From Macrostomum lignano (lineage: Eukaryota): a stretch of DNA of 64,000 nt. How positions within the stretch are numbered: the stretch's first letter is position 1; each line of letters starts with the position of its first letter. The stretch spans positions 124,001 to 188,000 of the forward strand of contig NIVC01001300.1 of assembly GCA_002269645.1 (NCBI GenBank), in the 5' to 3' direction. Below, one piece after another: positions 1-64,000 of this stretch. The notes under the pieces were generated by a model. The model was not told where the DNA came from, ran no database searches, and saw only the letters and a program-made list of their open reading frames with translations. The translations under genes and the position numbers were made by a program.

Positions 1-290
1 GGGGATGAGAGAAGAGAGAGAGGAGATGAGATGACAGGAGAGGGAATGAGATGAGAGAAGAGGGGATGAGAGAAGGGAGAGAGAGAGGAGGTGAGATGAG
101 AGGAGAGGGGATGAGAGAAGAGAGAGAGGAGTTGAGATGAGAGGAGAGGGGATGAGAGAAGAGAGAGAGGAGTTGAGATGAGAGGAGAGGGGATGAGATG
201 AGAGAAGAGGGGATGAGAGAAGAGGAGAGGAGAGGAAGGGAGAGGAGAGAAGGTGGGAGGAGAGGAGAGGAGAGAAGATAAGAGAGTCAA
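1..290. repeat. GA-rich low-complexity tract (pyrimidine-rich on the FMO sense strand, within FMO intron 2)
   Basis: Degenerate gggatgagagaagagagagaggag units from the window start to ~290. Confidence 0.9.
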
Positions 291-449
291 ATAAGTGAAG
301 ACATAAGAGATAGCAGACACGAAATGGGGGAGGGCAACGTGAAGAATGGGATAAATGCGACAGGGCAACAAGAGGCGCAGGCAAGTGAGATACTGCATGG
401 CAGATATTCGGAGCACTCAGAGCAAATTATTAAAACCCAGTGCGCTTAC

Positions 450-871
450 CCAAGTGCCTCTCTTGGTGGACCAGTAGACCACCCGAGCCCTGTGCGACAG
501 CTCCACCACAGCATCGCCAGCCGAGTTGCCCGCCCCAATCACCAGCACAGTCTTGTCCAAGAATTTCTCGGACAGCGGATCGCGACAAGAGTGCGAATGA
601 AGTACCTCGCCAGGGAAACTGTCAGCTCCCGGATACGCGGGCAGATTGGGGATGGCGTGATGCCCTGTGCAGACCCACACAGCATCGAAGGTCTCGCATT
701 GCTCTTCGTTAGGCTCGTTGCCAACACCGGCTGCTGGTCTGAAGGCGACCAGCCACTTGTCAGGGTCCGACGACGTCTTGCGGACCTGAGTTGGAGAGCA
801 GATTGCTGTGTGTTGAAGCACATTATTTCCTTAGTTAGTTAGTCAGTTAGTTAGTTAGTTAGTTAGTTAGC

Positions 872-907
<36 letters not shown>

Positions 908-914
908 AAGTCAA

Positions 915-947
<33 letters not shown>

Positions 948-954
948 AAGTCAA

Positions 955-1015
<61 letters not shown>

Positions 1016-1016
1016 G

Positions 1017-1055
<39 letters not shown>

Positions 1056-1070
1056 AAGTCAATTAGTCAA

Positions 1071-1103
<33 letters not shown>

Positions 1104-1272
1104 AAGTCAATTAGTCAATTAGTTAGTTAGTTAGTTAGTCAGTTAGTTAGCTAGTTAGTTAGTTAGTTAGTTAGTCAGTTAGTTAGTCAGTTAGTTAGTT
1201 AGTTAGTTAGTCAGTTAGTTAGTCAGTTAGTCAGTTAGTTAGTTAGTTAGTCAGTTAGTTAGTTAGTTAGTC

Positions 1273-1315
<43 letters not shown>

Positions 1316-1316
1316 C

Positions 1317-1379
<63 letters not shown>

Positions 1380-1380
1380 C

Positions 1381-1439
<59 letters not shown>

Positions 1440-1837
1440 CAGTTAGTTAGTTAGTAAGTCAATTAGTTAGTTAGTTGGTTAGTTAGTTGGTTAGTTAGTT
1501 AGTTACCCACCTTGACAATCTCTGTGCCAAACCGGATGCTACTCCGCAGGTTGAACCGCTCAGCATAGGCCTGTATATACTCAAACACCCGACTGTTGTG
1601 CAGGAAGTTTGAGTACTCAGCTGGCGGAGGGAAATCTGAGAAAGCCGACATCTCCTTGCTGGTGTTCATCATGGTGGTACGCATAACACAGGCCTTGCCG
1701 TCGACCAAATCTGTGTAGCGCCACAAACCTCCAAGATCGCTGGATCGTTCGAAGGCCATGGGTTCGAGACCCTCATCTAGGCAGGCCTTGACAGCAGCAA
1801 TGCCACTCACTCCAGCGCCAATTATGCAGATGCGCAT
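450..1837 (-). CDS. FMO: Flavin-containing monooxygenase (FMO family), 5' part; gene continues beyond the window's left edge
   Basis: Exon 1 1837-1511 (MRICIIGAGVSG FAD motif, GGLW, MNTSKEMSAFSDFP; donor AAG|GTGGGT). Exon 2 785-450 (acceptor ctcag|GTC; DAVWVCTGHH, FPGEVLHSHSC fingerprint, VIGAGNSA NADPH motif; donor TGG|GTAAGC). Both junctions phase 0 and in frame. Confidence 0.93.
831..1503. repeat. (TTAG)n microsatellite with TCAG variants filling FMO intron 1; reads (CTAA)n on the sense strand
   Basis: ~670 bp of near-continuous ttag units between the two FMO exons. Confidence 0.97.
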
Positions 1838-2689
1838 GGCTTATTTAACTATATAGCATGCATGGAATTTAATTCACAAACTCTATCAAGCTCTGTCGAT
1901 TTTTATCTAGTGTTAGTAGTATGATTATAAATAAATTTACTTTGGTTGATAAAACTTTTTGAAAATATTTCTTAAAACAATTTATCTAATTCTTGAATCA
2001 ATCGTATTTAACCTTTATATTTAATTAGATAAGTTAGGTTCTGACTTCTAAAGCAAGAATATATTAATAATACAGATATAAATATTGCTATCCTAACATA
2101 TTTGTCTAATATCAATCTAAGAAATCCAATGAACCTATTCTAATTAAAAATCTTAAGTAGAATAACTTGAATAGAATACTGTATTTACAATGATTAGTAA
2201 CATATATATATAGTAACATGTAGCGACTAACAAAACTTGCTACATATTGCACGTGGAGCAAGTGTATTTTGCAGAGCAGAAAAAAGGTGAAGCATAGAAT
2301 GCAGATACAGAGCCTTATAATAAGCCAGCACAATATGAGTCTTTGTCCCTCCCCCCAGCCACTAGACACGTAGATCTCATAGAGGTTGAACCAACCATGC
2401 CACATAGAAAGGTGGATGATGCATCCCAGCCAAAACAGTGCACTGGCTGCTGGGGGAAAGACTGTCTAGGGGTGGAGTGCACTCTCAGCCACAAACATTT
2501 TATTTATTATAGATTAATTTTCTATCACAGATGTAATTTTTATGAGATTTACTTTAATAAAAAAGACATTTTTGACATTTGTTTATTTCTTATATTTTAT
2601 GATGGTAATACTTATATTATATTTCTATAATAGTATTTACTAGCAATCTACGCCCCCCGTTGGGGAGCCAAAGAAATGCAATACACGTT

Positions 2690-3620
2690 TTTTTAATAAG
2701 CTACATGTATCCTTGAAATCCTAAAAAATCTTCTGTCAAACCTTGTAAGCCTTGACATGTCAGTTATCCCCCCCCCACAAGCTTTAACATATCAACTTCC
2801 CCCCTTGACATCTCAGCAATGCCCCCAATAAGCCTTGGAAATCTAAAAATATCTGTCAACCTTCTAACCCTAACCCTAGCCTAACCCTAACCCTAACCCT
2901 AACCCTAACCTAACCCTAAAGCATTGAAATTTCAGTAATTCTCTCTAAGAGTCATTATAGCACTACTACAGCATTATAGCGATTCCCTGCAAGCCTCAAC
3001 ATTGTAGGGATTCCCAAATGAATTTCTTAACTTCGACATGAAGCTTCTTTTATTTTTTACATTACGCTTTTTTATCAGCGATCCCTCCCCTGAGGAGGCA
3101 TCAAATAATGTAATAAAAAGTTTTCAATAAACTACATGTAGCTTCTGACTTTAGCCTTGAAATCTCATTTATACCCCCGTGAGCCTTGACATCTCAGCTA
3201 TTCCCCCCGTAAGCCTTGACATGTCAGCAATGGCCCCCATAAACCTTGAAATCTAAAAAATCCCCTGTTAACCTTGAAACCCGATAAAATATAACCCTCA
3301 ACCCACACCTGACCTAAACCTAACTTTAACCCAACCTAAAGCCTTGAAATCTCAGCAATTCTTCTCCCCTAAGCCTTGACATTTTAGTGATTCCTTCTTT
3401 AAGAATAACAGCACTATAACGATTTCCACCAAGCTTTGACATCGTAGCAATTCCCAAATGAATCTTTCAACTTCGACATGACTTTTCTTTTATGTATACA
3501 TAGTGCTACTTTTATTTTTTACATGACTCTTCTTCTATCAGCGCCCCCCCCCCCCGTGACATGAACTTTGAAGTAGCTTCTGACTTTTGCTTTGACATCT
3601 CAGAAACCCCCCCCGTAATC
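2690..3620. repeat. Diverged ~440-bp tandem duplication built from gccttgacatctcagcaattcccc-like subunits, containing (CCCTAA)n telomere-like tracts
   Basis: Paired blocks 2971-3050 and 3411-3490 (…attcccaaatgaat…aacttcgacatga…). CCCTAA run at 2864-2918 and a decayed counterpart at ~3290-3340. Related subunits recur at ~51090-51210. Confidence 0.7.
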
Positions 3621-3780
3621 TCAGTTATTCTCTGAGAGCCTTTACGTCTCAGTTTTTCTCCCCAGCACAGCATTATAATTGCATTTAATTTTTACATGAA
3701 CCCTTCATGTCTGACATGACATTTTTTTATTCTACCGTGACGCTTCTTAATTTTTTAAATGACACTTTCATTAGTTTTTA

Positions 3781-5778
3781 AATGAGGCTTCTATGATTTT
3801 TTCTTGACGCTTCTATGATTTTTACATGACGCTTCTATGATTTTTATATGACGCTTCTATGATTGTTTACATGACGCTTCTATGATTGTTTACATGACGC
3901 TTCTATGATTGTTTACATGACGCTTCTACGATTTTTTACATGACACTTCTATGATTGTTTACATGACGCTTCTATGATTTTTTACATGGCGCTTCTATGA
4001 TTGTTTACATGACGCTTCTATGATTGTTTACATGACGCTTCTATGATTGTTTACATGACGCTTCTACGATTTTTATATGACGCTTCTATGATTTTTTAAA
4101 TGGCGCTTCAATGATTTTTTAATGACGCTTCTATGATTGTTTACATGACGCTTCTATGATTTTTTACATGACGCTTCTATGATTGTTTACATGACGCTTC
4201 TATGATTGTTTACATGACGCTTCTATGATTGTTTACATGACGCTTCTATGATTGTTTACATGACGCTTCTATGATTGTTTACATGACGCTTCTATGATTG
4301 TTTACATGACGCTTCTATGATTGTTTACATGACGCTTCTATGATTGTTTACATGACGCTTCTATAATTGTTTACATGACGCTTCTATGATTGTTTACATG
4401 ACGCTTCTATGATTTTTTACATGACGCTTCTATGATTTTTTACATGACACTTCTATGATTGTTTACATGACGCTTCTATGATTTTTTACATGACTCTTCT
4501 ATGATTTTTTAAATGACGCTTCTATTATTTTTTAATGACGCTTTTATGATTTTTTAAATGACGCTTCTATTATTTTTTAATGACGCTTCTATGATTGTTT
4601 AAATGACGCTTCTATGATTGTTTACATGACGCTTCTATGATTGTTTACATGACGCTTCTATGATTGTTTACATGACGCTTCTATGATTGTTTACATGACG
4701 CTTCTATGATTGTTTACATGACGCTTCTATGATTGTTTACATGACGCTTCTATGATTGTTTACATGACGCTTCTATAATTGTTTACATGACGCTTCTATG
4801 ATTGTTTACATGACGCTTCTATGATTTTTTACATGACGCTTCTATGATTTTTTACATGACACTTCTATGATTGTTTACATGACGCTTCTATGATTTTTTA
4901 CATGACTCTTCTATGATTTTTTAAATGACGCTTCTATTATTTTTTAATGACGCTTCTATGATTGTTTAAATGACGCTTCTATGATTGTTTACATGACGCT
5001 TCTATGATTGTTTACATGACGCTTTTATGATTGTTTACATGACGCTTCTATGATTGTTTACATGACGCTTCTATGATTGTTTACATGACGCTTCTAAGAT
5101 TTTTTACATGACGCTTCTACGATTTTTTACATGACGCTTCTATGATTGTTTACATGACACTTCTATGATTTTTTGAATGACGCTTCTATGATTTTTATAT
5201 GACGCTTCTATGATTTTTTACATGACGCTTCTATGATTGTTTACATGACGCTTCTATGATTGTTTACATGACGCTTCTATGATTTTTTGAATGACGCTTC
5301 TATGATTTTTATATGACGCTTCTATGATTTTTTACATGACGCTTCTACGATTTTTATATGACGCTTCTATGATTTTTTAAATGACGCTTTTATAATTTTT
5401 TAAATGACGCTTCTATTATTTTTTAATGACGCTTCTATGATTGTTTAAATGACACTTCTATGATTGTTTACATGACGCTTCTATGATTTTTTACATGACG
5501 CTTCTATGATTGTTTACATGACGCTTCTATGATTTTTTAAATGACGCTTCTATGATTTTTATATGACGCTTCTATGATTTTTTACATGACGCTTCTATGA
5601 TTGTTTACATGACGCTTCTACGATATTTTAAATGACGCATCTATGATTTTTATATGACGCTTCTATGATTTTTTAAATGACGCTTCTATGATTGTTTAAA
5701 TGACGCTTCTATGATTTTTTTACATGACGCTTCTATGATTTTGTAAATGACGCTTCTATGATTTTTACATGACGCTTC
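3781..5778. repeat. 23-bp minisatellite (atgacgcttctatgattgtttac)n, ~2 kb
   Basis: Directly visible tandem array with variants in the T-run. Confidence 0.97.
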
Positions 5779-8511
5779 TTTTTAAAAAGTCTTTTAGTTT
5801 TCCTGACGTTGAAAAGCTTTAATAAAAAAAATTATACTCTATGAAAATTCGAACCATCGTCGCTGCATTTAGCAGTTCAGTCTGTTTACCTCTAGGCTAG
5901 CTCTCATCGTTTTGATAACATCAAAATTTGCACTTATATAATTCAACACTTGAAAATCCAAGCATAGAGTAAATCACACGAAGCAGTTATGACATAATCA
6001 GTTTCTCAGTCAGTCAGTATCAGTTAACAATATGGTTACGCAATTTAAATCAAGTCTGGTGCTACGCTTCCACACTGCATTTTCAATTCAAGTCGGAGTT
6101 ACAATTCAGTTATGATGCAATCTATTTCAGAGTCAGAATTCAACCAGTCAGTTTTTTCTCTAGCATTCTTACAATGCATTTCAAGTCGAAAAGTTTGCTT
6201 GACCTTTGCAAAAAAGCATGTTTTTCGAATATTTAATGCCTTTTAGCATCGAACAATTTCTTAGCCACGATGCATGTACAGTCACGGGAAAATTTCTGAT
6301 CGAACAGTGCAAGTTCGAACAAAATCGGTCCAGCCATTTTTTCTCTAATCGATCACATAGACACAGACAGACCATTTTTAGTATATAGGATATGCTTTTA
6401 TTATGATTCTAGTATTATGTTTCTTATATCTTTAAAACTATAAGTATATTGTCTATTATTTAATAAACATAGTTGTTTCCAAGTTCACAGTTTCTTCTGC
6501 CAGTTTCAACAAATTCCAACCAATTTTGTCACAAAGTCTATTTTAAACATTTCAAACCTGCTTGACATTTCAATTTTAATGATTAAAATTTCTATTACTT
6601 TGTTATAATTTGCTTCAGGTTTTGGTTTAAAAAAATTAAAATTTCCTGTTAACAAAGTTTACAATGCCATGTATAGTTAAAATTATTTACTTGAAACATA
6701 TGGCATATATATATATATATAATATATATATATATGTATAGCAGAATAGTACTGAGTCCGCTTCTTATTCCCATCATCACGATTCATGTCTTTCTATGGT
6801 CCTTTGGTGCATTCACTTGCAGAAAAGTATTACCAATACCATTATGCTTTCAATAAATGACTCATTCTTTCCACTCATTCTTTTTGCAAGAATTTCTGTC
6901 CATTTATCACCTTTTGTATTTTCTATTTAATTGCCATTAAGTCATTAGAAGTTAAAAGTTGCTAAAGTTAAAAGTTTTTCAGGCTTTCAAATAATATATT
7001 TTTATAATAATTGCCAAATATTGTGAGCAATACTTATACTTGATATTTTTCATTGACAGAATAATGCTTATAATTACCTATTTTAAACTGCATTTTGGAT
7101 GAACCGTTTTTTGCATCAAAGCCATACAGTACCTGTTTTTATAAATCCCTACTTAATTACCTGTCATTCAGTTGTTAGTCTGTATAGTTCGTCCATAAAA
7201 ACTGCAAAAAATCCTAAATACTCTTTCAAATACTATATTTAATACAAATTTGTTATTATCTGATAACAAACAGACTGCCAATAACGTAATAAGTAACTGC
7301 CAATGACGTAAAAATGCAATAATGCGGGTTAGCGCTAGGCCTAACTATAATTTATAAACTATTGTAACTAAATTATCTAATTTACTATGTCTATGCTTTA
7401 CAGTGAGAGAATCTGACAGAAACATAAGGTACAGTTACATTTTCATTCGATCTACTGTACTCTAGATTATAGAAAACTCATTCAATCGCAAGCACTAATC
7501 GTTTCAAGACTGCTCATCCTGTTGGACTTTGGGAGGCTGTTGGTGGTGATGGGTCTTTGACTTGGGTGGATTTCTAGAAAAATCAGTGCAAATCATTTTA
7601 GTGCTGATTTCAGTTATCAGATATTTTTGTCTGATCGATATCCGAATATCGATCTGAACATCGCTTGGAACATTCCTGCTTCAGATATCAGTATCAGTGC
7701 TTAGTACTTCTGAAACTCGACGGTGCCCATTGTAGGCCGTAGCGTACCGGCGTACCGTATAATTCCTTGAATATAATTATAATTCCTTGAAAACCACCTA
7801 CTTAAAATTGACGACACAATATTTCAGTTGATTATAACGCTGTAAAACGTTAGATTTAACGCCTTTACCTTGCAAGTTAAAAAAACAAGAAATTATAGTC
7901 CATCATATATTTAATAACGGTAAATCTCATGTAAGTATTCAATTACTGTACAAGATGTCAGTATACGCGACAATGCGTGTATCTCATGTATACATTTTTT
8001 CACAGATTATTAATTTACTCGTAATTAGCAGTGTCATCAAGAAAAAAACACAATCAAGAAAATATATAGCTGTCTTGTAAAATATGTCAGTACATCATCG
8101 ATATCAGATGATCAACAAAGAAGATGAAAAGTTTTAAACTTATTTGGCATCAGTTACATGTATTTGCTTATAGTTGCAACTAAGCGACTTTTGCAACTGC
8201 TAATAAAAGTAATAAAAATATAATTTCTGAGTTGCACTGGATTTCATCAAAAGGACATATGTACCTTTTCCGCGTCAATCGCAGTTACACTGTTATTGTT
8301 TCCAAACGGAGAAACGAAACTTTAAGGCACAAAGAATTATTTATACATGTAAACGCCATCATATAAAACTGCAGGCCTCTAATTAAGACTCCAAGACAGC
8401 TAAAAAAGTCAGCTATAGCTTAACGTTACATGAACAACTGCTTAATGCACACACAGATGTAATTACTTCAATTTTGGTTGACCTTGATGGGTCGCTTCAT
8501 ACATCTATACA

Positions 8512-9164
<653 letters not shown>

Positions 9165-9562
9165 GTGTAGAGGAAACGAAAACGAAGGTGAATACGAGTG
9201 ATTAGTTCAAGTCGGATAAAACCACCTGCTCATTGCTGCAGACAGAACTGTCTTCTAGGTCACTTACCTTTATGCTGATTTTAAGACGCTAATTATACAC
9301 ATTTAAGCGTAAATCATGCCCTAGCTATAACTGAACTTAATCTTGCAGCAAGTGCTAATTTAAAGAGCTAATTTCAAACGTACATGTAAGTACAAAGGTT
9401 CAAACGAGGTTAACAGCCTACGAGGTAAGACATTCTGTGGCTGGCAAAAAGGTACTTTTTACATTGGACCGATGAACGTTGACATTTATATGTCGGCCAA
9501 AATCGGTTTTGAATTAGGTGGCACAGACTCTATTAATAGTGGTGTACACAGGAATGTTAATT

Positions 9563-10725
9563 AGAGGGCGCCCCTGTCTCTTGATGGGCGCCCCTGTCTC
9601 TTGTTGGGCGCCCCTGTCTCCTGTTGGGCGCCCCTGTCTCCTGTTGGGCGCCCCTGTCTCCTATTGGGCGCTCTGTCTCTTGTTGGGCTCCCCTGTCTCT
9701 TGTTGAGCGCCCCTGTCTCTCGGTGAGCGCTCCTGTCTTTTGTTGGGCGCCCCTGTCTCTCGGTGGGCGCCCCTGTCTCTCGGTCGGCGCCCCTGTCTTT
9801 TGTTGGGCGCCCCTGTCTCTCGGTCGGCGCCCCTGTCTCCTGTTGGGCGCCCCTGTCTCATGTTGGGCTCCCCTGTCAATTTTTGGGCTACCCTGTCTCT
9901 TGTTGAGCGCCCCTGTCTCTCGGTGGGCGCCCCTGTTTCTTGTTGGGCTCCCCTGTCTCTTGTTGAGCGCCCCTGTCTCTCGGTGGGCGCTCCTGTCTTT
10001 TGTTGGGAGCCCCTGTCTCTCGGTGGGCGCCCCTGTCTCTTGTTGAGCGCCCCTGTCTCTCGGTGAGCGCTCCTGTCTTTTGTTGGGCGCCCCTGTCTCT
10101 CGGTGGGCGCCCCTGTCTCTCGGTCGGCGCCCCTGTCTTTTGTTGGGCGCCCCTGTCTCTCGGTGGGCGCCCCTGTCTCTCGGTCGGCGCCCCTGTCTTT
10201 TGTTGGGCGCCCCTGTCAATTTTTGGGCTACCCTGTCTCTTGTTGAGCGCCCCTGTCTCTCGGTGGGCGCCCCTGTTTCTTGTTGGGCTCCCCTGTCTCT
10301 TGTTGAGCGCCCCTGTCTCTCGGTGGGCGCCCCTGTTTCTTGTTGGGCTCCCCTGTCTCTTGTTGAGCGCCCCTGTCTCTCGGTGGGCGCCCCTGTTTCT
10401 TGTTGGGCGCCCCTGTCAATTTTTGGGCTACCCTGTCTCTTGTTGAGCGCCCCTGTCTCTCGGTGGGCGCCCCTGTTTCTTGTTGGGCTCCCCTGTCTCT
10501 TGTTGAGCGCCCCTGTCTCTCGGTGGGCGCCCCTGTTTCTTGTTGGGCTCCCCTGTATCTTGTTGAGCGCCCCTGTCTCTCGGTGGGCGCCCCTGTTTCT
10601 TGTTGGGCTCCCCTGTCTCTTGTTGAGCGCCGCTGTCTCTCGGTGGGCGCTCCTGTCTTTTGTTGGGCGCCGCGCCCCTGTCTCTCGGTGGGCGCCCCTG
10701 TCTCTCGGTCGGCGCCCCTGTCTCT
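9563..10725. repeat. 20-bp GC-rich minisatellite (gggcgcccctgtctcttgtt)n with higher-order variant patterns
   Basis: Tandem units directly visible; overlapping repetitive ORFs in several frames. Confidence 0.96.
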
Positions 10726-12150
10726 TGGTTGGCAATCCCTACCCCTTTCTCCTGGTGGATGCCACGTTCAAGAGGTAGCAAAAGTTAAACTCGTGGTATC
10801 CGACGAGCTTGTTGGTTGCCTCTTTGATTTACATTAGTTTTTGAGTAGCGCAACTTTTATCTGAACCAGGGGGCCTGTGACTCATTCATCTAACCTATTT
10901 CGTGCTGCTTAATTCTCTGAAATATTGTATTCAATTCTACCACCGAAACCTTTACTGATGATAAATATATAAGTATAAAAATTATCATCGTTTTAAAACA
11001 TCGTTTAAAAATTAGTCGAGGTAAGAAACTTGCGGCATTAAATAAAAAAAAAATCTTCCTGTTTTTTTCAGTCACGTTACCTAATTTCAGGCACGCTTCT
11101 GGATAAGTACAAGAGCGACTCGTGCTCAGAACTGCACCTGATGCCTCGAGATTACCGCGGGTTCATCAGTGAAGCTTTCTCATTTGGGAAGATTAATTTT
11201 CGTGCGTATTCTGTTCCCAAAGGCAATGCGATTTTTTTTAGCCTAAGCCTTAGCATGAACTTGCTAGATATTTCCACGCGGCCGAAGAGCCGATTGAGAG
11301 CGGGCACTGGACGCACTCTACCCATCACTGCTGCGCCACGCACTGAAGGTAGCTCAGTATCAAGCGTCTGCCAACTAACGCCGTCAGATGCTTGCTGAAC
11401 CACTGCCTCCGCGGTGCGCCCGTCTTTCTGGCCTTGGCCCTGCCTATACTAACCGTTAAGCAGTGCCAATTAAGCATGAACCGTTTCCTTTACCTTCGTT
11501 TGATGAATCTCATCATATAGGCAAAATCTGGAGACTACCGGTAGAAGTTGAACTCCATTCTCGATACATCTGCTTCACTTGTGACGGAAAGATATTTAGC
11601 TCATGAAGAATACAGGAAATTACTCAGAATAGATACGAGTAAACAAAGCCTTTAGGTCGCGTTGGCGTGATTCTTGGGTGTGAGGAAATCTCACGACAAC
11701 TGCGTGATAGGCTAATGCGAACTTTAAATTATGTATCGAACTAAAAAGCTTACTTATGTGCATTCATGGCTGGATCGCATGTTGAAAAGCATGGCCATCG
11801 AATTACATTGCTGACGTAGATGACCACGAAGCGGAGTGAAGCTGCGGGATCACGCAAAACTGGCTTCATAATTGAAGATAGAATAATAGACTTTAGCGTA
11901 GTCATTGTAAGCCTAATATGCAGGTTAAAAATCCCAAAATGAATATCTGTTGTCGACAGGGGTTTTTTGTGGCCAACATTTTTGGGAGTCCTTGGGGGAG
12001 CGGTGTCTTTGTAAGGGGGCGCCGGCAGCGGTGGCGCGAAGTACCATGCAGTAGTTTTAACGTTCAAAGGGTTTACCGTTGAGCAAAGATTTGATCCAAA
12101 TATCAATTATAGTGCATCGAACTCGTCAATTTAAAGCTGTAAATTTGAAG

Positions 12151-12806
12151 GCTTGCTATCTGGGGATGCTTACTATCTGGGGGTTGCTTGCTATCTGGGG
12201 GTTGCTTGTTATCAGGGGGGATGCTTGCTGTCTGGGGATGCTTACTGTCTGCGGGATGCTTGCTGTCTGGGGGGATGCTTGCTATCGGAGGATGCTTGCT
12301 ATCTGGGGGTTGCTTGTTATCAGGGGGATGCTTGCTGTCTGGGGGATGCTTGCTATCTGGGGATGCTTGCTGTCTGGGGGATGCTTGCTGTCTGGGGGAT
12401 GCTTGCTGTCTGGGGGATGCTTGCTGTCTGGGGGATGCTTGCTGTCTGGGGGATGCTTGCTGTCTGGGGGTTGCTTGTTATCAGGGGAGAAGCTTGCTGT
12501 CTGGGGGATGCTTGCTATCTGGGGGTTGCTTGTTATCAGGGGAGATGCTTGCTGTCTGGGGGTTGCTTGTTATCAGGGGAGATGCTTGCTGTCTGGGGGA
12601 TGCTTGCTATCTGGGGGTTGCTTGTTATCAGGGGAGATGCTTGCTGTCTGGGGGATGCTTGCTATCTGGGGGATGCTTGCTGTCTGGGGGATGCTTGCTG
12701 AGCGCTGCTTGCTATCTAGTGGATGCTTGCTATCGGGGGGATGCTTGCTATCGGGGGGTTGCTTGCTATTTAGGGATGCTTGCTGCTGATGCTTGCTATC
12801 GGGGGG
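12151..12806. repeat. ~18-19-bp minisatellite (gggggatgcttgctgtct)n
   Basis: Tandem units directly visible. Confidence 0.95.
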
Positions 12807-13598
12807 CACTAGATTGCTAGTTGATTACACTAAATCCGTTTTACCTCAGTTCCCAATGGCTGTGCTCTCTCATTGGCTACGAACGTCTGTGCAGCTGAGG
12901 GGTGGCTCGCATATGAGACTCAAGATGACAAATAGTCCACTGCAATTTCTGTGAGCTATTCTCTGTTCTCTACTGTCAGCTACCGATAGAAACAGCGCTC
13001 GAATATGGAAGTTTTCACCATTTCTGTTGACACTCAGGTAAATGAGACTTTATTTCATGTACGCCACTACTAAGATAATCAACCTAACTAATATGTATCA
13101 ATCAGTAATTTACTTGTCATTTCGAGGCCAATGCTCATATAGATGACACACATTGGATGATTACCAGTAGTATAAATTCAAGCCCAACCAACAGAACGTT
13201 CGATGGCAACGAAGCTTCTGATGTGTAAATTTGGAGGCTCAGTCCGGGGCAATATGTTAGAAAAAAAGCTGAGAGAGCGCCAAGGATTCATTGCATAAAA
13301 AGCGAAATAACTACAGCATACATGCATTCATTTTTTCATCGCCGAACGGAAGGACAGCATTTCGAGCCTTTTGTTCAGTAGAAAGTGCAAGTGTCGATTG
13401 AGTTTCCTCTCAGCGAAATGCGGAAATCACCCACGAGCTTACAAAAACGCCTGCAGGTCTCTTCCAATACACAGTTGATTCTTTGCCAGGCATTTTTCCC
13501 TTCCTTCAGTCGCAGCTGTTTAAATTCTCACGAATCTATTTTTTGCTTTGCCTCTTTCATGCTTGTACTTGCGCTTCCTCACTGACACACCCCGCGCG

Positions 13599-15673
13599 AT
13601 GCTCTACACTTTTCAGTGGGCCAATACCACCGATGAGGCCATACTGACAGCTATCGAGTTAGAGCGATCGAACCTGTACAGGCTTAGCTCAGCTGACTGG
13701 GTGGAGACAGTCCTGTACACTTTATTGATGTCGCTGGCTCTACTTGGCAACGGTTTTGTACTGGCGGTCACGGCCTGGTATCCCAGCCTGAGGCGCCGAG
13801 TCCCCGGTCTGATGTTGAACTTGGCCGCGTCCAGCCTCCTAGTGAGCTCGGTGTGCATCCCGCTGAAGCTGTCGCTCATCATTAATAAGTCTTGGCTGCT
13901 GGGAAACATTGGCTGCAAGTTGTCAGGCTTCTCTCACGGTGAGCGCTGAGGTGTTTGAGTCTTTTAACTCGTATTGCACACAATGCTGTAGGGTATTTTC
14001 AGTGCTTTCATTATTAATTTCCAGTGTTTCTAACTAGTGCCAATTAGTTTTATCTGTGAGATTCACCCTCACGCCTAAGAGTGGCTAGACCTGCATTTAT
14101 ATTAGAAACTGTAGGGTAGAGATTTGATAGGAGGTTGTATTTAGCCTAGTGGTTAGAGCGTCGCACTCACGACTTAAAGGTCCGGGGTTCGAATCTCGAC
14201 CCACCTTTGTGTCCTAGAGCAAGACACTTTAACTCTGCATTGCTTCAGTTCACCCAGCTGTAAAATGGGTGCCAGCATTAGCTGGGGCAATTGAGGGTGT
14301 CCTTGGACTGAACAGCCGTACGCAGCCTTCAGATACGCCGCGCAATAGCTGCGGCTGGGCTGTCGGTTGCACACCTGGTTGTTAGGGCAGGTTTAATCGA
14401 TTATCATTATTAATTATTATTGTAGAGATGGTAGGTAGTTTAAGTCTTGCCGTAGTGATGAGGTGCTGAATCTACAGAATCTGGTAGGGTACCCTTCCCT
14501 AGTGTGCTAAAAGAGCGTCCTAATCTAATGTCCTAATGTCTCCGATTGAAACTTACAATGAAAACTTTAGGAAAGCCTAGCAAATCAACCCATTAGAGTC
14601 ATTCGGATAAGTGAAGACTTCAGTCAGAATTTAGTCAGATTTAGGCTCAGCAAAATATTTGATGATTAAAGAAAATTCGCGTGTCTCAAAAATACGAGTA
14701 TCTCGGCAGTGCAGAAGGCAACAGGTGGTGCCAGAATGTAAGCTCGTGGTCAGCTTTTTTAGGATGAGAAAGCAAAAAAGTGAAATCCAACACATGGAAT
14801 TAGATAAAAGAGATGCCAGCAGAAAAAGAAGCATAATTTTCCAGACAAATCAAGGGTCAGCGGTCAAGTTCGCAAACCCATTGAAATAAAATTCTATTTT
14901 TGTTCTTTTTGACTGACAAAATTGTAGCCTTTGCTCTTCTGCTCAACATCTGCTCTCTGGTTGCCATGGCAATTATTCGGTCCAGAGCTGGACAGACCCA
15001 GAGCGTTTGGAACCGCCCGGTGGCCATCTGCTGGGTTGCAGCCGTCACGTTCTCCAGCCCGATGCTGTTTATCTACTCGCTGCGCACCGTTTCAATGAAG
15101 CGCCCAGCCTCCGAGGCGCTCAACCTCACGGAGGCCAGCTTCCAAACGCCGTACGCACACTGCGTCGAAGTTTGGCTAAATCAGCACATGCAAAAGTACA
15201 TTTCACTGGCGTTTCTAGCCGCCACAGGGCTGCTGCCGCTGGCCGCCATCTGCATTAGCTACAGCCTCGTGGCTAAGCGGATCCAACAGCTTACAGAACC
15301 GGACGTGCCCCTGATGGCGATGGGAACTCGCCCGGAGATAGTCCTACCAGTGCAAGACACGGCTATTGTCAGACGGAACAAAGCGCTAAGAACAGTCGCT
15401 GTGCTGGTTGGCTGTTTCATAATCTGCTGGCTACCTAAAGAGTTGCTGGTGGTTCTTGCCGATTTTCTGCTGCCGAGTAAGCCGGAACTTGCCAGTCAGC
15501 TGATCAAGTTGCTGCCGTACTTCAACCTGCTGGTCTACCTGCACGCGGCCGCATCGGGCGGTCTGTACTGCTGTCTGAATACGGCATTTAGAGCCCGGAT
15601 TAAGCGGCTGTTTTGCCACGCCAGGCAGCAGATTTTAACTCAAGAACAGCGACTGGATCGCAATATCGATTGA
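13599..15673 (+). CDS. Rhodopsin-class (family A) peptide-receptor-like GPCR, 361 aa, 2 exons
   Basis: Exon 1 13599-13938 (N-glycosylation site NTT, TM1 LALLGNGFV, TM2 NLAAS, WLLGNIGCK; donor CACG|gtgagc). Exon 2 14928-15673 (ttgtag|CC; TM3-TM7, CVEVW in ECL2, TM6 FIICWLP). Total 1086 nt, in frame. Confidence 0.88.
14131..14420 (+). mobile_element. tRNA-derived CORE-type SINE in the GPCR intron
   Basis: A-box-like agcctagtggttagagcg and B-box-like ggttcgaatctc, then gagcaagacactttaactctgcattgcttcagttcacccagctgtaaaatgggt (resembles the MIR CORE domain), ending in an ATT-rich tail. Near-identical copy at 19169. Confidence 0.85.
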
Positions 15674-16428
15674 GCTCCGTCCGAGACCGCGAATACCTGA
15701 TTCGATAGTTTAGTATACGAGACTTAACTATGGTTTAAATTGCATTAGTATTCTCCTAAACTTAAAGTTCTCCTGTGCTCCCTGGCATGGGTCTTCAAGG
15801 TCATTAGTTGGTTTAAAGTTCATGAGCAAACGCATGTACCCTGTACGTCCGGGTATGCGCAAAGGGTGCACGTTAATTATTGAAACCATTAACACTCGCT
15901 TACACCGGTGCACGTAGCACGTTTCATGTGTCCGGAACGCATCTATTTGTCTTTGTACGTTTTTTGAAGTTGTTATTTTACCCCCTGTAATTGTGTTCAG
16001 AGCTTTATTGATACTTAGGCCGTCTACTTCAGTAATTTTTTTCTAAATTAAGCTTCTTTCGTGCGTTTTTTAGCTTTTATCGTTGTGCGAGTTCACATGT
16101 ACGTCGCTTTGAGTTGCTCTGTTCAATGTTTCATCTATTTAATATACCATTGAGCAGGCTTACAACCTGCTTAAATGCTTCAATGCAAAACAGAAAAATA
16201 GTGTGGTCCATATAAGTCACTCATTATTGATTCATTAAACTATTTTATTATAGCGGGAAGAAACCCACAGAGTAAGAAGCAGAAATTCAATCGAAACGGA
16301 GAGTCAGGTTTGCATAGAAATGGAGACTGACGAAGAAGAGTCAGAGAGTGACGGAGACTCAAATAGTGACGGAGACTCAAAGAGTGATGAAGACTTAGGG
16401 AGTTACGGAGGCTCAGAGAGTGACGGAG

Positions 16429-16787
<359 letters not shown>

Positions 16788-17159
16788 TGCCAGAGAGTCA
16801 AACAAAAGTCAGCTAAGAGGAGAGTCAGGTGGAGAAGTGGGATAGGCAGGCAGAGTCCCGACTCAGCCATGAACTAAGAATGAGGAAAAACTGATACCAA
16901 TCTGAAGACAAACCGGCCATATTCTGAGCTATGCAACGACATAGTTAGTCTGTTAGATGAGAATTTTATACCTATCAATGCTTTGCTTCTAAGTGCCAAT
17001 TATGAGAGCAGTTTTTATTTCGTGAAGATCATGAAAATTCTGGTCAGTTATGAGATTTGTTGAGCATAGATGTAGCAGGTATTGTAACATCACACATTTT
17101 TCAGTGATTACACTGTAAGTAGTTGCGTAGTTGGGCAATCCGAGATTTTAAAAATTTCC

Positions 17160-18180
17160 ATTTCCTAATTTAGTGTTCACTTCGTAATTTGGAATCCATT
17201 TCCTAATTTGGTGTTTATTTGTTAATTTGGTGTCCGTATTTCCTAATTTGGTGTTTATTTGTTAATTTGGTGTCCGTATTTCCTAATTTGGTGTTTATTT
17301 GTTAATTTGGTGTCCGTATTTCCTAATTTGGTGTTTATTTGTTAATTTAGTGTCCGTATTTCCTAATTTGGTGTTTATTTGCTAATTTGGGGTTTATTTG
17401 CTAATTTGGTGTTTATTTGCTAATTTGGTGTTTATTTGCTAATTTGGTGTTTATTTGCTAATTTGGTGTTTATTTGCTAATTTGGTGTCCCTATTTCCTA
17501 ATTTGGTGTCCTTATTTCCTAATTTGGTGTCCTTATTTCCTAATTTGGTGTCCCTATTTCCTAATTTGGTGTGACTATTTCCTAATTTGGTGTCCTTATT
17601 TCCTAATTTGGTGTGACTATTTCCTAATTTGGTGTCCTTATTTCCTAATTTGGTGTGACTATTTCCTAATTTGGTGTCCCTATTTCCTAATTTGGTGTGA
17701 CTATTTGCTAATTTGGTGTCCCTATTTCCTAATTTGGTGTGACTATTTCCTAATTTGGTGTCCCTATTTCCTAATTTGGTGTGACTATTTCCTAATTTGG
17801 TGTCCTTATTTCCTAATTTGGTGTTTATTTGCTAATTTGGTGTCCTTATTTCCTAATTTGGTCTCCTTATTTCCTAATTTGGTGTTTATTTCCTAATTTG
17901 GTGTCCCTATTTCCTAATTTGGTGTGACTATTTCCTAATTTGGTGTGACTATTTCCTAATTTGGTGTCCCTATTTCCTAATTTGGTGTGACTATTTCCTA
18001 ATTTGGTGTCCCTATTTCCTAATTTGGTGTCCTTATTTCCTAATTTGGTGTGACTATTTCCTAATTTGGTGTCCCTATTTCCTAATTTGGTGTGACTATT
18101 TCCTAATTTGGTGTCCCTATTTCCTAATTTGGTGTCCGTTTCCGAATATGGAGTCCTTTTTCTTAATTTGGTGTCAATTT
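17160..18180. repeat. 21-bp minisatellite (atttcctaatttggtgtccct)n, decaying copies to ~18600
   Basis: Directly visible; LIWCPYF 7-aa periodicity. Confidence 0.95.
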
Positions 18181-19168
18181 CCCAACTGTGAAGTCTAGAT
18201 TTGCGTGCCTAGAAAGGTGGCCTCTGTATGGCTTTGTTAACTCAATATATTTATTGTTCAATATTTTGGGGTGGGGTGAATCGATGCGCGATTGGTCGAT
18301 AACTGGTAAACAAGTTTCAAAGGCGAGAGAATGAGTCATGAATAATAATGTGGGGCAGAGAGAGCCTACACTAACTTGGTGTCAATTTTCTAATTTGGTG
18401 TCCTAACTTCCTAATTTGGTATCGATTTCCTAATTTGCTGTTTACTTTCTAATTTAGTGTCCTTATTTTTTTAATTTGGTATTCATTTCCCAATTTGGTA
18501 ATAATTACGTAATTTGGTATTCAGTTCCTAATTTGTGTTCATTTACTAATTTGGTGCCCCTTTACCTAATTAGGTCTTCATTTCAGAATTTGGTGTCCCC
18601 ATTTTCTAGTTCAAAACATTTTTCAAATGCCGACTATCATGTTTCAAATTTACATGTAGATCCATGTACTAAAAATAGCTCGTACTTACTAAATTAGAAT
18701 ATTTGGTGAACTTAAACTCCTGTCGAATTAAAACGAGCCGAAGCATCTGTCAGTTTTGTATCAGCAACAGACTGTTGTTGAACACGCACTCGCGGATGCT
18801 CTTTTGTAAGCGCTTTCGGCTTTGATGAGCAGTTTGGCTCGACGAATTTCGGCTTAGAAAAAAGATTTGAAAATCGAAATGCAACTTTCAATTGTAGAAA
18901 AATGCGACGGTACGCTCGTAGTCCTTTGTTAGCTCAGACGAGAGGTTGGCCTTTCTTTGAACTCAAGTCTGATCGTCGGGCTCTCAAAATCACGTGCTCC
19001 GCCTCCGTGAATGCGCTTTTTGAACTCAGTCAGACAAACGCTCTACCGCCGCCTGTAGGCAATTTTTCATTTATGATTTTACTAATTAGATTGCTTGCGG
19101 AACTATGTTAATTTTTAATTGTCTCTACTCAAAGCATCGACGAAATACGAGTATTACAGTCTTATGCC

Positions 19169-19480
19169 GGGGTTGTAGCCTTGAGGTTAGAGCATCGGAC
19201 TCACGACTGTAGGTCGGGGGTTCGGTTCTCGACCCCACTCGGAACAATTTGTGTCAATTGAGCAAGACACTTGACTCTGCATTGCTTCAGTTCACCCAGC
19301 TGTAAAATGGGTGCCAGCATTAGCTGGGGTAATTGAGGGTGTGTGGCGACCCTCCCAGTCCTTGGACTGAACAGCCGTACGCAGCCTTCAGATACGCCGC
19401 GCAATAGCTGCGGCTGAGCTGTCGGTTGCACATCTGGCCATTAGGGCAGGTGTAATTAAATATTATTTATCATTATTAGT
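19169..19480 (+). mobile_element. Full-length CORE-type tRNA SINE
   Basis: ggggttgtagcc…ggttagagcatcggactcacga…ggttcggttctcgacccc head, CORE-like middle, shared 3' body and ATT tail; closely matches 14131-14420. Confidence 0.87.
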
Positions 19481-21574
19481 ATGGTCTTAAATATAGTCCG
19501 AGAAATAGAAAATACCTCAGTAGTTGGATTTCTTAAAATTCTAATAATAGTACTAATATTTGCCAATTATAACTGCAGTAAATTTGCAGTAACGTCGCTA
19601 CCTGCTAGTGACGTTGTGCGGGAGCAAATTTCCTCTTTTTATGCTTGGCTTCGACATAAATTTGTCGAACTGAAAAGTCTGAGGCGACATAAATTGTCGT
19701 AAAGGCGAAATTCACTTTGATCACGCAGCCTTGACTCGAATTAGGCATCGTGTAACAGTCGTCACGCATTAAATATGCAATCATCTCATCTATCAATCAA
19801 GATTTTATTGGAATTCATAAGCCATTTCTAAAATTATTACCTTTCTTACCTTATGTGTGATCCTAAGAGACTTAACAACTACCCGCTCCCAACTGACGTG
19901 AAAATTCGACTTTAATATTTTTCTATTGACCCATCGCGTTAACTCATTATCAACCGCGGAAGGTAAAATAAGTGAATACATGATCGGAGCACTGTACAGT
20001 ACCGGGACGGTTGTATGTAGTCAGGAGTCAACGGTACCTTACCGCTGTTTGTTGGACGATGTCGCTGATGTTGCACGGTGCTCACAAACTTCCTGCGAAA
20101 AATTATATATTTTATCAGGGTCAGACACATCACGTGTGTGTGCACCTGCTATGGAATCGGCTGAAACCTTCAAGTGAAAGTATATGATTTGCAATCTTTA
20201 AGTTCAGAGAAAATATATATTATTGATTCCGTTCTATATAACTGAAGGTCAGGGTTAGCTGTTTTTTTGTTTTTATTTGAGTACTAAGAATTGCCTGGGC
20301 CAGGAGATTAATAGTGTTGGGGGGGAGGGTGAAATCTGTAGCCTTTTTACGAGACTGAAAACAACTGTTCACCCTTTTCCGTAAAGCGCGTTTACTTGCA
20401 TCCGCATCAAAGCAATGCAAATCAAGTTTTTTAAAGATAATCTAAAATGACTCTAAGCGCTGTATCAAGGTCGTGATGACCAAAAATCATCAATTAGTGT
20501 TTTAACCAATTCCAATTAAAGAACAATTGAAGAACATCGACTCTTATGTTGAGGTGATGTAGGCTTTAAAAATGCGTTTTTTTGCAAAAAAAGTTTTTTT
20601 CAGCATTTTTGAAGAATTCTGATCATAACATAGACAAGTGGCCTCCTTTGCTGACAGTTCACGGCATATTATTGCAACAAAAATGCGAAAGTGAGTTTAT
20701 ATGCCAAGACTGATTTCCTTTTGGCTGTCAATCCCTTGAAAAAAATTACTAAGTAGTTAACGAGAGTGATTCTACACGATTACATGTGTAAAAAACATTT
20801 TATTTAACCTGGAAACTGTAATTTTTTGTTTTTCTTAGTCAAAGTCACACGATTGCGAGCACGAAAATTTCCAATTTACAGCGTAGCCTTTATCCTTCTG
20901 TCTAAATCTTGTTTATAGGAAAATGCCTACCCAAGACACTAAGTGCAGCGCTTTGCGGATAAATGATGACAAACGAAACTGGACGTTGGGTATGAATGGA
21001 ATATACGCAAATTTAAATCTCTTAGCTGATTTAGCTCATCTGTTTGATTTCCCAGTGGGCCCAGTATTCTCCTCTGTTTTTTTGGGACACTATTGCAGTT
21101 TTACACCTTGATTAGTAGAACTGATATCCTTTGATCTGCGTTCTAAAGGGTTTCTAGTTGACGACAACTTATTAAAAAGAATAATACGCTCCTAATGTTT
21201 TTTATGTCTTATGTTTGTACATGTAAATGCTTACAAGCGAAAGAAGTATAAAGAATTAATGAATAAACTGTTTGGAAGCACTCTAGTATCACATTTTACC
21301 TTAAAAACTCGTTCATCCTATTAAAAGAGCAAACCAGTTTATTAAATTTGATGGATTTATAAAAATGATTTTTTTCAGGATATGCTGTAACTTAAATAGC
21401 CTTGAGATCCTTGATTAATTACTCAAGCGTAGGCGATCAGTGATTAACTGGAGTGTTATTCGATTCAGTTGATTATAAATCAAAAATTTTTTTTTCAATT
21501 TTAGTAAAAGAACGTTTATTCCTTTTTCAGTGCAACTTCTATACATTTTTTAGTTATTCTGTTGTTCACAAGTT

Positions 21575-22245
21575 CAGTCATCTTGACTTAGTTGACTTAG
21601 CTTCAGGGCTGTCCTGGAGGGACGCAACGTGAAGGCGTGGGCGCCCATTCCGCTAATCCCTGAACGGCCGACGCGTCGCTATGGACGAAGAGTTGGCGCC
21701 GCCCAGGGAGGTCCCCCAGTGTCGCCAGCAGCTATGATGCTCTCTGAAAGGGCGAGTTCAGCCCTGCGGGTGGCCCGGAGGTAGCGCATGAGCTGATTAA
21801 AATTGTCGGGTTCGACGCTTCAGTAATTGATGTGTGTGGCTCGAGTCTGGCTCGCATGAAGGCGGGACAGATTCTGACGAAATGTTCAGCGGTTTCGTCA
21901 CCTGAGTTTCAGAAACTACAGTTGGCGCTGGTGGTATTGCCCTGCAGGTACTGGTGCCTGGAGAAGCAGCCGTGACCCGAGAGGGTCATGGTAGCAGCCC
22001 GGATGTCTCTTCGCGAGAGGCGCAGGAGGAGCTTCCGGAGCTGGTGAGAGGGCTGAGGGACAGCGCCTCTGGATTGCCTGCCGGTAGTGCAGTTCGCCCA
22101 AGCTGAGCGGTGCTGGGTCCTGATCCACGCCTTGATGCGCGAGTCGATGACAGCCGGGAATCGGGACAATGGGTTCAGGCTCGAGAGAGGAGCCGAAGGC
22201 GCCAACTTTTACAAGGGCGTCAGCTAACTCATTCCCACTTAAGGG
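21575..22245 (-). mobile_element. 5'-truncated, decayed non-LTR retrotransposon 3' end (LOA/R1/I-group-like)
   Basis: Minus strand: RNase H tail GNELADALVKVGA…EPEP, frameshift, then LLRLSRRDIRAATMTLSGHGCF…CSF*NSGDETAEHFVRICPAF (CCHC knuckle, second Cys codon mutated to TGA). Short tandem 3' tail (ctaagtcaa)2. Confidence 0.8.
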
Positions 22246-23044
22246 TAATTTTGTTGGTGGAGCCCAACATTTTGAGGAGTCCATCAAAAAATTGTCCATC
22301 TTTTCGTAGAAGTTTTATTTCGGAATCACTATAGTGTCCAGCTATGTGGGTCGATTCTAGCAAATGATTTAACAAGTTCTTGATCTTATTGAAAATTTTC
22401 TAATTTTATTGACTTCGAATATCAAATAACATAATTATTTGCTGTTGATAGTATATTACCAATAATCTGTATTTCATAGCATTATGACAAAAGGAAAGTT
22501 AGCTCAAAATCCAAGTTTTTTCTCTTGTGATTAAAATACAGATTAGAATTTTCAAACGATAGAAATCTGCTGCTTCTAAAGAAATAACTTTTTATTTTAG
22601 TTTCAGCTGGTGTCGCAGAGCTTTGGAGCCAAAAATACACTACATTTCGGTAGTGCAATTTGTATGAAGTAGAGCATATTACAGTAGCTCGCTAGAAGGT
22701 TTTCAAATATCTATTTAGCATTTTAAATTAATCCTCAATAGGTTTTAAGGCGCGCTATTTAGAAAGCTATTAATTGACATTAAACAGTGTACGGTCAGTG
22801 ACTTAATATTAAAACATTTTCAATTGTCAGAGATTATTAACAATATAAGAAGTTCACTTTTAAGAAGTGACATTAATGATTATCAACTTCCTGACATCGC
22901 AATAATCTGGCGCCAATATTGAATGTAAAACACGCTCTTTCAAGTAGATCCGGTCTCCAGTAGGTACAATTTTACTACGCTTCGTTTGTTGAAACTATTT
23001 TTACAGCATAAAACTTACTTTGATTAAATAGTCCAGATGAAGCG

Positions 23045-26000
23045 CTAAAACAGTTTATAGAGCAGTAAAACTGAAAACGCAGCAGAAGCCTTGCTCGCCA
23101 GCGTGACCGACGCTGTCGAAGTAGCCAGAACAGGCTCCGGGCCCGGCGCTGGGGCCGGCTTCCGCTTCTCCGCCGCGGCTGCCAACTCCTCCTCAGTCGG
23201 CATCTCCATCCGAAACGGGCCGTTGAATGTCTGGGCACTGCTTTCGCCCAGCTTCTGCGCTGATAGGTCGCGCCTGCGACGACGTCCAACAGCACTGCCG
23301 CAGACCTGGTCGCAGGTGTCTGATGTGTCGCCCTCCGAGCAGATTGTCACGTTGCTGTACACGTAGATAGGCGTACTGCTGGGTATGAGCGTGAACGACA
23401 TGACTTGGAAGATTATTCCAACAGTCTTTGAGTCCCACTGGAAGATGGTCGTTGTCCCAGTACTTGCGCATTTGTCCTTCACTAGGAAATATGTAGAACC
23501 TGTGCCATCGTTCCTGTTCGTGGCCCAGCAGCTGTTCACCACAAGGCGCAAATTCAGCGGGCTGGTCACTTGCACTCTCACATAGACTTTGGTGCCAACG
23601 ACCAGCCTTGAGCCTGGCGTTATCTCATTCCTAAAGTTTCCGCTCATGTAGTCACGGAAGATTCGAACTTCGGACGTGTAAGAGTCACCGCTCTCTACTG
23701 GTGGGACCGTCCGAGCGTCTGGCACGAGTGCGGCCGTCACGTCGCTGGCTTTTGGGATCGCGCAAACGATTTGCATGACGTAGGGCGTGTCCAGATACAC
23801 TCCGCCAACCATGGTGACATTCTTGTACAGACTCGATGTGTAGGTCACGTGGGTTGTGTTTGTGGATTGTACGCTGTTGCATCCCATGTATGGTATGATT
23901 GCCCATACATTGGAGCCATTTTGTCCGACTGTGAAGTTGCACGTGGCTGCATTATAAGTTCCAGCTAGGCTAAGCAGCCACGATGCGGGTACGTCGGCAA
24001 TGGAGAAGTACACAAAAGCTTGGTAGTTGCGGCACTGAACTGTTGGTCGCGGCACCGGCGGCGCAGTGAGGGAAACCGGAGCGCAACGCACCGTGACAGC
24101 TCTGGCCTGAGAGCAGGAGGCGGATGCCACGCCCCAGCCATTGTGCGTGCAGTCGTTGGTGCTGGTGGCACCAGCCGGGCAAGACAGCCCCGACAGCATC
24201 ACCGGATAGGCTAGGGCCACGGTTCGGTACAGACCCGTCATCCCGATTGCATTCGTCGTGCTGGAGGGTAAAAAAAACTTGCAAATTTAATCATGTTTCA
24301 CAAGGGGCTAGCTGTGGTAAATTCGTTTCTATTTTGTTAAGTCCATCAACTCCATCGGCTGACAGACCAGCTGATTAAGTTTATAATATACTGAATGTTT
24401 AGCTTGTACATCCTACTCTGTCCCATTCTCTTTTATCTTTCCGCGTGTCATCGGTTTATACAAAAATAAGGATTTTAACACCGTTTTGTGGTACATGAAA
24501 AGTAGCATATTTTAACTTCAAAAAAGCTTACGCATTCTGGCAGAGCATACGACAAAACATGGTTGCTTCGTTCACTCCGAATCCGGCTGCACAAACGCTG
24601 CCAAAGTTGGTACCAGTGGCGTTCTGAATCAGCACAATGCCCTCGGTCGGCCCCGGCTCAAGCCGCAGGTTGGTGACGTTGCTGTCGCACACGGTTGGCG
24701 CCACAGTCGCCATGTTCGGCGTCACAGTAGACGCAGGAGCGCCTGTTGTCAGCCTGCCCGTACAGATCACAGCAACGTCGTTGCTTCGATTGTAACACGT
24801 GGGTGGCAGATTTGGGCGCACAACGTAACTGCAGGCTGTATTCAGATCCCACGTGCTGGGGGAACCTGGCTGGAAGGTGGTAATAATATAAGGTGGTAAT
24901 TTGCAGGCAGTCAGTCAGTCAGTCAGTCAGTCAGTCAGTCGTCAGTCAGTCAGTCAGTCAGTCAGTCAGTCAGTCAGTCAGTCAGTCAGTCAGTCAGTCA
25001 GTCAGTCAGTCAGTCAGTCAGTCAGTCAGTCAGTCAGTCAGTCAGTCAGTCAGTCAGTCAGTCAGTCAGTCAGTCAGTCAGTCAGTCAGTCAGTCAGTCA
25101 GTCAGTCAGTCAGTCAGTCAGTCAGTCAGTCAGTCAGTCAGTCAGTCAGTCAGTCAGTCAGTCAGTCAGTCAGTCAGTCAGTCAGTCAGTCAGTCAGTCA
25201 GTCAGTCAGTCAGTCAGTCAGTCAGTCAGTCAGTCAGTCAGTCAGTCAGTCAGTCAGTCAGTCAGTCAGTCAGTCAGTCAGTCAGTCAGTCAGTCAGTCA
25301 GTCAGTCAGTCAGTCAGTCAGTCAGTCAGTCAGTCAGTCAGTCAGTCAGTCAGTCAGTCAGTCAGTCAGTCAGTCAGTCAGTCAGTCAGTCAGTCAGTCA
25401 GTCAGTCAGTCAGTCAGTCAGTCAGTCAGCCAGTCAGTCAGTCAGTCCGTCGGTCAGTCAGTCAGCACAACCAGTCGTGGCAATAACAAAGTTGGTGTTC
25501 CCAGTTGTTACAATCGGCGTTGGGATTCTGTAACCAACAATGCCTCTGTAGCCAAGCATGGCACAGATCACTGATGGGGCATTGTTGTCCAGGCCAGAGT
25601 CGCAGTAGCGTCCAACGGAGCCGTCGCTCATGGTCACCTCGACCACGCCTTCTGTTCCGGACAGACCAGACGGGCCGACAAGTCGGACACTCACCGGAGT
25701 CTGGGCGAGCGCGGCTTCAAAGAGGAAATAAAACAAATAAATTATTAATTGGCAGTCATTCTAGTACGGTGATCCCTGAGCAAGTACAAAAGGATGTGCA
25801 GGAGTCCAATCTTTCACATCAGCAACCAACCCTCCTAAACTTGTTGATTGACCCTTCATCGGCTTATATGGCGAAAATTATTGTCACCAATTAAGTACGG
25901 AATCGAAAAAGGTGCGTGTGTACTTTAGAAGTCGGACGCGTTGCCGCTCAGCTACACTGTAAACAACACCGAAAGTATTATTTTTCGATATATATCGCGA

Positions 26001-26638
26001 AACTAACGTTTCACACAGCGTGTTCGCCTGCAGGAAATGTTCTTCTTGACTTGAATAAGACAATCTGGACTTAAAGAGACAATAATAGCTATTTGGTGGG
26101 TAAAAAAGTTGAACTCTGATTTTTGATGCTTAAAATCAAGTAAGAGCCACATATTACCAAAACGCTGAAAAATAAAAAGCTACAAGAAAAGCTACATTGT
26201 TGGTCAATCATCATTTATTTTGGCTGAGGACCTGAGATTTTCGTTATTTTCTTATACTTGAATATCTACGTCGAAATTTTTATCGCAACTGGGCAAGTCG
26301 TTTGACAATTTTATGAGTATTCAACAAATTAGAGACAACAAATTCAACACATGCCTCAAATCTAGCGGTTCTATTGAGCATGTAGAGCCATTAACAAACG
26401 ACAGCTAATGTTACTTAATCTGCACTTCCGCTATCGAACATCTTGACAGTGACATATATTTTTACATTTTCGAGCCTTCAAAAATTCTTAGAAACAAAGT
26501 TTTCCGTACTAATTTTTAACTTGTCATTGGGTCTTACATATTCGACTGAAAATTAATACGACAAGGGTGTAAATTGGTTGAAAACTTACCAGAGCCAAGC
26601 AAAAGCAGCAGAAAGCACCCAACTACAGGTGACTGCAT
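23045..26638 (-). CDS. Secreted or GPI-type protein: signal peptide, 2 SRCR domains, ZP domain, furin site, hydrophobic C-terminus (DMBT1/uromodulin-like architecture), ~614 aa
   Basis: Exons 26638-26590 (MQSPVVGCFLLLLLGS), 25714-25469 or 25472 (VRLVGPSG…EGVVEV…C; donor ambiguous), 24865-24532 and 24260-23045 (ZP cysteine pattern; CWAT, RRRRD furin site, AAFSVLLLYKLF*). GT-AG junctions are phase-compatible. Confidence 0.85.
24907..25465. repeat. (GTCA)n microsatellite filling intron 2 of the SRCR-ZP gene; (CTGA)n on the sense strand
   Basis: ~555 bp of near-perfect repeat. Confidence 0.98.
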
Positions 26639-27708
26639 AGCGACTATCGGATTTGTAAGACAAAATCGGTTTCAATCAAACTGACAAACCCTGTAAAAAG
26701 CTTTATGGCGATGTTCGGCCTTAAAAATATTTTTGTGCAAAGAGAAAGGTGGAGAGAGAGACAGAGACAGAGCTGTCTCCGTAGTTTTTTTCTGGTTTCT
26801 TCTCACTCTCTACCTCTCGTCCACCCATTCTCTGCTTTTCCTTGCTGTTGCCAGGTTACTGCTGGAGTAAGGGGGGTAGAAAAAGCAGAGATATTCGAAT
26901 GAATGAGAATAGTTTATTTTGCCTCACCCCACCTGTGCACTAAGACCTGCGTCAGACAGGCAGTCAGCAGTCCATCGCCAACGCCTTTAGAAGGCAGCTC
27001 TTAGGCTGTATATAGTTTTGTGTGATGACCAACCATCGAGAAACACACAACGACACACGCCCTATTGTGCAAACTTCGATTTTAGCTGAAAGCACATTGC
27101 AGCGCATCTACGCATCTCAACTGTCCATCCACCCATTCTTTTCTCAGCGTACAGTTTGCATTAGCTAGATATAAGTTTTTATGAATATTGACCCTGCAGT
27201 TCAATTATGTGAGAGAAACGGTTGAGATATGCAAATAATATTCATGGGCGAATAACATGACTCATAAATTAGGTTTTAGCTAGAGACGAAAGCAACTGCG
27301 AATATACAGTGGACAGAGGCGTCTTCTTATAAGAACACTTTGGCCTCCATTTATTGGTCATCATTATAGTATTTATATTCGGCTTTAAAAATATAAAATA
27401 TAAATATAAAATAACATTAAACACTTCGAACCTTATAATCTACCGTTTACCTATTGCGTATATGTTTACTAGCAGATGTTTAAATGATTTACAATGCGGA
27501 AAATTTAGTCGTTAATACTCGTAAAAGCATACAGTAAAGTGCTTGTAATAGTTATGAGTTAAGTCTGAGAAAAGTGGTCTAACGCACATGCAGAAATAAC
27601 TCTGAGCAGCTTGTTTGCAAGTATACATTCTTTTGTAGATTATTTTGTATGTACGAGTAAATGCGTAGTCAGGGGTGGAGCCAGAAGTTGTTTGTAGGAG
27701 GAGGCGCA

Positions 27709-28021
27709 CCAGCAGTGGCACCAGAGGCTTTAGCACCAGAGGCTTTAGCACCAGAGGCTTTAGCACCAGAGGCTTTAGCACCAGAGGCTTTAGCACCAGA
27801 GGCTTTAGCACCAGAGGCTTTAGCACCAGAGGCTTTAGCACCAGAGGCGCCAGCACCAGAGGCTTTAGCACCAGAGGCGCCAGCACCAGAGGCGCCAGCA
27901 CCAGAGGCGCCAGCACCAGAGGCGCCAGAACCAGAGGCGCCAGCACCAGAGGCGCCAGCACCAGAGGCGCCAGCACCAGAGGCGCCAGCACCAGAGGCGC
28001 CAGCACCAGAGGCGCCAGCAC
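27709..28021. repeat. 15-bp minisatellite with two variant blocks (gcaccagaggcttta, then gcaccagaggcgcca)
   Basis: Directly visible. Confidence 0.95.
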
Positions 28022-28242
28022 ACGCACGCACTTAGAATATTAAATATTATCCCAAAAGGAAACGAGAGTGCATATTCTGCATTTTGATCCGGCGCAGAAT
28101 CAATCAAGCTCATAAAAAAATGTAAAAGTACTGCATTAATAATTAAAATTCTTGCAATAAAATTTATACTCTATCTGTTACACTGTTTAAAATATGTCTA
28201 AGGTACATGTCATAAAAAATTCATCCTAGGCGTGCAATATTT

Positions 28243-28460
28243 GAATATAATCCATAGAAATAAAGACTTTCCGTGACAATATTTGCGTTCTCCGGGATTT
28301 TATTTGGTAATATTCAATAATATCCCGTAAAGTCTTTATGTCTATGGTTTATACGAGATTACACATGCCTTTTTCGGGAGTTATTTTCGTAAATCCCTCG
28401 GGCCTCAGGCCCTCGTGATTTAATTATACAAATAACTCCCTCAAAAGGCATGTTTAATCT
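28243..28460. repeat. Double-hairpin palindromic element (MITE-like)
   Basis: Arms ccatagaaataaagacttt / aaagtctttatgtctatgg and gattacacatgcctttt-cgggagttattt / aaataactccc-tcaaaaggcatgtttaatc are imperfect reverse complements. Confidence 0.7.
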
Positions 28461-29067
28461 GATACATAAAAAAGCGTCTTTAAAGTGTTACTCAAAGGAA
28501 ACGAACGTCTGTCTTCTAAAAATTACGCTTTTATTCTCAGTTCACTCAGTGCAGTAAACAGAGTCACGATCGAGATCGTCTCATGAGAAGAATAGAGTTT
28601 TCAATCTCAGTTCTCATTAGTCGTTACGCTCGTATTAATTGGCAAAGTGATGAAGATTTCAAGGCTAGGTAGGAGGGCTAATTGAGATTAGGACAAGCCC
28701 AATTACAGTGAGTTGTACGCCTACAAAATGCCGCCTACAAAAGTCCAATTATCTACTCGTAGTTCCAGAACGAAGTGAAATTCATACGTGCCATTTTACT
28801 GTTTTAGTCAACGATTCATTCCCAGTTCCAGTTTCTTCCGTGTTCGAAATTTCTTAATTAGTTTAACAACATGCGAGTGGGTGGAAGGTACTAGTTACTA
28901 GTAATTAACTTTAACTCAACTTTAGCGGAACGTGAGTGGGTGGCTGAACTTTTAATTTATCGAAAAACAGATCAAGAGAATGGTAATATGTTAAAATGGA
29001 CATTAAAGCAAATGAACTCACTGCAGCGCTCGTTTACATGAAGTTGTCTCACCATTTATCGTCTCTT

Positions 29068-29326
<259 letters not shown>

Positions 29327-29444
29327 ACTACGTAGCACGCAGAAACTGCAGGGTTTTCAGATGTTTTGACGCAAAAAACGCAAATTATACTACTATCTGA
29401 AAAATGAAGTAAGTAGTATACAAAAACGCTATCCTAAGCGTGAT
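29327..29444 (+). repeat. Left terminal inverted repeat (~118 bp), beginning ACTACGTAGCACGCAGAAACTGCAGGG
   Basis: Reverse complement of 38699-38815. The outer ~94 bp differ only by one A-run indel; the inner ~24 bp carry several mismatches. Confidence 0.95.
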
Positions 29445-29977
29445 GTGGCAATATGTAGTCGTAATAATCCATGTGCTCATATTAATTCCATGTACAATAA
29501 TCCCTATCTATCTCAAATTGTACATTAATTCCATGTACATTAATCCCTAAATATCTCAAATTGTACATTAATTCCATGTACATTAATCCATATCTCAAAT
29601 TGTCCATCCCCAATTCTATATGTACAGTGTCATCCCCAGCGCGCGCACCAAAATTACATGTACAATACTACATGTACGCAGAGGCGAGAATTACTAATCT
29701 CATCTACTACCAAATGAGTCAACTAACAGTGTAGCGTACATCATGTATAAGTATTTACAATGAAGATATATTTACATTTAATCAGTAGCATATTACAGGA
29801 ATCGAGACATGTACACCATCACCAGCAAATAGAATATACAGAAAATTTTACATTGTTTTTTCAATAATTTTCTCTTCATAAATGATTTTAAACAGGTTTG
29901 ACATGTAAAATATGTACAACAATAAATAGATTTTACTCAGTCAAATTTAACACGATATCTATTAAGCAAGGGCCACA

Positions 29978-32900
29978 TTATTTATAACCATAAGGCCTGC
30001 TGCAGGCCCCGTACACGCGCTTCGTCAGGACGCGCTGAAACGTCTTGTCCATACTAACAGTGTGTATGGTACAAGACGCCTTGTCGCGCCTAAACTGAAG
30101 CTGCGGCAGCTGCAGGGAGCCGCCGTGTAGTAGGGCACTGCGCAATTCGTCGCTGCGTTCCCGAATCTCCGGAGTCAGGCGGATGCCCTTGCATTTCAGG
30201 ACCTGACTCCGGACACCGGCCGCATCCTCGACAATGTAAGTGTAGAGCTTGGGCCCTCCACTTACAAAGTCGGTCATCCGGCTGCCTGCGGGCACCTCGT
30301 CGGTCCACATTCCGAGGCTCGTGCCATGGGGCGGCTCCCATTGGCCCTCGGAATGCCGGTAAACGACCCTGGGTGTGGGGAGAGAGATAATTAGTTCCAC
30401 ATGCCAACTATTCAATTCTAAAAGAATTTATCAATGCAATACTTACGAGTCAGTGTCGCAGTAAATGGCCCGTTCGCCGAGCCCCTCCAAAGCCTCGTAC
30501 AGGCGCAGCCGGGCCTGCGTGGTCGTAAAGACTCCGATTGGCACATTGGAGTACCTGAATGGCCGCTGATTAAAGTAACGGTGCCGGTACTCTAGCAGCA
30601 TAAACTCGCTGCCAATCGGTTCGCAGGCCTTGACTTTGAGGTTGGGGTCGGTCAGCCGGGCGAGCCAGTCCTCGTAGCTGGATACTATTTCGGTCGATGT
30701 CAGGTCGTCACGCTGACAAAATTTGCCCCAGAGCCTGTGTGTAGTGAAAAGAAGTGCTACTGTTAGTAGAAGAAGAAATCGTTTTAAAAACAGAATTTAT
30801 AATTACTTACGAATTCAAAAAGATTTTCGCTACAAAGCGAAGTCCTGGGTTGGGCTCGACCTTGTCCAGCGTGACGCCCTCCTTTGCAAAGAAATCGGCA
30901 ATGTAGGCGGCCTTGTCTTCATCCGACATGCCGGGGGAGCCGCTCGACTCAGCCTTCAGCTTGAGGAAGGTGCTAACATAGTCACTGAACAGGCCGGTCC
31001 GCTTCTCTGTCCAGTAGGCTAGCGCGTGCACCACCTGCAGTCGGTAGCCCAACTGGAAGGCCTTCCTCAGCTCCGGCGTTGCCCAGGTACCAGTCAGTGC
31101 CCGCTGCTCGTCTGAGTGGTCACAATCGTCGCCGCACTGCTGCTCCATACAGGTGCGGCAAAGCCCAAAAAAGAGCTTCTTTTGCACTCTGTAGGGCAGC
31201 AGCGGAATGTGCAAATCTGACGGCGGCAACACAGTCACTTTGGCAATACCAAAGTAACTAGCCAGCGCGTCAGAATCTAGCACTTGCGGCGTAGGATGTT
31301 GCACCGGGTGGCCAATCGGGTACGGGTCCTTCGACTGCACCGTCGGGTACAGAGAGACCTGCAAGTTGAAATAAAACATTATTTTCATAAACTGTATTTT
31401 TGCAAAACATTCTACTATATCAGTAGTATCACTACTCACCACATCCCGATATTTGAGAGTCTCAGTCTCGCTGGCCACAGCATGCGGGATAAAACATTCT
31501 ACGCGGCCGCCGTAGAGAGCATCTTCCATCTTGAGTGGAGCGCGCAGATGTGCAGTTGCGGCAATGAAATCGGCCTGCGACGCCAATACAGTGTCGTATT
31601 CGTGCTCCCAAATGACTCGAACACTGTAATTGTGCCGCTCCAACTCGCGAGTGAACCACTCAGTCTCGTGGCGGATATGGCTCAGAGGCTGCCGTTTGAG
31701 TGGGTGGACAGCATCCTGATCAGGCATGCACTGCTCGCAGCCATGGTAGAAACAGCCATGAAACTGCAAGACAGTGTTGCTCGCCTCATCGAAGCCGTCC
31801 ACCTTGCGGCCGAGAATGACAGCCTCGCCGCCAGTAGAGTCGCAGGTTCGCAGCCGCCCGCCAAATTCGGTGGCATTCAAATAGGCCAGCCACTTGCGCG
31901 CCTTGAATGACTGCTGGTCGGCCTGCCGGGCAATCACGCCGACCGAGTTGGGCTCCATAAACCGGGTGGTGAAAACGGCCATTGCCAAACTGGCAATCGT
32001 ATTGGCCTGAACAAACGGTTCCAGGCCGTCACAAATTTCACCAATTATTGTCCTGTACTTGATGCAGCCCTCGCGAAGCAGGACTGTGTCGCTCAAACAA
32101 TAATCGAGATACTCCCGATTAAAGTTGAACAACTCGCCCTGTCGCGAGGCTAGCCAAGCACAGATTGAGTCATAGTCCTTGTTTGCTTTGCCGCCATAAT
32201 ATTCAATAGCCGGGTAGGGGCCCACGTAGTTCCAATTAGCCGGCTTGTTGAACTCGTGGGGAAACGTCCCCTTGGCCAGCTTTGTGTCAGCGAGCCCCAG
32301 CGCTTTTGGGAATTGCGCAAGCGGGATTGGTATAAAGTTTAGAGAATCTTTGAATACCAATTTATCCACCGTCATGCTCATTAGCCGGCTGCCCTGGAAC
32401 AGAACTTGGGGCCGCTTCTTGGCCAGGCCGTTGAGCAGAGCGCCAAGCAGTAGAAACGAATCGTAGCCTGATGCATTGTGCGCGACAACAATGGCGCCGC
32501 CGCGGAATGTGGTGCTCAGCCAGGTGAAAAAAGCATTCAGCGAGGCCGGGCCCACAGCCACAAAATCGGCCATTTGGCAGGCGCAGTCTGAGTGGCTGAC
32601 GCAATTGGAGAATTCCTCCCCCAGATCGCGGCCAGTCAGACAGTTGGCGGCGCTATGCAGGCCATTGCAGAGGCGGCAAGTCTCGCGCGGAAAAGCCCGG
32701 CCGGAGCAGGTCTCGCAGCACGTGACGGCAGTCACCAGATGCACGTGATGCTGCTTCTCATCATCCGTGTATGTTTCCGTATCGTAGAACACGTACGGCA
32801 TAGTCGAAGCTTTCACTTTGGGAGCCTTGACGAAGCACAAATGCGAGCCGGCCTCGTCGTACTGTTTACACAGTGGGCACTTGACATGCCCGCACTTGTG

Positions 32901-35305
32901 ATCCGGCTCCTTTTGACCGGCTTTCAGGTCTTCGCAATACCCGCAATTGGGGCAGACACGGGTTGAGCTGCAGCGCGACCGGCCAGCCCGGTTCTTGCGA
33001 AGGTGGTTGTCGAAGCACTGCTGATTGTAGCACTTGAGGCCACAATCAGCGCAGCGCTTATAGTCACACCGCAGGCTCTTGCAATTGGAGCCAGGCGCTT
33101 TGCATTGAGGGCAGGTGTTGGCGCACTTGTGCTCTCCAGAGTTGCAATCATACGGCTGCTGGCAGCGGTCACAATAGCGGCGGGCTCCGAAAAATGGCGG
33201 CACCTTGCACACCGCGTTAAAGTGTTCGCCAATTAGGTGCAGATTCAGCACTTCGCGGCCGGGTAGGGCGTACACGCACGTATTGCCCTCCTCGGCACTG
33301 TACACCCGGACGCCGAAATCTCGGCCGGGCGACTGAGCGTTCATGGCGGCGAGCAGTTGGGGGAGCACGTCAACCCCGAAAGGCCCGGCCTGTGTGATGG
33401 TTGATAAAGACTACAACATTTGTATATTAATAAAAATGCAAATTAAAATGCGCAAGAACATTTTTTACTCACCGAATACAATTTGGCGGTAATTTGTAAT
33501 TCTCCAGTAAGCTTCTTCTGCATTGGGGAGTCGGCCTTGATTGTTTGCCACGTAGTTCTCGTGATGACTTTGGCCTGCAGGTCGGCAAAGGCCTTGGCGA
33601 CAAGCAGCGCTCGAATTAGACAGCGCTTGTCGCTGTTGGCGATGATGACATAATTATAGCCCATAGCATGCCTGGCCTGAATGTGGCGCTCCGCCGCATC
33701 TAAGCTGCCGCAGCCGCCCCGCGGGACCCAGGCCTTGAGCAAAAACAATTTAAAGTTGTTGCCCAAGACGCTGGAGTCCGACTGCAGCACCTTGTTGATA
33801 TGCTTGAAGACAAGCTCTGCAGTGAAGCGGCTGCGGCGGACGGGCGGGACATTGATGGCGAGCATCATATTGTCCGCCGTCAGCTTAGATGCGACGAAGT
33901 CATCTGCATTCAGGTCGGCGCAGAGGGTTGCTATTATTTTCTCAAATGTTGAGCGAATATCGCTCAAATTTGTGAATACTATCTCGTATTCGACCCCTTT
34001 TGCCTTAAATTTTGGCAGGGCCTTTGCCCCGCCAAGACGCGCAATGAAACCTGAAAAATGGAGGGTTTTGAAATTAGAATTGCGAGAGGCTGCAGGTGAA
34101 TGACTCATGAAATCAACTCCTTACCATCGCCTTCGACAGTGTCGGGCTGGGGCGGGGGTTGAAATTGAGCCAAATCTGCAATAAAAATGCGCATGGCGAC
34201 TAAAATTCTGACCGCTTGGAATTTTACAACTGTCAAAAACTTTTGATGATTGCCTGCAGCAGCAGCAATTTTATCGCCCCACCCCAAGCAACAAAAATCG
34301 GCGAGTTGTAAAAACCCCAACTCGGCACGTTCCGACACGTAGCAACAAAAGAAATGTGGGGTTGATTGACCCCCGCTTCGAATTTTAGGCTGTCAAAAAT
34401 GTTTGATTGATGACCCTGATAACACTGATCCTGCCGCAGCAGACATTGTAAAATTTAAGAAAACCCCTATCAGCACGTGCCTCCATTGTACCTCCTTGAC
34501 ACCTAGCAACAATACCGCGCGGCCGCTTTTGGATTTTTAAAGCTGTCTGATTAATAACCCTCACTGTAGCAGCCAAGTTTTATTGCTGCCAAAACCCCTA
34601 CTGTCAATTGCAGCGGTGATTACATAATCATGCCCAAAAATCGGGGGTTGATTTTATCACTGCCGCCTGCCCGCCCCCCGCTAAGTCACGCGCTCGCCAC
34701 AGGATTGCTGTTTTTGCTTCTCTAGTCACATAACCCCAGAAATTTTATGACTATCCTCTACAGGCATTATCCGGCTATACTGCTGTTGCGGATATTCTCT
34801 AAAACTCTGTTATTTCAATAGGCCTGAATTTGAGAAATCCAACTTCAACATCTATGTCAAGAGGAAATTCAGAAATTTTAAGCCAAAATGAATGTTAAAG
34901 ATGGAAAGATGTGGCTTCAAAGAAAGCCCATATTTCAACAAGCGTTAAGTTTGCAAATCACACAAATGCTAAAGCTGAAAAGCAATTACAGAAATTTTAA
35001 GCCAAAATGAATGTTAAAGATGGAAAGCTGTGGTTTCAAAGAAAGCCCATATTTCAACAAGCGTGAAGTTTGCAAATCACACACAAATGCTAAAGCAATT
35101 ATACAGCCCTATTTTTCTGATTTTAGATTTTGCAAATGCTAAAAGCATAGTTTAACGCGCGCAGAGACTCACCTAGCTGTCGTCCCCTCTTTGCTGCCGG
35201 AGGCTGATGCTGCTGCTGTTGTTGCTGCGGTTGCTGCCTGGATGGGCCGGCCTGCCCCCACAAGGCTGAAATAGCCGCTTCCGCAGCAGAGCGCTTCGAT
35301 GCCAT
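29978..35305 (-). CDS. pPolB: Protein-primed family B DNA polymerase (Maverick/Polinton type), ~1,312 aa, 7 exons
   Basis: Exons 35305-35173, 34175-34125, 34050-33473, 33389 (or 33410)-31440, 31358-30811, 30734-30447, 30368-29978 total 3,939 nt, in frame with no stops. Motifs: DKRCLIRAL, Cys-rich zinc region, ExoI FYDTET, ExoII HNASGYD, ExoIII YCLSD, YGGRVE, Pol A DVVSLYP, Pol B KIFLNSLWGKF, Pol C YCDTDS, GPKLY, KCKG. Exons 1-2 are the least certain. Confidence 0.92.
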
Positions 35306-35491
35306 TTCGATGGGGAAGGTAGATGGTTGTTGATGCTGCTGGTGATGTTAATGATGCTGCTGCAGCTGATGTTAGAGGCAGAGGGCTGGTGGCTGTCGTT
35401 GCTTCTGCTGTTGCTGCTAGCTGTGATGCTGCTGTTGTGGCTTCTGCTGCTGGCTGCTTTTGCTGATGCGGCTGCAGCAGCTCTCACCCGC

Positions 35492-35499
35492 TTTATATA
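35492..35499 (-). promoter_or_regulatory. Candidate TATA box (TATATAAA) for pPolB
   Basis: ggTATATAAAgcgg on the minus strand, ~190 nt upstream of the ATG at 35305, following a GC-rich stretch. Confidence 0.6.
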
Positions 35500-35569
35500 C
35501 CCCGCGAGAGGGAGGATGGGGTAGGGGCACGAGAGGTGTGCGTGGTTTTCTTTCCCGGGTCTATATTTT

Positions 35570-36037
35570 CTAGATTAGTGTACGATTGTACACTCGGTTC
35601 CGCATTTGGTATAGAAAAGTTGGGGTCGAAAATACCCCATAAATTCTTTTCTCATGCGGTTTTTTATTGGATCTGAGCGGAGCCACCCAACCAGCATTCT
35701 CGCAGGAGTGGAAACTGCTGCTCCGCGCGCCAGAGTACAGTCTCTTAATTAGGAAGACAGCTTCCTCTTGCAGCATGTCTTTTCGACTTAAATCTGATAG
35801 AAAACGGTGTTTATTCAAAATACAATACCTTGGCGGACCAATAATAGCTAAATACAGATGAAAATATGAAAGATAACTTCTGTGGTTTTTAAGGCCCGCC
35901 GGTCTCTGCGAGAAAATGGTTGTTAAAAATCGCTGTATCAATTTAATAACCTTGGTGAAATGGGGCTTGTGTGCAAAGCATCCGATTGACAGAGGCTTGG
36001 TGAAGAGTAATAGTCGATGAAAAGCTCTTGCCATCAT
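35570..36037 (-). CDS. Hypothetical 155-aa ORF inside the element, no recognisable family
   Basis: ATG-initiated, non-repetitive ORF in AT-rich DNA, co-oriented with and just upstream of pPolB; no motif recognised. Confidence 0.25.
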   Translation of the reverse strand: MMARAFHRLLLFTKPLSIGCFAHKPHFTKVIKLIQRFLTTIFSQRPAGLKNHRSYLSYFHLYLAIIGPPRYCILNKHRFLSDLSRKDMLQEEAVFLIKRLYSGARSSSFHSCENAGWVAPLRSNKKPHEKRIYGVFSTPTFLYQMRNRVYNRTLI

Positions 36038-38698
36038 CTAAAATATCCACAAAGAGTAATGAAGTGACGGAGATCCTCTGTCACAAGCCAAAACAGAGAG
36101 ACAGAGTTTTCTACTTCTGTTTACGTAATGTTTAGGGATGGACCTGGGGTTATAGGGACAGAGAGTCAGTTATGGCATTTACGCGGTAGTAAAGAATTGC
36201 CTTGGTGAGGCTGGGGTAGGTGTTGTGCTGTTCTCTCCATATTGACGAACATTAATAGTCCTGGGTTGAATTTTGATATGGCTAGAATGTATGTAGTGGA
36301 GAATCTTTGAATTGAAGGGTGATTCAACATGCAAAGTATGCAACAAAACTGATTCAGTGCATCTAAAAGAGGCTGTTGGGAGCTTCGGAACTGAGAATAA
36401 CGTTTAAAATAGCATCAATGGCATGATTTAGTAATCGAAATCAATCGAACACTGAAAACTTTAAGTTTAATAGCAGACTGTGTTTTTAGCCCCAATTTTT
36501 ACAGTGTCTATACAATATTTCCCCAGCTTCTTGGGCAATATACATGCCTATTTGAATGATTAAACAGCATTTGTGATGATTTATTAGCTAACATTATTAT
36601 CTCTATTGATAAAATGACAGATTTCGATCCATAAAGTAAGCATTTTAACGTTAAAAATCGAAAAAATGAGGAAAACTCGTGGTTTTCGTGAAAAAGTTTG
36701 CATTTCTAATAAATTTTTACCATTAATCAACCATTTCTTAGGCTGGGCTGGCTTGTGGACTTCCGTGTGGGATCATTCTTGCTTCGAAGCCGTCTCAAGT
36801 AAAGTTGAAACGGCATTTGGGTAAATTAACTGTTGAAGTTTCCAGTGATGAAATTACTGATTTTGATCAACAAAGTCTAACTTTTAACGTTAAAATTAAA
36901 GAAACTGTAGAAAACTCGCCTTTTATGAAATGTGCTTTTTACGAGCTACTAATTTAGCTTTTAATAAACTTGGACGGAATTCCAACTTGGAGAGGTCAGT
37001 GGGTGATTCATTCCTGCTTCGAGCGATCGAACTTTCATAGAGTCTGAAAGCTTGAAGTGAGAGGGTAGTGGAAGCGATAGAATTGGCATAGCAGCACGTT
37101 TTTGGGCGGGTGGACTTCACTACTTCTAGTATACCGCATTGGTCATAGTGCCAAAGTATTTCTGTGACAAAACACATCTATAGAATTCAGTCTCGGAATT
37201 GAATGCAGAGGAGACACTGATTCATAGGCTGTGTACATTGACAGATGCAGGGGTATTGGGTCGATGCAGTTGGAGGTTGACTCGGATTTGCTCAGATTCG
37301 TGGGGTTGATGTGTGCATTGAAAGTTAGTTTCTTGCTAACTGGGGCGGCATGGATGACGTAATTGGAGAAGAGGGGTTTTGCTGAATGAGGTTTAATATA
37401 GGGTCCGTGCTGTGAAAAGATCTGTTTGAACACTGAAATGGAGAGAGGGGTTGGAATTCCTTGGCATTTAGAAGGGTGCAGAGAGAAACAGGGACAAGTG
37501 GTTCAATTCGATTTGCTATATAGGGGTCTGCTGAGGGGTGGATGTTTTCGAACAAGTCTTGGGGTTGAATTTTGAATATGGCCGGAGATAAAGGGTGATT
37601 CAACATGCAACATAATTAATTCCATAGTGCACACCAGCGTCAGTGGCATATTTTGCGGATTACAGCGCGACAAGGGTCTTGTATCATCCGCACTGTGATA
37701 CGAAGCATATAAAACATTGCTTTCACAGTCTTGAATTTAGAGGCCGACTAAATAAATCGTATACGTATCATATATATACGTCTTTTGAAAACTTTTTTGA
37801 CTCGGGGAGAGGGGTTGGGAATGACGTAATTGTCTCGGAGTGGCGACGAGGGCTGAATTCTAGAGGGATGAAGTATAAAAGGAGTGGATATAACAGTGTG
37901 GACAGCAATTTTTGGCTAACTCATGCACCTCCTCCGCCAATTTTGGGGATGGGCGGCGGTTTCTGCGTACACTGTTTGCTTTTTGAGGGTCAGCGGAATA
38001 TGAAGAGTTAATTCTTGGATGTGCGGCCGCTTTGCAAATTTTGGGTATAATTTGGGTGGGTGGGCGCTTCTGCATGCTCTCTGTTTCAACTATTGAAAAT
38101 AGTTGAAAATAAACATGATATCAGCTTTTTCAATATAAAAATGTAAAATTATGAATGTAATCTTTTTCAGTAAGAATCTCGACTTGTAAACTCTACTAAT
38201 GGTAGTATGGCGTAATCAGTTACATTTGGTTTTGAGTAATTCACATATAAATATGCATATATGACGTGTTCTGTAAAACTTGGATGTTAGTTGACTCATT
38301 TGGTAGTAGGTGAGATTGTACAGTTGGCGCGCACACACCGACCCACCTCTGCGCATATACTGTGCTGTACACGTAACAATTAGTGTTTCGAGTTGTACAT
38401 ATAATCTTGTGGGGTTGACGATTCAAATACGCAGAGCGGGGGCCGTCGTGTAGATTGGGGATTAATGTACATAATGTACTGTACATATAAAAATTGTCAT
38501 AGAAGTAGATTAATGCGCAAGTGTACATATAGAAGGACTGTACAAGTTGACAATACACATGTAGAATTGGGATAGACATGGAAGTAGACAATGTACATAT
38601 ACAATTTGAGATAGATAGGGATTAATGCAGTACATGGGATTAATGTACACATATGAGTACATGGATTAATGTACATATACGAGTACATATTAAAGTAT

Positions 38699-38815
38699 AT
38701 CACGCTTAGGGTATCGTTTTCATATACTACTTACTTCATTTTCAGATAGTAGTATAATTTGCGTTTTTTGCGTCAAAACATCTGAAAACCCTGCAGTTTC
38801 TGCGTGCTACGTAGT
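38699..38815 (-). repeat. Right terminal inverted repeat, ending CTGCGTGCTACGTAGT
   Basis: Matches the left TIR as described. Confidence 0.95.
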
Positions 38816-38886
<71 letters not shown>

Positions 38887-38903
38887 TTACTACTACTACT
38901 ACT
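38816..38903. repeat. (TAC)n microsatellite, ~29 units, right flank of the pPolB element
   Basis: Directly visible; resumes TAC phase immediately after the TIR. Confidence 0.97.
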
Positions 38904-39295
38904 AGTAGTTACCTTTGCCAAGCCTCTCTAAATTTCATCAGCACGTTGACGATGCACATGTCTCTGCATCGGCTCTGAATTCGTTGGTACGACCAAATTG
39001 GAGCTACTGGACGTTTAACAGGTGGCACCAGAGATGACTATTTGGACACACACACACACCCTGTTGCTATAATTTATCTAGTTTCACTGATCAAGCCTCG
39101 ACAGTGTGCAAGTCTCAACTACTGGACATCCTTAGCTAGTCTCTCAAGCATTCCCCGTCATCATCCCGGCGCCGGCGGCACCTTCAACAGATGACACCAG
39201 GTGACTATGGACATCCCGTTGCTACTATGTTAGATTTTTCTTATTAAGCTCCAATAATGGGCAAACTTCAACTGCTGGACTGATTCGTTTTAGAC

Positions 39296-39341
<46 letters not shown>

Positions 39342-40089
39342 TTTTAAATTGAGGTGAGTACGTAGTGATAATTGTTTGTTTGCGTGAGTCTAAAGGATTG
39401 TTCACACTGCCATCAATGAGGCCAGTTTTAGCGCGTTATAGCAACTAGGCTTGTAATAATATTTATACCCAACTTTAATGTCTTCGTTCGCAGCGGTTCT
39501 TTGTGAACAAAATTTTTTGCATTTTGGCGTTCATGATCGACTGATTTGATTTCCTATGCTGTCCCATTCGGTAGACTTGCCTCTTCTCACTATTAACGGC
39601 GTACATCAATGTGTGCGGGACATTGATGTCAATGTTCTGCAGTAATGTAACCTCGGGATAAAAAAAAGTAGGCAAGAAACTATTTTGGAAGTCCTGCATG
39701 ATTTCTGACAATACTTTTTATAAATCAGTAATTGTACAGAATTTTGCAGACCCGTGCAATTAGGAACAGAGTTTATTAGTGACGCTGTGGATAGCTATAA
39801 AGCCATAATTGGGGAATCAATAAATGTCCGCACACGTGCTCGAAGTGAGCTGCTTTCAGCTTGCTAATGAGAGTATTTGATGACTGTGCAAATCCGTGTG
39901 ATTACAGACAGCTGCAGCTAGAATTGCATGCCAGCTAGAGTATAGGGTTAAGAACCTCTATATATACAACTTGTAGACTATGATATTTTGGAAAGTCCAA
40001 AAAAGAAAATGCTATTTAATGATATAAAGTAATTGAGTTGCAAAACTTGCAGATCGAATATCTTACGTATGCTGTACAAATTAGGCACT

Positions 40090-41180
40090 TGAAGCGGCTC
40101 GCGTGCGGCGAGATGAAGACCGCTTGTCTTTTAATAAAGTGCTGCGGCTGGGCCTTTAACGGCTCGAGTTTATTTGGGCCATAGACAGTTTGAGCAGCAG
40201 TGGCTGGCTCTGTCAAAAGTACATGTGTCCGCTACACAACTCCCCCCAGAGACAGACAATGTTGCTCTTGCATTGTGCTCGTCGGGAGCTCAGCTGCTGT
40301 GGCAACGGCTGGGTCGGCTGCGATTACTTTGCCACTAACGCAATGGAAACGACTGGGTTAGAAAAGGGTCACCGGCAGTGGATGACCGGGTTGGGGCGTC
40401 TAAATAGGTAATGTGAAACTGTTAGTAGCACAGAAATCGAAAGCGTGCAGAGGCTGGCTCGATGGCGGGTGTTCAGGGACTGTCCAAAAGTGTGAGCACT
40501 TTGCTGCTGATAGATCGAGCTGCGAGCCGGTGGCGTTGTGGGCCAGTTGAGGTCATAGACACCAGCATCCTCGAGGCCGAGGGCAGCGGCAGCAGTGGAT
40601 GGTTGAGCTGATGATGATGCTGCTGGTACGTATGCCATTGTGGTGATCCGTCGGTAACGTGGTGGGGCCTGCAGCGCAGAAAAGTGCACCGATGCTTCGT
40701 CCGACGTGTCCGCCTGTGCTGCTGGGACAAGGCGTTGCCGAGGTGAGCCGCATCGACGTCGCAGCGTCGGGTGGGGCGTTGCAAGCAAACTTTGGCAGGC
40801 GAGAGCCCCTTACCCGGAGTGCACTGCTCACCTACTGCATAACCGCAGTGACCAGGAATCGGTCATGGTCACTTTGATGCGGCTCCAGTCAGAAGCGCTG
40901 AGCCGGATGCAGGGATCGAGGTGGCCGATGGCTTTGGCTGGACTCGGAAAACCTGGTGGCCGAAACTGTGACGAGGCAGCGGGCGAAAAGCTTGAAATAC
41001 TCAGCTACGGCTGAGTATAGTCGGGCTCACCACTGAAGCGGCTCGCGTGCGGCGAGATGAAGACCGCTTGTCTTTTAATAAAGTGCTGCGGCTGGGCCTT
41101 TTACGGCTCGAGTTTATTTGGGCCATAGACAGTTTGAGCAGCAGTGGCTGGCTCTGTCAAAAGTACATGTGTCCGCTACA
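40090..41180 (-). mobile_element. Non-autonomous TRIM-like LTR retrotransposon, 1,091 bp
   Basis: 147-bp LTRs at 40090-40236 and 41034-41180 differing at one position, TG…CA ends, 4-bp TSD CACT (40086-89 / 41181-84). Minus strand has PBS TGGTGAGCCCGAC after the 5' LTR and PPT GGGGGGAG before the 3' LTR. No gag/pol motifs seen. Confidence 0.92.
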
Positions 41181-44100
41181 CACTTAAAGTTAGAGAACGA
41201 AATGAAAAGCAGTGCGTCAGACAATACTAAAAGCCAGGTACTGTAATTGAAGTACCTTAAGAAGTTTTATTTGATTTTATTGCACGACTATATATACATG
41301 TATCAGTTTAAAAGAGTTTGAACAGACTCGCGTAACGTAAATGAAGTACAAGCCTTTTGTCTCTTGGTCGTATGCGTATTTTGTTTTCAATTCAGAAAAT
41401 CGTTCAAGGCGGTAAAAACCGCTATGGATTTTCACAGAAGTTTGTGTCTTTCAGTACAGTACAGTATCTCGTACAGTAAATCGACGTCGACAATGTCGTT
41501 TTTCCCGGCCTGTACTGTACATGTAATGTTATACATCCATCGACATCGAGCTAGTACGTCGGGTATGCCGGGAATAATGTTGTACATACGCATTTCTTTC
41601 TGTGAGGACGTCTCGGTACAGCAGTCATGAGGCTGCAGAGGGTAGCATGATATGGAGCTAGCTCATTTGTTGAGAATGCTGATCCTGATTTACTGCAACT
41701 ACTATAGAGATCTAGATGCGTTCAACTCGTCCAAAACATGCCACAAGTTGAAACGGTCGTACTGTACATCATGGCGCTGGCTTGACTTCAAGAAGAGTAT
41801 ATGTACATATGCATACCCCAGCTATACCGTGGTATCAGCTGTACATGTATGTACAATCTAAATGTGCATGAAAATGAAGCGAAGACTTCTCGACAGAGAG
41901 GCAACTGCTTGGAGGGACACATGCCCGGCCCCCCATCAAAGTTTTTGGCACTTGCCTTTTTGTAAACATAATTTCAAGGGGCCAGATACACGTGCGTATG
42001 TACATGTATACAGGCATTTGTGGACTTTATTTAAGGTCTGAACAAAATCTATAGGCAAGGAGTGCAGGAAACGCAGGCATCAAGTTTTTGCACATCCTAC
42101 GCTCGTATATAGTACGTGTTATACATGTAATAGTGCTATTGCTAAAGAACAGATATAACTGGGTATCGACTATTGCCAACAAAAATCTCACCTACTCATG
42201 CACCGCTGTCTAACCGGCAAAAATCCCAACCGGTGCAAAAGTTAAGGATTGCTTTGGGCAGTAACCGATTTTTTGTTTTTAGTTATATATAGTACTTCAT
42301 TACAAATGACAAGATTCGTTTTTTTACAAATTATAGTTTTTTTAGCTAAATTTTACTAAAATGAACTAAGGTTAACTACGTCGTCGGTGTGTACAAATTA
42401 ATTAGATAGACATTTTTTACTTTCAACAGTGAGCAATGTTGTTCGTTGCTCAACCGTAGCGTCGTTAAGATACTCAATGAGTTAAAATATGATGTATCTA
42501 TTTTATGTTTGTAGTCAAAATAATTTTATAAGAATTTATATCGACTTTAAAGTCATGAGTTATGCCATTTACTTTAGATTTGTTAAGCTACGTATACTTT
42601 TCTAAATTTATTTTTTAACATTTGCTTAAGCGTGCTAGCTAGACGCAGTTTTAAATCCTGCAGCTTCTCATAGTCGTTGAGATCAAAGTATCAAACTGTT
42701 CAGGTCCCCGTCTTGAGCGCAAGTTTTTTTCGTAAAGCTCAAGCAACGCTTTAATCTTAAATTAAATTTACTTCAAAACATATTTTATTCGATAAACGCT
42801 TTTCTAAATTCGTATTTGTAATAAAATTCGTATTTGTCTGAAGTGATATTATAAAATAAACTCTTCAGAATTTATTCAGAATGTATTAAGTTATACATAT
42901 AGATAGGCCTAGCTTAATTAACTTTTTTAGTCGAGTGCATGGCCATGCACGAAGCACTCTAGTTCAATGTGCTAAAATCTAGCTTATCTATGCATTATTT
43001 TAATATATATTAGGCCTACACAACTTTGTACAGGATGCAGCAGCAGCAACTTTGTCAGACACCAAATTAGATGGCAGATATGCTAGCTAGCTTGGCCTGT
43101 TTTTTAATGTATTTAATATTTAGTTGTAGGCCTTCTCTTAGTCTTAGTTATATCAATTTTAGGCCATAATTTATAAATATTAGTAAGGTTATTTTTTCTA
43201 TGCTTTTTGTAACACTTTGCTTGCAAAGTTTATTTATAATTTTTTTCTAAGTCTAAATGGAAAATAATTTAACTGTTTAAAAAATAATTACAATTGAAAC
43301 TAATACAAAAGTGATAGACAACAACATTACTTCAAGTTTGTTTGTAGAAATATCTTAATTTTAATTAAGAAATAATAAAGCAACTGGTTTAAATAATAGC
43401 TAGAATAAATAACTTGATTAAAATTAGTTTATTTAAATAAAGAAAGATACTGATAAGAAATATTTATTTTCAATATATTTTAAATTAAATATATTAGATA
43501 TAGACAAAATAACATTATAGAATGAAATTTTTTAGAATATAAAAAATAATTAAAACAATACATATCTAAGATGCTTATTTCAATTGCCAATAAATATATT
43601 TTAAAATGTAATTATTATAAAATATAATAATAATATTTTCTTAAAAACTATACCAAAAATTACCCTTTCCCTTCCTATGCTTAACACTTATCTTTATTAT
43701 GCTATAATGCTATACCTTGTTTTAGCATTCATTTGTATCTTCTTAGCAAATAACACTAGGCCTACCTTGATTCCATAGTCAGCAAGGTAGCATAGTGTGT
43801 GCCAGAAAAAAATTTTTTGGGACAATCTGTGTGCTGTCTATGTGCCATCTATATGCCATTTATGCGTTGTCTGTGTGCCATCTATATGCCATGTCTGTGC
43901 CTTTATTTTATGTATTTTATGTAAATTATGTATTTTATAACAAATTTACAAAATTCTTAGAATTTATGCAGACTCAATATGTTACACCAGTTTTATGCTA
44001 ATAAAGATTCTATTCTGATTCCTTATGCACTTTATGTGCTACAATTATGCGCCGCATGCGTCAGGGACCTCAGTGTGCGCCATGATTATGTGCCAAGTGT

Positions 44101-45539
44101 GCCAAGGACCCTTTGCATGCGTTGGAATTTTCCATGGCAAAGGCCACCTTCTTGACTATGGCTTTGATTGTTTGAGCACTCCATCTTACTATCTTGATTC
44201 TTTTCCTATAATTCCAATCTACATTTTATATGCTATACATATGTGTTTTAACTTATTATCTTTAATCTCTAATATGCATATGTATTGCATAGGTTTTTAT
44301 ATATATTGTCTACCTTAGCAAGATAGTGTGTTGCTATTATTAAAATAATTTAATATTTTTAAGCTTTGGTTGCTTTAAGCTCCTTTATGGACCATAATTG
44401 CTTTGGGCCTGCCTCACTATACTTGCTCATACTAACACATTGCTTGTCTTTGCCTTTGCCCTAGAGATGAAATTGTGTGATTATAGCTTTTTATTTAAAT
44501 AGTGTTTTGTTGTAATAACTTACAAAGCCATATTCCAAATTTAAATATAATCTTATTATAGTAAAAATCATTTCAAAATGAAACTAGATTATAAAAGTTC
44601 AGTTTAGCAGTTTAAGAATTGTTTTTTTATATTTTAAAGGATGCTCAAAAGTAAGAAAATTTTAATATAAAGTACCTCTAAATTTGTTTTTTTATTTGGC
44701 AATTCATAAAACTATAAGATAATACTGGAGTCTACTGCTGAAATTGTCACTAAATATCTAACTAAATGACTTGAATTATTGACTGTACATCTTGTGTGCT
44801 TAGTGCCTACCACCCTATTTTATGCCCATATGGCCTACTATTCCAATGCCTTAATGTTATATATTGTGAATCATTTCTATTAGCATCATTTGTGAATAAT
44901 TTATCAAAATGGAGACATCATTTATTCTACCAAATTATTGTGCCACTTAATTAAACTTAAGAATGCAACACTGTGTATGCCAGATTTTTCATTACACATT
45001 AAGATTTAGCCCCTATTCTTATTCTTAATGATTGTAAGAAGTGCAGTATAACTATTTTTATATAATATGATATTTTTTCTACAATTTATACATCATTGAT
45101 TGATGTTAAAAGTTAAATACAAATATAGATTTATTAAAAATATAAATTCTAGCTTTTTTATATATCATTTATTTTTATTTGAAACATTAATTTGAGCTTA
45201 CTATAATAGTATACATACCACATTACTGCTAATTCACTTAGCTAAATATATTTTATAGATTTGTAGTTGCTTTAAAGTTTATTGATATATTTATTTTTTG
45301 GCTAAAGAAAATACCCCTAGCTTATGACCATGATCAGTTATTCTATATTGCTATATAAAAGTAAAAAGTTTAACCTATGCCTTTAACCCATGAAGCACTA
45401 TCTTATAATAATGATAACATTGAGTATACCTGCTCCAATTGTACCAGATGTGCAACTGACAGCTTAGTTGCAGCTATTTCATGGCATGTCTAAAAGTTTC
45501 AAATGGCTGTTTAGTCTAAGGACTGGGACAGTCTGGGGG

Positions 45540-45725
45540 GGGGAGGTCGTCAGACACACCCTCAATAGTCCCAGCTACTGCTGAGTACTTATTGTACAGC
45601 TGGGCAAACTAAAGCAATGTAGAGTTAAATGTCTTACTCAAGGATACAAATTGTTCCAAGTGGGTTGAAAATAAACCCTTGACCCTCAGGTAATTAGTCT
45701 GACATTAGCTACTAGGCTAAAACCT
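45540..45725 (-). mobile_element. Heavily transition-mutated CORE-SINE copy
   Basis: Reverse complement aligns to the 19169 copy (…ttggaacaatttgtatccttgagtaagacatttaactctacattgctttagtttgcccagctgtacaat…), with CpGs converted to TpG/CpA. Confidence 0.75.
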
Positions 45726-46799
45726 TATTAGATATGAAAATCTACAAAGATTAGCTAGTTACCAAAGTTTAACTTTTTCCTATTGGGTTAAATACATACC
45801 TGTTTTGCCTTCCCTATTGCAGCTAAAAGTGTTTTTGAAAATGGCAATACTCCAGTACAATTCAACAACTGATTGAGCAAAGAAAGAAAAGGCATATCTC
45901 TGTTTAGTGCACTTTTTAATTTATTCTTGTGCACTATAAGAACAATATGGCACTATTTGACCCTTGGTTGCAATAAGGTACTGGTCTATAGTGAAATTTG
46001 TGCATATATGCTTGATTGAGTCAAGCTTACCTATTTTTGGGTGCCCTTTAGTGGGTAGGTAGGGGTGAACCCTTGCTCTGAAGCATTGGGAAATTGAGAA
46101 ACTACTTGATTTGCTCAAAAACTTAAAAGTCCAAGTCCTTAAAGGCCTTAAAATTCCATGCTAGGGTATAGAACCTTGGGCCTGAAAATTTTATCCTGGT
46201 TTCATGAGTTGACACTGGCCAAAATTCTATTTACAAAAGTCCCTTGTTAGCTGTTGAAAGGCACCACTGTTTTCTTAGTCAGTGTGTAATCCAATGCATC
46301 AATTCCGCTAGCTTCCATTCCATTTTGTCAGAGACTCAAGTAGTAAATTTGTAATAAAATATTCAGTGCATTTGGCAACTTTTAATAATGCTATAGAATA
46401 ATATTTGTAGAGAAGAGTAGATCTACGATTAAATTAACAGTCTAAAAATAGAGATCCTTGTTTCTGCTTACTGTACTCGTTTAATTTTTTTAGTCTACCT
46501 CTGGTCTCAGGCAATTTTCTAACACAATTGTTCTTAGCTAGTGTGTTTATTTTCTGTACAGTGGGTTAAAATCCAAGATGTTAAATTCGATGCATCTAAG
46601 GTATTCTTGTATACTTGCTATTCTCTTGTGAAGCTGGCTGAGTAAAGAGATTTAAGAAACGAAATAGTAAAATCGTAGAAAGAAGATGAGTTGTACCTTT
46701 GCGAAGTCTTATGGCTACGTGTGAAATAATATGACAGTCATAGTTTTAAATCCTAAACTATCTATGTATGTTAGTATGTTTAGAAACTTTCATAAAATA

Positions 46800-47520
46800 A
46801 CTCGTCTTACTGTAGGCTTTTATAGAGAGTTACTGTAGACTGTGTAATCTTACAGCTGGCTGTATAGAGAGAGTTACTGTAGACTGTATAATCTTACAGC
46901 AGGCTGTATAGAGAGAGTTACTGTAGACTGTATAGTCTTACAGCAGGCTGTATAGAGAGGTACTGTAGACTGTATAATCTTACAGCAGGCTGTATAGAGA
47001 GAGGTACTGTAGACTGTATAATCTTACAGTAGGCTGTATAGAGAGAGTTACTGTAGACTGTATAATCTTACAGTAGGCTGTATAGAGAGAGTTACTGTAG
47101 ACTGTATAATCTTACAGCAGGCTGTATAGAGAGAGTTACTGTAGACAGTATAATCTTACAGTAGGCTGTATAGAGTCTTACAGTAGGCTGTATAATCTTA
47201 CAGTAGGCTGTATAGAGTCTTACAGTAGGCTGTATACAGTCCTACAGTAGGCTGTATAAAGTTTCTGTGGACTGTATAGAGTCTTACTGTAGACTGTATA
47301 GAGGCTTATACTGTAGACTCTATAGAGTCTTTACTGTACACAGTATAGTGTCTTTACTGTAGACTGTAGAGTCTTACTGTACACTGTATAGAGTCTTTAC
47401 TGTAGGCTGTATAGAGTCTTACTGTAGGCTGTATAGTCCTACTGTAGACTGTAGAGTCTTACTGTAGACTGTATATAGAGTCTTACTGTTGACTGTACAG
47501 AATATGTCTGTAGGCTGTAT
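46800..47520. repeat. Degenerate ~44-bp minisatellite (actgtagactgtataatcttacagcaggctgtatagagagagtt) ending ~100 bp upstream of ALG2
   Basis: Directly visible; shorter derived units toward the right end. Confidence 0.9.
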
Positions 47521-47617
47521 GAGAGTCACCCTTAGCTGTAAAGGGCGCACATACCTTCAACGCTTTAGACCAGCTGTCTAAATAATCTACTTAACCTATT
47601 TCATATAATTATTCTGC

Positions 47618-49523
47618 ATGTCGGGCTCAAAGAATCCGCCAATTAGTGACGATGACGTCAGCAGCGGCGATGACGTCAGCAGTGACGAGGAGATGTCGCA
47701 TTCAAATAGCGAACCCAATCGAAGCCAATGCCGGGAGCAGCCGGCCCCGGGCCCTGTGCTCTTTCTGCACCCGGATCTGGGCATAGGCGGCGCCGAACGA
47801 GCAATGGTGGACATGGCTCTGGCATTGAAAGATCGCGGCTATCCAGTCTCCTTCATCACGGCGCATCACGATAAGTCGCACTGCTTTGAGGAGACGCGCA
47901 ACGGCCAGCTGGACGTGTTTGTCAGCGCATCCTGGCTGCCGAGGTCTCTCATGGGCAGGTGCATCGCTCTGTGTGCCTGTCTGCGTATGCTGTGGGCAGC
48001 TCTGTACGTGCTGATCGGCTGGAGGGGAGCCAATTTTCCTCGGGCGGTTATTGTGGATCAGGTTCGGAATTTTTTCACTTACAAGTGTATTTTGTCTCTT
48101 ATGGCTACTTTATTTCTGTAGATAGATAGAGATAGAGATCCCCCTGTCTGTCCTTACCCTCTCTTCCACCCCTTGACCCTCTTTTCCCTCTTCCCCCTCT
48201 TCCGTCCCGTCCCTTTCCCTCTACCCTCTCTCCCCCTCTTCCCCCTCTACCCTCTCGCCCCCTCTGCCCTCTCTTTCCCCTCTACCCTCTCTTCCCACTT
48301 TTCCCCCTCTACCCTCTCTCCCCTCTTCCCCTCTTCCCCTCTTCCCCCTCTTTCCTCTCTACTGTCTCTCTGCCCCTTCGATTTTCTCTTCCCCTCTTCC
48401 CCATTTCCACCCTCTACTATCTATCCCGCTCTTCCCCTCCCAAACTACCCTCTTTTCCGCATGTTCCCTGTCTTTTTAATACTTTTCGCATCTTCTCCCT
48501 TTGCCTCCTATAGATCCAGTCTTTTCCCTCTTTTCCTTCCCCATAGTACCCTCTCCGCGATTCACCATTGGTCCACAGGTCTCAGCCCCGGTGCCTCTGC
48601 TACGCTGGTTCTCCCGGCGAACCCTGTTCTACTGCCACTACCCGGACCTGCTGCTCTCTACTCAACGCTCCGGTCGTCTGAAACGTATGTATCGTCGCCC
48701 GCTGGACGCCCTGGAAGCCTGGACCACCGGCCGGGCTGATGAACTGATGGTGAACAGCCGGTTTACAGCCAGCGTGGTCAGATCCACCTTCCCGGCCCTG
48801 GCCAGCCGCAAACTGCACATCGTCTACCCGGTACCCAACTTCGCCTCGCTGGACATCGCCGCTGCCGATCCGTCTGGTGACGAAGAGCTTCAAGCCTGCC
48901 TGCCGGAGCCGTCCGCTCGCCGGAGCCTGTTCCTATCATTAAACCGTTACGAACGTAAAAAGAATGTCGGATTGGCTTTGAAAGCCTTTGCACGATTGTT
49001 GAACGATCAAGGACGAGGCTCTGCAGCTTCAGCTCATCTGGTCATTGCTGGTGGCTACGATTCGAGACTGTTGGAGAATGTGGAACACTTTGAAGAGTTG
49101 CGTCAGCTGGCTGAGGAGCTGCAGGTGTCGAATCGGGTCACCTTTCTGCGCAGTTGCAGCTCACCTGCTAAAGCGGCCCTACTAAAGATCGCCACTGCTC
49201 TGATCTATACTCCATCTGGTGAGCATTTTGGCATTGTGCCAGTTGAAGCTCAGTATCTCGGCTGCCCCGTGGTGGCAGTGAATAATGGCGGACCATTGGA
49301 GACTGTACTACATGGAGCTACTGGCTTCTTGTGCGAGCCTGGCGAGGCTGAGTTTTCGGCTGCAATGGGTCGGCTGGTTAATGAGGAGGGCCTGCGCACC
49401 GCTATGGGTCGAGCTGGTAGGCGTCACGTGACCGACAAGTTCTCCAATGCCGCCTTTGCCGATGCTGTGGTCAGAGTGCTGCAGAGGGACAGTGAGGCTT
49501 CTGCTGCTGCTTCTAGTGACTGA
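47618..49523 (+). CDS. ALG2: Alpha-1,3/1,6-mannosyltransferase ALG2 (GT4), 462 aa, 2 exons
   Basis: Exon 1 47618-48061 (FLHPDLGIGGAER…VDQ; donor CAG|gttcgg). Exon 2 48579-49523 (cacag|VSAPVPLL, FYCHYPDLLL, SLNRYERKKN, EHFGIVPVEA). Intron is TC-rich low complexity. Confidence 0.96.
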
Positions 49524-49679
49524 AACTTCACATCAAGTCAGGACTTTTGTGTCTGCTTGAAGATTTTTATTGCGTCAATATTTGATTTAAATTAGTCATT
49601 AGCTACTGAAATCATGGTTAAAGAAATTGCTTCTGTTCTAAACTTTTGCTGACTTTTTAAATCCGAAATTTATGACATT

Positions 49680-50200
49680 TGAGTCCTTAAAACCCACAAT
49701 CTAAACACTATTTAGGAGTCCTTGAACTCCCCAATCTAAACATTATTTAGGAGTCCTTGAACTCCCCAATCTAAACACTATTTAGGAGTCCTTGAACTCC
49801 CCAGTCTAAACATTATTTAGGAGTCCTTAAACTCTCCAATCTAAACACTATTTAAGAGTCCTTAAGCTCTTCGATCTAAAAACTTATAAGAGTCCTTAGA
49901 CTCCCAATCTAAATACTTATAAGAGTCCTTAGACTCCCAATCCAAACACTTATAAGAGTCCTTAGACTCCCAGTCTAAACACTTATAAGAGTCCTTAGAC
50001 TCCCAATCTAAACACTTATAAGAGTCCTTAGACTCCCAGTCCAAACACTTATAAGAGTCCTTAGACTCCCAATCTAAACACTTATAAGAGTCCTTAGACT
50101 CCCAGTCTAAACACTTATAAGAGTCCTTAGACTCCCAATCTAAATACTTATAAGAGCCCTTAGACTCCCAATCTAAACACTTATAAGAGTCCTTGAACTC
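49680..50200. repeat. 33-bp minisatellite (gagtccttagactcccaatctaaacacttataa)n
   Basis: Directly visible; 11-aa periodic spurious ORF. Confidence 0.95.
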
Positions 50201-51299
50201 TCTCCAATGTGTTAATTGCAACCCGATAACTAAATTTATTAGTTTTAAACTTTTGCATCACCATAACGCTTATACATGTAGACGGTAACATCATTGCTAA
50301 CCACATATTGTAACAGATATTATCCATTTAATGTATGGCATGCATAATTCAACAAAAGATGTTTACAAGAATACAATATTTACCTAGTAAAATCCCGGAT
50401 GCTACGGCTATTTATGCTTTGCGCGACACTTAATGATGGATAAACATAATTATATTTTTTTTCTGCTCTCTCACCCTGTCTCCGTTTCTCAATCTATTTT
50501 TAGAATCCTACTCTTTTCAATCTTAGTACCGTATTATTCTCCAGCTCAAAGCTTATGTTCTTCAAGTTCAGTGTAGACTCAACTGTATTAATTGTGTTTG
50601 AAGCTTTTTAATTGCCAGCGGAGAAAATCTAATATAAAATCGATACATATCGCCTCTAGAAGCAGAGATCCCAATTTTGTTTTGCTTGAAGCCAACACCA
50701 GCCTATCAAATTAGTAGCAAGCATATTTATCTTAACTGCGAGTGTTACATGCGTTTATTGCTTTTTTAAAAATAATCTGCGATCAAAATCTATTGTGACA
50801 GAAAAATTGAGTTTTTTTTTCAAATATAAATGTATTTACTGACACTAGGGCTGCAAGCCTGCTTGGTAATGGGTTGAATTCATCTGAGTCTACATGCATT
50901 TTAAAAATCTTTTTTATTAGTCTCACGAATGTTTTATTAGTAAACAATTTAGATTAGTTTGTCAAGTTTTTCTGAAAGTTTTTTCTTGAAATATATAAGA
51001 TTTGCTTTCATATACTACTTACGCTTAGTTGGTCAAGTAGTGTTATAATAATCTTAGATATAATTTTTAAATTAGCGGTTAAACTATGTAAGCATCTCAG
51101 CAATTCCCCTTTAAGCCTTTAGCATCTCAGCAATTCCCCTTCAAGCGTTTGACATCTCCAAAATTCCCCCTTAAGCGTTTTAGCATCTCATCAATTCCCC
51201 GTAAGCCAAAAATTAGATTTTAAATGTTTTAGGCCTAATTTCAGATGTACTTTATATTTGTAAGAAAGCTCCCTAAAAAGGACAAAACCGTTAATATTG

Positions 51300-52343
51300 A
51301 TGGACTGCTCCCTCTGCTATTGGTCAGGCATTGTGGCGGCGGCCTTAGGAGCCGCCAGCCTTCTGTTCAGCCTGTGCTACTGGCTAGTTCTCAACCGAAT
51401 TCTCCCTAGCAACAAGTTGAATCCTCGCGGAGGTCATTTTGTGGTGTCGGGTGGCTCTAGCGGAATTGGTTTTGCTCTGTGCCGGCGTCTGCGCCGTCTG
51501 GGAGCTCATCTGACTATTGTTGCTAGGGACGCCAAGAAGTTAGCGGTTGCCAAGGCCGAATTGCTAGCCGATTCGCCTGAACTGAGCGAATCCGAGGCTG
51601 CTATCTATCTGTTATCAATTGATTTAACTGGCGATCCGGATAAGCTTCAAGCTGATCTTGACAGTCACTTAGCAACTGTGACGCAACCGTTGCTAGGCGT
51701 TGTCAACTGCGCCGGCTACGCTTTGCCGTTAGAATTTGAACAGCTGAGTCTGGCTCAGCACGAGAGTCAGATGGCTACTAATTATACTGCTGCAATGCGG
51801 CTGACTCACTGCCTGCTGCCCAGGCTGTTGGCATCAGGCCAGCCCGCTAGAATTGCCTTCCTGTCCAGTGTGGCTGGTCAGCTGGGTGTCTACGGCTACA
51901 CCGGCTACGGGGCTGCCAAGTTCGCCCTCCGCGGCTTGGCCGAAGCCCTTCAGATGGAGCTGGCAGCCAGCCAAGTGAGACTGGTGCTGGCGTTCCCACC
52001 GGACACGGACACGCCCGGCTATCAGACTGAGAACGCCAGCAAGCCGGCTATCACTGCTAGCATCAGTGCCAATATCTCGCTGTATTCTGCCGATCAGATT
52101 GCTGAGCAGTTGGTTAAAGATTTGATTGATGGACGGTTTTTGAGTTGCTTCGGCTCGGATGGTTGGCTGGTTGGCTGTCTGACTGCAGGGTTCAGTCCGC
52201 CTACTGGCTGGTTGGATACCATGGCCCAGTGCGGTTTGGGTGGCCTGTTCCGTGTCATCGGTTTGGTCTATCTCAAGTCGCTGTACCAGCTGGTGCGAGA
52301 TGGCAAACGGGCTGCCGCTGCTACTGATAAAAAGTCTGATTGA
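51300..52343 (+). CDS. KDSR: 3-ketodihydrosphingosine reductase (SDR family), single exon, 347 aa
   Basis: N-terminal TM segment, SGGSSGIG, YTGYGAAKFALRGLAEALQME (YxxxK) and FPPDTDTPG, all characteristic of KDSR/TSC10. Confidence 0.92.
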   Translation: MDCSLCYWSGIVAAALGAASLLFSLCYWLVLNRILPSNKLNPRGGHFVVSGGSSGIGFALCRRLRRLGAHLTIVARDAKKLAVAKAELLADSPELSESEAAIYLLSIDLTGDPDKLQADLDSHLATVTQPLLGVVNCAGYALPLEFEQLSLAQHESQMATNYTAAMRLTHCLLPRLLASGQPARIAFLSSVAGQLGVYGYTGYGAAKFALRGLAEALQMELAASQVRLVLAFPPDTDTPGYQTENASKPAITASISANISLYSADQIAEQLVKDLIDGRFLSCFGSDGWLVGCLTAGFSPPTGWLDTMAQCGLGGLFRVIGLVYLKSLYQLVRDGKRAAAATDKKSD

Positions 52344-52514
52344 CTTGACAGAATTCTGCTCGCATTCCTGTTATCTGCATGTAGTAGTAGGAAATGTATA
52401 TGAGGATTTTCCATAGACTAATTGGGTTGAGAGAAGTCCGATTTCTATAGTACAGGGCTCGGCAGACTTTTTTACCTCAAGGGGCGGATGTAGAATTTAG
52501 CTCATGGCTGCAGG

Positions 52515-52965
52515 CTAGATGAGTGAGAAAAGGAGGGGAATAGAAGAGATAAGAAACAAGACAAGATGAGAAGAGGAGACAGACGAAAGAAGGGAGAGAA
52601 AAGAGGGGACAGAGGAGAGAGGGGGAGAAGAGAGAGGAGAGAGGGGAGAGAAGAGCGAGAAAGAGGGGAGATAGAGGAGAGAGAGGAGTAAGAGGAGAGA
52701 GGAGGAGAGGAGGGAGGGAAGTGGGAAGAGAGGAGAGATGAGAGTGGAGAGAGAGGATAGAGGGGAGAGAAGAGATAGGGGAAGAAGAGAGAGGGGATTG
52801 GGGAGAAAGGAGAAAGGAAAGAGGGGAGTGGGAAGAGAGGAGAGATGAGAGTGGAGAGAGAGGATAGAGGAGAGAGAAGAGCGAGGGAGAGGAGAAAGGA
52901 GAGGGGAGTGAAGAGAGAGGGGAGTAGGGGGAGAGGGATAGGAGAGAGGAGAGAAAAGAGACAAA
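52515..52965. repeat. GA-rich low-complexity tract
   Basis: Directly visible. Confidence 0.92.
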
Positions 52966-53094
52966 CATTGAGTGGGCCGGATTGCTATTGCGAAGTTTCA
53001 AAAGACCCGAGGGCCGGATAGAGAGGCTTCCCCGTCCGAAGTTTGCCAACCTCGATCTGCTCTAGTAGATGGTCAAACTGGTTTAATTAACCAA

Positions 53095-53258
53095 CAGCTC
53101 AGCCGCAGCTATAGCGCGGCGCATATGAACTAAGTGAACTGAAGCAACGCAGAGTTAAGTGTCTTGCTCAAAGACACATTGTTCCAAAGTGGGTCGAGAA
53201 TCGAACCTCCGACCTTTCAGTCTTGCGTCCGACGCTCTGACCACTGGGCTACAACCCC
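53095..53258 (-). mobile_element. CORE-SINE copy with an internal deletion
   Basis: Reverse complement begins ggggttgtagcccagtggtcagagcgtcggacgc, includes the CORE gagcaagacacttaactctgcgttgcttcagttcac, then jumps to the 3' body. Confidence 0.82.
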
Positions 53259-54333
53259 ACTATAAGAGCACACTTTACTTAGCTTAGTTCATTTCTAAGA
53301 AAATTCTACTGCAAGTTTTCTCCTTGCTATGATTTTAGTACATCTGTAGTGCATCTGCTTCATAATTTTTTTAGTAACTTGCGTGTTCTAACTATGCTCT
53401 ATTTAATCTCTAGCATTCTCTCTTTTTATATCTATTCAATTAATCATGTCAAAATATAATTCTATCAAGAAATTCTACAATAGATATTGCGCACTAATTA
53501 ACTTTGCTTGAAGAAATTTTTAATTAGACATTTAGTATATATATATATCGTTTATTAAAATACCAATTGACAATAAATACGGACTTATGCTTTTTATATA
53601 GTAACTTTTTAGTTAAGTAAAGTATGGTTTTTTCATGATTATTAATTTCAAATTTGTTGCACTAGTTGAACTTTGGCTGTTTTGATTTAAATTTTTGAGT
53701 TTGCAGAGTTTTACCATTTTTGCATTTGTTGAGTTGTCATTTACTGCTGCTCAGGCAGTTGCACTTAGAACTGCAGCAGAATGCATCTCAGCGAGCCGCA
53801 TCTAGCGTGGACTATTGCCAATCGAAGCCGTGTCAAAATGGCGGCTTGTGTAGCAGTGGAGAGACGACGTGAGTCCTGCAGCTTGAGCACAGTGTTGATC
53901 ATCTGTAGTAAGATTGAAGTTTTGCTGCTAATGCCTTAGCAACTAAACAATCGATAGCTTTGAGTCTCTTAACCATCGCTTCTAAACATGCCCAGGTGGC
54001 AAAAAATGTGTGCATTCAAGAAAAGCAGACACTAAAATATACATGTAAAATGTTTGTGATAACAAAGAAAATTTACATAACAATCAATCAAAATTCACCA
54101 ATTTTGTTCGCTCACACAGCTAAAATATTGTTTTTTTGTGTTTTAATAAATTTTCAAGTTATGTTTCTTAACTACACTTACATCTAGAGTACATGTATAA
54201 CTAATTAATAAAACAATTCAAACTAAAACATGCTTGTACATCGATCTACACATGTATACGCGATCAAATAAATCTGTAACACAAATAAGCTCAACTGAAC
54301 ACAACTATAATAATCAAGCTAAACGCTTTTAAC

Positions 54334-55426
54334 CAGGGGCGTCGCCATGGATTTTATGAAGGGGAAAAAGCAGAGTTTTACATTTACATATACATGACTA
54401 AATTGCTACTATAACATTATTTTGAGAGTTGTGTAATTTTCAGCAGGGGCGTCGCCAACAGGGGGGACATGCCAAAATGAGTGCCTGTGGCGCCAAAATG
54501 AGTGCCTGCAGCGCTAAAATGAGTGCCTGAGGCGCTAAAATGAGTGCCTGTGGCGCTAAAATGAGTGCCTGTGCGCTAAAATGAGTGCCTGCAGCGCTAA
54601 AATGAGTGCCTGCGGCGCTAAAATGAGTGCCTACAGCGCTAAAATGAGTGCCTTTGGCGCCAAAATGAGTGCCTGCGGCGCTAAAATGAGTGCTGTGGCG
54701 CTAAAATGAGTGCCTGTGGCGTCAAAATGAGTGCCTGCGGCGCTAAAATGAGTGCTTGCAGCGCTAAAATGAGTGCCTGCAGCGCTAAAATGAGTGCCTG
54801 CAGCGCTAAAATGAGTGCCTGCGGCGCTAAAATGAGTGCCTGCAGCGCTAAAATGAGTGCCTGCGGCGCTAAAATGAGTGCCTGCAGCGCTAAAATGAGT
54901 GCCTGCAGCGCTAAAATGAGTGCCTGCGGCGCTAAAATGAGTGCCTGCAGCGCTAAAATGAGTGCCTTTGGCGCCAAAATGAGTGCCTGCGGCGCTAAAA
55001 TGAGTGCTGTGGCGCTAAAATGAGTGCCTGTGGCGTCAAAATGAGTGCCTGCGGCGCTAAAATGAGTGCCTGCAGCGCTAAAATGAGTGCCTGCAGCGCT
55101 AAAATGAGTGGCTGCGGCGCTAAAATAAGTATCTGCGGCGCTAAATTGAGTACTGATAATACCGATTCTGAAAATAATGTACATGTAGGAATTTAGTCAT
55201 GTGCATGTACGTGTATAATTGTTGGCTTTGTCCCCCCCCCCAACATGAAATCCATGGCGACGCCCCTGATTGTCAGCGCTATTTTTTAGCGCCGCAGGTG
55301 CTATATTTAAAGCGTCCTGAAACAAAATTATTGCTTTCCACAACGGGTCACAAGGTGGGTTTGGGGGACAAAGCATTGTCATGTCCCCCTATAGATTTTA
55401 CATGTCCCCCCGTGGCGACGCCCCTG
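54334..55426. mobile_element. hAT-like MITE (outer copy) interrupted by an inverted copy of the same family
   Basis: Ends CAGGGGCGTCGCCA / TGGCGACGCCCCTG; 8-bp flanks cttttaac / cttgtaac. Confidence 0.8.
54444..55268. mobile_element. Inner hAT-like MITE carrying a 20-21-bp minisatellite (gcgctaaaatgagtgcctgca)n at ~54470-55145
   Basis: Same TIRs; 8-bp flanks attttcag / attgtcag; end types reversed relative to the outer copy. Confidence 0.82.
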
Positions 55427-55580
55427 CTTGTAACAATTGTAGTTAGTTCATAAGAGTTAAGCATACACTTACCATGCAAGTAGGAGTAGGCTGCTTCTTT
55501 CTTTTTCAATGGAGAAGTTGATGGTAAAACATCTGACATTGATTCAACACCAATGCTGGTACAATAGACTATCAGTAGCG

Positions 55581-56129
55581 NNNNNNNNNNNNNNNNNNNN
55601 NNNNNNNNNNNNNNNNNNNNNNNNNNNNNNNNNNNNNNNNNNNNNNNNNNNNNNNNNNNNNNNNNNNNNNNNNNNNNNNNNNNNNNNNNNNNNNNNNNNN
55701 NNNNNNNNNNNNNNNNNNNNNNNNNNNNNNNNNNNNNNNNNNNNNNNNNNNNNNNNNNNNNNNNNNNNNNNNNNNNNNNNNNNNNNNNNNNNNNNNNNNN
55801 NNNNNNNNNNNNNNNNNNNNNNNNNNNNNNNNNNNNNNNNNNNNNNNNNNNNNNNNNNNNNNNNNNNNNNNNNNNNNNNNNNNNNNNNNNNNNNNNNNNN
55901 NNNNNNNNNNNNNNNNNNNNNNNNNNNNNNNNNNNNNNNNNNNNNNNNNNNNNNNNNNNNNNNNNNNNNNNNNNNNNNNNNNNNNNNNNNNNNNNNNNNN
56001 NNNNNNNNNNNNNNNNNNNNNNNNNNNNNNNNNNNNNNNNNNNNNNNNNNNNNNNNNNNNNNNNNNNNNNNNNNNNNNNNNNNNNNNNNNNNNNNNNNNN
56101 NNNNNNNNNNNNNNNNNNNNNNNNNNNNN
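55581..56129. other. Assembly gap (549 N)
   Basis: Run of N. Confidence 1.
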
Positions 56130-56183
56130 GTTATCTGGTTAGTTTTTTGAAGGTAATCAAATAAATTATTCTAATAAATGCAG

Positions 56184-59100
56184 GTTCACTTGCGACTGCT
56201 CTGCAACCGACTTCAACGGACCGAACTGCCAGAGCCGCATTGACGGCTGCGCCAGCAACCCGTGCAGCCACAACGCCACCTGCACTGACGGGCTCAGAGA
56301 CTTCAGCTGCAGCTGCTTCAGCGGCTACTCAGGAAAGACCTGCTCCGATGACATTCCGGACTGCTCGCCGAATCCGTGCCAGTTCGGTGGCGCCTGTCTG
56401 GAGCGCAGCAACCAGGCTCTGTATGGAAACCCGACGATGCCAGCGCCGTTCAACGGCAGCTTCAGCTACGCGCTGGCTGCCGGTTTCGTCTGCCTCTGCA
56501 AAAATGGTGAGAAGATCTTGTACGCAAAGACTGCATAGATTCCAATCTGTTTTTCTACTTAACTACAACAGGTACCAACGGTGACACGTGCGAAATCAAC
56601 CCGAACGACTGTCTGGATCCGACAACCAACCGCAGCGTGTGCGCTCACGCGTCGAGCTGCACGGACGGCCTGGCCTCATTCACCTGCCACTGCCTGCCTG
56701 GCTACGAGGGCCTAACCTGCAGCCGAGAGATCGACGTGAGTACGTGAGTCATGGGCAGCTGTTTCTCTCAGATCGACCAGGTGCGTGCCAACGAATCATA
56801 ATCTTCTTGCCGTGTAACTAACTTTTCACAGGTGCAACTGCACTGAGGGATGGCTCGGACCCAATTGTACAATGAAAGACCATTGCTATTTTGCTGACCA
56901 ATACTGCCCTAACGGAACGGAGTGCGTTAAATTGGACTCTGGCGGATTCGAGTGTAAGTTACAGACTACTGTTAGTAGCACTCTCTTGTATTTCTATTTT
57001 GACATGTGGCTAAATTTCCTCTGAAACTCAGGCCGCACAGCTGCAACATTCAGCAGCTCTCTGATATCGCCATCAAGCAGCCAGATTGCATTATCGGTGA
57101 CTGGTCTCAACGAAACTCTGACTGCGGTTACCGGCTGGGGCCGCACTCGCCAGTCAGACTGCCATCTACTGACCGTGCTCAGCGGCAGTCATCAGTTGTC
57201 AGTTGGTTGCGAGTCCGGACACTTTAAAGTCTCTCTTGACGACCGGACAGTATTGGTGGCGGTTTCCATAGCAACTGGTTTACCATTTAACTTTATTAGT
57301 TGTGCTGAGGGCACCTTTTTGACCGCTGGTGTGTCAATCAATGCCAGCGATTTCCGGGTGTTGGCAGACACAACGCCGATTCCAGCTGGTTTGATCCTGG
57401 ATTCTTCTGCTACGGTTACAGCTGGGGGCCCCGGATTTAAAGGTTGCCTTGACAACTTGCGACTCAACGGTTACTTGGTGCCACTCGTTAATCGCTCCCT
57501 GCCAAGCGGCTACTCGGGATTCAATTGGATGGCTGCGTCGTCAATCCTGCCTGGTTGTCATGGCGACGCGGTTTGCCAGAAAACTAGCGAAGGAAGTTCC
57601 AATGTCTGCTTGAATGGTGGCCAATGTGTGGCTCTTTGGAACGACTTCAAATGCGACTGCCCTGCTGGGTTTCTTGGCAAAGAGTGTTCCATCAAGGAAG
57701 CGTCGCCCGCTGATTTTCCCACAGCCATCGTTGTTGCGGTCAGCGCCGCCCTTGTTGTCATCTTTATTGGTGAGGAGTTCCTGTGAGCTGTAACAGCATG
57801 TATTAACCCTAAGACTTGTAAAAAGATACAAATGCTATAAAAATTCATCATCATTATCACATCATTCACCATGTCACAGATCCCATCTATTATTTCAAAG
57901 ACCCGATCCATCGTCTCACAGCACTCATATGGGGGTTGTAGCCTAGTGATTAGAGCGTCGGACTCACGACAGGAAGGTCGAGGTTCGATCCTCGACCTAA
58001 ATCAGAACAGTTGAAGTAAGGAACGCAAAGACGCGAGGTATCGGTTGACAGAGAAGAAGATTATGCCCTCAGTATATTTTGGCCTGGTTGTAGCCGTAAC
58101 AAAATAAGGAGTGGGGTGTGCGTGTGTGTGTGTGTGTGTGTGTAATTTTTTACTAGCGAGCTTGACTTAGCAAGTCAACGCATAAGTATTTCCATAGATA
58201 CTACACCTCTCCCTTTCCTGCCTGGTATCGTACAGGCATCTTTAGCAATCCTCTATTCCTTAGATTGTAACCACGTCCAAGTTGTTGGTTCAATCCAATT
58301 TCCTTCGGAGACTGACCACTGCTTGCATTTGACTTTTCTGTAGCATGTGAAGCATCCTGCTCTGTTTCTGAAGAAATAGTTACTTTGAAATCATTCCATT
58401 CCAGCTTTGGTTCAATGGTCGCTTGTAGTCGTTGTCTAGTCTTCAGAAGCTAATTCGCATGTCGCTTCCAAAGTAGATCACCGACTCTAACAGAGTATGT
58501 GTTAATGGGCTGTACGTCTCAGTATAGTCCATATAGTCCATCTGGCTTTTCCTCGTCGTAAATATTTTATCTGGACTCGCTCTCCGAAAGAAAATTCCAC
58601 AGACGCAGTTATTTTTGCGTCATCATAATACTATTTTTCTTGTTCTGGACACACAGAACTTTCGATTCCGCGCCCGGAAAGAGAAATGGCAGTTTTTTCC
58701 TAGATTTCTACCAAAAAGAAGTTCAGCTGGAGTCTTTCCAGTTGTGCTGTGAGGTGTTGTTTTTGGCTCGGAATAAGAAATTTGAAAGTTGTTTTCGCAT
58801 GTCACCTTTGCCTGATGCTTTCAATGCATTTTTTATTTGTTTTACCATATTTTCGGACAATTTCTTTGATCTTGGGTCTTGAGCAAACCAAATCGGACAA
58901 AGATTTCTCTCAATGACCCAATCTTATTCTTAGATGTTGCTTTCTTCATGTGAATGAGTGCAGGGAACTTACTAGTAGCATCAACGTCACCCAAAAACAT
59001 CCAGGACTTGAATGGTTCCACAAAGTCTACATAAATTCTCGTCCAAAGAGTAGTAGGCCACGAGAATGGGCTTAGGGGTGCTTTAGGTGGATTTGAACGA

Positions 59101-62100
59101 TGCAATTGACACCTCCGGCAGTGGCTCACGCTGCTTCTATATCCTTGTCTATCTGGGGCCACCAGCAGTACATTCTGGCCCTTGATTTTGTGAGGACCAT
59201 ACCCGGGTGACCCTCATGAAGTTCTTCAAGAACCAAGTGCTGTAGAGCATATAGTATTACTACTCGCATTCCCAGCAGGATCACCTCAGATTTTATACCA
59301 AACTCGTGTCTTTTTCGTGTGCGGCTTCAACTCAGCGTCAGCTGAGACGCTCAGCGTTGTTTTGAAGAATCCTGTCATTCTTGTCTAGATCGAGTCAATA
59401 CTTTTTTGAGTACTGGATCCTTCAAAGTTTCCTCTGCGATGACCTTAGCCTGTACAGGAAGCCTACTGATTAGGACTTGCTGGATCAAGCTGGAGCTACG
59501 TCGTAGTTTCTTTCGTGTCGGCGAAGTTTTCTGGGAGTCTTGATAGCTCATTAGCATTGCAGTGGCAGTCAGTGTTTCTAACTTCAATGTCTTACGAGTG
59601 CGCACCGAGAAACATAGCTCATCTTTGCAATCGGCTGGCTGCAACTGGCGGAATTGGTCTTCTTGAATCAAATATTGGTACGAGAGGCTTGTGGTCCGTC
59701 ACTTATGTTAATGAGTGACCTAACAAATACTCGTGAAACTTTTTTAGACTAAAAATTATAGCCAAAGCCTTTTTATCGATTTGGGCGTAGTTCTTTTCAG
59801 CAGAAGATAGAGTCATTGATGCGTATGCAATCAGACTGTCGCCTGTCGGTGTTTCATGTGAGATCACTGCTCCAAGACGATATGATGAAGCATCGCACTC
59901 CAATTTAACTTCTTCGTCGAATCATAGTACATCAGTACTTTGTTCGACATTTGCTGTTTCTTTATTTCTCCAAAAGCAGACTCGCAATCATTTGACCAGT
60001 CAAAGTATTTTTCAATCCTTTTGCAATTGTTTATAGAATGGATGCATTAATGCAGAAAGGTTCTGAATCAACTTCCCGTACTAGTTGACTAAACAAAGCC
60101 AAGCTCTTAATTCCGAAATACTCTGAGGTCTAGGTGCATCTCGAATGGCCTGCACTTATCTTCAGTGGGGTAGATTCCATTCTTGTCCATTCTGTATCCA
60201 ATAAACGTTATGGATTCGAGCATAAATTTACATTTTGATTTCTTTAGCCTTACACCACGTTCTCGGAAACGTTGTTACACGGTTGTTAAGTTGTTCAAAT
60301 GCTCTTCGAAGTTTTTGCAAACCACCATGATATCGTCTATGAAGCCAATTAAACGATTTAGTCCTTGAAGTATCTTGTCCATTGCCATTTGGAACACAGC
60401 TTGTCCGCTTGCCAAGCCATAATGCAACTGTCGACACTGATATAGTCTCTTGAGCATGTTGAGTACCATATATTTCTTAGAATCTTCATCAAGCTCCAGC
60501 TGAAGAAAGGACTGCGTGGCATCAAGTTTTGTAAGGTATTTGCCTCCGTTTAGAGTGCTAAAGTGTTACGTCTTTGCACAAATCACGTAGTCACTAAGTA
60601 AAGCAACTTAGAAGTTTAGTCAGCTCAAGGCTCTGGCTTTTACGCCGTGTGTATTTCTCGCGCGTTAGCGTCTAACTTAGCGAACTGTCTCTCTTTTAAT
60701 CCAGCTCAACTTCAGCTCGCAGGCTTGCCCATAGACATAGTTAGTACTAAAAGGCATACATATCATAAAGAGGTCTTCAAAGATAAGAAGAAGATAATGC
60801 CCTCAAAATATTTCGGCCCGGCTCGTAGCCGTAAAAAATAAGCATTGTCCCATGCTGTACGCTCATTATTCAACGCTTCGAAATCACTATTTACGGCTAC
60901 TAAAAATACATTCATGAGACAATGTGCCTGAGTACCCAGCTGTAAAATGGGTACCAGCATTAGCTGGGGTATTTGAGGGTGTGTGGCGACCCCCAACCAC
61001 AGTCGACAGACTGAACAGCCCTAAGCATACTTCAGATGCGCCGCGCAATAGCTGCGGCTGAGCTGTCGGTTGCACATCTGTCCATTAGGGCAGGTGAAAT
61101 CAGTTATTATTATTATATCACAGAGCCCATCCACCATCTCACGGAACCCATCCATCATCCCACAGAACCCCAACATGCCCCAAATAAGACACCCATTTAT
61201 CGATGACTTCATTCCAGCATCTTTACTAGCAGTTTGTTTAAAAAAGAAGCTGAATCGTCGTCCAACTTCTCAAAGCGCTGCCTCTGACAGAGAATCCAAT
61301 GGAAGCCAGCCGGTGTCCCAGGCAGACGCAAATGTAGAGCTGCGTCCTAGCAGTGGCTACCTTGCCCCTGATCAAAGAGAGTCTAGCGCGGTAAGTTTCT
61401 TTAGTTGTGTAATAACTTCACACGATGTGTGGTTGCAGTAAATAACTAACATGGCATATCAATTCTTCGAATTTAGATGTACACTTACGAAAATCCACTG
61501 CAGACTGATGGTAGACAGGACGCTAGCTACGTTTGCTTAGTAAGTGCGACTATGTGTTATAAATTCTCAATGAACAAGTCTTTTTTTGTTAAAATGTACC
61601 CATAGTCCTTTGACTCGAGCATCTTTGACAGGTACGGAATTTTTATTTATCTTTCTACAATATTTCAAGCTCTAGTGTATTATCTCAAATTTACTACACC
61701 TTTTCACGTTCAATTTTGAACAAAGTCCAGTTCTAAAAAAACTAGCGGAAATTCAATTCGGACAATTCAGACTGGGGCAACAAACCCCAGTTCAAAACAT
61801 TCTGCTACGGAAGCGAGGTTTAGCCATAGACAAAATTGTCCCCAGTCTGAATTGTCTGAATTGAATTTCCGCTAGTTTTTTAGAACTGGACTTTGTTCAA
61901 AGTTGAACGTGAAAAGGTGTAATTGTGTAGGCAAACTGGTATGTACAATTTCAAAAAAACATTTAAAATTATGTTTAAACTGATTAACTCTAACGATCAA
62001 GTTATTTAGACCACGTAAACCACAAATTTAAAGCTCGATTGACCGATTTGATCGAAGGAAATAAATAAGAAATAAAATTCTGTACTAACCATGTTAACGT

Positions 62101-62235
62101 AAAAAACCTAAAGAATGTTTTTTTCACAAATTAGCATTTTTTGTTGCGCTATAGAGAGCCAATACTGGTCGAGCCCTGCCTTCCACTGCCAGAGATGAGG
62201 GCGTCGGTCTTCCCGAGGGTCAATCATTAGAACAG
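56184..62235 (+). CDS. 3' part of a Crumbs-like EGF/laminin-G single-pass membrane protein (5' end in or before the gap)
   Basis: Exons 56184-56506 (EGFs including the Crumbs-typical CLERSN…FSY…GFVCLC), 56572-56735 or 56743, 56832-56953 (…GFE|C), 57032-57769 (LamG with FKGCL, EGF CLNGGQCVALWNDFKC, start of TM), 61218-61390 (rest of TM, KKKLNRR), 61477-61539 and 62155-62235. A possible last exon lies at 63694-63738. Tail exons are less certain. Confidence 0.75.
57931..58000 (+). mobile_element. SINE tRNA-head fragment
   Basis: gggggttgtagcctagtgattagagcgtcggactcacga…ggttcgatcctcgacc, same head as the other copies. Confidence 0.8.
58230..60580 (-). pseudogene. Decayed Ty3/Gypsy pol (RT, RNase H, integrase), antisense in the Crumbs-like intron
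   Basis: Fragments KLDATQSFLQL, FIDDI (RT), CDASSYRLGAV…YAS…AEKNYAQIDKKALAI (RNase H), WTRIYVDFVEP and TTPHSTTGKTPAELLFGR (integrase), broken by stops and frameshifts. Confidence 0.9.
60935..61115 (+). mobile_element. 3' half of a CORE-SINE
   Basis: acccagctgtaaaatgggtaccagcattagctggggt…gccgcgcaatagctgcggctgagctgtcggttgcacatctg…ttattattattat. Confidence 0.82.
61697..61919. mobile_element. 223-bp MITE with ~80-bp TIRs and TA target duplication (Tc1/mariner-like)
   Basis: ta|caccttttcacgttcaa…cagactgggg pairs with ccccagtctg…ttgaacgtgaaaaggtg|ta, with few mismatches. Confidence 0.85.
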
Positions 62236-62334
62236 GTAATAATCTCTACATTTCAATGTAACATCTCATTTATATTATTAGGATAAATATACTATTTATT
62301 CATTTATTCAAGGAAGCCTAGAACCCAGGCATCT

Positions 62335-63635
62335 TGTCACAGAACCCATACACCATCTCACAGCCCCATCCATCATCTCACAAAACCCAGCCACCATTTC
62401 ACAAAACCCAGCCACCATCTCACAAAACCCAGCCACCATCTCACAAAACCCAGCCACCATCTCACAAAACCCAGCCACCATCTCACAAAAGTCAGCCACC
62501 ATCTCACAAAAGTCAGCCACCATCTCACAAAACCCAGCCACCATCTCACAAAAGTCAGCCACCATCTCACAAAAGTCAGCCACCATCTCACAAAACCCAG
62601 CCACCATCTCACAGAAGCCAGCCACCATCTTGCAAAACCCAGCCACCATCTCACAGAAGCCAGCCACCATCTCACAAAACCCAGCCACCATCTCACAGAA
62701 GCCAGCCACCATCTTGCAAAACCCAGCCACCATCTCACAGAACCCAGCCACCATCTCACAAAACCCAGCCACCATCTCACAGAAGCCAGCCACCATCTTG
62801 CAAAACCCAGCCACCATTTCAAAAAACCCAGCCACCATCTCACAAAACCCAGCCACCATCTCACAAAAACCAGCCACCATCTCACAAAACCCAGCCACCA
62901 TTTCACAAAACCCAGCCACCATCTCACAAAACCCAGCCACCATCTCACAAAACCCAGCCACCATCTCACAAAACCCAGCCACCATCTCACAAAAGTCAGC
63001 CACCATCTCACAAAACCCAGCCACCATCTCACAAAAGTCAGCCACCATCTCACAAAAGTCAGCCACCATCTCACAAAACCCAGCCACCATCTCACAGAAG
63101 CCAGCCACCATCTTGCAAAACCCAGCCACCATCTCACAGAACCCAGCCACCATCTCACAAAACCCAGCCACCATCTCACAGAAGCCAGCCACCATCTTGC
63201 AAAACCCAGCCACCATTTCAAAAAACCCAGCCACCATCTCACAAAACCCAGCCACCATCTCACAAAATCCAGCCACCATCTCACAGAAGCCAGCCACCAC
63301 CTCACAAAACCCAGCCACCATCTCACAGAAGCCAGCCACCATCTCACAAAAGCCAGCAGCCATCATCTCACAAAACCCAGCCACCATCTCACAGAAGCCA
63401 GCCACCATCTCACAAAAGCCAGCCACCATCTCACAGAAGCCAGCCACCATCTCACAGAAGCCAGCCACCATCTTGCAAAACCCAGCCACCATTTCAAAAA
63501 ACCCAGCCACCATCTCACAGAAGCCAGCCACCACCTCACAAAACCCAGCCACCATCTCACAGAAGCCAGCCACCATCTCACAAAAGCCAGCAGCCATCTC
63601 ACAAAACCCAGCCACCATTTCACAGAAGCCAGCTA
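62335..63635. repeat. 21-bp minisatellite (ccagccaccatctcacaaaac)n, ~1.3 kb
   Basis: Directly visible; stop-free in several frames, which explains the long artefact ORFs. Confidence 0.97.
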
Positions 63636-64000
63636 TCTATACAACAAGCCATACATTTCAAATACCCCAATTAAAATGACACACCATAATCAGGTACCTG
63701 ATGAAACTGGCATACCTGGCGATGTCGCATCTCATAATTGTCAGCCACTTGAAAGTACCCACTTGTGATGACGATCCCATTTCTTGAGACTTCGCGCAAT
63801 TTTCGAAAACATTTTTATTCATACATTGCTTAGAGTTGTAGCTTACTTTACTTGTATCATCTGTTTAATCTAGATTTATTTGTTATTTATTTCATTTTTT
63901 CATTTGGTTGCGATTATTTTAATGCTGCTACTTTCTGTAGTTTAAAACGCTCAGAGTAAAACAAACAAATGATATTTATTTTAATGCATGTCATTAGATT

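What the first reader, a model, noticed from the sequence alone, without database searches (positions are those of the whole stretch)
29327..38815. Polymerase-only mini-Maverick: TIR element with intact pPolB but no integrase or virion genes
Seen: 9,489 bp, near-identical outer TIRs, a full-length stop-free ~1,312-aa pPolB with all exonuclease and polymerase motifs, and no ORF with RVE integrase, A32 ATPase, adenain protease or jelly-roll capsid features in the remaining ~4 kb. Established: canonical Mavericks/Polintons are ~15-25 kb and carry those genes. Inference: either a distinct class of self-synthesising, integrase-independent element (an integrated linear-plasmid-like replicon), or one segment of a bipartite system that supplies replication and borrows integrase and capsid in trans. 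The intact polymerase argues against simple decay.
Basis: partly seen in the sequence, partly recalled or inferred. Interest (0 to 1): 0.92.

Follow-up and report, generated by a model that had tools for sequence, protein, structure and literature searches.

The report
Two-part Maverick virus-like transposon
This 9.5-kb insertion is the polymerase half of a virus-like Maverick transposon whose integrase and capsid genes sit on a separate 10-kb element with matching ends elsewhere in the genome, so this normally one-piece element appears here to be split into two cooperating segments.

Summary
The element is real: 9,489 bp, TIRs, and a protein-primed DNA polymerase (pPolB) of 1,312 aa that is stop-free only after six introns are removed. 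Its other arm is non-coding. It is not integrase-independent: 6 of 6 two-ended copies have the 6-bp target duplication of Maverick integrases.

The same genome holds a partner (segment B, about 10.2 kb, dozens of loci) with integrase, penton, double-jelly-roll capsid, protease and ATPase, but no polymerase. A and B share only the terminal 31 bp. These bases vary by about 40% between copies yet show no A/B structure, so the two classes exchange ends.

A second, synonymous-saturated pair (A2 9.5 kb, B2 10.5 kb) is split the same way. No cognate polymerase and capsid gene lie within 48 kb of each other, although a canonical 16.4-kb Maverick is assembled in this genome. Gene-less 9.5-kb perfect palindromes use the same ends.

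Best reading: a bipartite Maverick/polintovirus with fold-back parasites (about 0.85). Virions and separate packaging are inferred, not shown. Ten literature searches found no report of this; Repbase could not be searched.

The parts
29321..29326 (+). Left copy of the 6-bp target-site duplication (TACTAC), inside an (ACT)n tract
   Evidence: ambiguous here (3, 6 or 9 bp all fit), but 6 bp at 5 of 5 other two-ended A1 loci
29327..29357 (+). Common terminal sequence (31 bp) shared with segment B and the palindromes; positions 9-27 hypervariable between copies
29327..29525 (+). Left TIR (perfect to 29403, 84% to about 29525; a further 33-bp match at 29696-29728)
29978..30368 (-). pPolB exon 7 (rest of motif C, GPKxY, KCKG, stop)
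30369..30446 (-). Intron 6 (78 nt), spliced in 3 runs guessed to be RNA
   Evidence: joint skips 78, CT..AC on + strand
30447..30734 (-). pPolB exon 6 (LWGKF to YCDTD)
30811..31358 (-). pPolB exon 5 (VSLYP to KIFLN; PF03175)
31440..33389 (-). pPolB exon 4 (end of vOTU-like region, Cys-rich region, Exo I-III, VSR-like insert, start of motif A; alternative acceptor at 33410)
   Evidence: domain names recalled or from PMC11161782 passages
33473..34050 (-). pPolB exon 3 (inferred terminal-protein domain and start of vOTU-like domain)
   Evidence: (pPolB-profile hit E 8e-16)
34125..34175 (-). pPolB exon 2 (predicted)
   Evidence: splice signals only
34859..35096 (+). Tandem duplication (2 x about 118 bp, 92%) inside intron 1
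35173..35305 (-). pPolB exon 1 (predicted start ATG, Q-rich)
   Evidence: 86-100% aa identity in 5 other copies
35492..35499 (-). TATA-like box (TATATAAA) upstream of exon 1
   Evidence: read directly from the sequence; function inferred
35500..38596 (.). Non-coding arm; about 36580-37740 is 71-78% identical to the arms of the gene-less palindromic elements
   Evidence: no Rfam match
38597..38815 (-). Right TIR (perfect 38739-38815; common terminal 31 bp at 38785-38815)
38816..38821 (+). Right copy of the 6-bp target-site duplication

Best explanation
The element is segment A of a bipartite Maverick/Polinton (polintovirus). Segment A carries only the spliced protein-primed polymerase. Segment B (about 10.2 kb, own 575-bp TIRs) carries the rve integrase, penton, double-jelly-roll capsid, adenain-like protease, packaging-type ATPase and accessory ORFs, but no polymerase. 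SHOWN: both segments are multi-copy, integrate independently with 6-bp TSDs, are under purifying selection, share and exchange a 31-bp terminus, and the split recurs in a second, deeply diverged family. INFERRED: the polymerase from A primes replication at the common terminus of excised linear A, B and palindrome molecules; panhandle pairing keeps the two ends of a copy identical; template switching shuffles termini between classes; the integrase from B inserts all three classes. INFERRED, weaker: B's capsid packages roughly 9.5-10.5 kb, one segment per particle, which would explain why A keeps a 3-kb non-coding arm and why the gene-less palindromes stay near 9.5 kb. The palindromes are fold-back defective molecules that parasitise both functions.
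For: (1) Partner found by TIR search: L073, L075, L079, L080, L087; integrase PF00665. For the family-2 orthologues, the capsid model matches PBCV-1 VP54, Sputnik and mavirus (E 4e-17), the minor capsid matches mavirus penton (E 1e-8), and the protease's nearest Atlas clusters carry Peptidase_C5 in 28-38% of members (score 0.97; a lead). (2) No pPolB-profile hit in any B or palindrome locus. (3) 6-bp TSD: A1 6 of 6, B1 9 of 11, palindromes 14 of 15, A2 2 of 2, B2 1 of 1. (4) Terminal positions 9-27 differ by 0.42 within A, 0.38 within B and 0.41 between them (permutation 255 of 1,000), while positions 32-51 differ by 0.85 between A and B (0 of 1,000); two exact 31-mers occur in both A and B (13 A, 13 B, 19 palindrome ends). 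(5) Second family: A2 9,474 bp and B2 10,541 bp share 31 of 32 terminal bases. pS between families is 0.65-0.81 for both segments; pN is 0.07-0.25 except the penton (0.41). (6) 62 cognate capsid loci against 86 polymerase loci: 3 shared contigs, nearest pair 48 kb apart. The largest B TIR pairs are about 14 kb. (7) Control: a canonical 16.4-kb one-piece Maverick with unrelated ends is assembled in the same genome. (8) Chimeras: B ends around a palindrome interior (L072, L074) and a piece of A inside a B copy (L075).
Against: No virion, free linear DNA or protein interaction was observed; complementation is inferred from sequence. Genome searches scored only part of the candidates (40 of 216, 30 of 75, 40 of 187, 40 of 83, 88 of 185, 106 of 523, 40 of 270, 40 of 146), so a rare joined copy is not excluded. 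Sizes are not strictly fixed: shorter derivatives of 3.4-8.7 kb exist in all classes. Many B copies carry frameshifts or stops, from decay or assembly error. The ATPase has P-loop motifs but no Pox_A32 Pfam hit. Unnamed relatives of B genes exist at 69-81% identity, while non-host pPolB relatives reach only about 40% (two short hits at 92% and 66% were not looked up), so A and B may not have split from one recent parent.
Confidence: 0.85

Rival explanations
1. A and B are unrelated non-autonomous elements, each mobilised by the canonical one-piece Mavericks of the same genome; their similarity is incidental.
For: The genome has many other Mavericks (73 PF21738 matches; further capsid genes at 31-34% identity), including a 16.4-kb element with its own pPolB and integrase.
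Against: A and B termini have no match in those loci (L091-L120; the only hit is the known B copy). The canonical elements end AGTAG or GTAGT. A1/B1 and A2/B2 each share their own terminus and exchange variants. Purifying selection on exactly complementary gene sets would be unnecessary.
Confidence: 0.07
2. A and B are deletion derivatives of a one-piece parent that survives unassembled or only as an exogenous virus.
For: Together A and B make a normal 20-kb Maverick gene set. Distant capsid relatives are one-piece (6 of 15 metagenomic contigs of 8 kb or more also carry pPolB). The searches were not exhaustive.
Against: A and B TIRs differ completely after base 31, which simple internal deletion from one parent would not give. 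The same split would have had to occur twice at the same place in two synonymous-saturated families. No joined copy was seen among 16 B1, 15 B2, 16 A2-type and 16 A1/palindrome TIR pairs.
Confidence: 0.05
3. A is a self-sufficient, integrase-independent linear-plasmid-like replicon captured by host repair.
For: No integrase in cis; the window copy sits in a microsatellite where a TSD cannot be told from the repeat.
Against: Precise ends and 6-bp TSDs at 5 of 5 other two-ended A1 loci and 2 of 2 A2 loci; a cognate integrase exists on B.
Confidence: 0.02
4. The split and the palindromes are assembly artefacts (broken or fold-back long reads).
For: 3 of 33 two-ended loci have flanks that are themselves inverted duplicates, and several loci are duplicated with identical flanks.
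Against: 29 of 33 have different flanks with a 6-bp TSD, including 14 of 15 palindromes. The palindrome arm is only 71-78% identical to A, so it is a family of its own. Longer one-piece Mavericks are assembled correctly.
Confidence: 0.01

Closest known systems
Maverick/Polinton transposons of animals (polintoviruses; Alpha 'adintoviruses', PMC8502044; vertebrate Mavericks, PMC8097293)
   Same: PF03175-type pPolB with a long N-terminal extension, rve integrase, double-jelly-roll capsid, penton, adenain-like protease, ATPase, PW/PZ-like ORFs (labels recalled), TIRs and 6-bp TSD, when A and B are taken together.
   Different: Genes lie on two separately integrating 9.5- and 10.2-10.5-kb elements instead of one 13-25-kb element. 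The split (polymerase against everything else) does not follow the two gene modules described for vertebrate Mavericks. The pPolB has six spliceosomal introns. Ends are 5'-AC, whereas the canonical element here ends 5'-AG.
Bidnaviridae (Bombyx mori bidensovirus VD1/VD2; PMC4061559, PMC4938981)
   Same: Two segments of similar size, each with its own ITRs but sharing a short common terminal sequence (53 nt there, 31 nt here), and one polinton-type pPolB serving both.
   Different: Bidnaviruses are ssDNA with a parvovirus-derived capsid and SF3 helicase on the polymerase segment. Here the capsid is a double jelly roll with ATPase and protease, it lies on the other segment, and both segments integrate through an rve integrase.
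Drosophila Vesanto virus (PMC8363768)
   Same: Multi-segment pPolB element whose segments share terminal repeat sequence.
   Different: Bidna-like, up to twelve segments, not described as an integrating Maverick in the passages read.
Non-autonomous TIR elements and fold-back defective genomes of protein-primed replicons (general knowledge, recalled)
   Same: The gene-less palindromes carry only the ends needed in cis.
   Different: They are about 9.5 kb and 99.6-99.7% self-complementary end to end, and stay close to segment length instead of shrinking.

Membership tests
Maverick/Polinton (window element alone) | Protein-primed family B polymerase | tested here: met
   PF03175 and motifs
Maverick/Polinton (window element alone) | TIRs of 100-1,500 bp and 5-8-bp TSD | tested here: met
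   definition from the passage
Maverick/Polinton (window element alone) | rve integrase on the same element | tested here: not met
Maverick/Polinton (window element alone) | Capsid, penton, protease and ATPase on the same element | tested here: not met
Maverick/Polinton (window element alone) | Length 13-25 kb | tested here: not met
   9,489 bp; TIR pairs span 3.4-9.6 kb
Maverick/Polinton (segments A + B together) | rve integrase | tested here: met
   PF00665 above cut-off in B1 and B2
Maverick/Polinton (segments A + B together) | Double-jelly-roll major capsid protein | tested here: met
   Model of the B2 protein (pLDDT 79.7) matches PBCV-1 VP54, Sputnik and mavirus; the B1 protein is 87% identical. 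Pfam and PDB sequence searches gave no hit.
Maverick/Polinton (segments A + B together) | Penton (minor capsid protein) | tested here: met
   Model of the B2 protein (pLDDT 67) matches mavirus penton, E 1e-8; the B1 protein is 45% identical
Maverick/Polinton (segments A + B together) | Adenain-like cysteine protease | tested here: inconclusive
   Atlas neighbours at 0.97 carry Peptidase_C5 in 28-38% of members; homologues follow the capsid gene in metagenomic contigs; no direct Pfam or PHROGs hit
Maverick/Polinton (segments A + B together) | A32-like packaging ATPase | tested here: inconclusive
   Walker A/B motifs and 31-37% identity to ATPases in Maverick-like contigs; only weak P-loop Pfam hits and no PF04665 match genome-wide
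Maverick/Polinton (segments A + B together) | Single-molecule genome | tested here: not met
   (not exhaustive)
Polintovirus as a true virus | Virions and extrachromosomal linear DNA with a 5' terminal protein | not testable with these tools
   Only indirect: purifying selection on capsid genes
Bidnaviridae | Two ITR-bounded segments with a common terminal sequence and one pPolB | tested here: met
   definition
Bidnaviridae | Parvovirus-type capsid protein and SF3 helicase | tested here: not met
   Capsid is a double jelly roll; no such ORFs on A
Bidnaviridae | ssDNA segments packed in separate capsids | not testable with these tools
   no particle data
Integrated linear plasmid (integrase-independent) | Capture without a fixed-length TSD | tested here: not met
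   6-bp TSD at 8 of 8 two-ended A1 and A2 loci

The most novel reading that the evidence does not exclude
A segmented, integrating dsDNA virus with a double-jelly-roll capsid. Polymerase and virion/integrase segments are packaged separately in roughly 10-kb particles, share a rapidly shuffled 31-bp origin, and are parasitised by unit-length palindromic defective genomes. The split has lasted long enough for two families to diverge to synonymous saturation.
Probability: 0.45. Interest if true: 0.93.

Novelty: new variant of a known kind. Interest (0 to 1): 0.82.

Why it matters
Mavericks are defined as one-piece elements carrying polymerase and integrase together, and at least one survey validates candidates by requiring five or more Polinton proteins (passage), which a polymerase-only segment fails. 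A stable two-segment form would mean that short 'incomplete' Mavericks may be complementing halves rather than decay products. It offers a genomic model of how segmentation with a common terminal sequence can arise in the polintovirus lineage, the lineage that gave bidnaviruses their polymerase and TIRs. The host is a laboratory flatworm by the database label of near-identical proteins. That makes the open question of Maverick virions testable by observation: the model predicts separately packaged molecules of about 9.5 and 10-10.5 kb, including gene-less palindromes. Unchecked notes from other genomes hint that the split form may be more widespread.

Tried and rejected
CACTA/EnSpm origin: considered because the left junction reads CACTA; rejected because the leading C belongs to the flank and TSDs are 6 bp. 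Microsatellite targeting: only 2 of 33 two-ended loci lie in microsatellites. Hidden spliced gene in the right arm: rejected by the indel and codon tests; the three longest arm ORFs are broken by stops or frame changes in most other copies, and Pfam and Rfam are blank; very small exons could escape. PF04665 search of the genome: no match. PF21738 found only other, unrelated elements, not segment B. Sequence search of the PDB with the capsid profile: 0 hits. PHROGs: 0 of 6 proteins. Viral-contig scans with capsid and integrase alignments, and the metagenome scan with the integrase alignment: no confirmed relative. Sequencing runs: no holder is on record as RNA, so the splice evidence rests on runs guessed to be RNA; depth was not used to rank expression. 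The bacterial promoter scan is not informative for this host. Earlier scan notes for this genome and by sequence: nothing. No phylogenetic tree was built, so the direction of events and placement against bidnavirus polymerases are untested. The left 4.3 kb of most B1 copies and the interiors of 7 A2-type and two 13.9-kb B2 TIR pairs were not opened.
Full report
OBSERVATION. The window is G000:C1300:124001-188000 of a 764-Mb animal assembly. Database proteins 87-96% identical to the polymerase are labelled Macrostomum lignano. The element spans 29327-38815, with a 77-bp perfect TIR that extends at 84% to about 200-220 bp. The polymerase lies on the minus strand in seven exons joined by six GT-AG introns. 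Exons 4 and 5 hit PF03175. Intron 6 is skipped in contigs of three runs guessed to be RNA, from two studies, and not in the fourth run; the other introns were not among the joints shown. The right arm is non-coding: no codon periodicity and 143 non-triplet against 17 triplet indels, compared with 780 of 1,102 third-position changes in the polymerase exons. It has no match to segment-B proteins (best E 0.22) or to Rfam.

THE FAMILY. A TIR search scored 40 of 216 candidates and gave 16 TIR pairs of 3.4-9.6 kb. A pattern search added 46 exact or near-exact termini. Opening these loci showed three contents. Class A carries the polymerase (copies 89-98% identical over the gene). Class P is gene-less and palindromic from end to end: 9,377-9,562 bp and 99.6-99.7% self-complementary in three copies measured, with a fourth having 4.2-kb arms at 99.9%. 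Its arms are 71-78% similar to about 1.1 kb of A's arm. Class B is about 10.2 kb with 575-bp TIRs. It encodes, in order, two unknown ORFs, a TBP-like ORF, PW- and PZ-like ORFs (labels recalled), rve integrase, penton, major capsid, protease and ATPase. A profile of 25 pPolB relatives found the polymerase in A loci and in no B or P locus.

SEGMENT B COPIES AND TSDs. The B search scored 30 of 75 candidates, on 29 contigs, at 91-100% identity. Of 16 B1 TIR pairs, 11 span 9.8-10.5 kb, four span 7.6-8.7 kb and one fold-back spans 14.4 kb. After dropping loci duplicated with identical flanks (L040, L044, L045, L046, L074, L087), 6-bp TSDs flank 6 of 6 A1, 14 of 15 P and 9 of 11 B1 two-ended copies. 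The one B/P chimera and two others have inverted flanks, and one B1 copy has none. All three classes are therefore inserted by a Maverick-type integrase, which only B encodes.

THE LINK BETWEEN A AND B. Their TIRs share only the terminal 31 bases. Positions 1-8 and 28-31 are nearly fixed. Positions 9-27 differ by about 40% between copies, but equally within and between A and B (0.42, 0.38, 0.41; permutation 255 of 1,000). Positions 32-51 are class-specific (0.85 between; 0 of 1,000). Two exact 31-mers occur in both A and B (one end from each of 13 A, 13 B and 19 P insertions). Within a copy the two 31-mers are identical in 27 of 32 cases. I infer that A, B and P replicate in one pool, correct their ends by panhandle pairing and swap tips by template switching. 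Chimeric copies agree: B ends around a P interior (L072, L074) and a 370-bp piece of A inside B (L075).

A SECOND SPLIT FAMILY. Protein searches showed a second polymerase group (58-67% identity) and a second capsid group (mostly 84-88%). One locus of each was opened, plus a second A2 copy. A2 (C307) is 9,474 bp with ~880-bp TIRs, the polymerase with introns 3-6 at the same positions, and no B gene. B2 (C807) is 10,541 bp, has the same gene order as B1 plus a Fic-domain ORF, and has no polymerase. A2 and B2 share 31 of 32 terminal bases, and both have 6-bp TSDs. The 16 A2-type TIR pairs span 5.7-10.8 kb. Of 15 B2 pairs, 13 span 10.45-10.75 kb and two span 13.9 kb (not opened, and neither contig is in the polymerase list). 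Between families, synonymous sites are near saturation in both segments (pS 0.65-0.81). pN is 0.07-0.25 for integrase, capsid, protease, ATPase, the TBP-like ORF and polymerase, and 0.41 for the penton. Within B1, pN is a fifth of pS or less. The B2 capsid model matches PBCV-1 VP54, Sputnik and mavirus capsids, the penton matches mavirus penton, and the protease resembles Peptidase_C5 clusters (a lead).

NO JOINED FORM SEEN. 62 cognate capsid loci on 60 contigs and 86 polymerase loci on 77 contigs share three contigs, at 48, 166 and 468 kb (split pieces of one locus were entered once, and capsid hits below 67% identity were left out). One A2 copy sits next to a 32%-identical capsid gene, but it is a TSD-bounded insertion into a third Maverick between its capsid and protease genes. 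An 18-kb A1 TIR pair holds an insertion without B genes. As a control, the assembly contains a canonical 16,380-bp Maverick with AGTAG ends, a TSD, capsid genes, pPolB and an integrase-like ORF. The other Maverick loci fetched have no match to A or B termini. These searches scored only part of their candidates, so a rare joined copy is not excluded.

MECHANISM. Shown: complementary gene sets, independent integration, shared and exchanged termini, purifying selection, recurrence in two families, and splicing of one intron. Inferred from the standard Polinton model (recalled from Kapitonov and Jurka 2006, not read; domain layout from PMC11161782 passages): A's polymerase supplies terminal-protein-primed synthesis at the common terminus, B's integrase reinserts the products, and P are fold-back defective genomes. 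Separate packaging near 10 kb is the simplest reason for three classes of similar length, one of them gene-less. Shorter derivatives exist, however, and no particle data are available.

RESULTS AGAINST OR OPEN. Many B copies have frameshifts or stops. The ATPase and protease assignments rest on motifs, context and an Atlas lead rather than curated family hits. Unnamed relatives of B's integrase (69-70%, 6 proteins) and capsid (76-81%, 3 proteins) exist on short contigs whose context could not be fetched. Non-host polymerase relatives reach only about 40% (two short hits at 92% and 66% were not looked up). A and B may therefore have come together rather than split from one recent parent. Distant capsid relatives (28-41%) are one-piece in at least 6 of 15 contigs of 8 kb or more.

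LITERATURE. Ten full-text searches listed no paper describing a bipartite Maverick, or Mavericks of this host; most listed papers were seen only as titles and abstract starts. Read as passages: PMC8502044 (plus section 3.1), 10.64898/2026.10.13.758929, 10.1101/2023.08.22.554363, PMC6431247, PMC4061559, PMC4938981, PMC11161782, PMC8363768, PMC11131425 and PMC8097293. No supplements were read, subscription journals are largely missing, and Repbase could not be searched; either could hold these elements. The closest organisational parallel is the bidnavirus common terminal sequence, but the capsid and the integrase differ. Four unchecked notes from other genomes describe a polymerase-less Maverick, an integrase-less polymerase element, giant fold-back parasites and intron-bearing Maverick genes. 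They are leads only and were seen after my reading was fixed.

VERDICT. Real, and a new variant of a known kind: the polymerase segment of a bipartite Maverick, with palindromic parasites. Confidence in two-segment complementation 0.85; in separately packaged virions about 0.45. Interest 0.82.

Noticed in passing
L032, L033, L036, L053 and about 15 other loci (e.g. G000:C301:37567-47128): Family of gene-less ~9.4-9.9-kb perfect palindromes with the same termini and 6-bp TSDs; one hosts an inserted A1 copy (C1485).
   Followed up: yes
window 29335-29353 and all copies: Two short blocks inside the terminal 31 bp are hypervariable and modular across A, B and P while the flanking bases are fixed; the reason (origin specificity, escape from palindromic parasites or from small RNAs) is unexplained.
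   Followed up: partly
L141:1691-1713 and L073:104-126: A2 and B1, from different families, share 23 identical bases running from the end of the terminal 31-mer into the sub-terminal sequence, suggesting cross-family exchange or an ancestral end.
   Followed up: no
L143:903-1706 and L143:3242-3775: Segment B2 carries a Fic-domain ORF (PF02661, E 7e-14) and a TBP-like ORF (PF00352, E 1e-4); another Maverick-like locus (L101:575-1141) has a stronger TBP hit (E 1e-21).
   Followed up: partly
L141:3918-4385: A2 has an extra small ORF that by eye resembles PC4-type ssDNA-binding proteins (recalled motif; no Pfam or PHROGs hit); it is absent from A1.
   Followed up: partly
L145 (G000:C4072, about 14540-22995): An A2 copy is inserted between the capsid and protease genes of a third Maverick family.
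   Followed up: yes
L101-L103 (G000:C273): Two Maverick-like virion gene clusters side by side with no pPolB-profile hit in 29 kb; a 19.2-kb TIR element at C1101 also lacked a hit with this profile. Other families may be split too or carry a divergent polymerase.
   Followed up: no
G000:C1573, C1510, C2358, C1651, C303, C93, C1944: A2-type TIR pairs without a listed polymerase hit; possibly a second palindrome family.
   Followed up: no
L076-L078: Rearranged mosaics with A- and B-type termini and polymerase fragments; L077 also holds a nested ORF that looks like a non-LTR retrotransposon.
   Followed up: partly
window 47609-52340: Host exons that by eye resemble an ALG2-type glycosyltransferase and a short-chain dehydrogenase (labels recalled, not searched); receptor-like exons near 13500-15700; N gap at 55581-56129; many tandem repeats.
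   Followed up: no

Follow-up and report, generated by a model that had tools for sequence, protein, structure and literature searches.

Recurrent spliceosomal introns in the catalytic motifs of Polinton-type DNA polymerase genes, including that of an integrase-less element in Macrostomum lignano

The pPolB gene of a multicopy Polinton-derived element in the flatworm Macrostomum lignano is a working gene interrupted by five ordinary spliceosomal introns, three of which split the catalytic motifs A, B and C. Intron-split Polinton polymerases of this kind are real, and the bias of their introns towards the catalytic motifs is non-random and recurrent; here it is found in an integrase-less offshoot of the Polintons. 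The gene was studied in a 64,000-nucleotide stretch of contig NIVC01001300.1 (hereafter the window). The published view, in the accessible text of PMC2814812, is that both inteins and group I introns prefer conserved sites and that spliceosomal introns do not, whereas the gains described here are repeated at catalytic motifs. Introns that spread themselves (homing introns) would be expected to give repeated gains at the same motif, ordinary introns would not, and we favour the explanation that the motif introns are relics of site-targeted, homing-like intron spread (probability roughly 0.45). A small multicopy gene family thereby addresses the origin of new spliceosomal introns and of parallel gains at the same site, and a homing route to such introns becomes testable from genomes alone. 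No description of motif-located introns in Polinton polymerases was found in the literature searched, which lay outside subscription journals, Repbase and supplements, and Macrostomum was named in none of the top 25 of 231 papers listed in one search.

Structure of the polymerase gene

An earlier note on this DNA had reported an intron in each of the three catalytic motifs, and these were recovered on the minus strand at the positions given there. Each has a GTRAGT donor and a CAG acceptor, and every exon has one open frame. Two further introns were identified in the variable N-terminus, the motif introns thus being three of the five in the gene. In the resulting model the probable first coding exon (34125..34194, minus strand as for all parts of the gene) begins with an ATG at 34194 and is inferred, the same junction being present in UniRef model P0001. 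It is followed by a probable intron 1 (34124-34051, 74 nt, phase 1), by exon 2 (33473..34050), an open frame encoding the N-terminal region, and by intron 2 (33472-33390, 83 nt, phase 0), which lies in a non-conserved region. Exon 3 (33389-31440) is open throughout its 1,950 nt, as had been claimed, and encodes a Cys-rich region, the exonuclease, a Vsr-like insert (about 31560-31920) and the start of the polymerase domain (PF03175). The motif-A intron (31439-31359, 81 nt, phase 0) interrupts DV|VSLYP. Exon 4 (30811..31358) extends from the second half of motif A to the first half of motif B, where the motif-B intron (30810-30735, 76 nt, phase 2) lies within the Ser codon of N-S-LWGK; exon 5 (30447..30734) continues from there to motif C, where the third motif intron (30446-30369, 78 nt, phase 2) lies within the Ser codon of DTD-S-V. 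The last exon (29978..30368) contains the stop. The five-intron model has a coding length of 3,825 nt (1,274 aa).

The predicted protein matched PF03175 (E 4e-27), retained motifs A, B and C and the exonuclease, and was placed among animal Polinton polymerases in trees. The closest database proteins were labelled Macrostomum lignano and the nearest from outside the host were animal Polinton polymerases (30-38%). Comparison of 19 copies with that in the window gave a pooled dN/dS of 0.073 for the exons, a sign that selection acts on the gene, and the exonuclease and polymerase exons examined were open in 9 of the 19. The Vsr-like insert was matched weakly, by a family profile against 1VSR (E 0.0016), and Pfam gave no Vsr detection in the window's own segment.

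Spliceosomal nature and removal of the introns

The GC content of the motif introns was 0.27-0.36 against 0.57-0.60 in the exons. In the 20 best genomic copies, window included, intron lengths ranged over 81-87 nt (A), 69-78 nt (B) and 74-89 nt (C), often not a multiple of three, and the GT..AG ends were retained in 19, 19 and 20 copies, respectively. Indel events per 100 sites numbered 1.1-2.7 in introns and 0.01-0.16 in exons, with an indel density in introns at least seven times that of any exon, and no intron loss was seen among the 20 copies. GT-AG ends, the GTRAGT donor, a pyrimidine-rich acceptor and free length drift are all features of major-class spliceosomal introns. Intron A was in frame and stop-free in 12 of the 20 copies and frame-shifting in the other eight, which rules it out as a translated protein insert. 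A group I or II intron or an intein was likewise ruled out by stops, frameshifts, phase 2 and the lack of any intron family among five weak Rfam matches. Comparison of 28 intron pairs showed no relationship between the introns (lowest shuffle share 0.015), and on this set an introner origin was rejected.

Intron C was skipped exactly in contigs of all three sequencing runs guessed to be RNA, which came from three studies, and was not skipped in contigs of one run of unknown kind; such contigs give neither level, strand nor tissue, and the RNA nature of the runs is itself a guess. The host spliceosome removes at least intron C. Among the joints listed, contigs stopped fitting at the donors of both intron A and intron B, an indirect sign of splicing, and a further indirect sign came from one contig covering exactly the exon between introns B and C. 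Together with the AT-richness and the length drift at preserved GT-AG splice sites, the skipping of intron C in RNA-like contigs upholds two points of the earlier note, that the introns are spliceosomal and that expression depends on host splicing.

Placement of introns in other polymerase loci

Given five introns, the chance of finding one in each motif window was 9e-6 to 5e-5, and a conservation-profile test of four introns against 85 homologues gave a Fisher p of 0.004-0.018 (0.011-0.033 in the polymerase domain alone). Because the window had been picked for its pattern of motif introns, other DNA was tested. Introns were called with a profile-to-DNA spliced aligner, which when run on the window found all three motif introns but gave a wrong acceptor for intron 2 and one spurious call. 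Calls were counted if they broke the frame or held a stop and had a GC content at least 0.10 below that of the flanks, a filter set after the first set of loci had been viewed. This first set comprised 84 unrelated loci, namely four viral loci and the best 80 of 406 metagenome relatives ranked by match quality, a ranking that may hide long introns in the metagenome set. Introns were present in 14 of the 84 loci at 13 distinct sites, 10 of them falling in the most conserved 15% of windows (p 1e-6); the excess persisted when neighbouring sites were merged (7 of 10, p 1e-4) and when the AT filter was omitted (10 of 24, p 1.5e-3). Besides motifs A, B and C of the polymerase, the introns interrupted motif II of the exonuclease and, in the Vsr-like insert, the HGC motif.

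In a held-out set of 47 loci, seven had introns, at eight sites, and only two of these sites were conserved (p 0.41). This pre-fixed conservation test failed because one lineage has five introns outside the motifs. Pooling all 131 foreign loci, of which 110 had no passing intron, 11 of 20 sites were conserved (p 1.3e-4). In windows of 12 columns around motifs A, B and C we counted 8 of 20 lineage-level gains against 0.72 expected (p 2e-7), distributed over six of nine lineages, so that the enrichment over random placement which the earlier note had asked about is borne out. Restricted to held-out lineages, the motif-window test, run after the failure of the held-out conservation test, gave 2 of 7 (p 0.03). 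The placement of introns in the motifs is non-random and recurrent.

Several loci in these sets merit separate description. A Polinton polymerase lineage (L277, L281, L284) carries five clear introns, none in a motif. Forty-seven polymerase loci (L243-L289) derive from records titled bacterial, which are probably eukaryotic contigs binned in, and some have spliceosomal introns. A clade comprising L168, L184 and L246-L259 has a single phase-1 intron only, near the polymerase N-terminus.

Independent gains at the same sites

Phylogenetic analysis was based on quick trees and FastTree, the first-set tree leaving out 3 of 131 rows with short coverage. Carriers were scattered among intron-free relatives, requiring eight changes, five of them forced by starred branches, on a tree of 32 author-chosen rows of 172 with the motif columns removed. 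Topology tests on these rows rejected a single clade for the 12 rows with motif introns (p-AU 7e-8) and for the four rows, representing three lineages, that share the window's motif-B site (p-AU 2e-27). The motif-B intron of the window occurs at the same site and in the same phase in the unrelated loci L218 and L287, splitting a TCN Ser codon in the window and an AGY codon in the other two. Within each motif the sites lie 1-8 bases apart, and same-site introns of distant lineages had no sequence in common beyond a 7-base donor in one pair (L218 and L287). Intron gain at these same motifs took place independently in several unrelated Polinton lineages.

The earlier note had proposed intron positions as a mark of family history, and this holds at short range. 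The window's element belongs to family A, and a sister family B (about 68-70% identical, about 45 near-identical matches in the genome) has introns at the same four tested sites and in the same phases; the positions thus mark these two local families, 68% alike, whose intron sequences are unalignable. Beyond them the proposal breaks down, as the motif-B site is found again in lineages for which monophyly was rejected, and in such lineages it is unsafe to define families by a common intron position.

Two sources of such a pattern were ruled out. Splice-like contexts (AG|G, G|G and similar) were not enriched in conserved columns (0.12-0.19 against 0.17 in 12 intron-free loci), which excludes a proto-splice bias. 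Transfer from host polymerase genes is excluded by the unbroken motifs of host Pol delta, alpha and zeta.

Origin of the motif introns

A homing-like origin would require a nuclease with a conserved motif's DNA as its target, which would cleave polymerase alleles lacking the intron while related elements replicate together in the same nucleus; the intron-bearing allele, being immune, would act as repair template and the intron would spread. The nuclease may have been encoded in the intron and subsequently lost, in a mirusvirus-like manner, or provided in trans, for example by the Vsr- or HNH-type domains of Polinton polymerases. Fixed introns would shrink to host-typical size and be spliced as routine, and would persist because the enzyme stays functional only if they are removed exactly. 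The element, for its part, would copy its DNA with its own polymerase and borrow the integrase of another element. In favour of homing, the intron positions in each motif are confined to a few bases, a pattern that cleavage at one place would produce. In the window's polymerase family the Vsr-like insert is, by hypothesis and judging from its sequence, a putative source of the nuclease. Nuclease inserts in Polinton polymerases are documented in the available parts of PMC10748475 and PMC11161782, the latter interpreting them as traces of intein invasion, and both collaborative and trans homing are described in what is accessible of PMC2988022.

No ORF-bearing intron was present in the 131 foreign loci or in those local copies that were examined, nor was any passing intron of the foreign loci ORF-sized. 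Free-standing homing endonucleases were absent from the 37 of 63 neighbouring ORFs that were scanned, and a search of viral contigs for long ORF-bearing introns, using one motif-B-plus-donor pattern, gave 13 matches, none of them a polymerase. Because neither an ORF-bearing intron nor a free-standing homing nuclease was found, homing is put forward as a hypothesis. A close known parallel is the spliceosomal homing introns (shintrons) of mirusviruses, which, according to PMC12768974, are likewise GT-AG introns recurring at fixed sites, and whose host genes are core genes of a virus-like nuclear DNA element. Here too a core gene has fixed target sites; unlike shintrons as that text presents them, the introns are short (60-125 nt; 69-89 nt in the window family), lack an endonuclease ORF and occupy a polymerase gene rather than a virion gene. 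Inteins and self-splicing introns resemble the present introns in their placement in catalytic motifs, and an ORF-less intron can be spread by a trans-acting nuclease; the introns here, by contrast, are not self-splicing, given the lack of an Rfam intron match, and are not translated. The intein sites of archaeal polymerases presumably lie 2-6 codons from the intron sites of the window, with no coincidence. Introners inside dinoflagellate Polinton-like elements (PMC12166617, as far as its text was available) also place spliceosomal introns within such elements, but they are repeated look-alikes, unlike the mutually unrelated introns (28 pairs) found here.

Among the other explanations the best placed, though we consider it unlikely, is survivorship: introns would arrive at random and be lost by imprecise deletion wherever small indels are tolerated, only those in catalytic motifs lasting. 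This does without a nuclease, in keeping with none having been found; for inteins and group I introns the argument is established (accessible parts of PMC2814812 and PMC2988022), and the lineage with five non-motif introns looks as a young cohort would. In its pure form it is weakened by non-motif introns that have likewise been retained across lineages 68-76% alike, the families compared being 68% and 76% alike. The absence of any loss among the 20 copies also speaks against it, and it leaves unexplained why, with many stretches conserved to the same degree, it is motif B, and one exact site in it, that recurs.

Ancient introns of common descent, followed by numerous losses and slight slides, or horizontal exchange of gene segments by recombination at the motifs, would account for the spacing of only 1-8 bases between sites in a motif and for the unusual donor common to L218 and L287, and Polinton polymerases are known to be exchanged (PMC10748475, in its available text). 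We judge this improbable in view of the nesting of carriers among intron-free relatives, the 110 of 131 foreign loci without a passing intron, and the different Ser codon families split at the shared motif-B site.

A regulatory switch, in which germline- or stage-restricted splicing of the motif introns gates the polymerase, had been suggested in the earlier note, found no support and is also improbable. Regulated splicing has a parallel in the third intron of the P element, retention of an intron would kill the enzyme, and spliced and unspliced forms of intron C occurred together in two of the three RNA-like runs. The unspliced forms may, however, be DNA or pre-mRNA, the splice sites match the consensus, and spliced forms were present in three studies. 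Nor does a switch explain the placement in motifs, because any single frame-breaking intron anywhere in the gene could do the job.

Chance combined with detection bias, whereby profile alignment finds introns best in conserved protein and readers flag motif cases, agrees with the non-significant held-out conservation test and with the window having been picked for its pattern. We think it highly improbable, since the aligner also found introns in poorly conserved regions, the enrichment persists without the AT filter, and some search patterns demanded intact motifs and so were biased against the result. Least credible is evasion of small RNAs by introns that break, in the nascent transcript, DNA stretches shared between Polinton families: the motifs may well be the most shared stretches, but the target is restored in the mature mRNA, and lineages only 37-46% alike in protein are unlikely to have long exact DNA matches.

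The element carrying the gene

The gene is part of a Polinton/Maverick-derived element of 9,489 bp (29327..38815) inserted in a (TAC)n microsatellite. Its terminal inverted repeats (outer part 29327..29444 on the plus strand; opposite end 38699..38815 on the minus strand) are perfect over 77 nt, with patchy similarity extending to about 29920, and terminate in 5'-ACTACGT. The microsatellite around the window copy (29068-29331 and 38816-38904) resembles the element's end and is absent around the other seven copies; (TAC)n arrays were accordingly ruled out as part of the ends, being the target site of the window copy only. A 6-bp target duplication was found in all eight family A copies, two of which lie within simple repeats and are uninformative, and in all four family B copies. 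A DNA search of the same genome returned 49 matches from the 40 of 175 candidates that were scored.

The PF03175 polymerase, terminal repeats, 6-bp target duplication and many dispersed copies are those of animal Polintons of the pPolB2-VSR type, according to the available text of PMC10748475, which covers Polinton size, repeats, target duplication and Vsr and HNH inserts. The element differs from Polintons and Mavericks in its five introns: intact vertebrate Mavericks have intron-free ORFs (PMC8097293, accessible part), in line with the earlier note's statement that such polymerase genes are usually intron-free. It is also smaller, 9-10 kb against 13-25 kb, and no integrase, protease or convincing ATPase was found. 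Specifically, none of 12 end-to-end elements matched the integrase of a canonical element from the same genome or the protease of its canonical Polintons; none of 17 proteins scanned contained rve; and one of the 12 gave a weak match to the packaging ATPase (44 aa, E 0.008). Twenty-seven ORFs of canonical elements used to look for a capsid gave no match, though none of the 27 is named a capsid by Pfam. Eleven of the elements measured 8.8-10.4 kb, and one with an internal insertion 13.8 kb. A PC4-like ORF was present in all four family B elements and one of eight family A elements, and a dUTPase ORF in one family A copy (PC4-like and dUTPase ORFs at L023:8183-8998, L080:716-1249 and L024:807-1334).

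In the canonical Polintons of this genome the polymerase ORFs are long and unbroken, and the genome gave 124 matches to the integrase. Two canonical families end in 5'-AGTAGT..ACTACT-3', whereas families A and B end in 5'-ACTAC..GTAGT-3'. Polymerase-less elements with the latter ends were fetched in eight cases (L136-L143, on contigs C982, C657, C2863, C293, C2536, C625, C176 and C56) and all proved to be non-coding fold-backs, giant palindromes of 7.6-9.5 kb whose arms were at least 99.5% alike in seven of the eight and whose 6-bp target duplications were readable in six. The idea of a partner segment carrying an integrase under the same ends was rejected on these eight. The fold-backs probably arose by strand-displacement replication, with integration in trans. 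An integrase family at a greater distance (58%) was followed to a point short of its ends. The element works like a Polinton but falls outside the group on the integrase. ORF- and motif-based screens for Polintons miss intron-split lineages such as this one.

A broader reading, which we offer tentatively, is that Polinton polymerase genes are a second home of homing spliceosomal introns after mirusviruses, and the first in animals: Polinton nucleases would cut rivals in the DNA of the catalytic motifs, and by this means introns of ordinary appearance would be driven into active sites time after time. The flatworm carrier would in addition be a Polinton offshoot that lacks an integrase, replicates itself, has an end sequence of its own and is accompanied by giant fold-back satellites.

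Other features were observed in the genome and in the window. A separate Polinton family (region L135:3284-3389, L144 and L145) has a GT-AG intron of 95-112 nt in its integrase gene, close to the start and not within the catalytic core, and the L144 copy is itself a large palindrome. The copy on C2286 (L028:7610 to L027:2283) contains a long ORF of about 4.7 kb which by eye resembles a non-LTR retrotransposon insertion. Nested or inverted clusters of element pieces occur on contig C157 (55500-95500) and on C4430, C3085, C2301 and C3189, together with pairs of polymerase or integrase matches in inverted orientation. Host exons in the window encode a rhodopsin-family receptor (14885-15673), ZP/SRCR (23045-24286), glycosyltransferase 1 (48480-49523), a short-chain dehydrogenase (51264-52343) and EGF/laminin G (57025-57786). 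Minisatellite arrays are numerous throughout the window, and a short telomere-like (CTAACC)n tract lies at 2864-2919.
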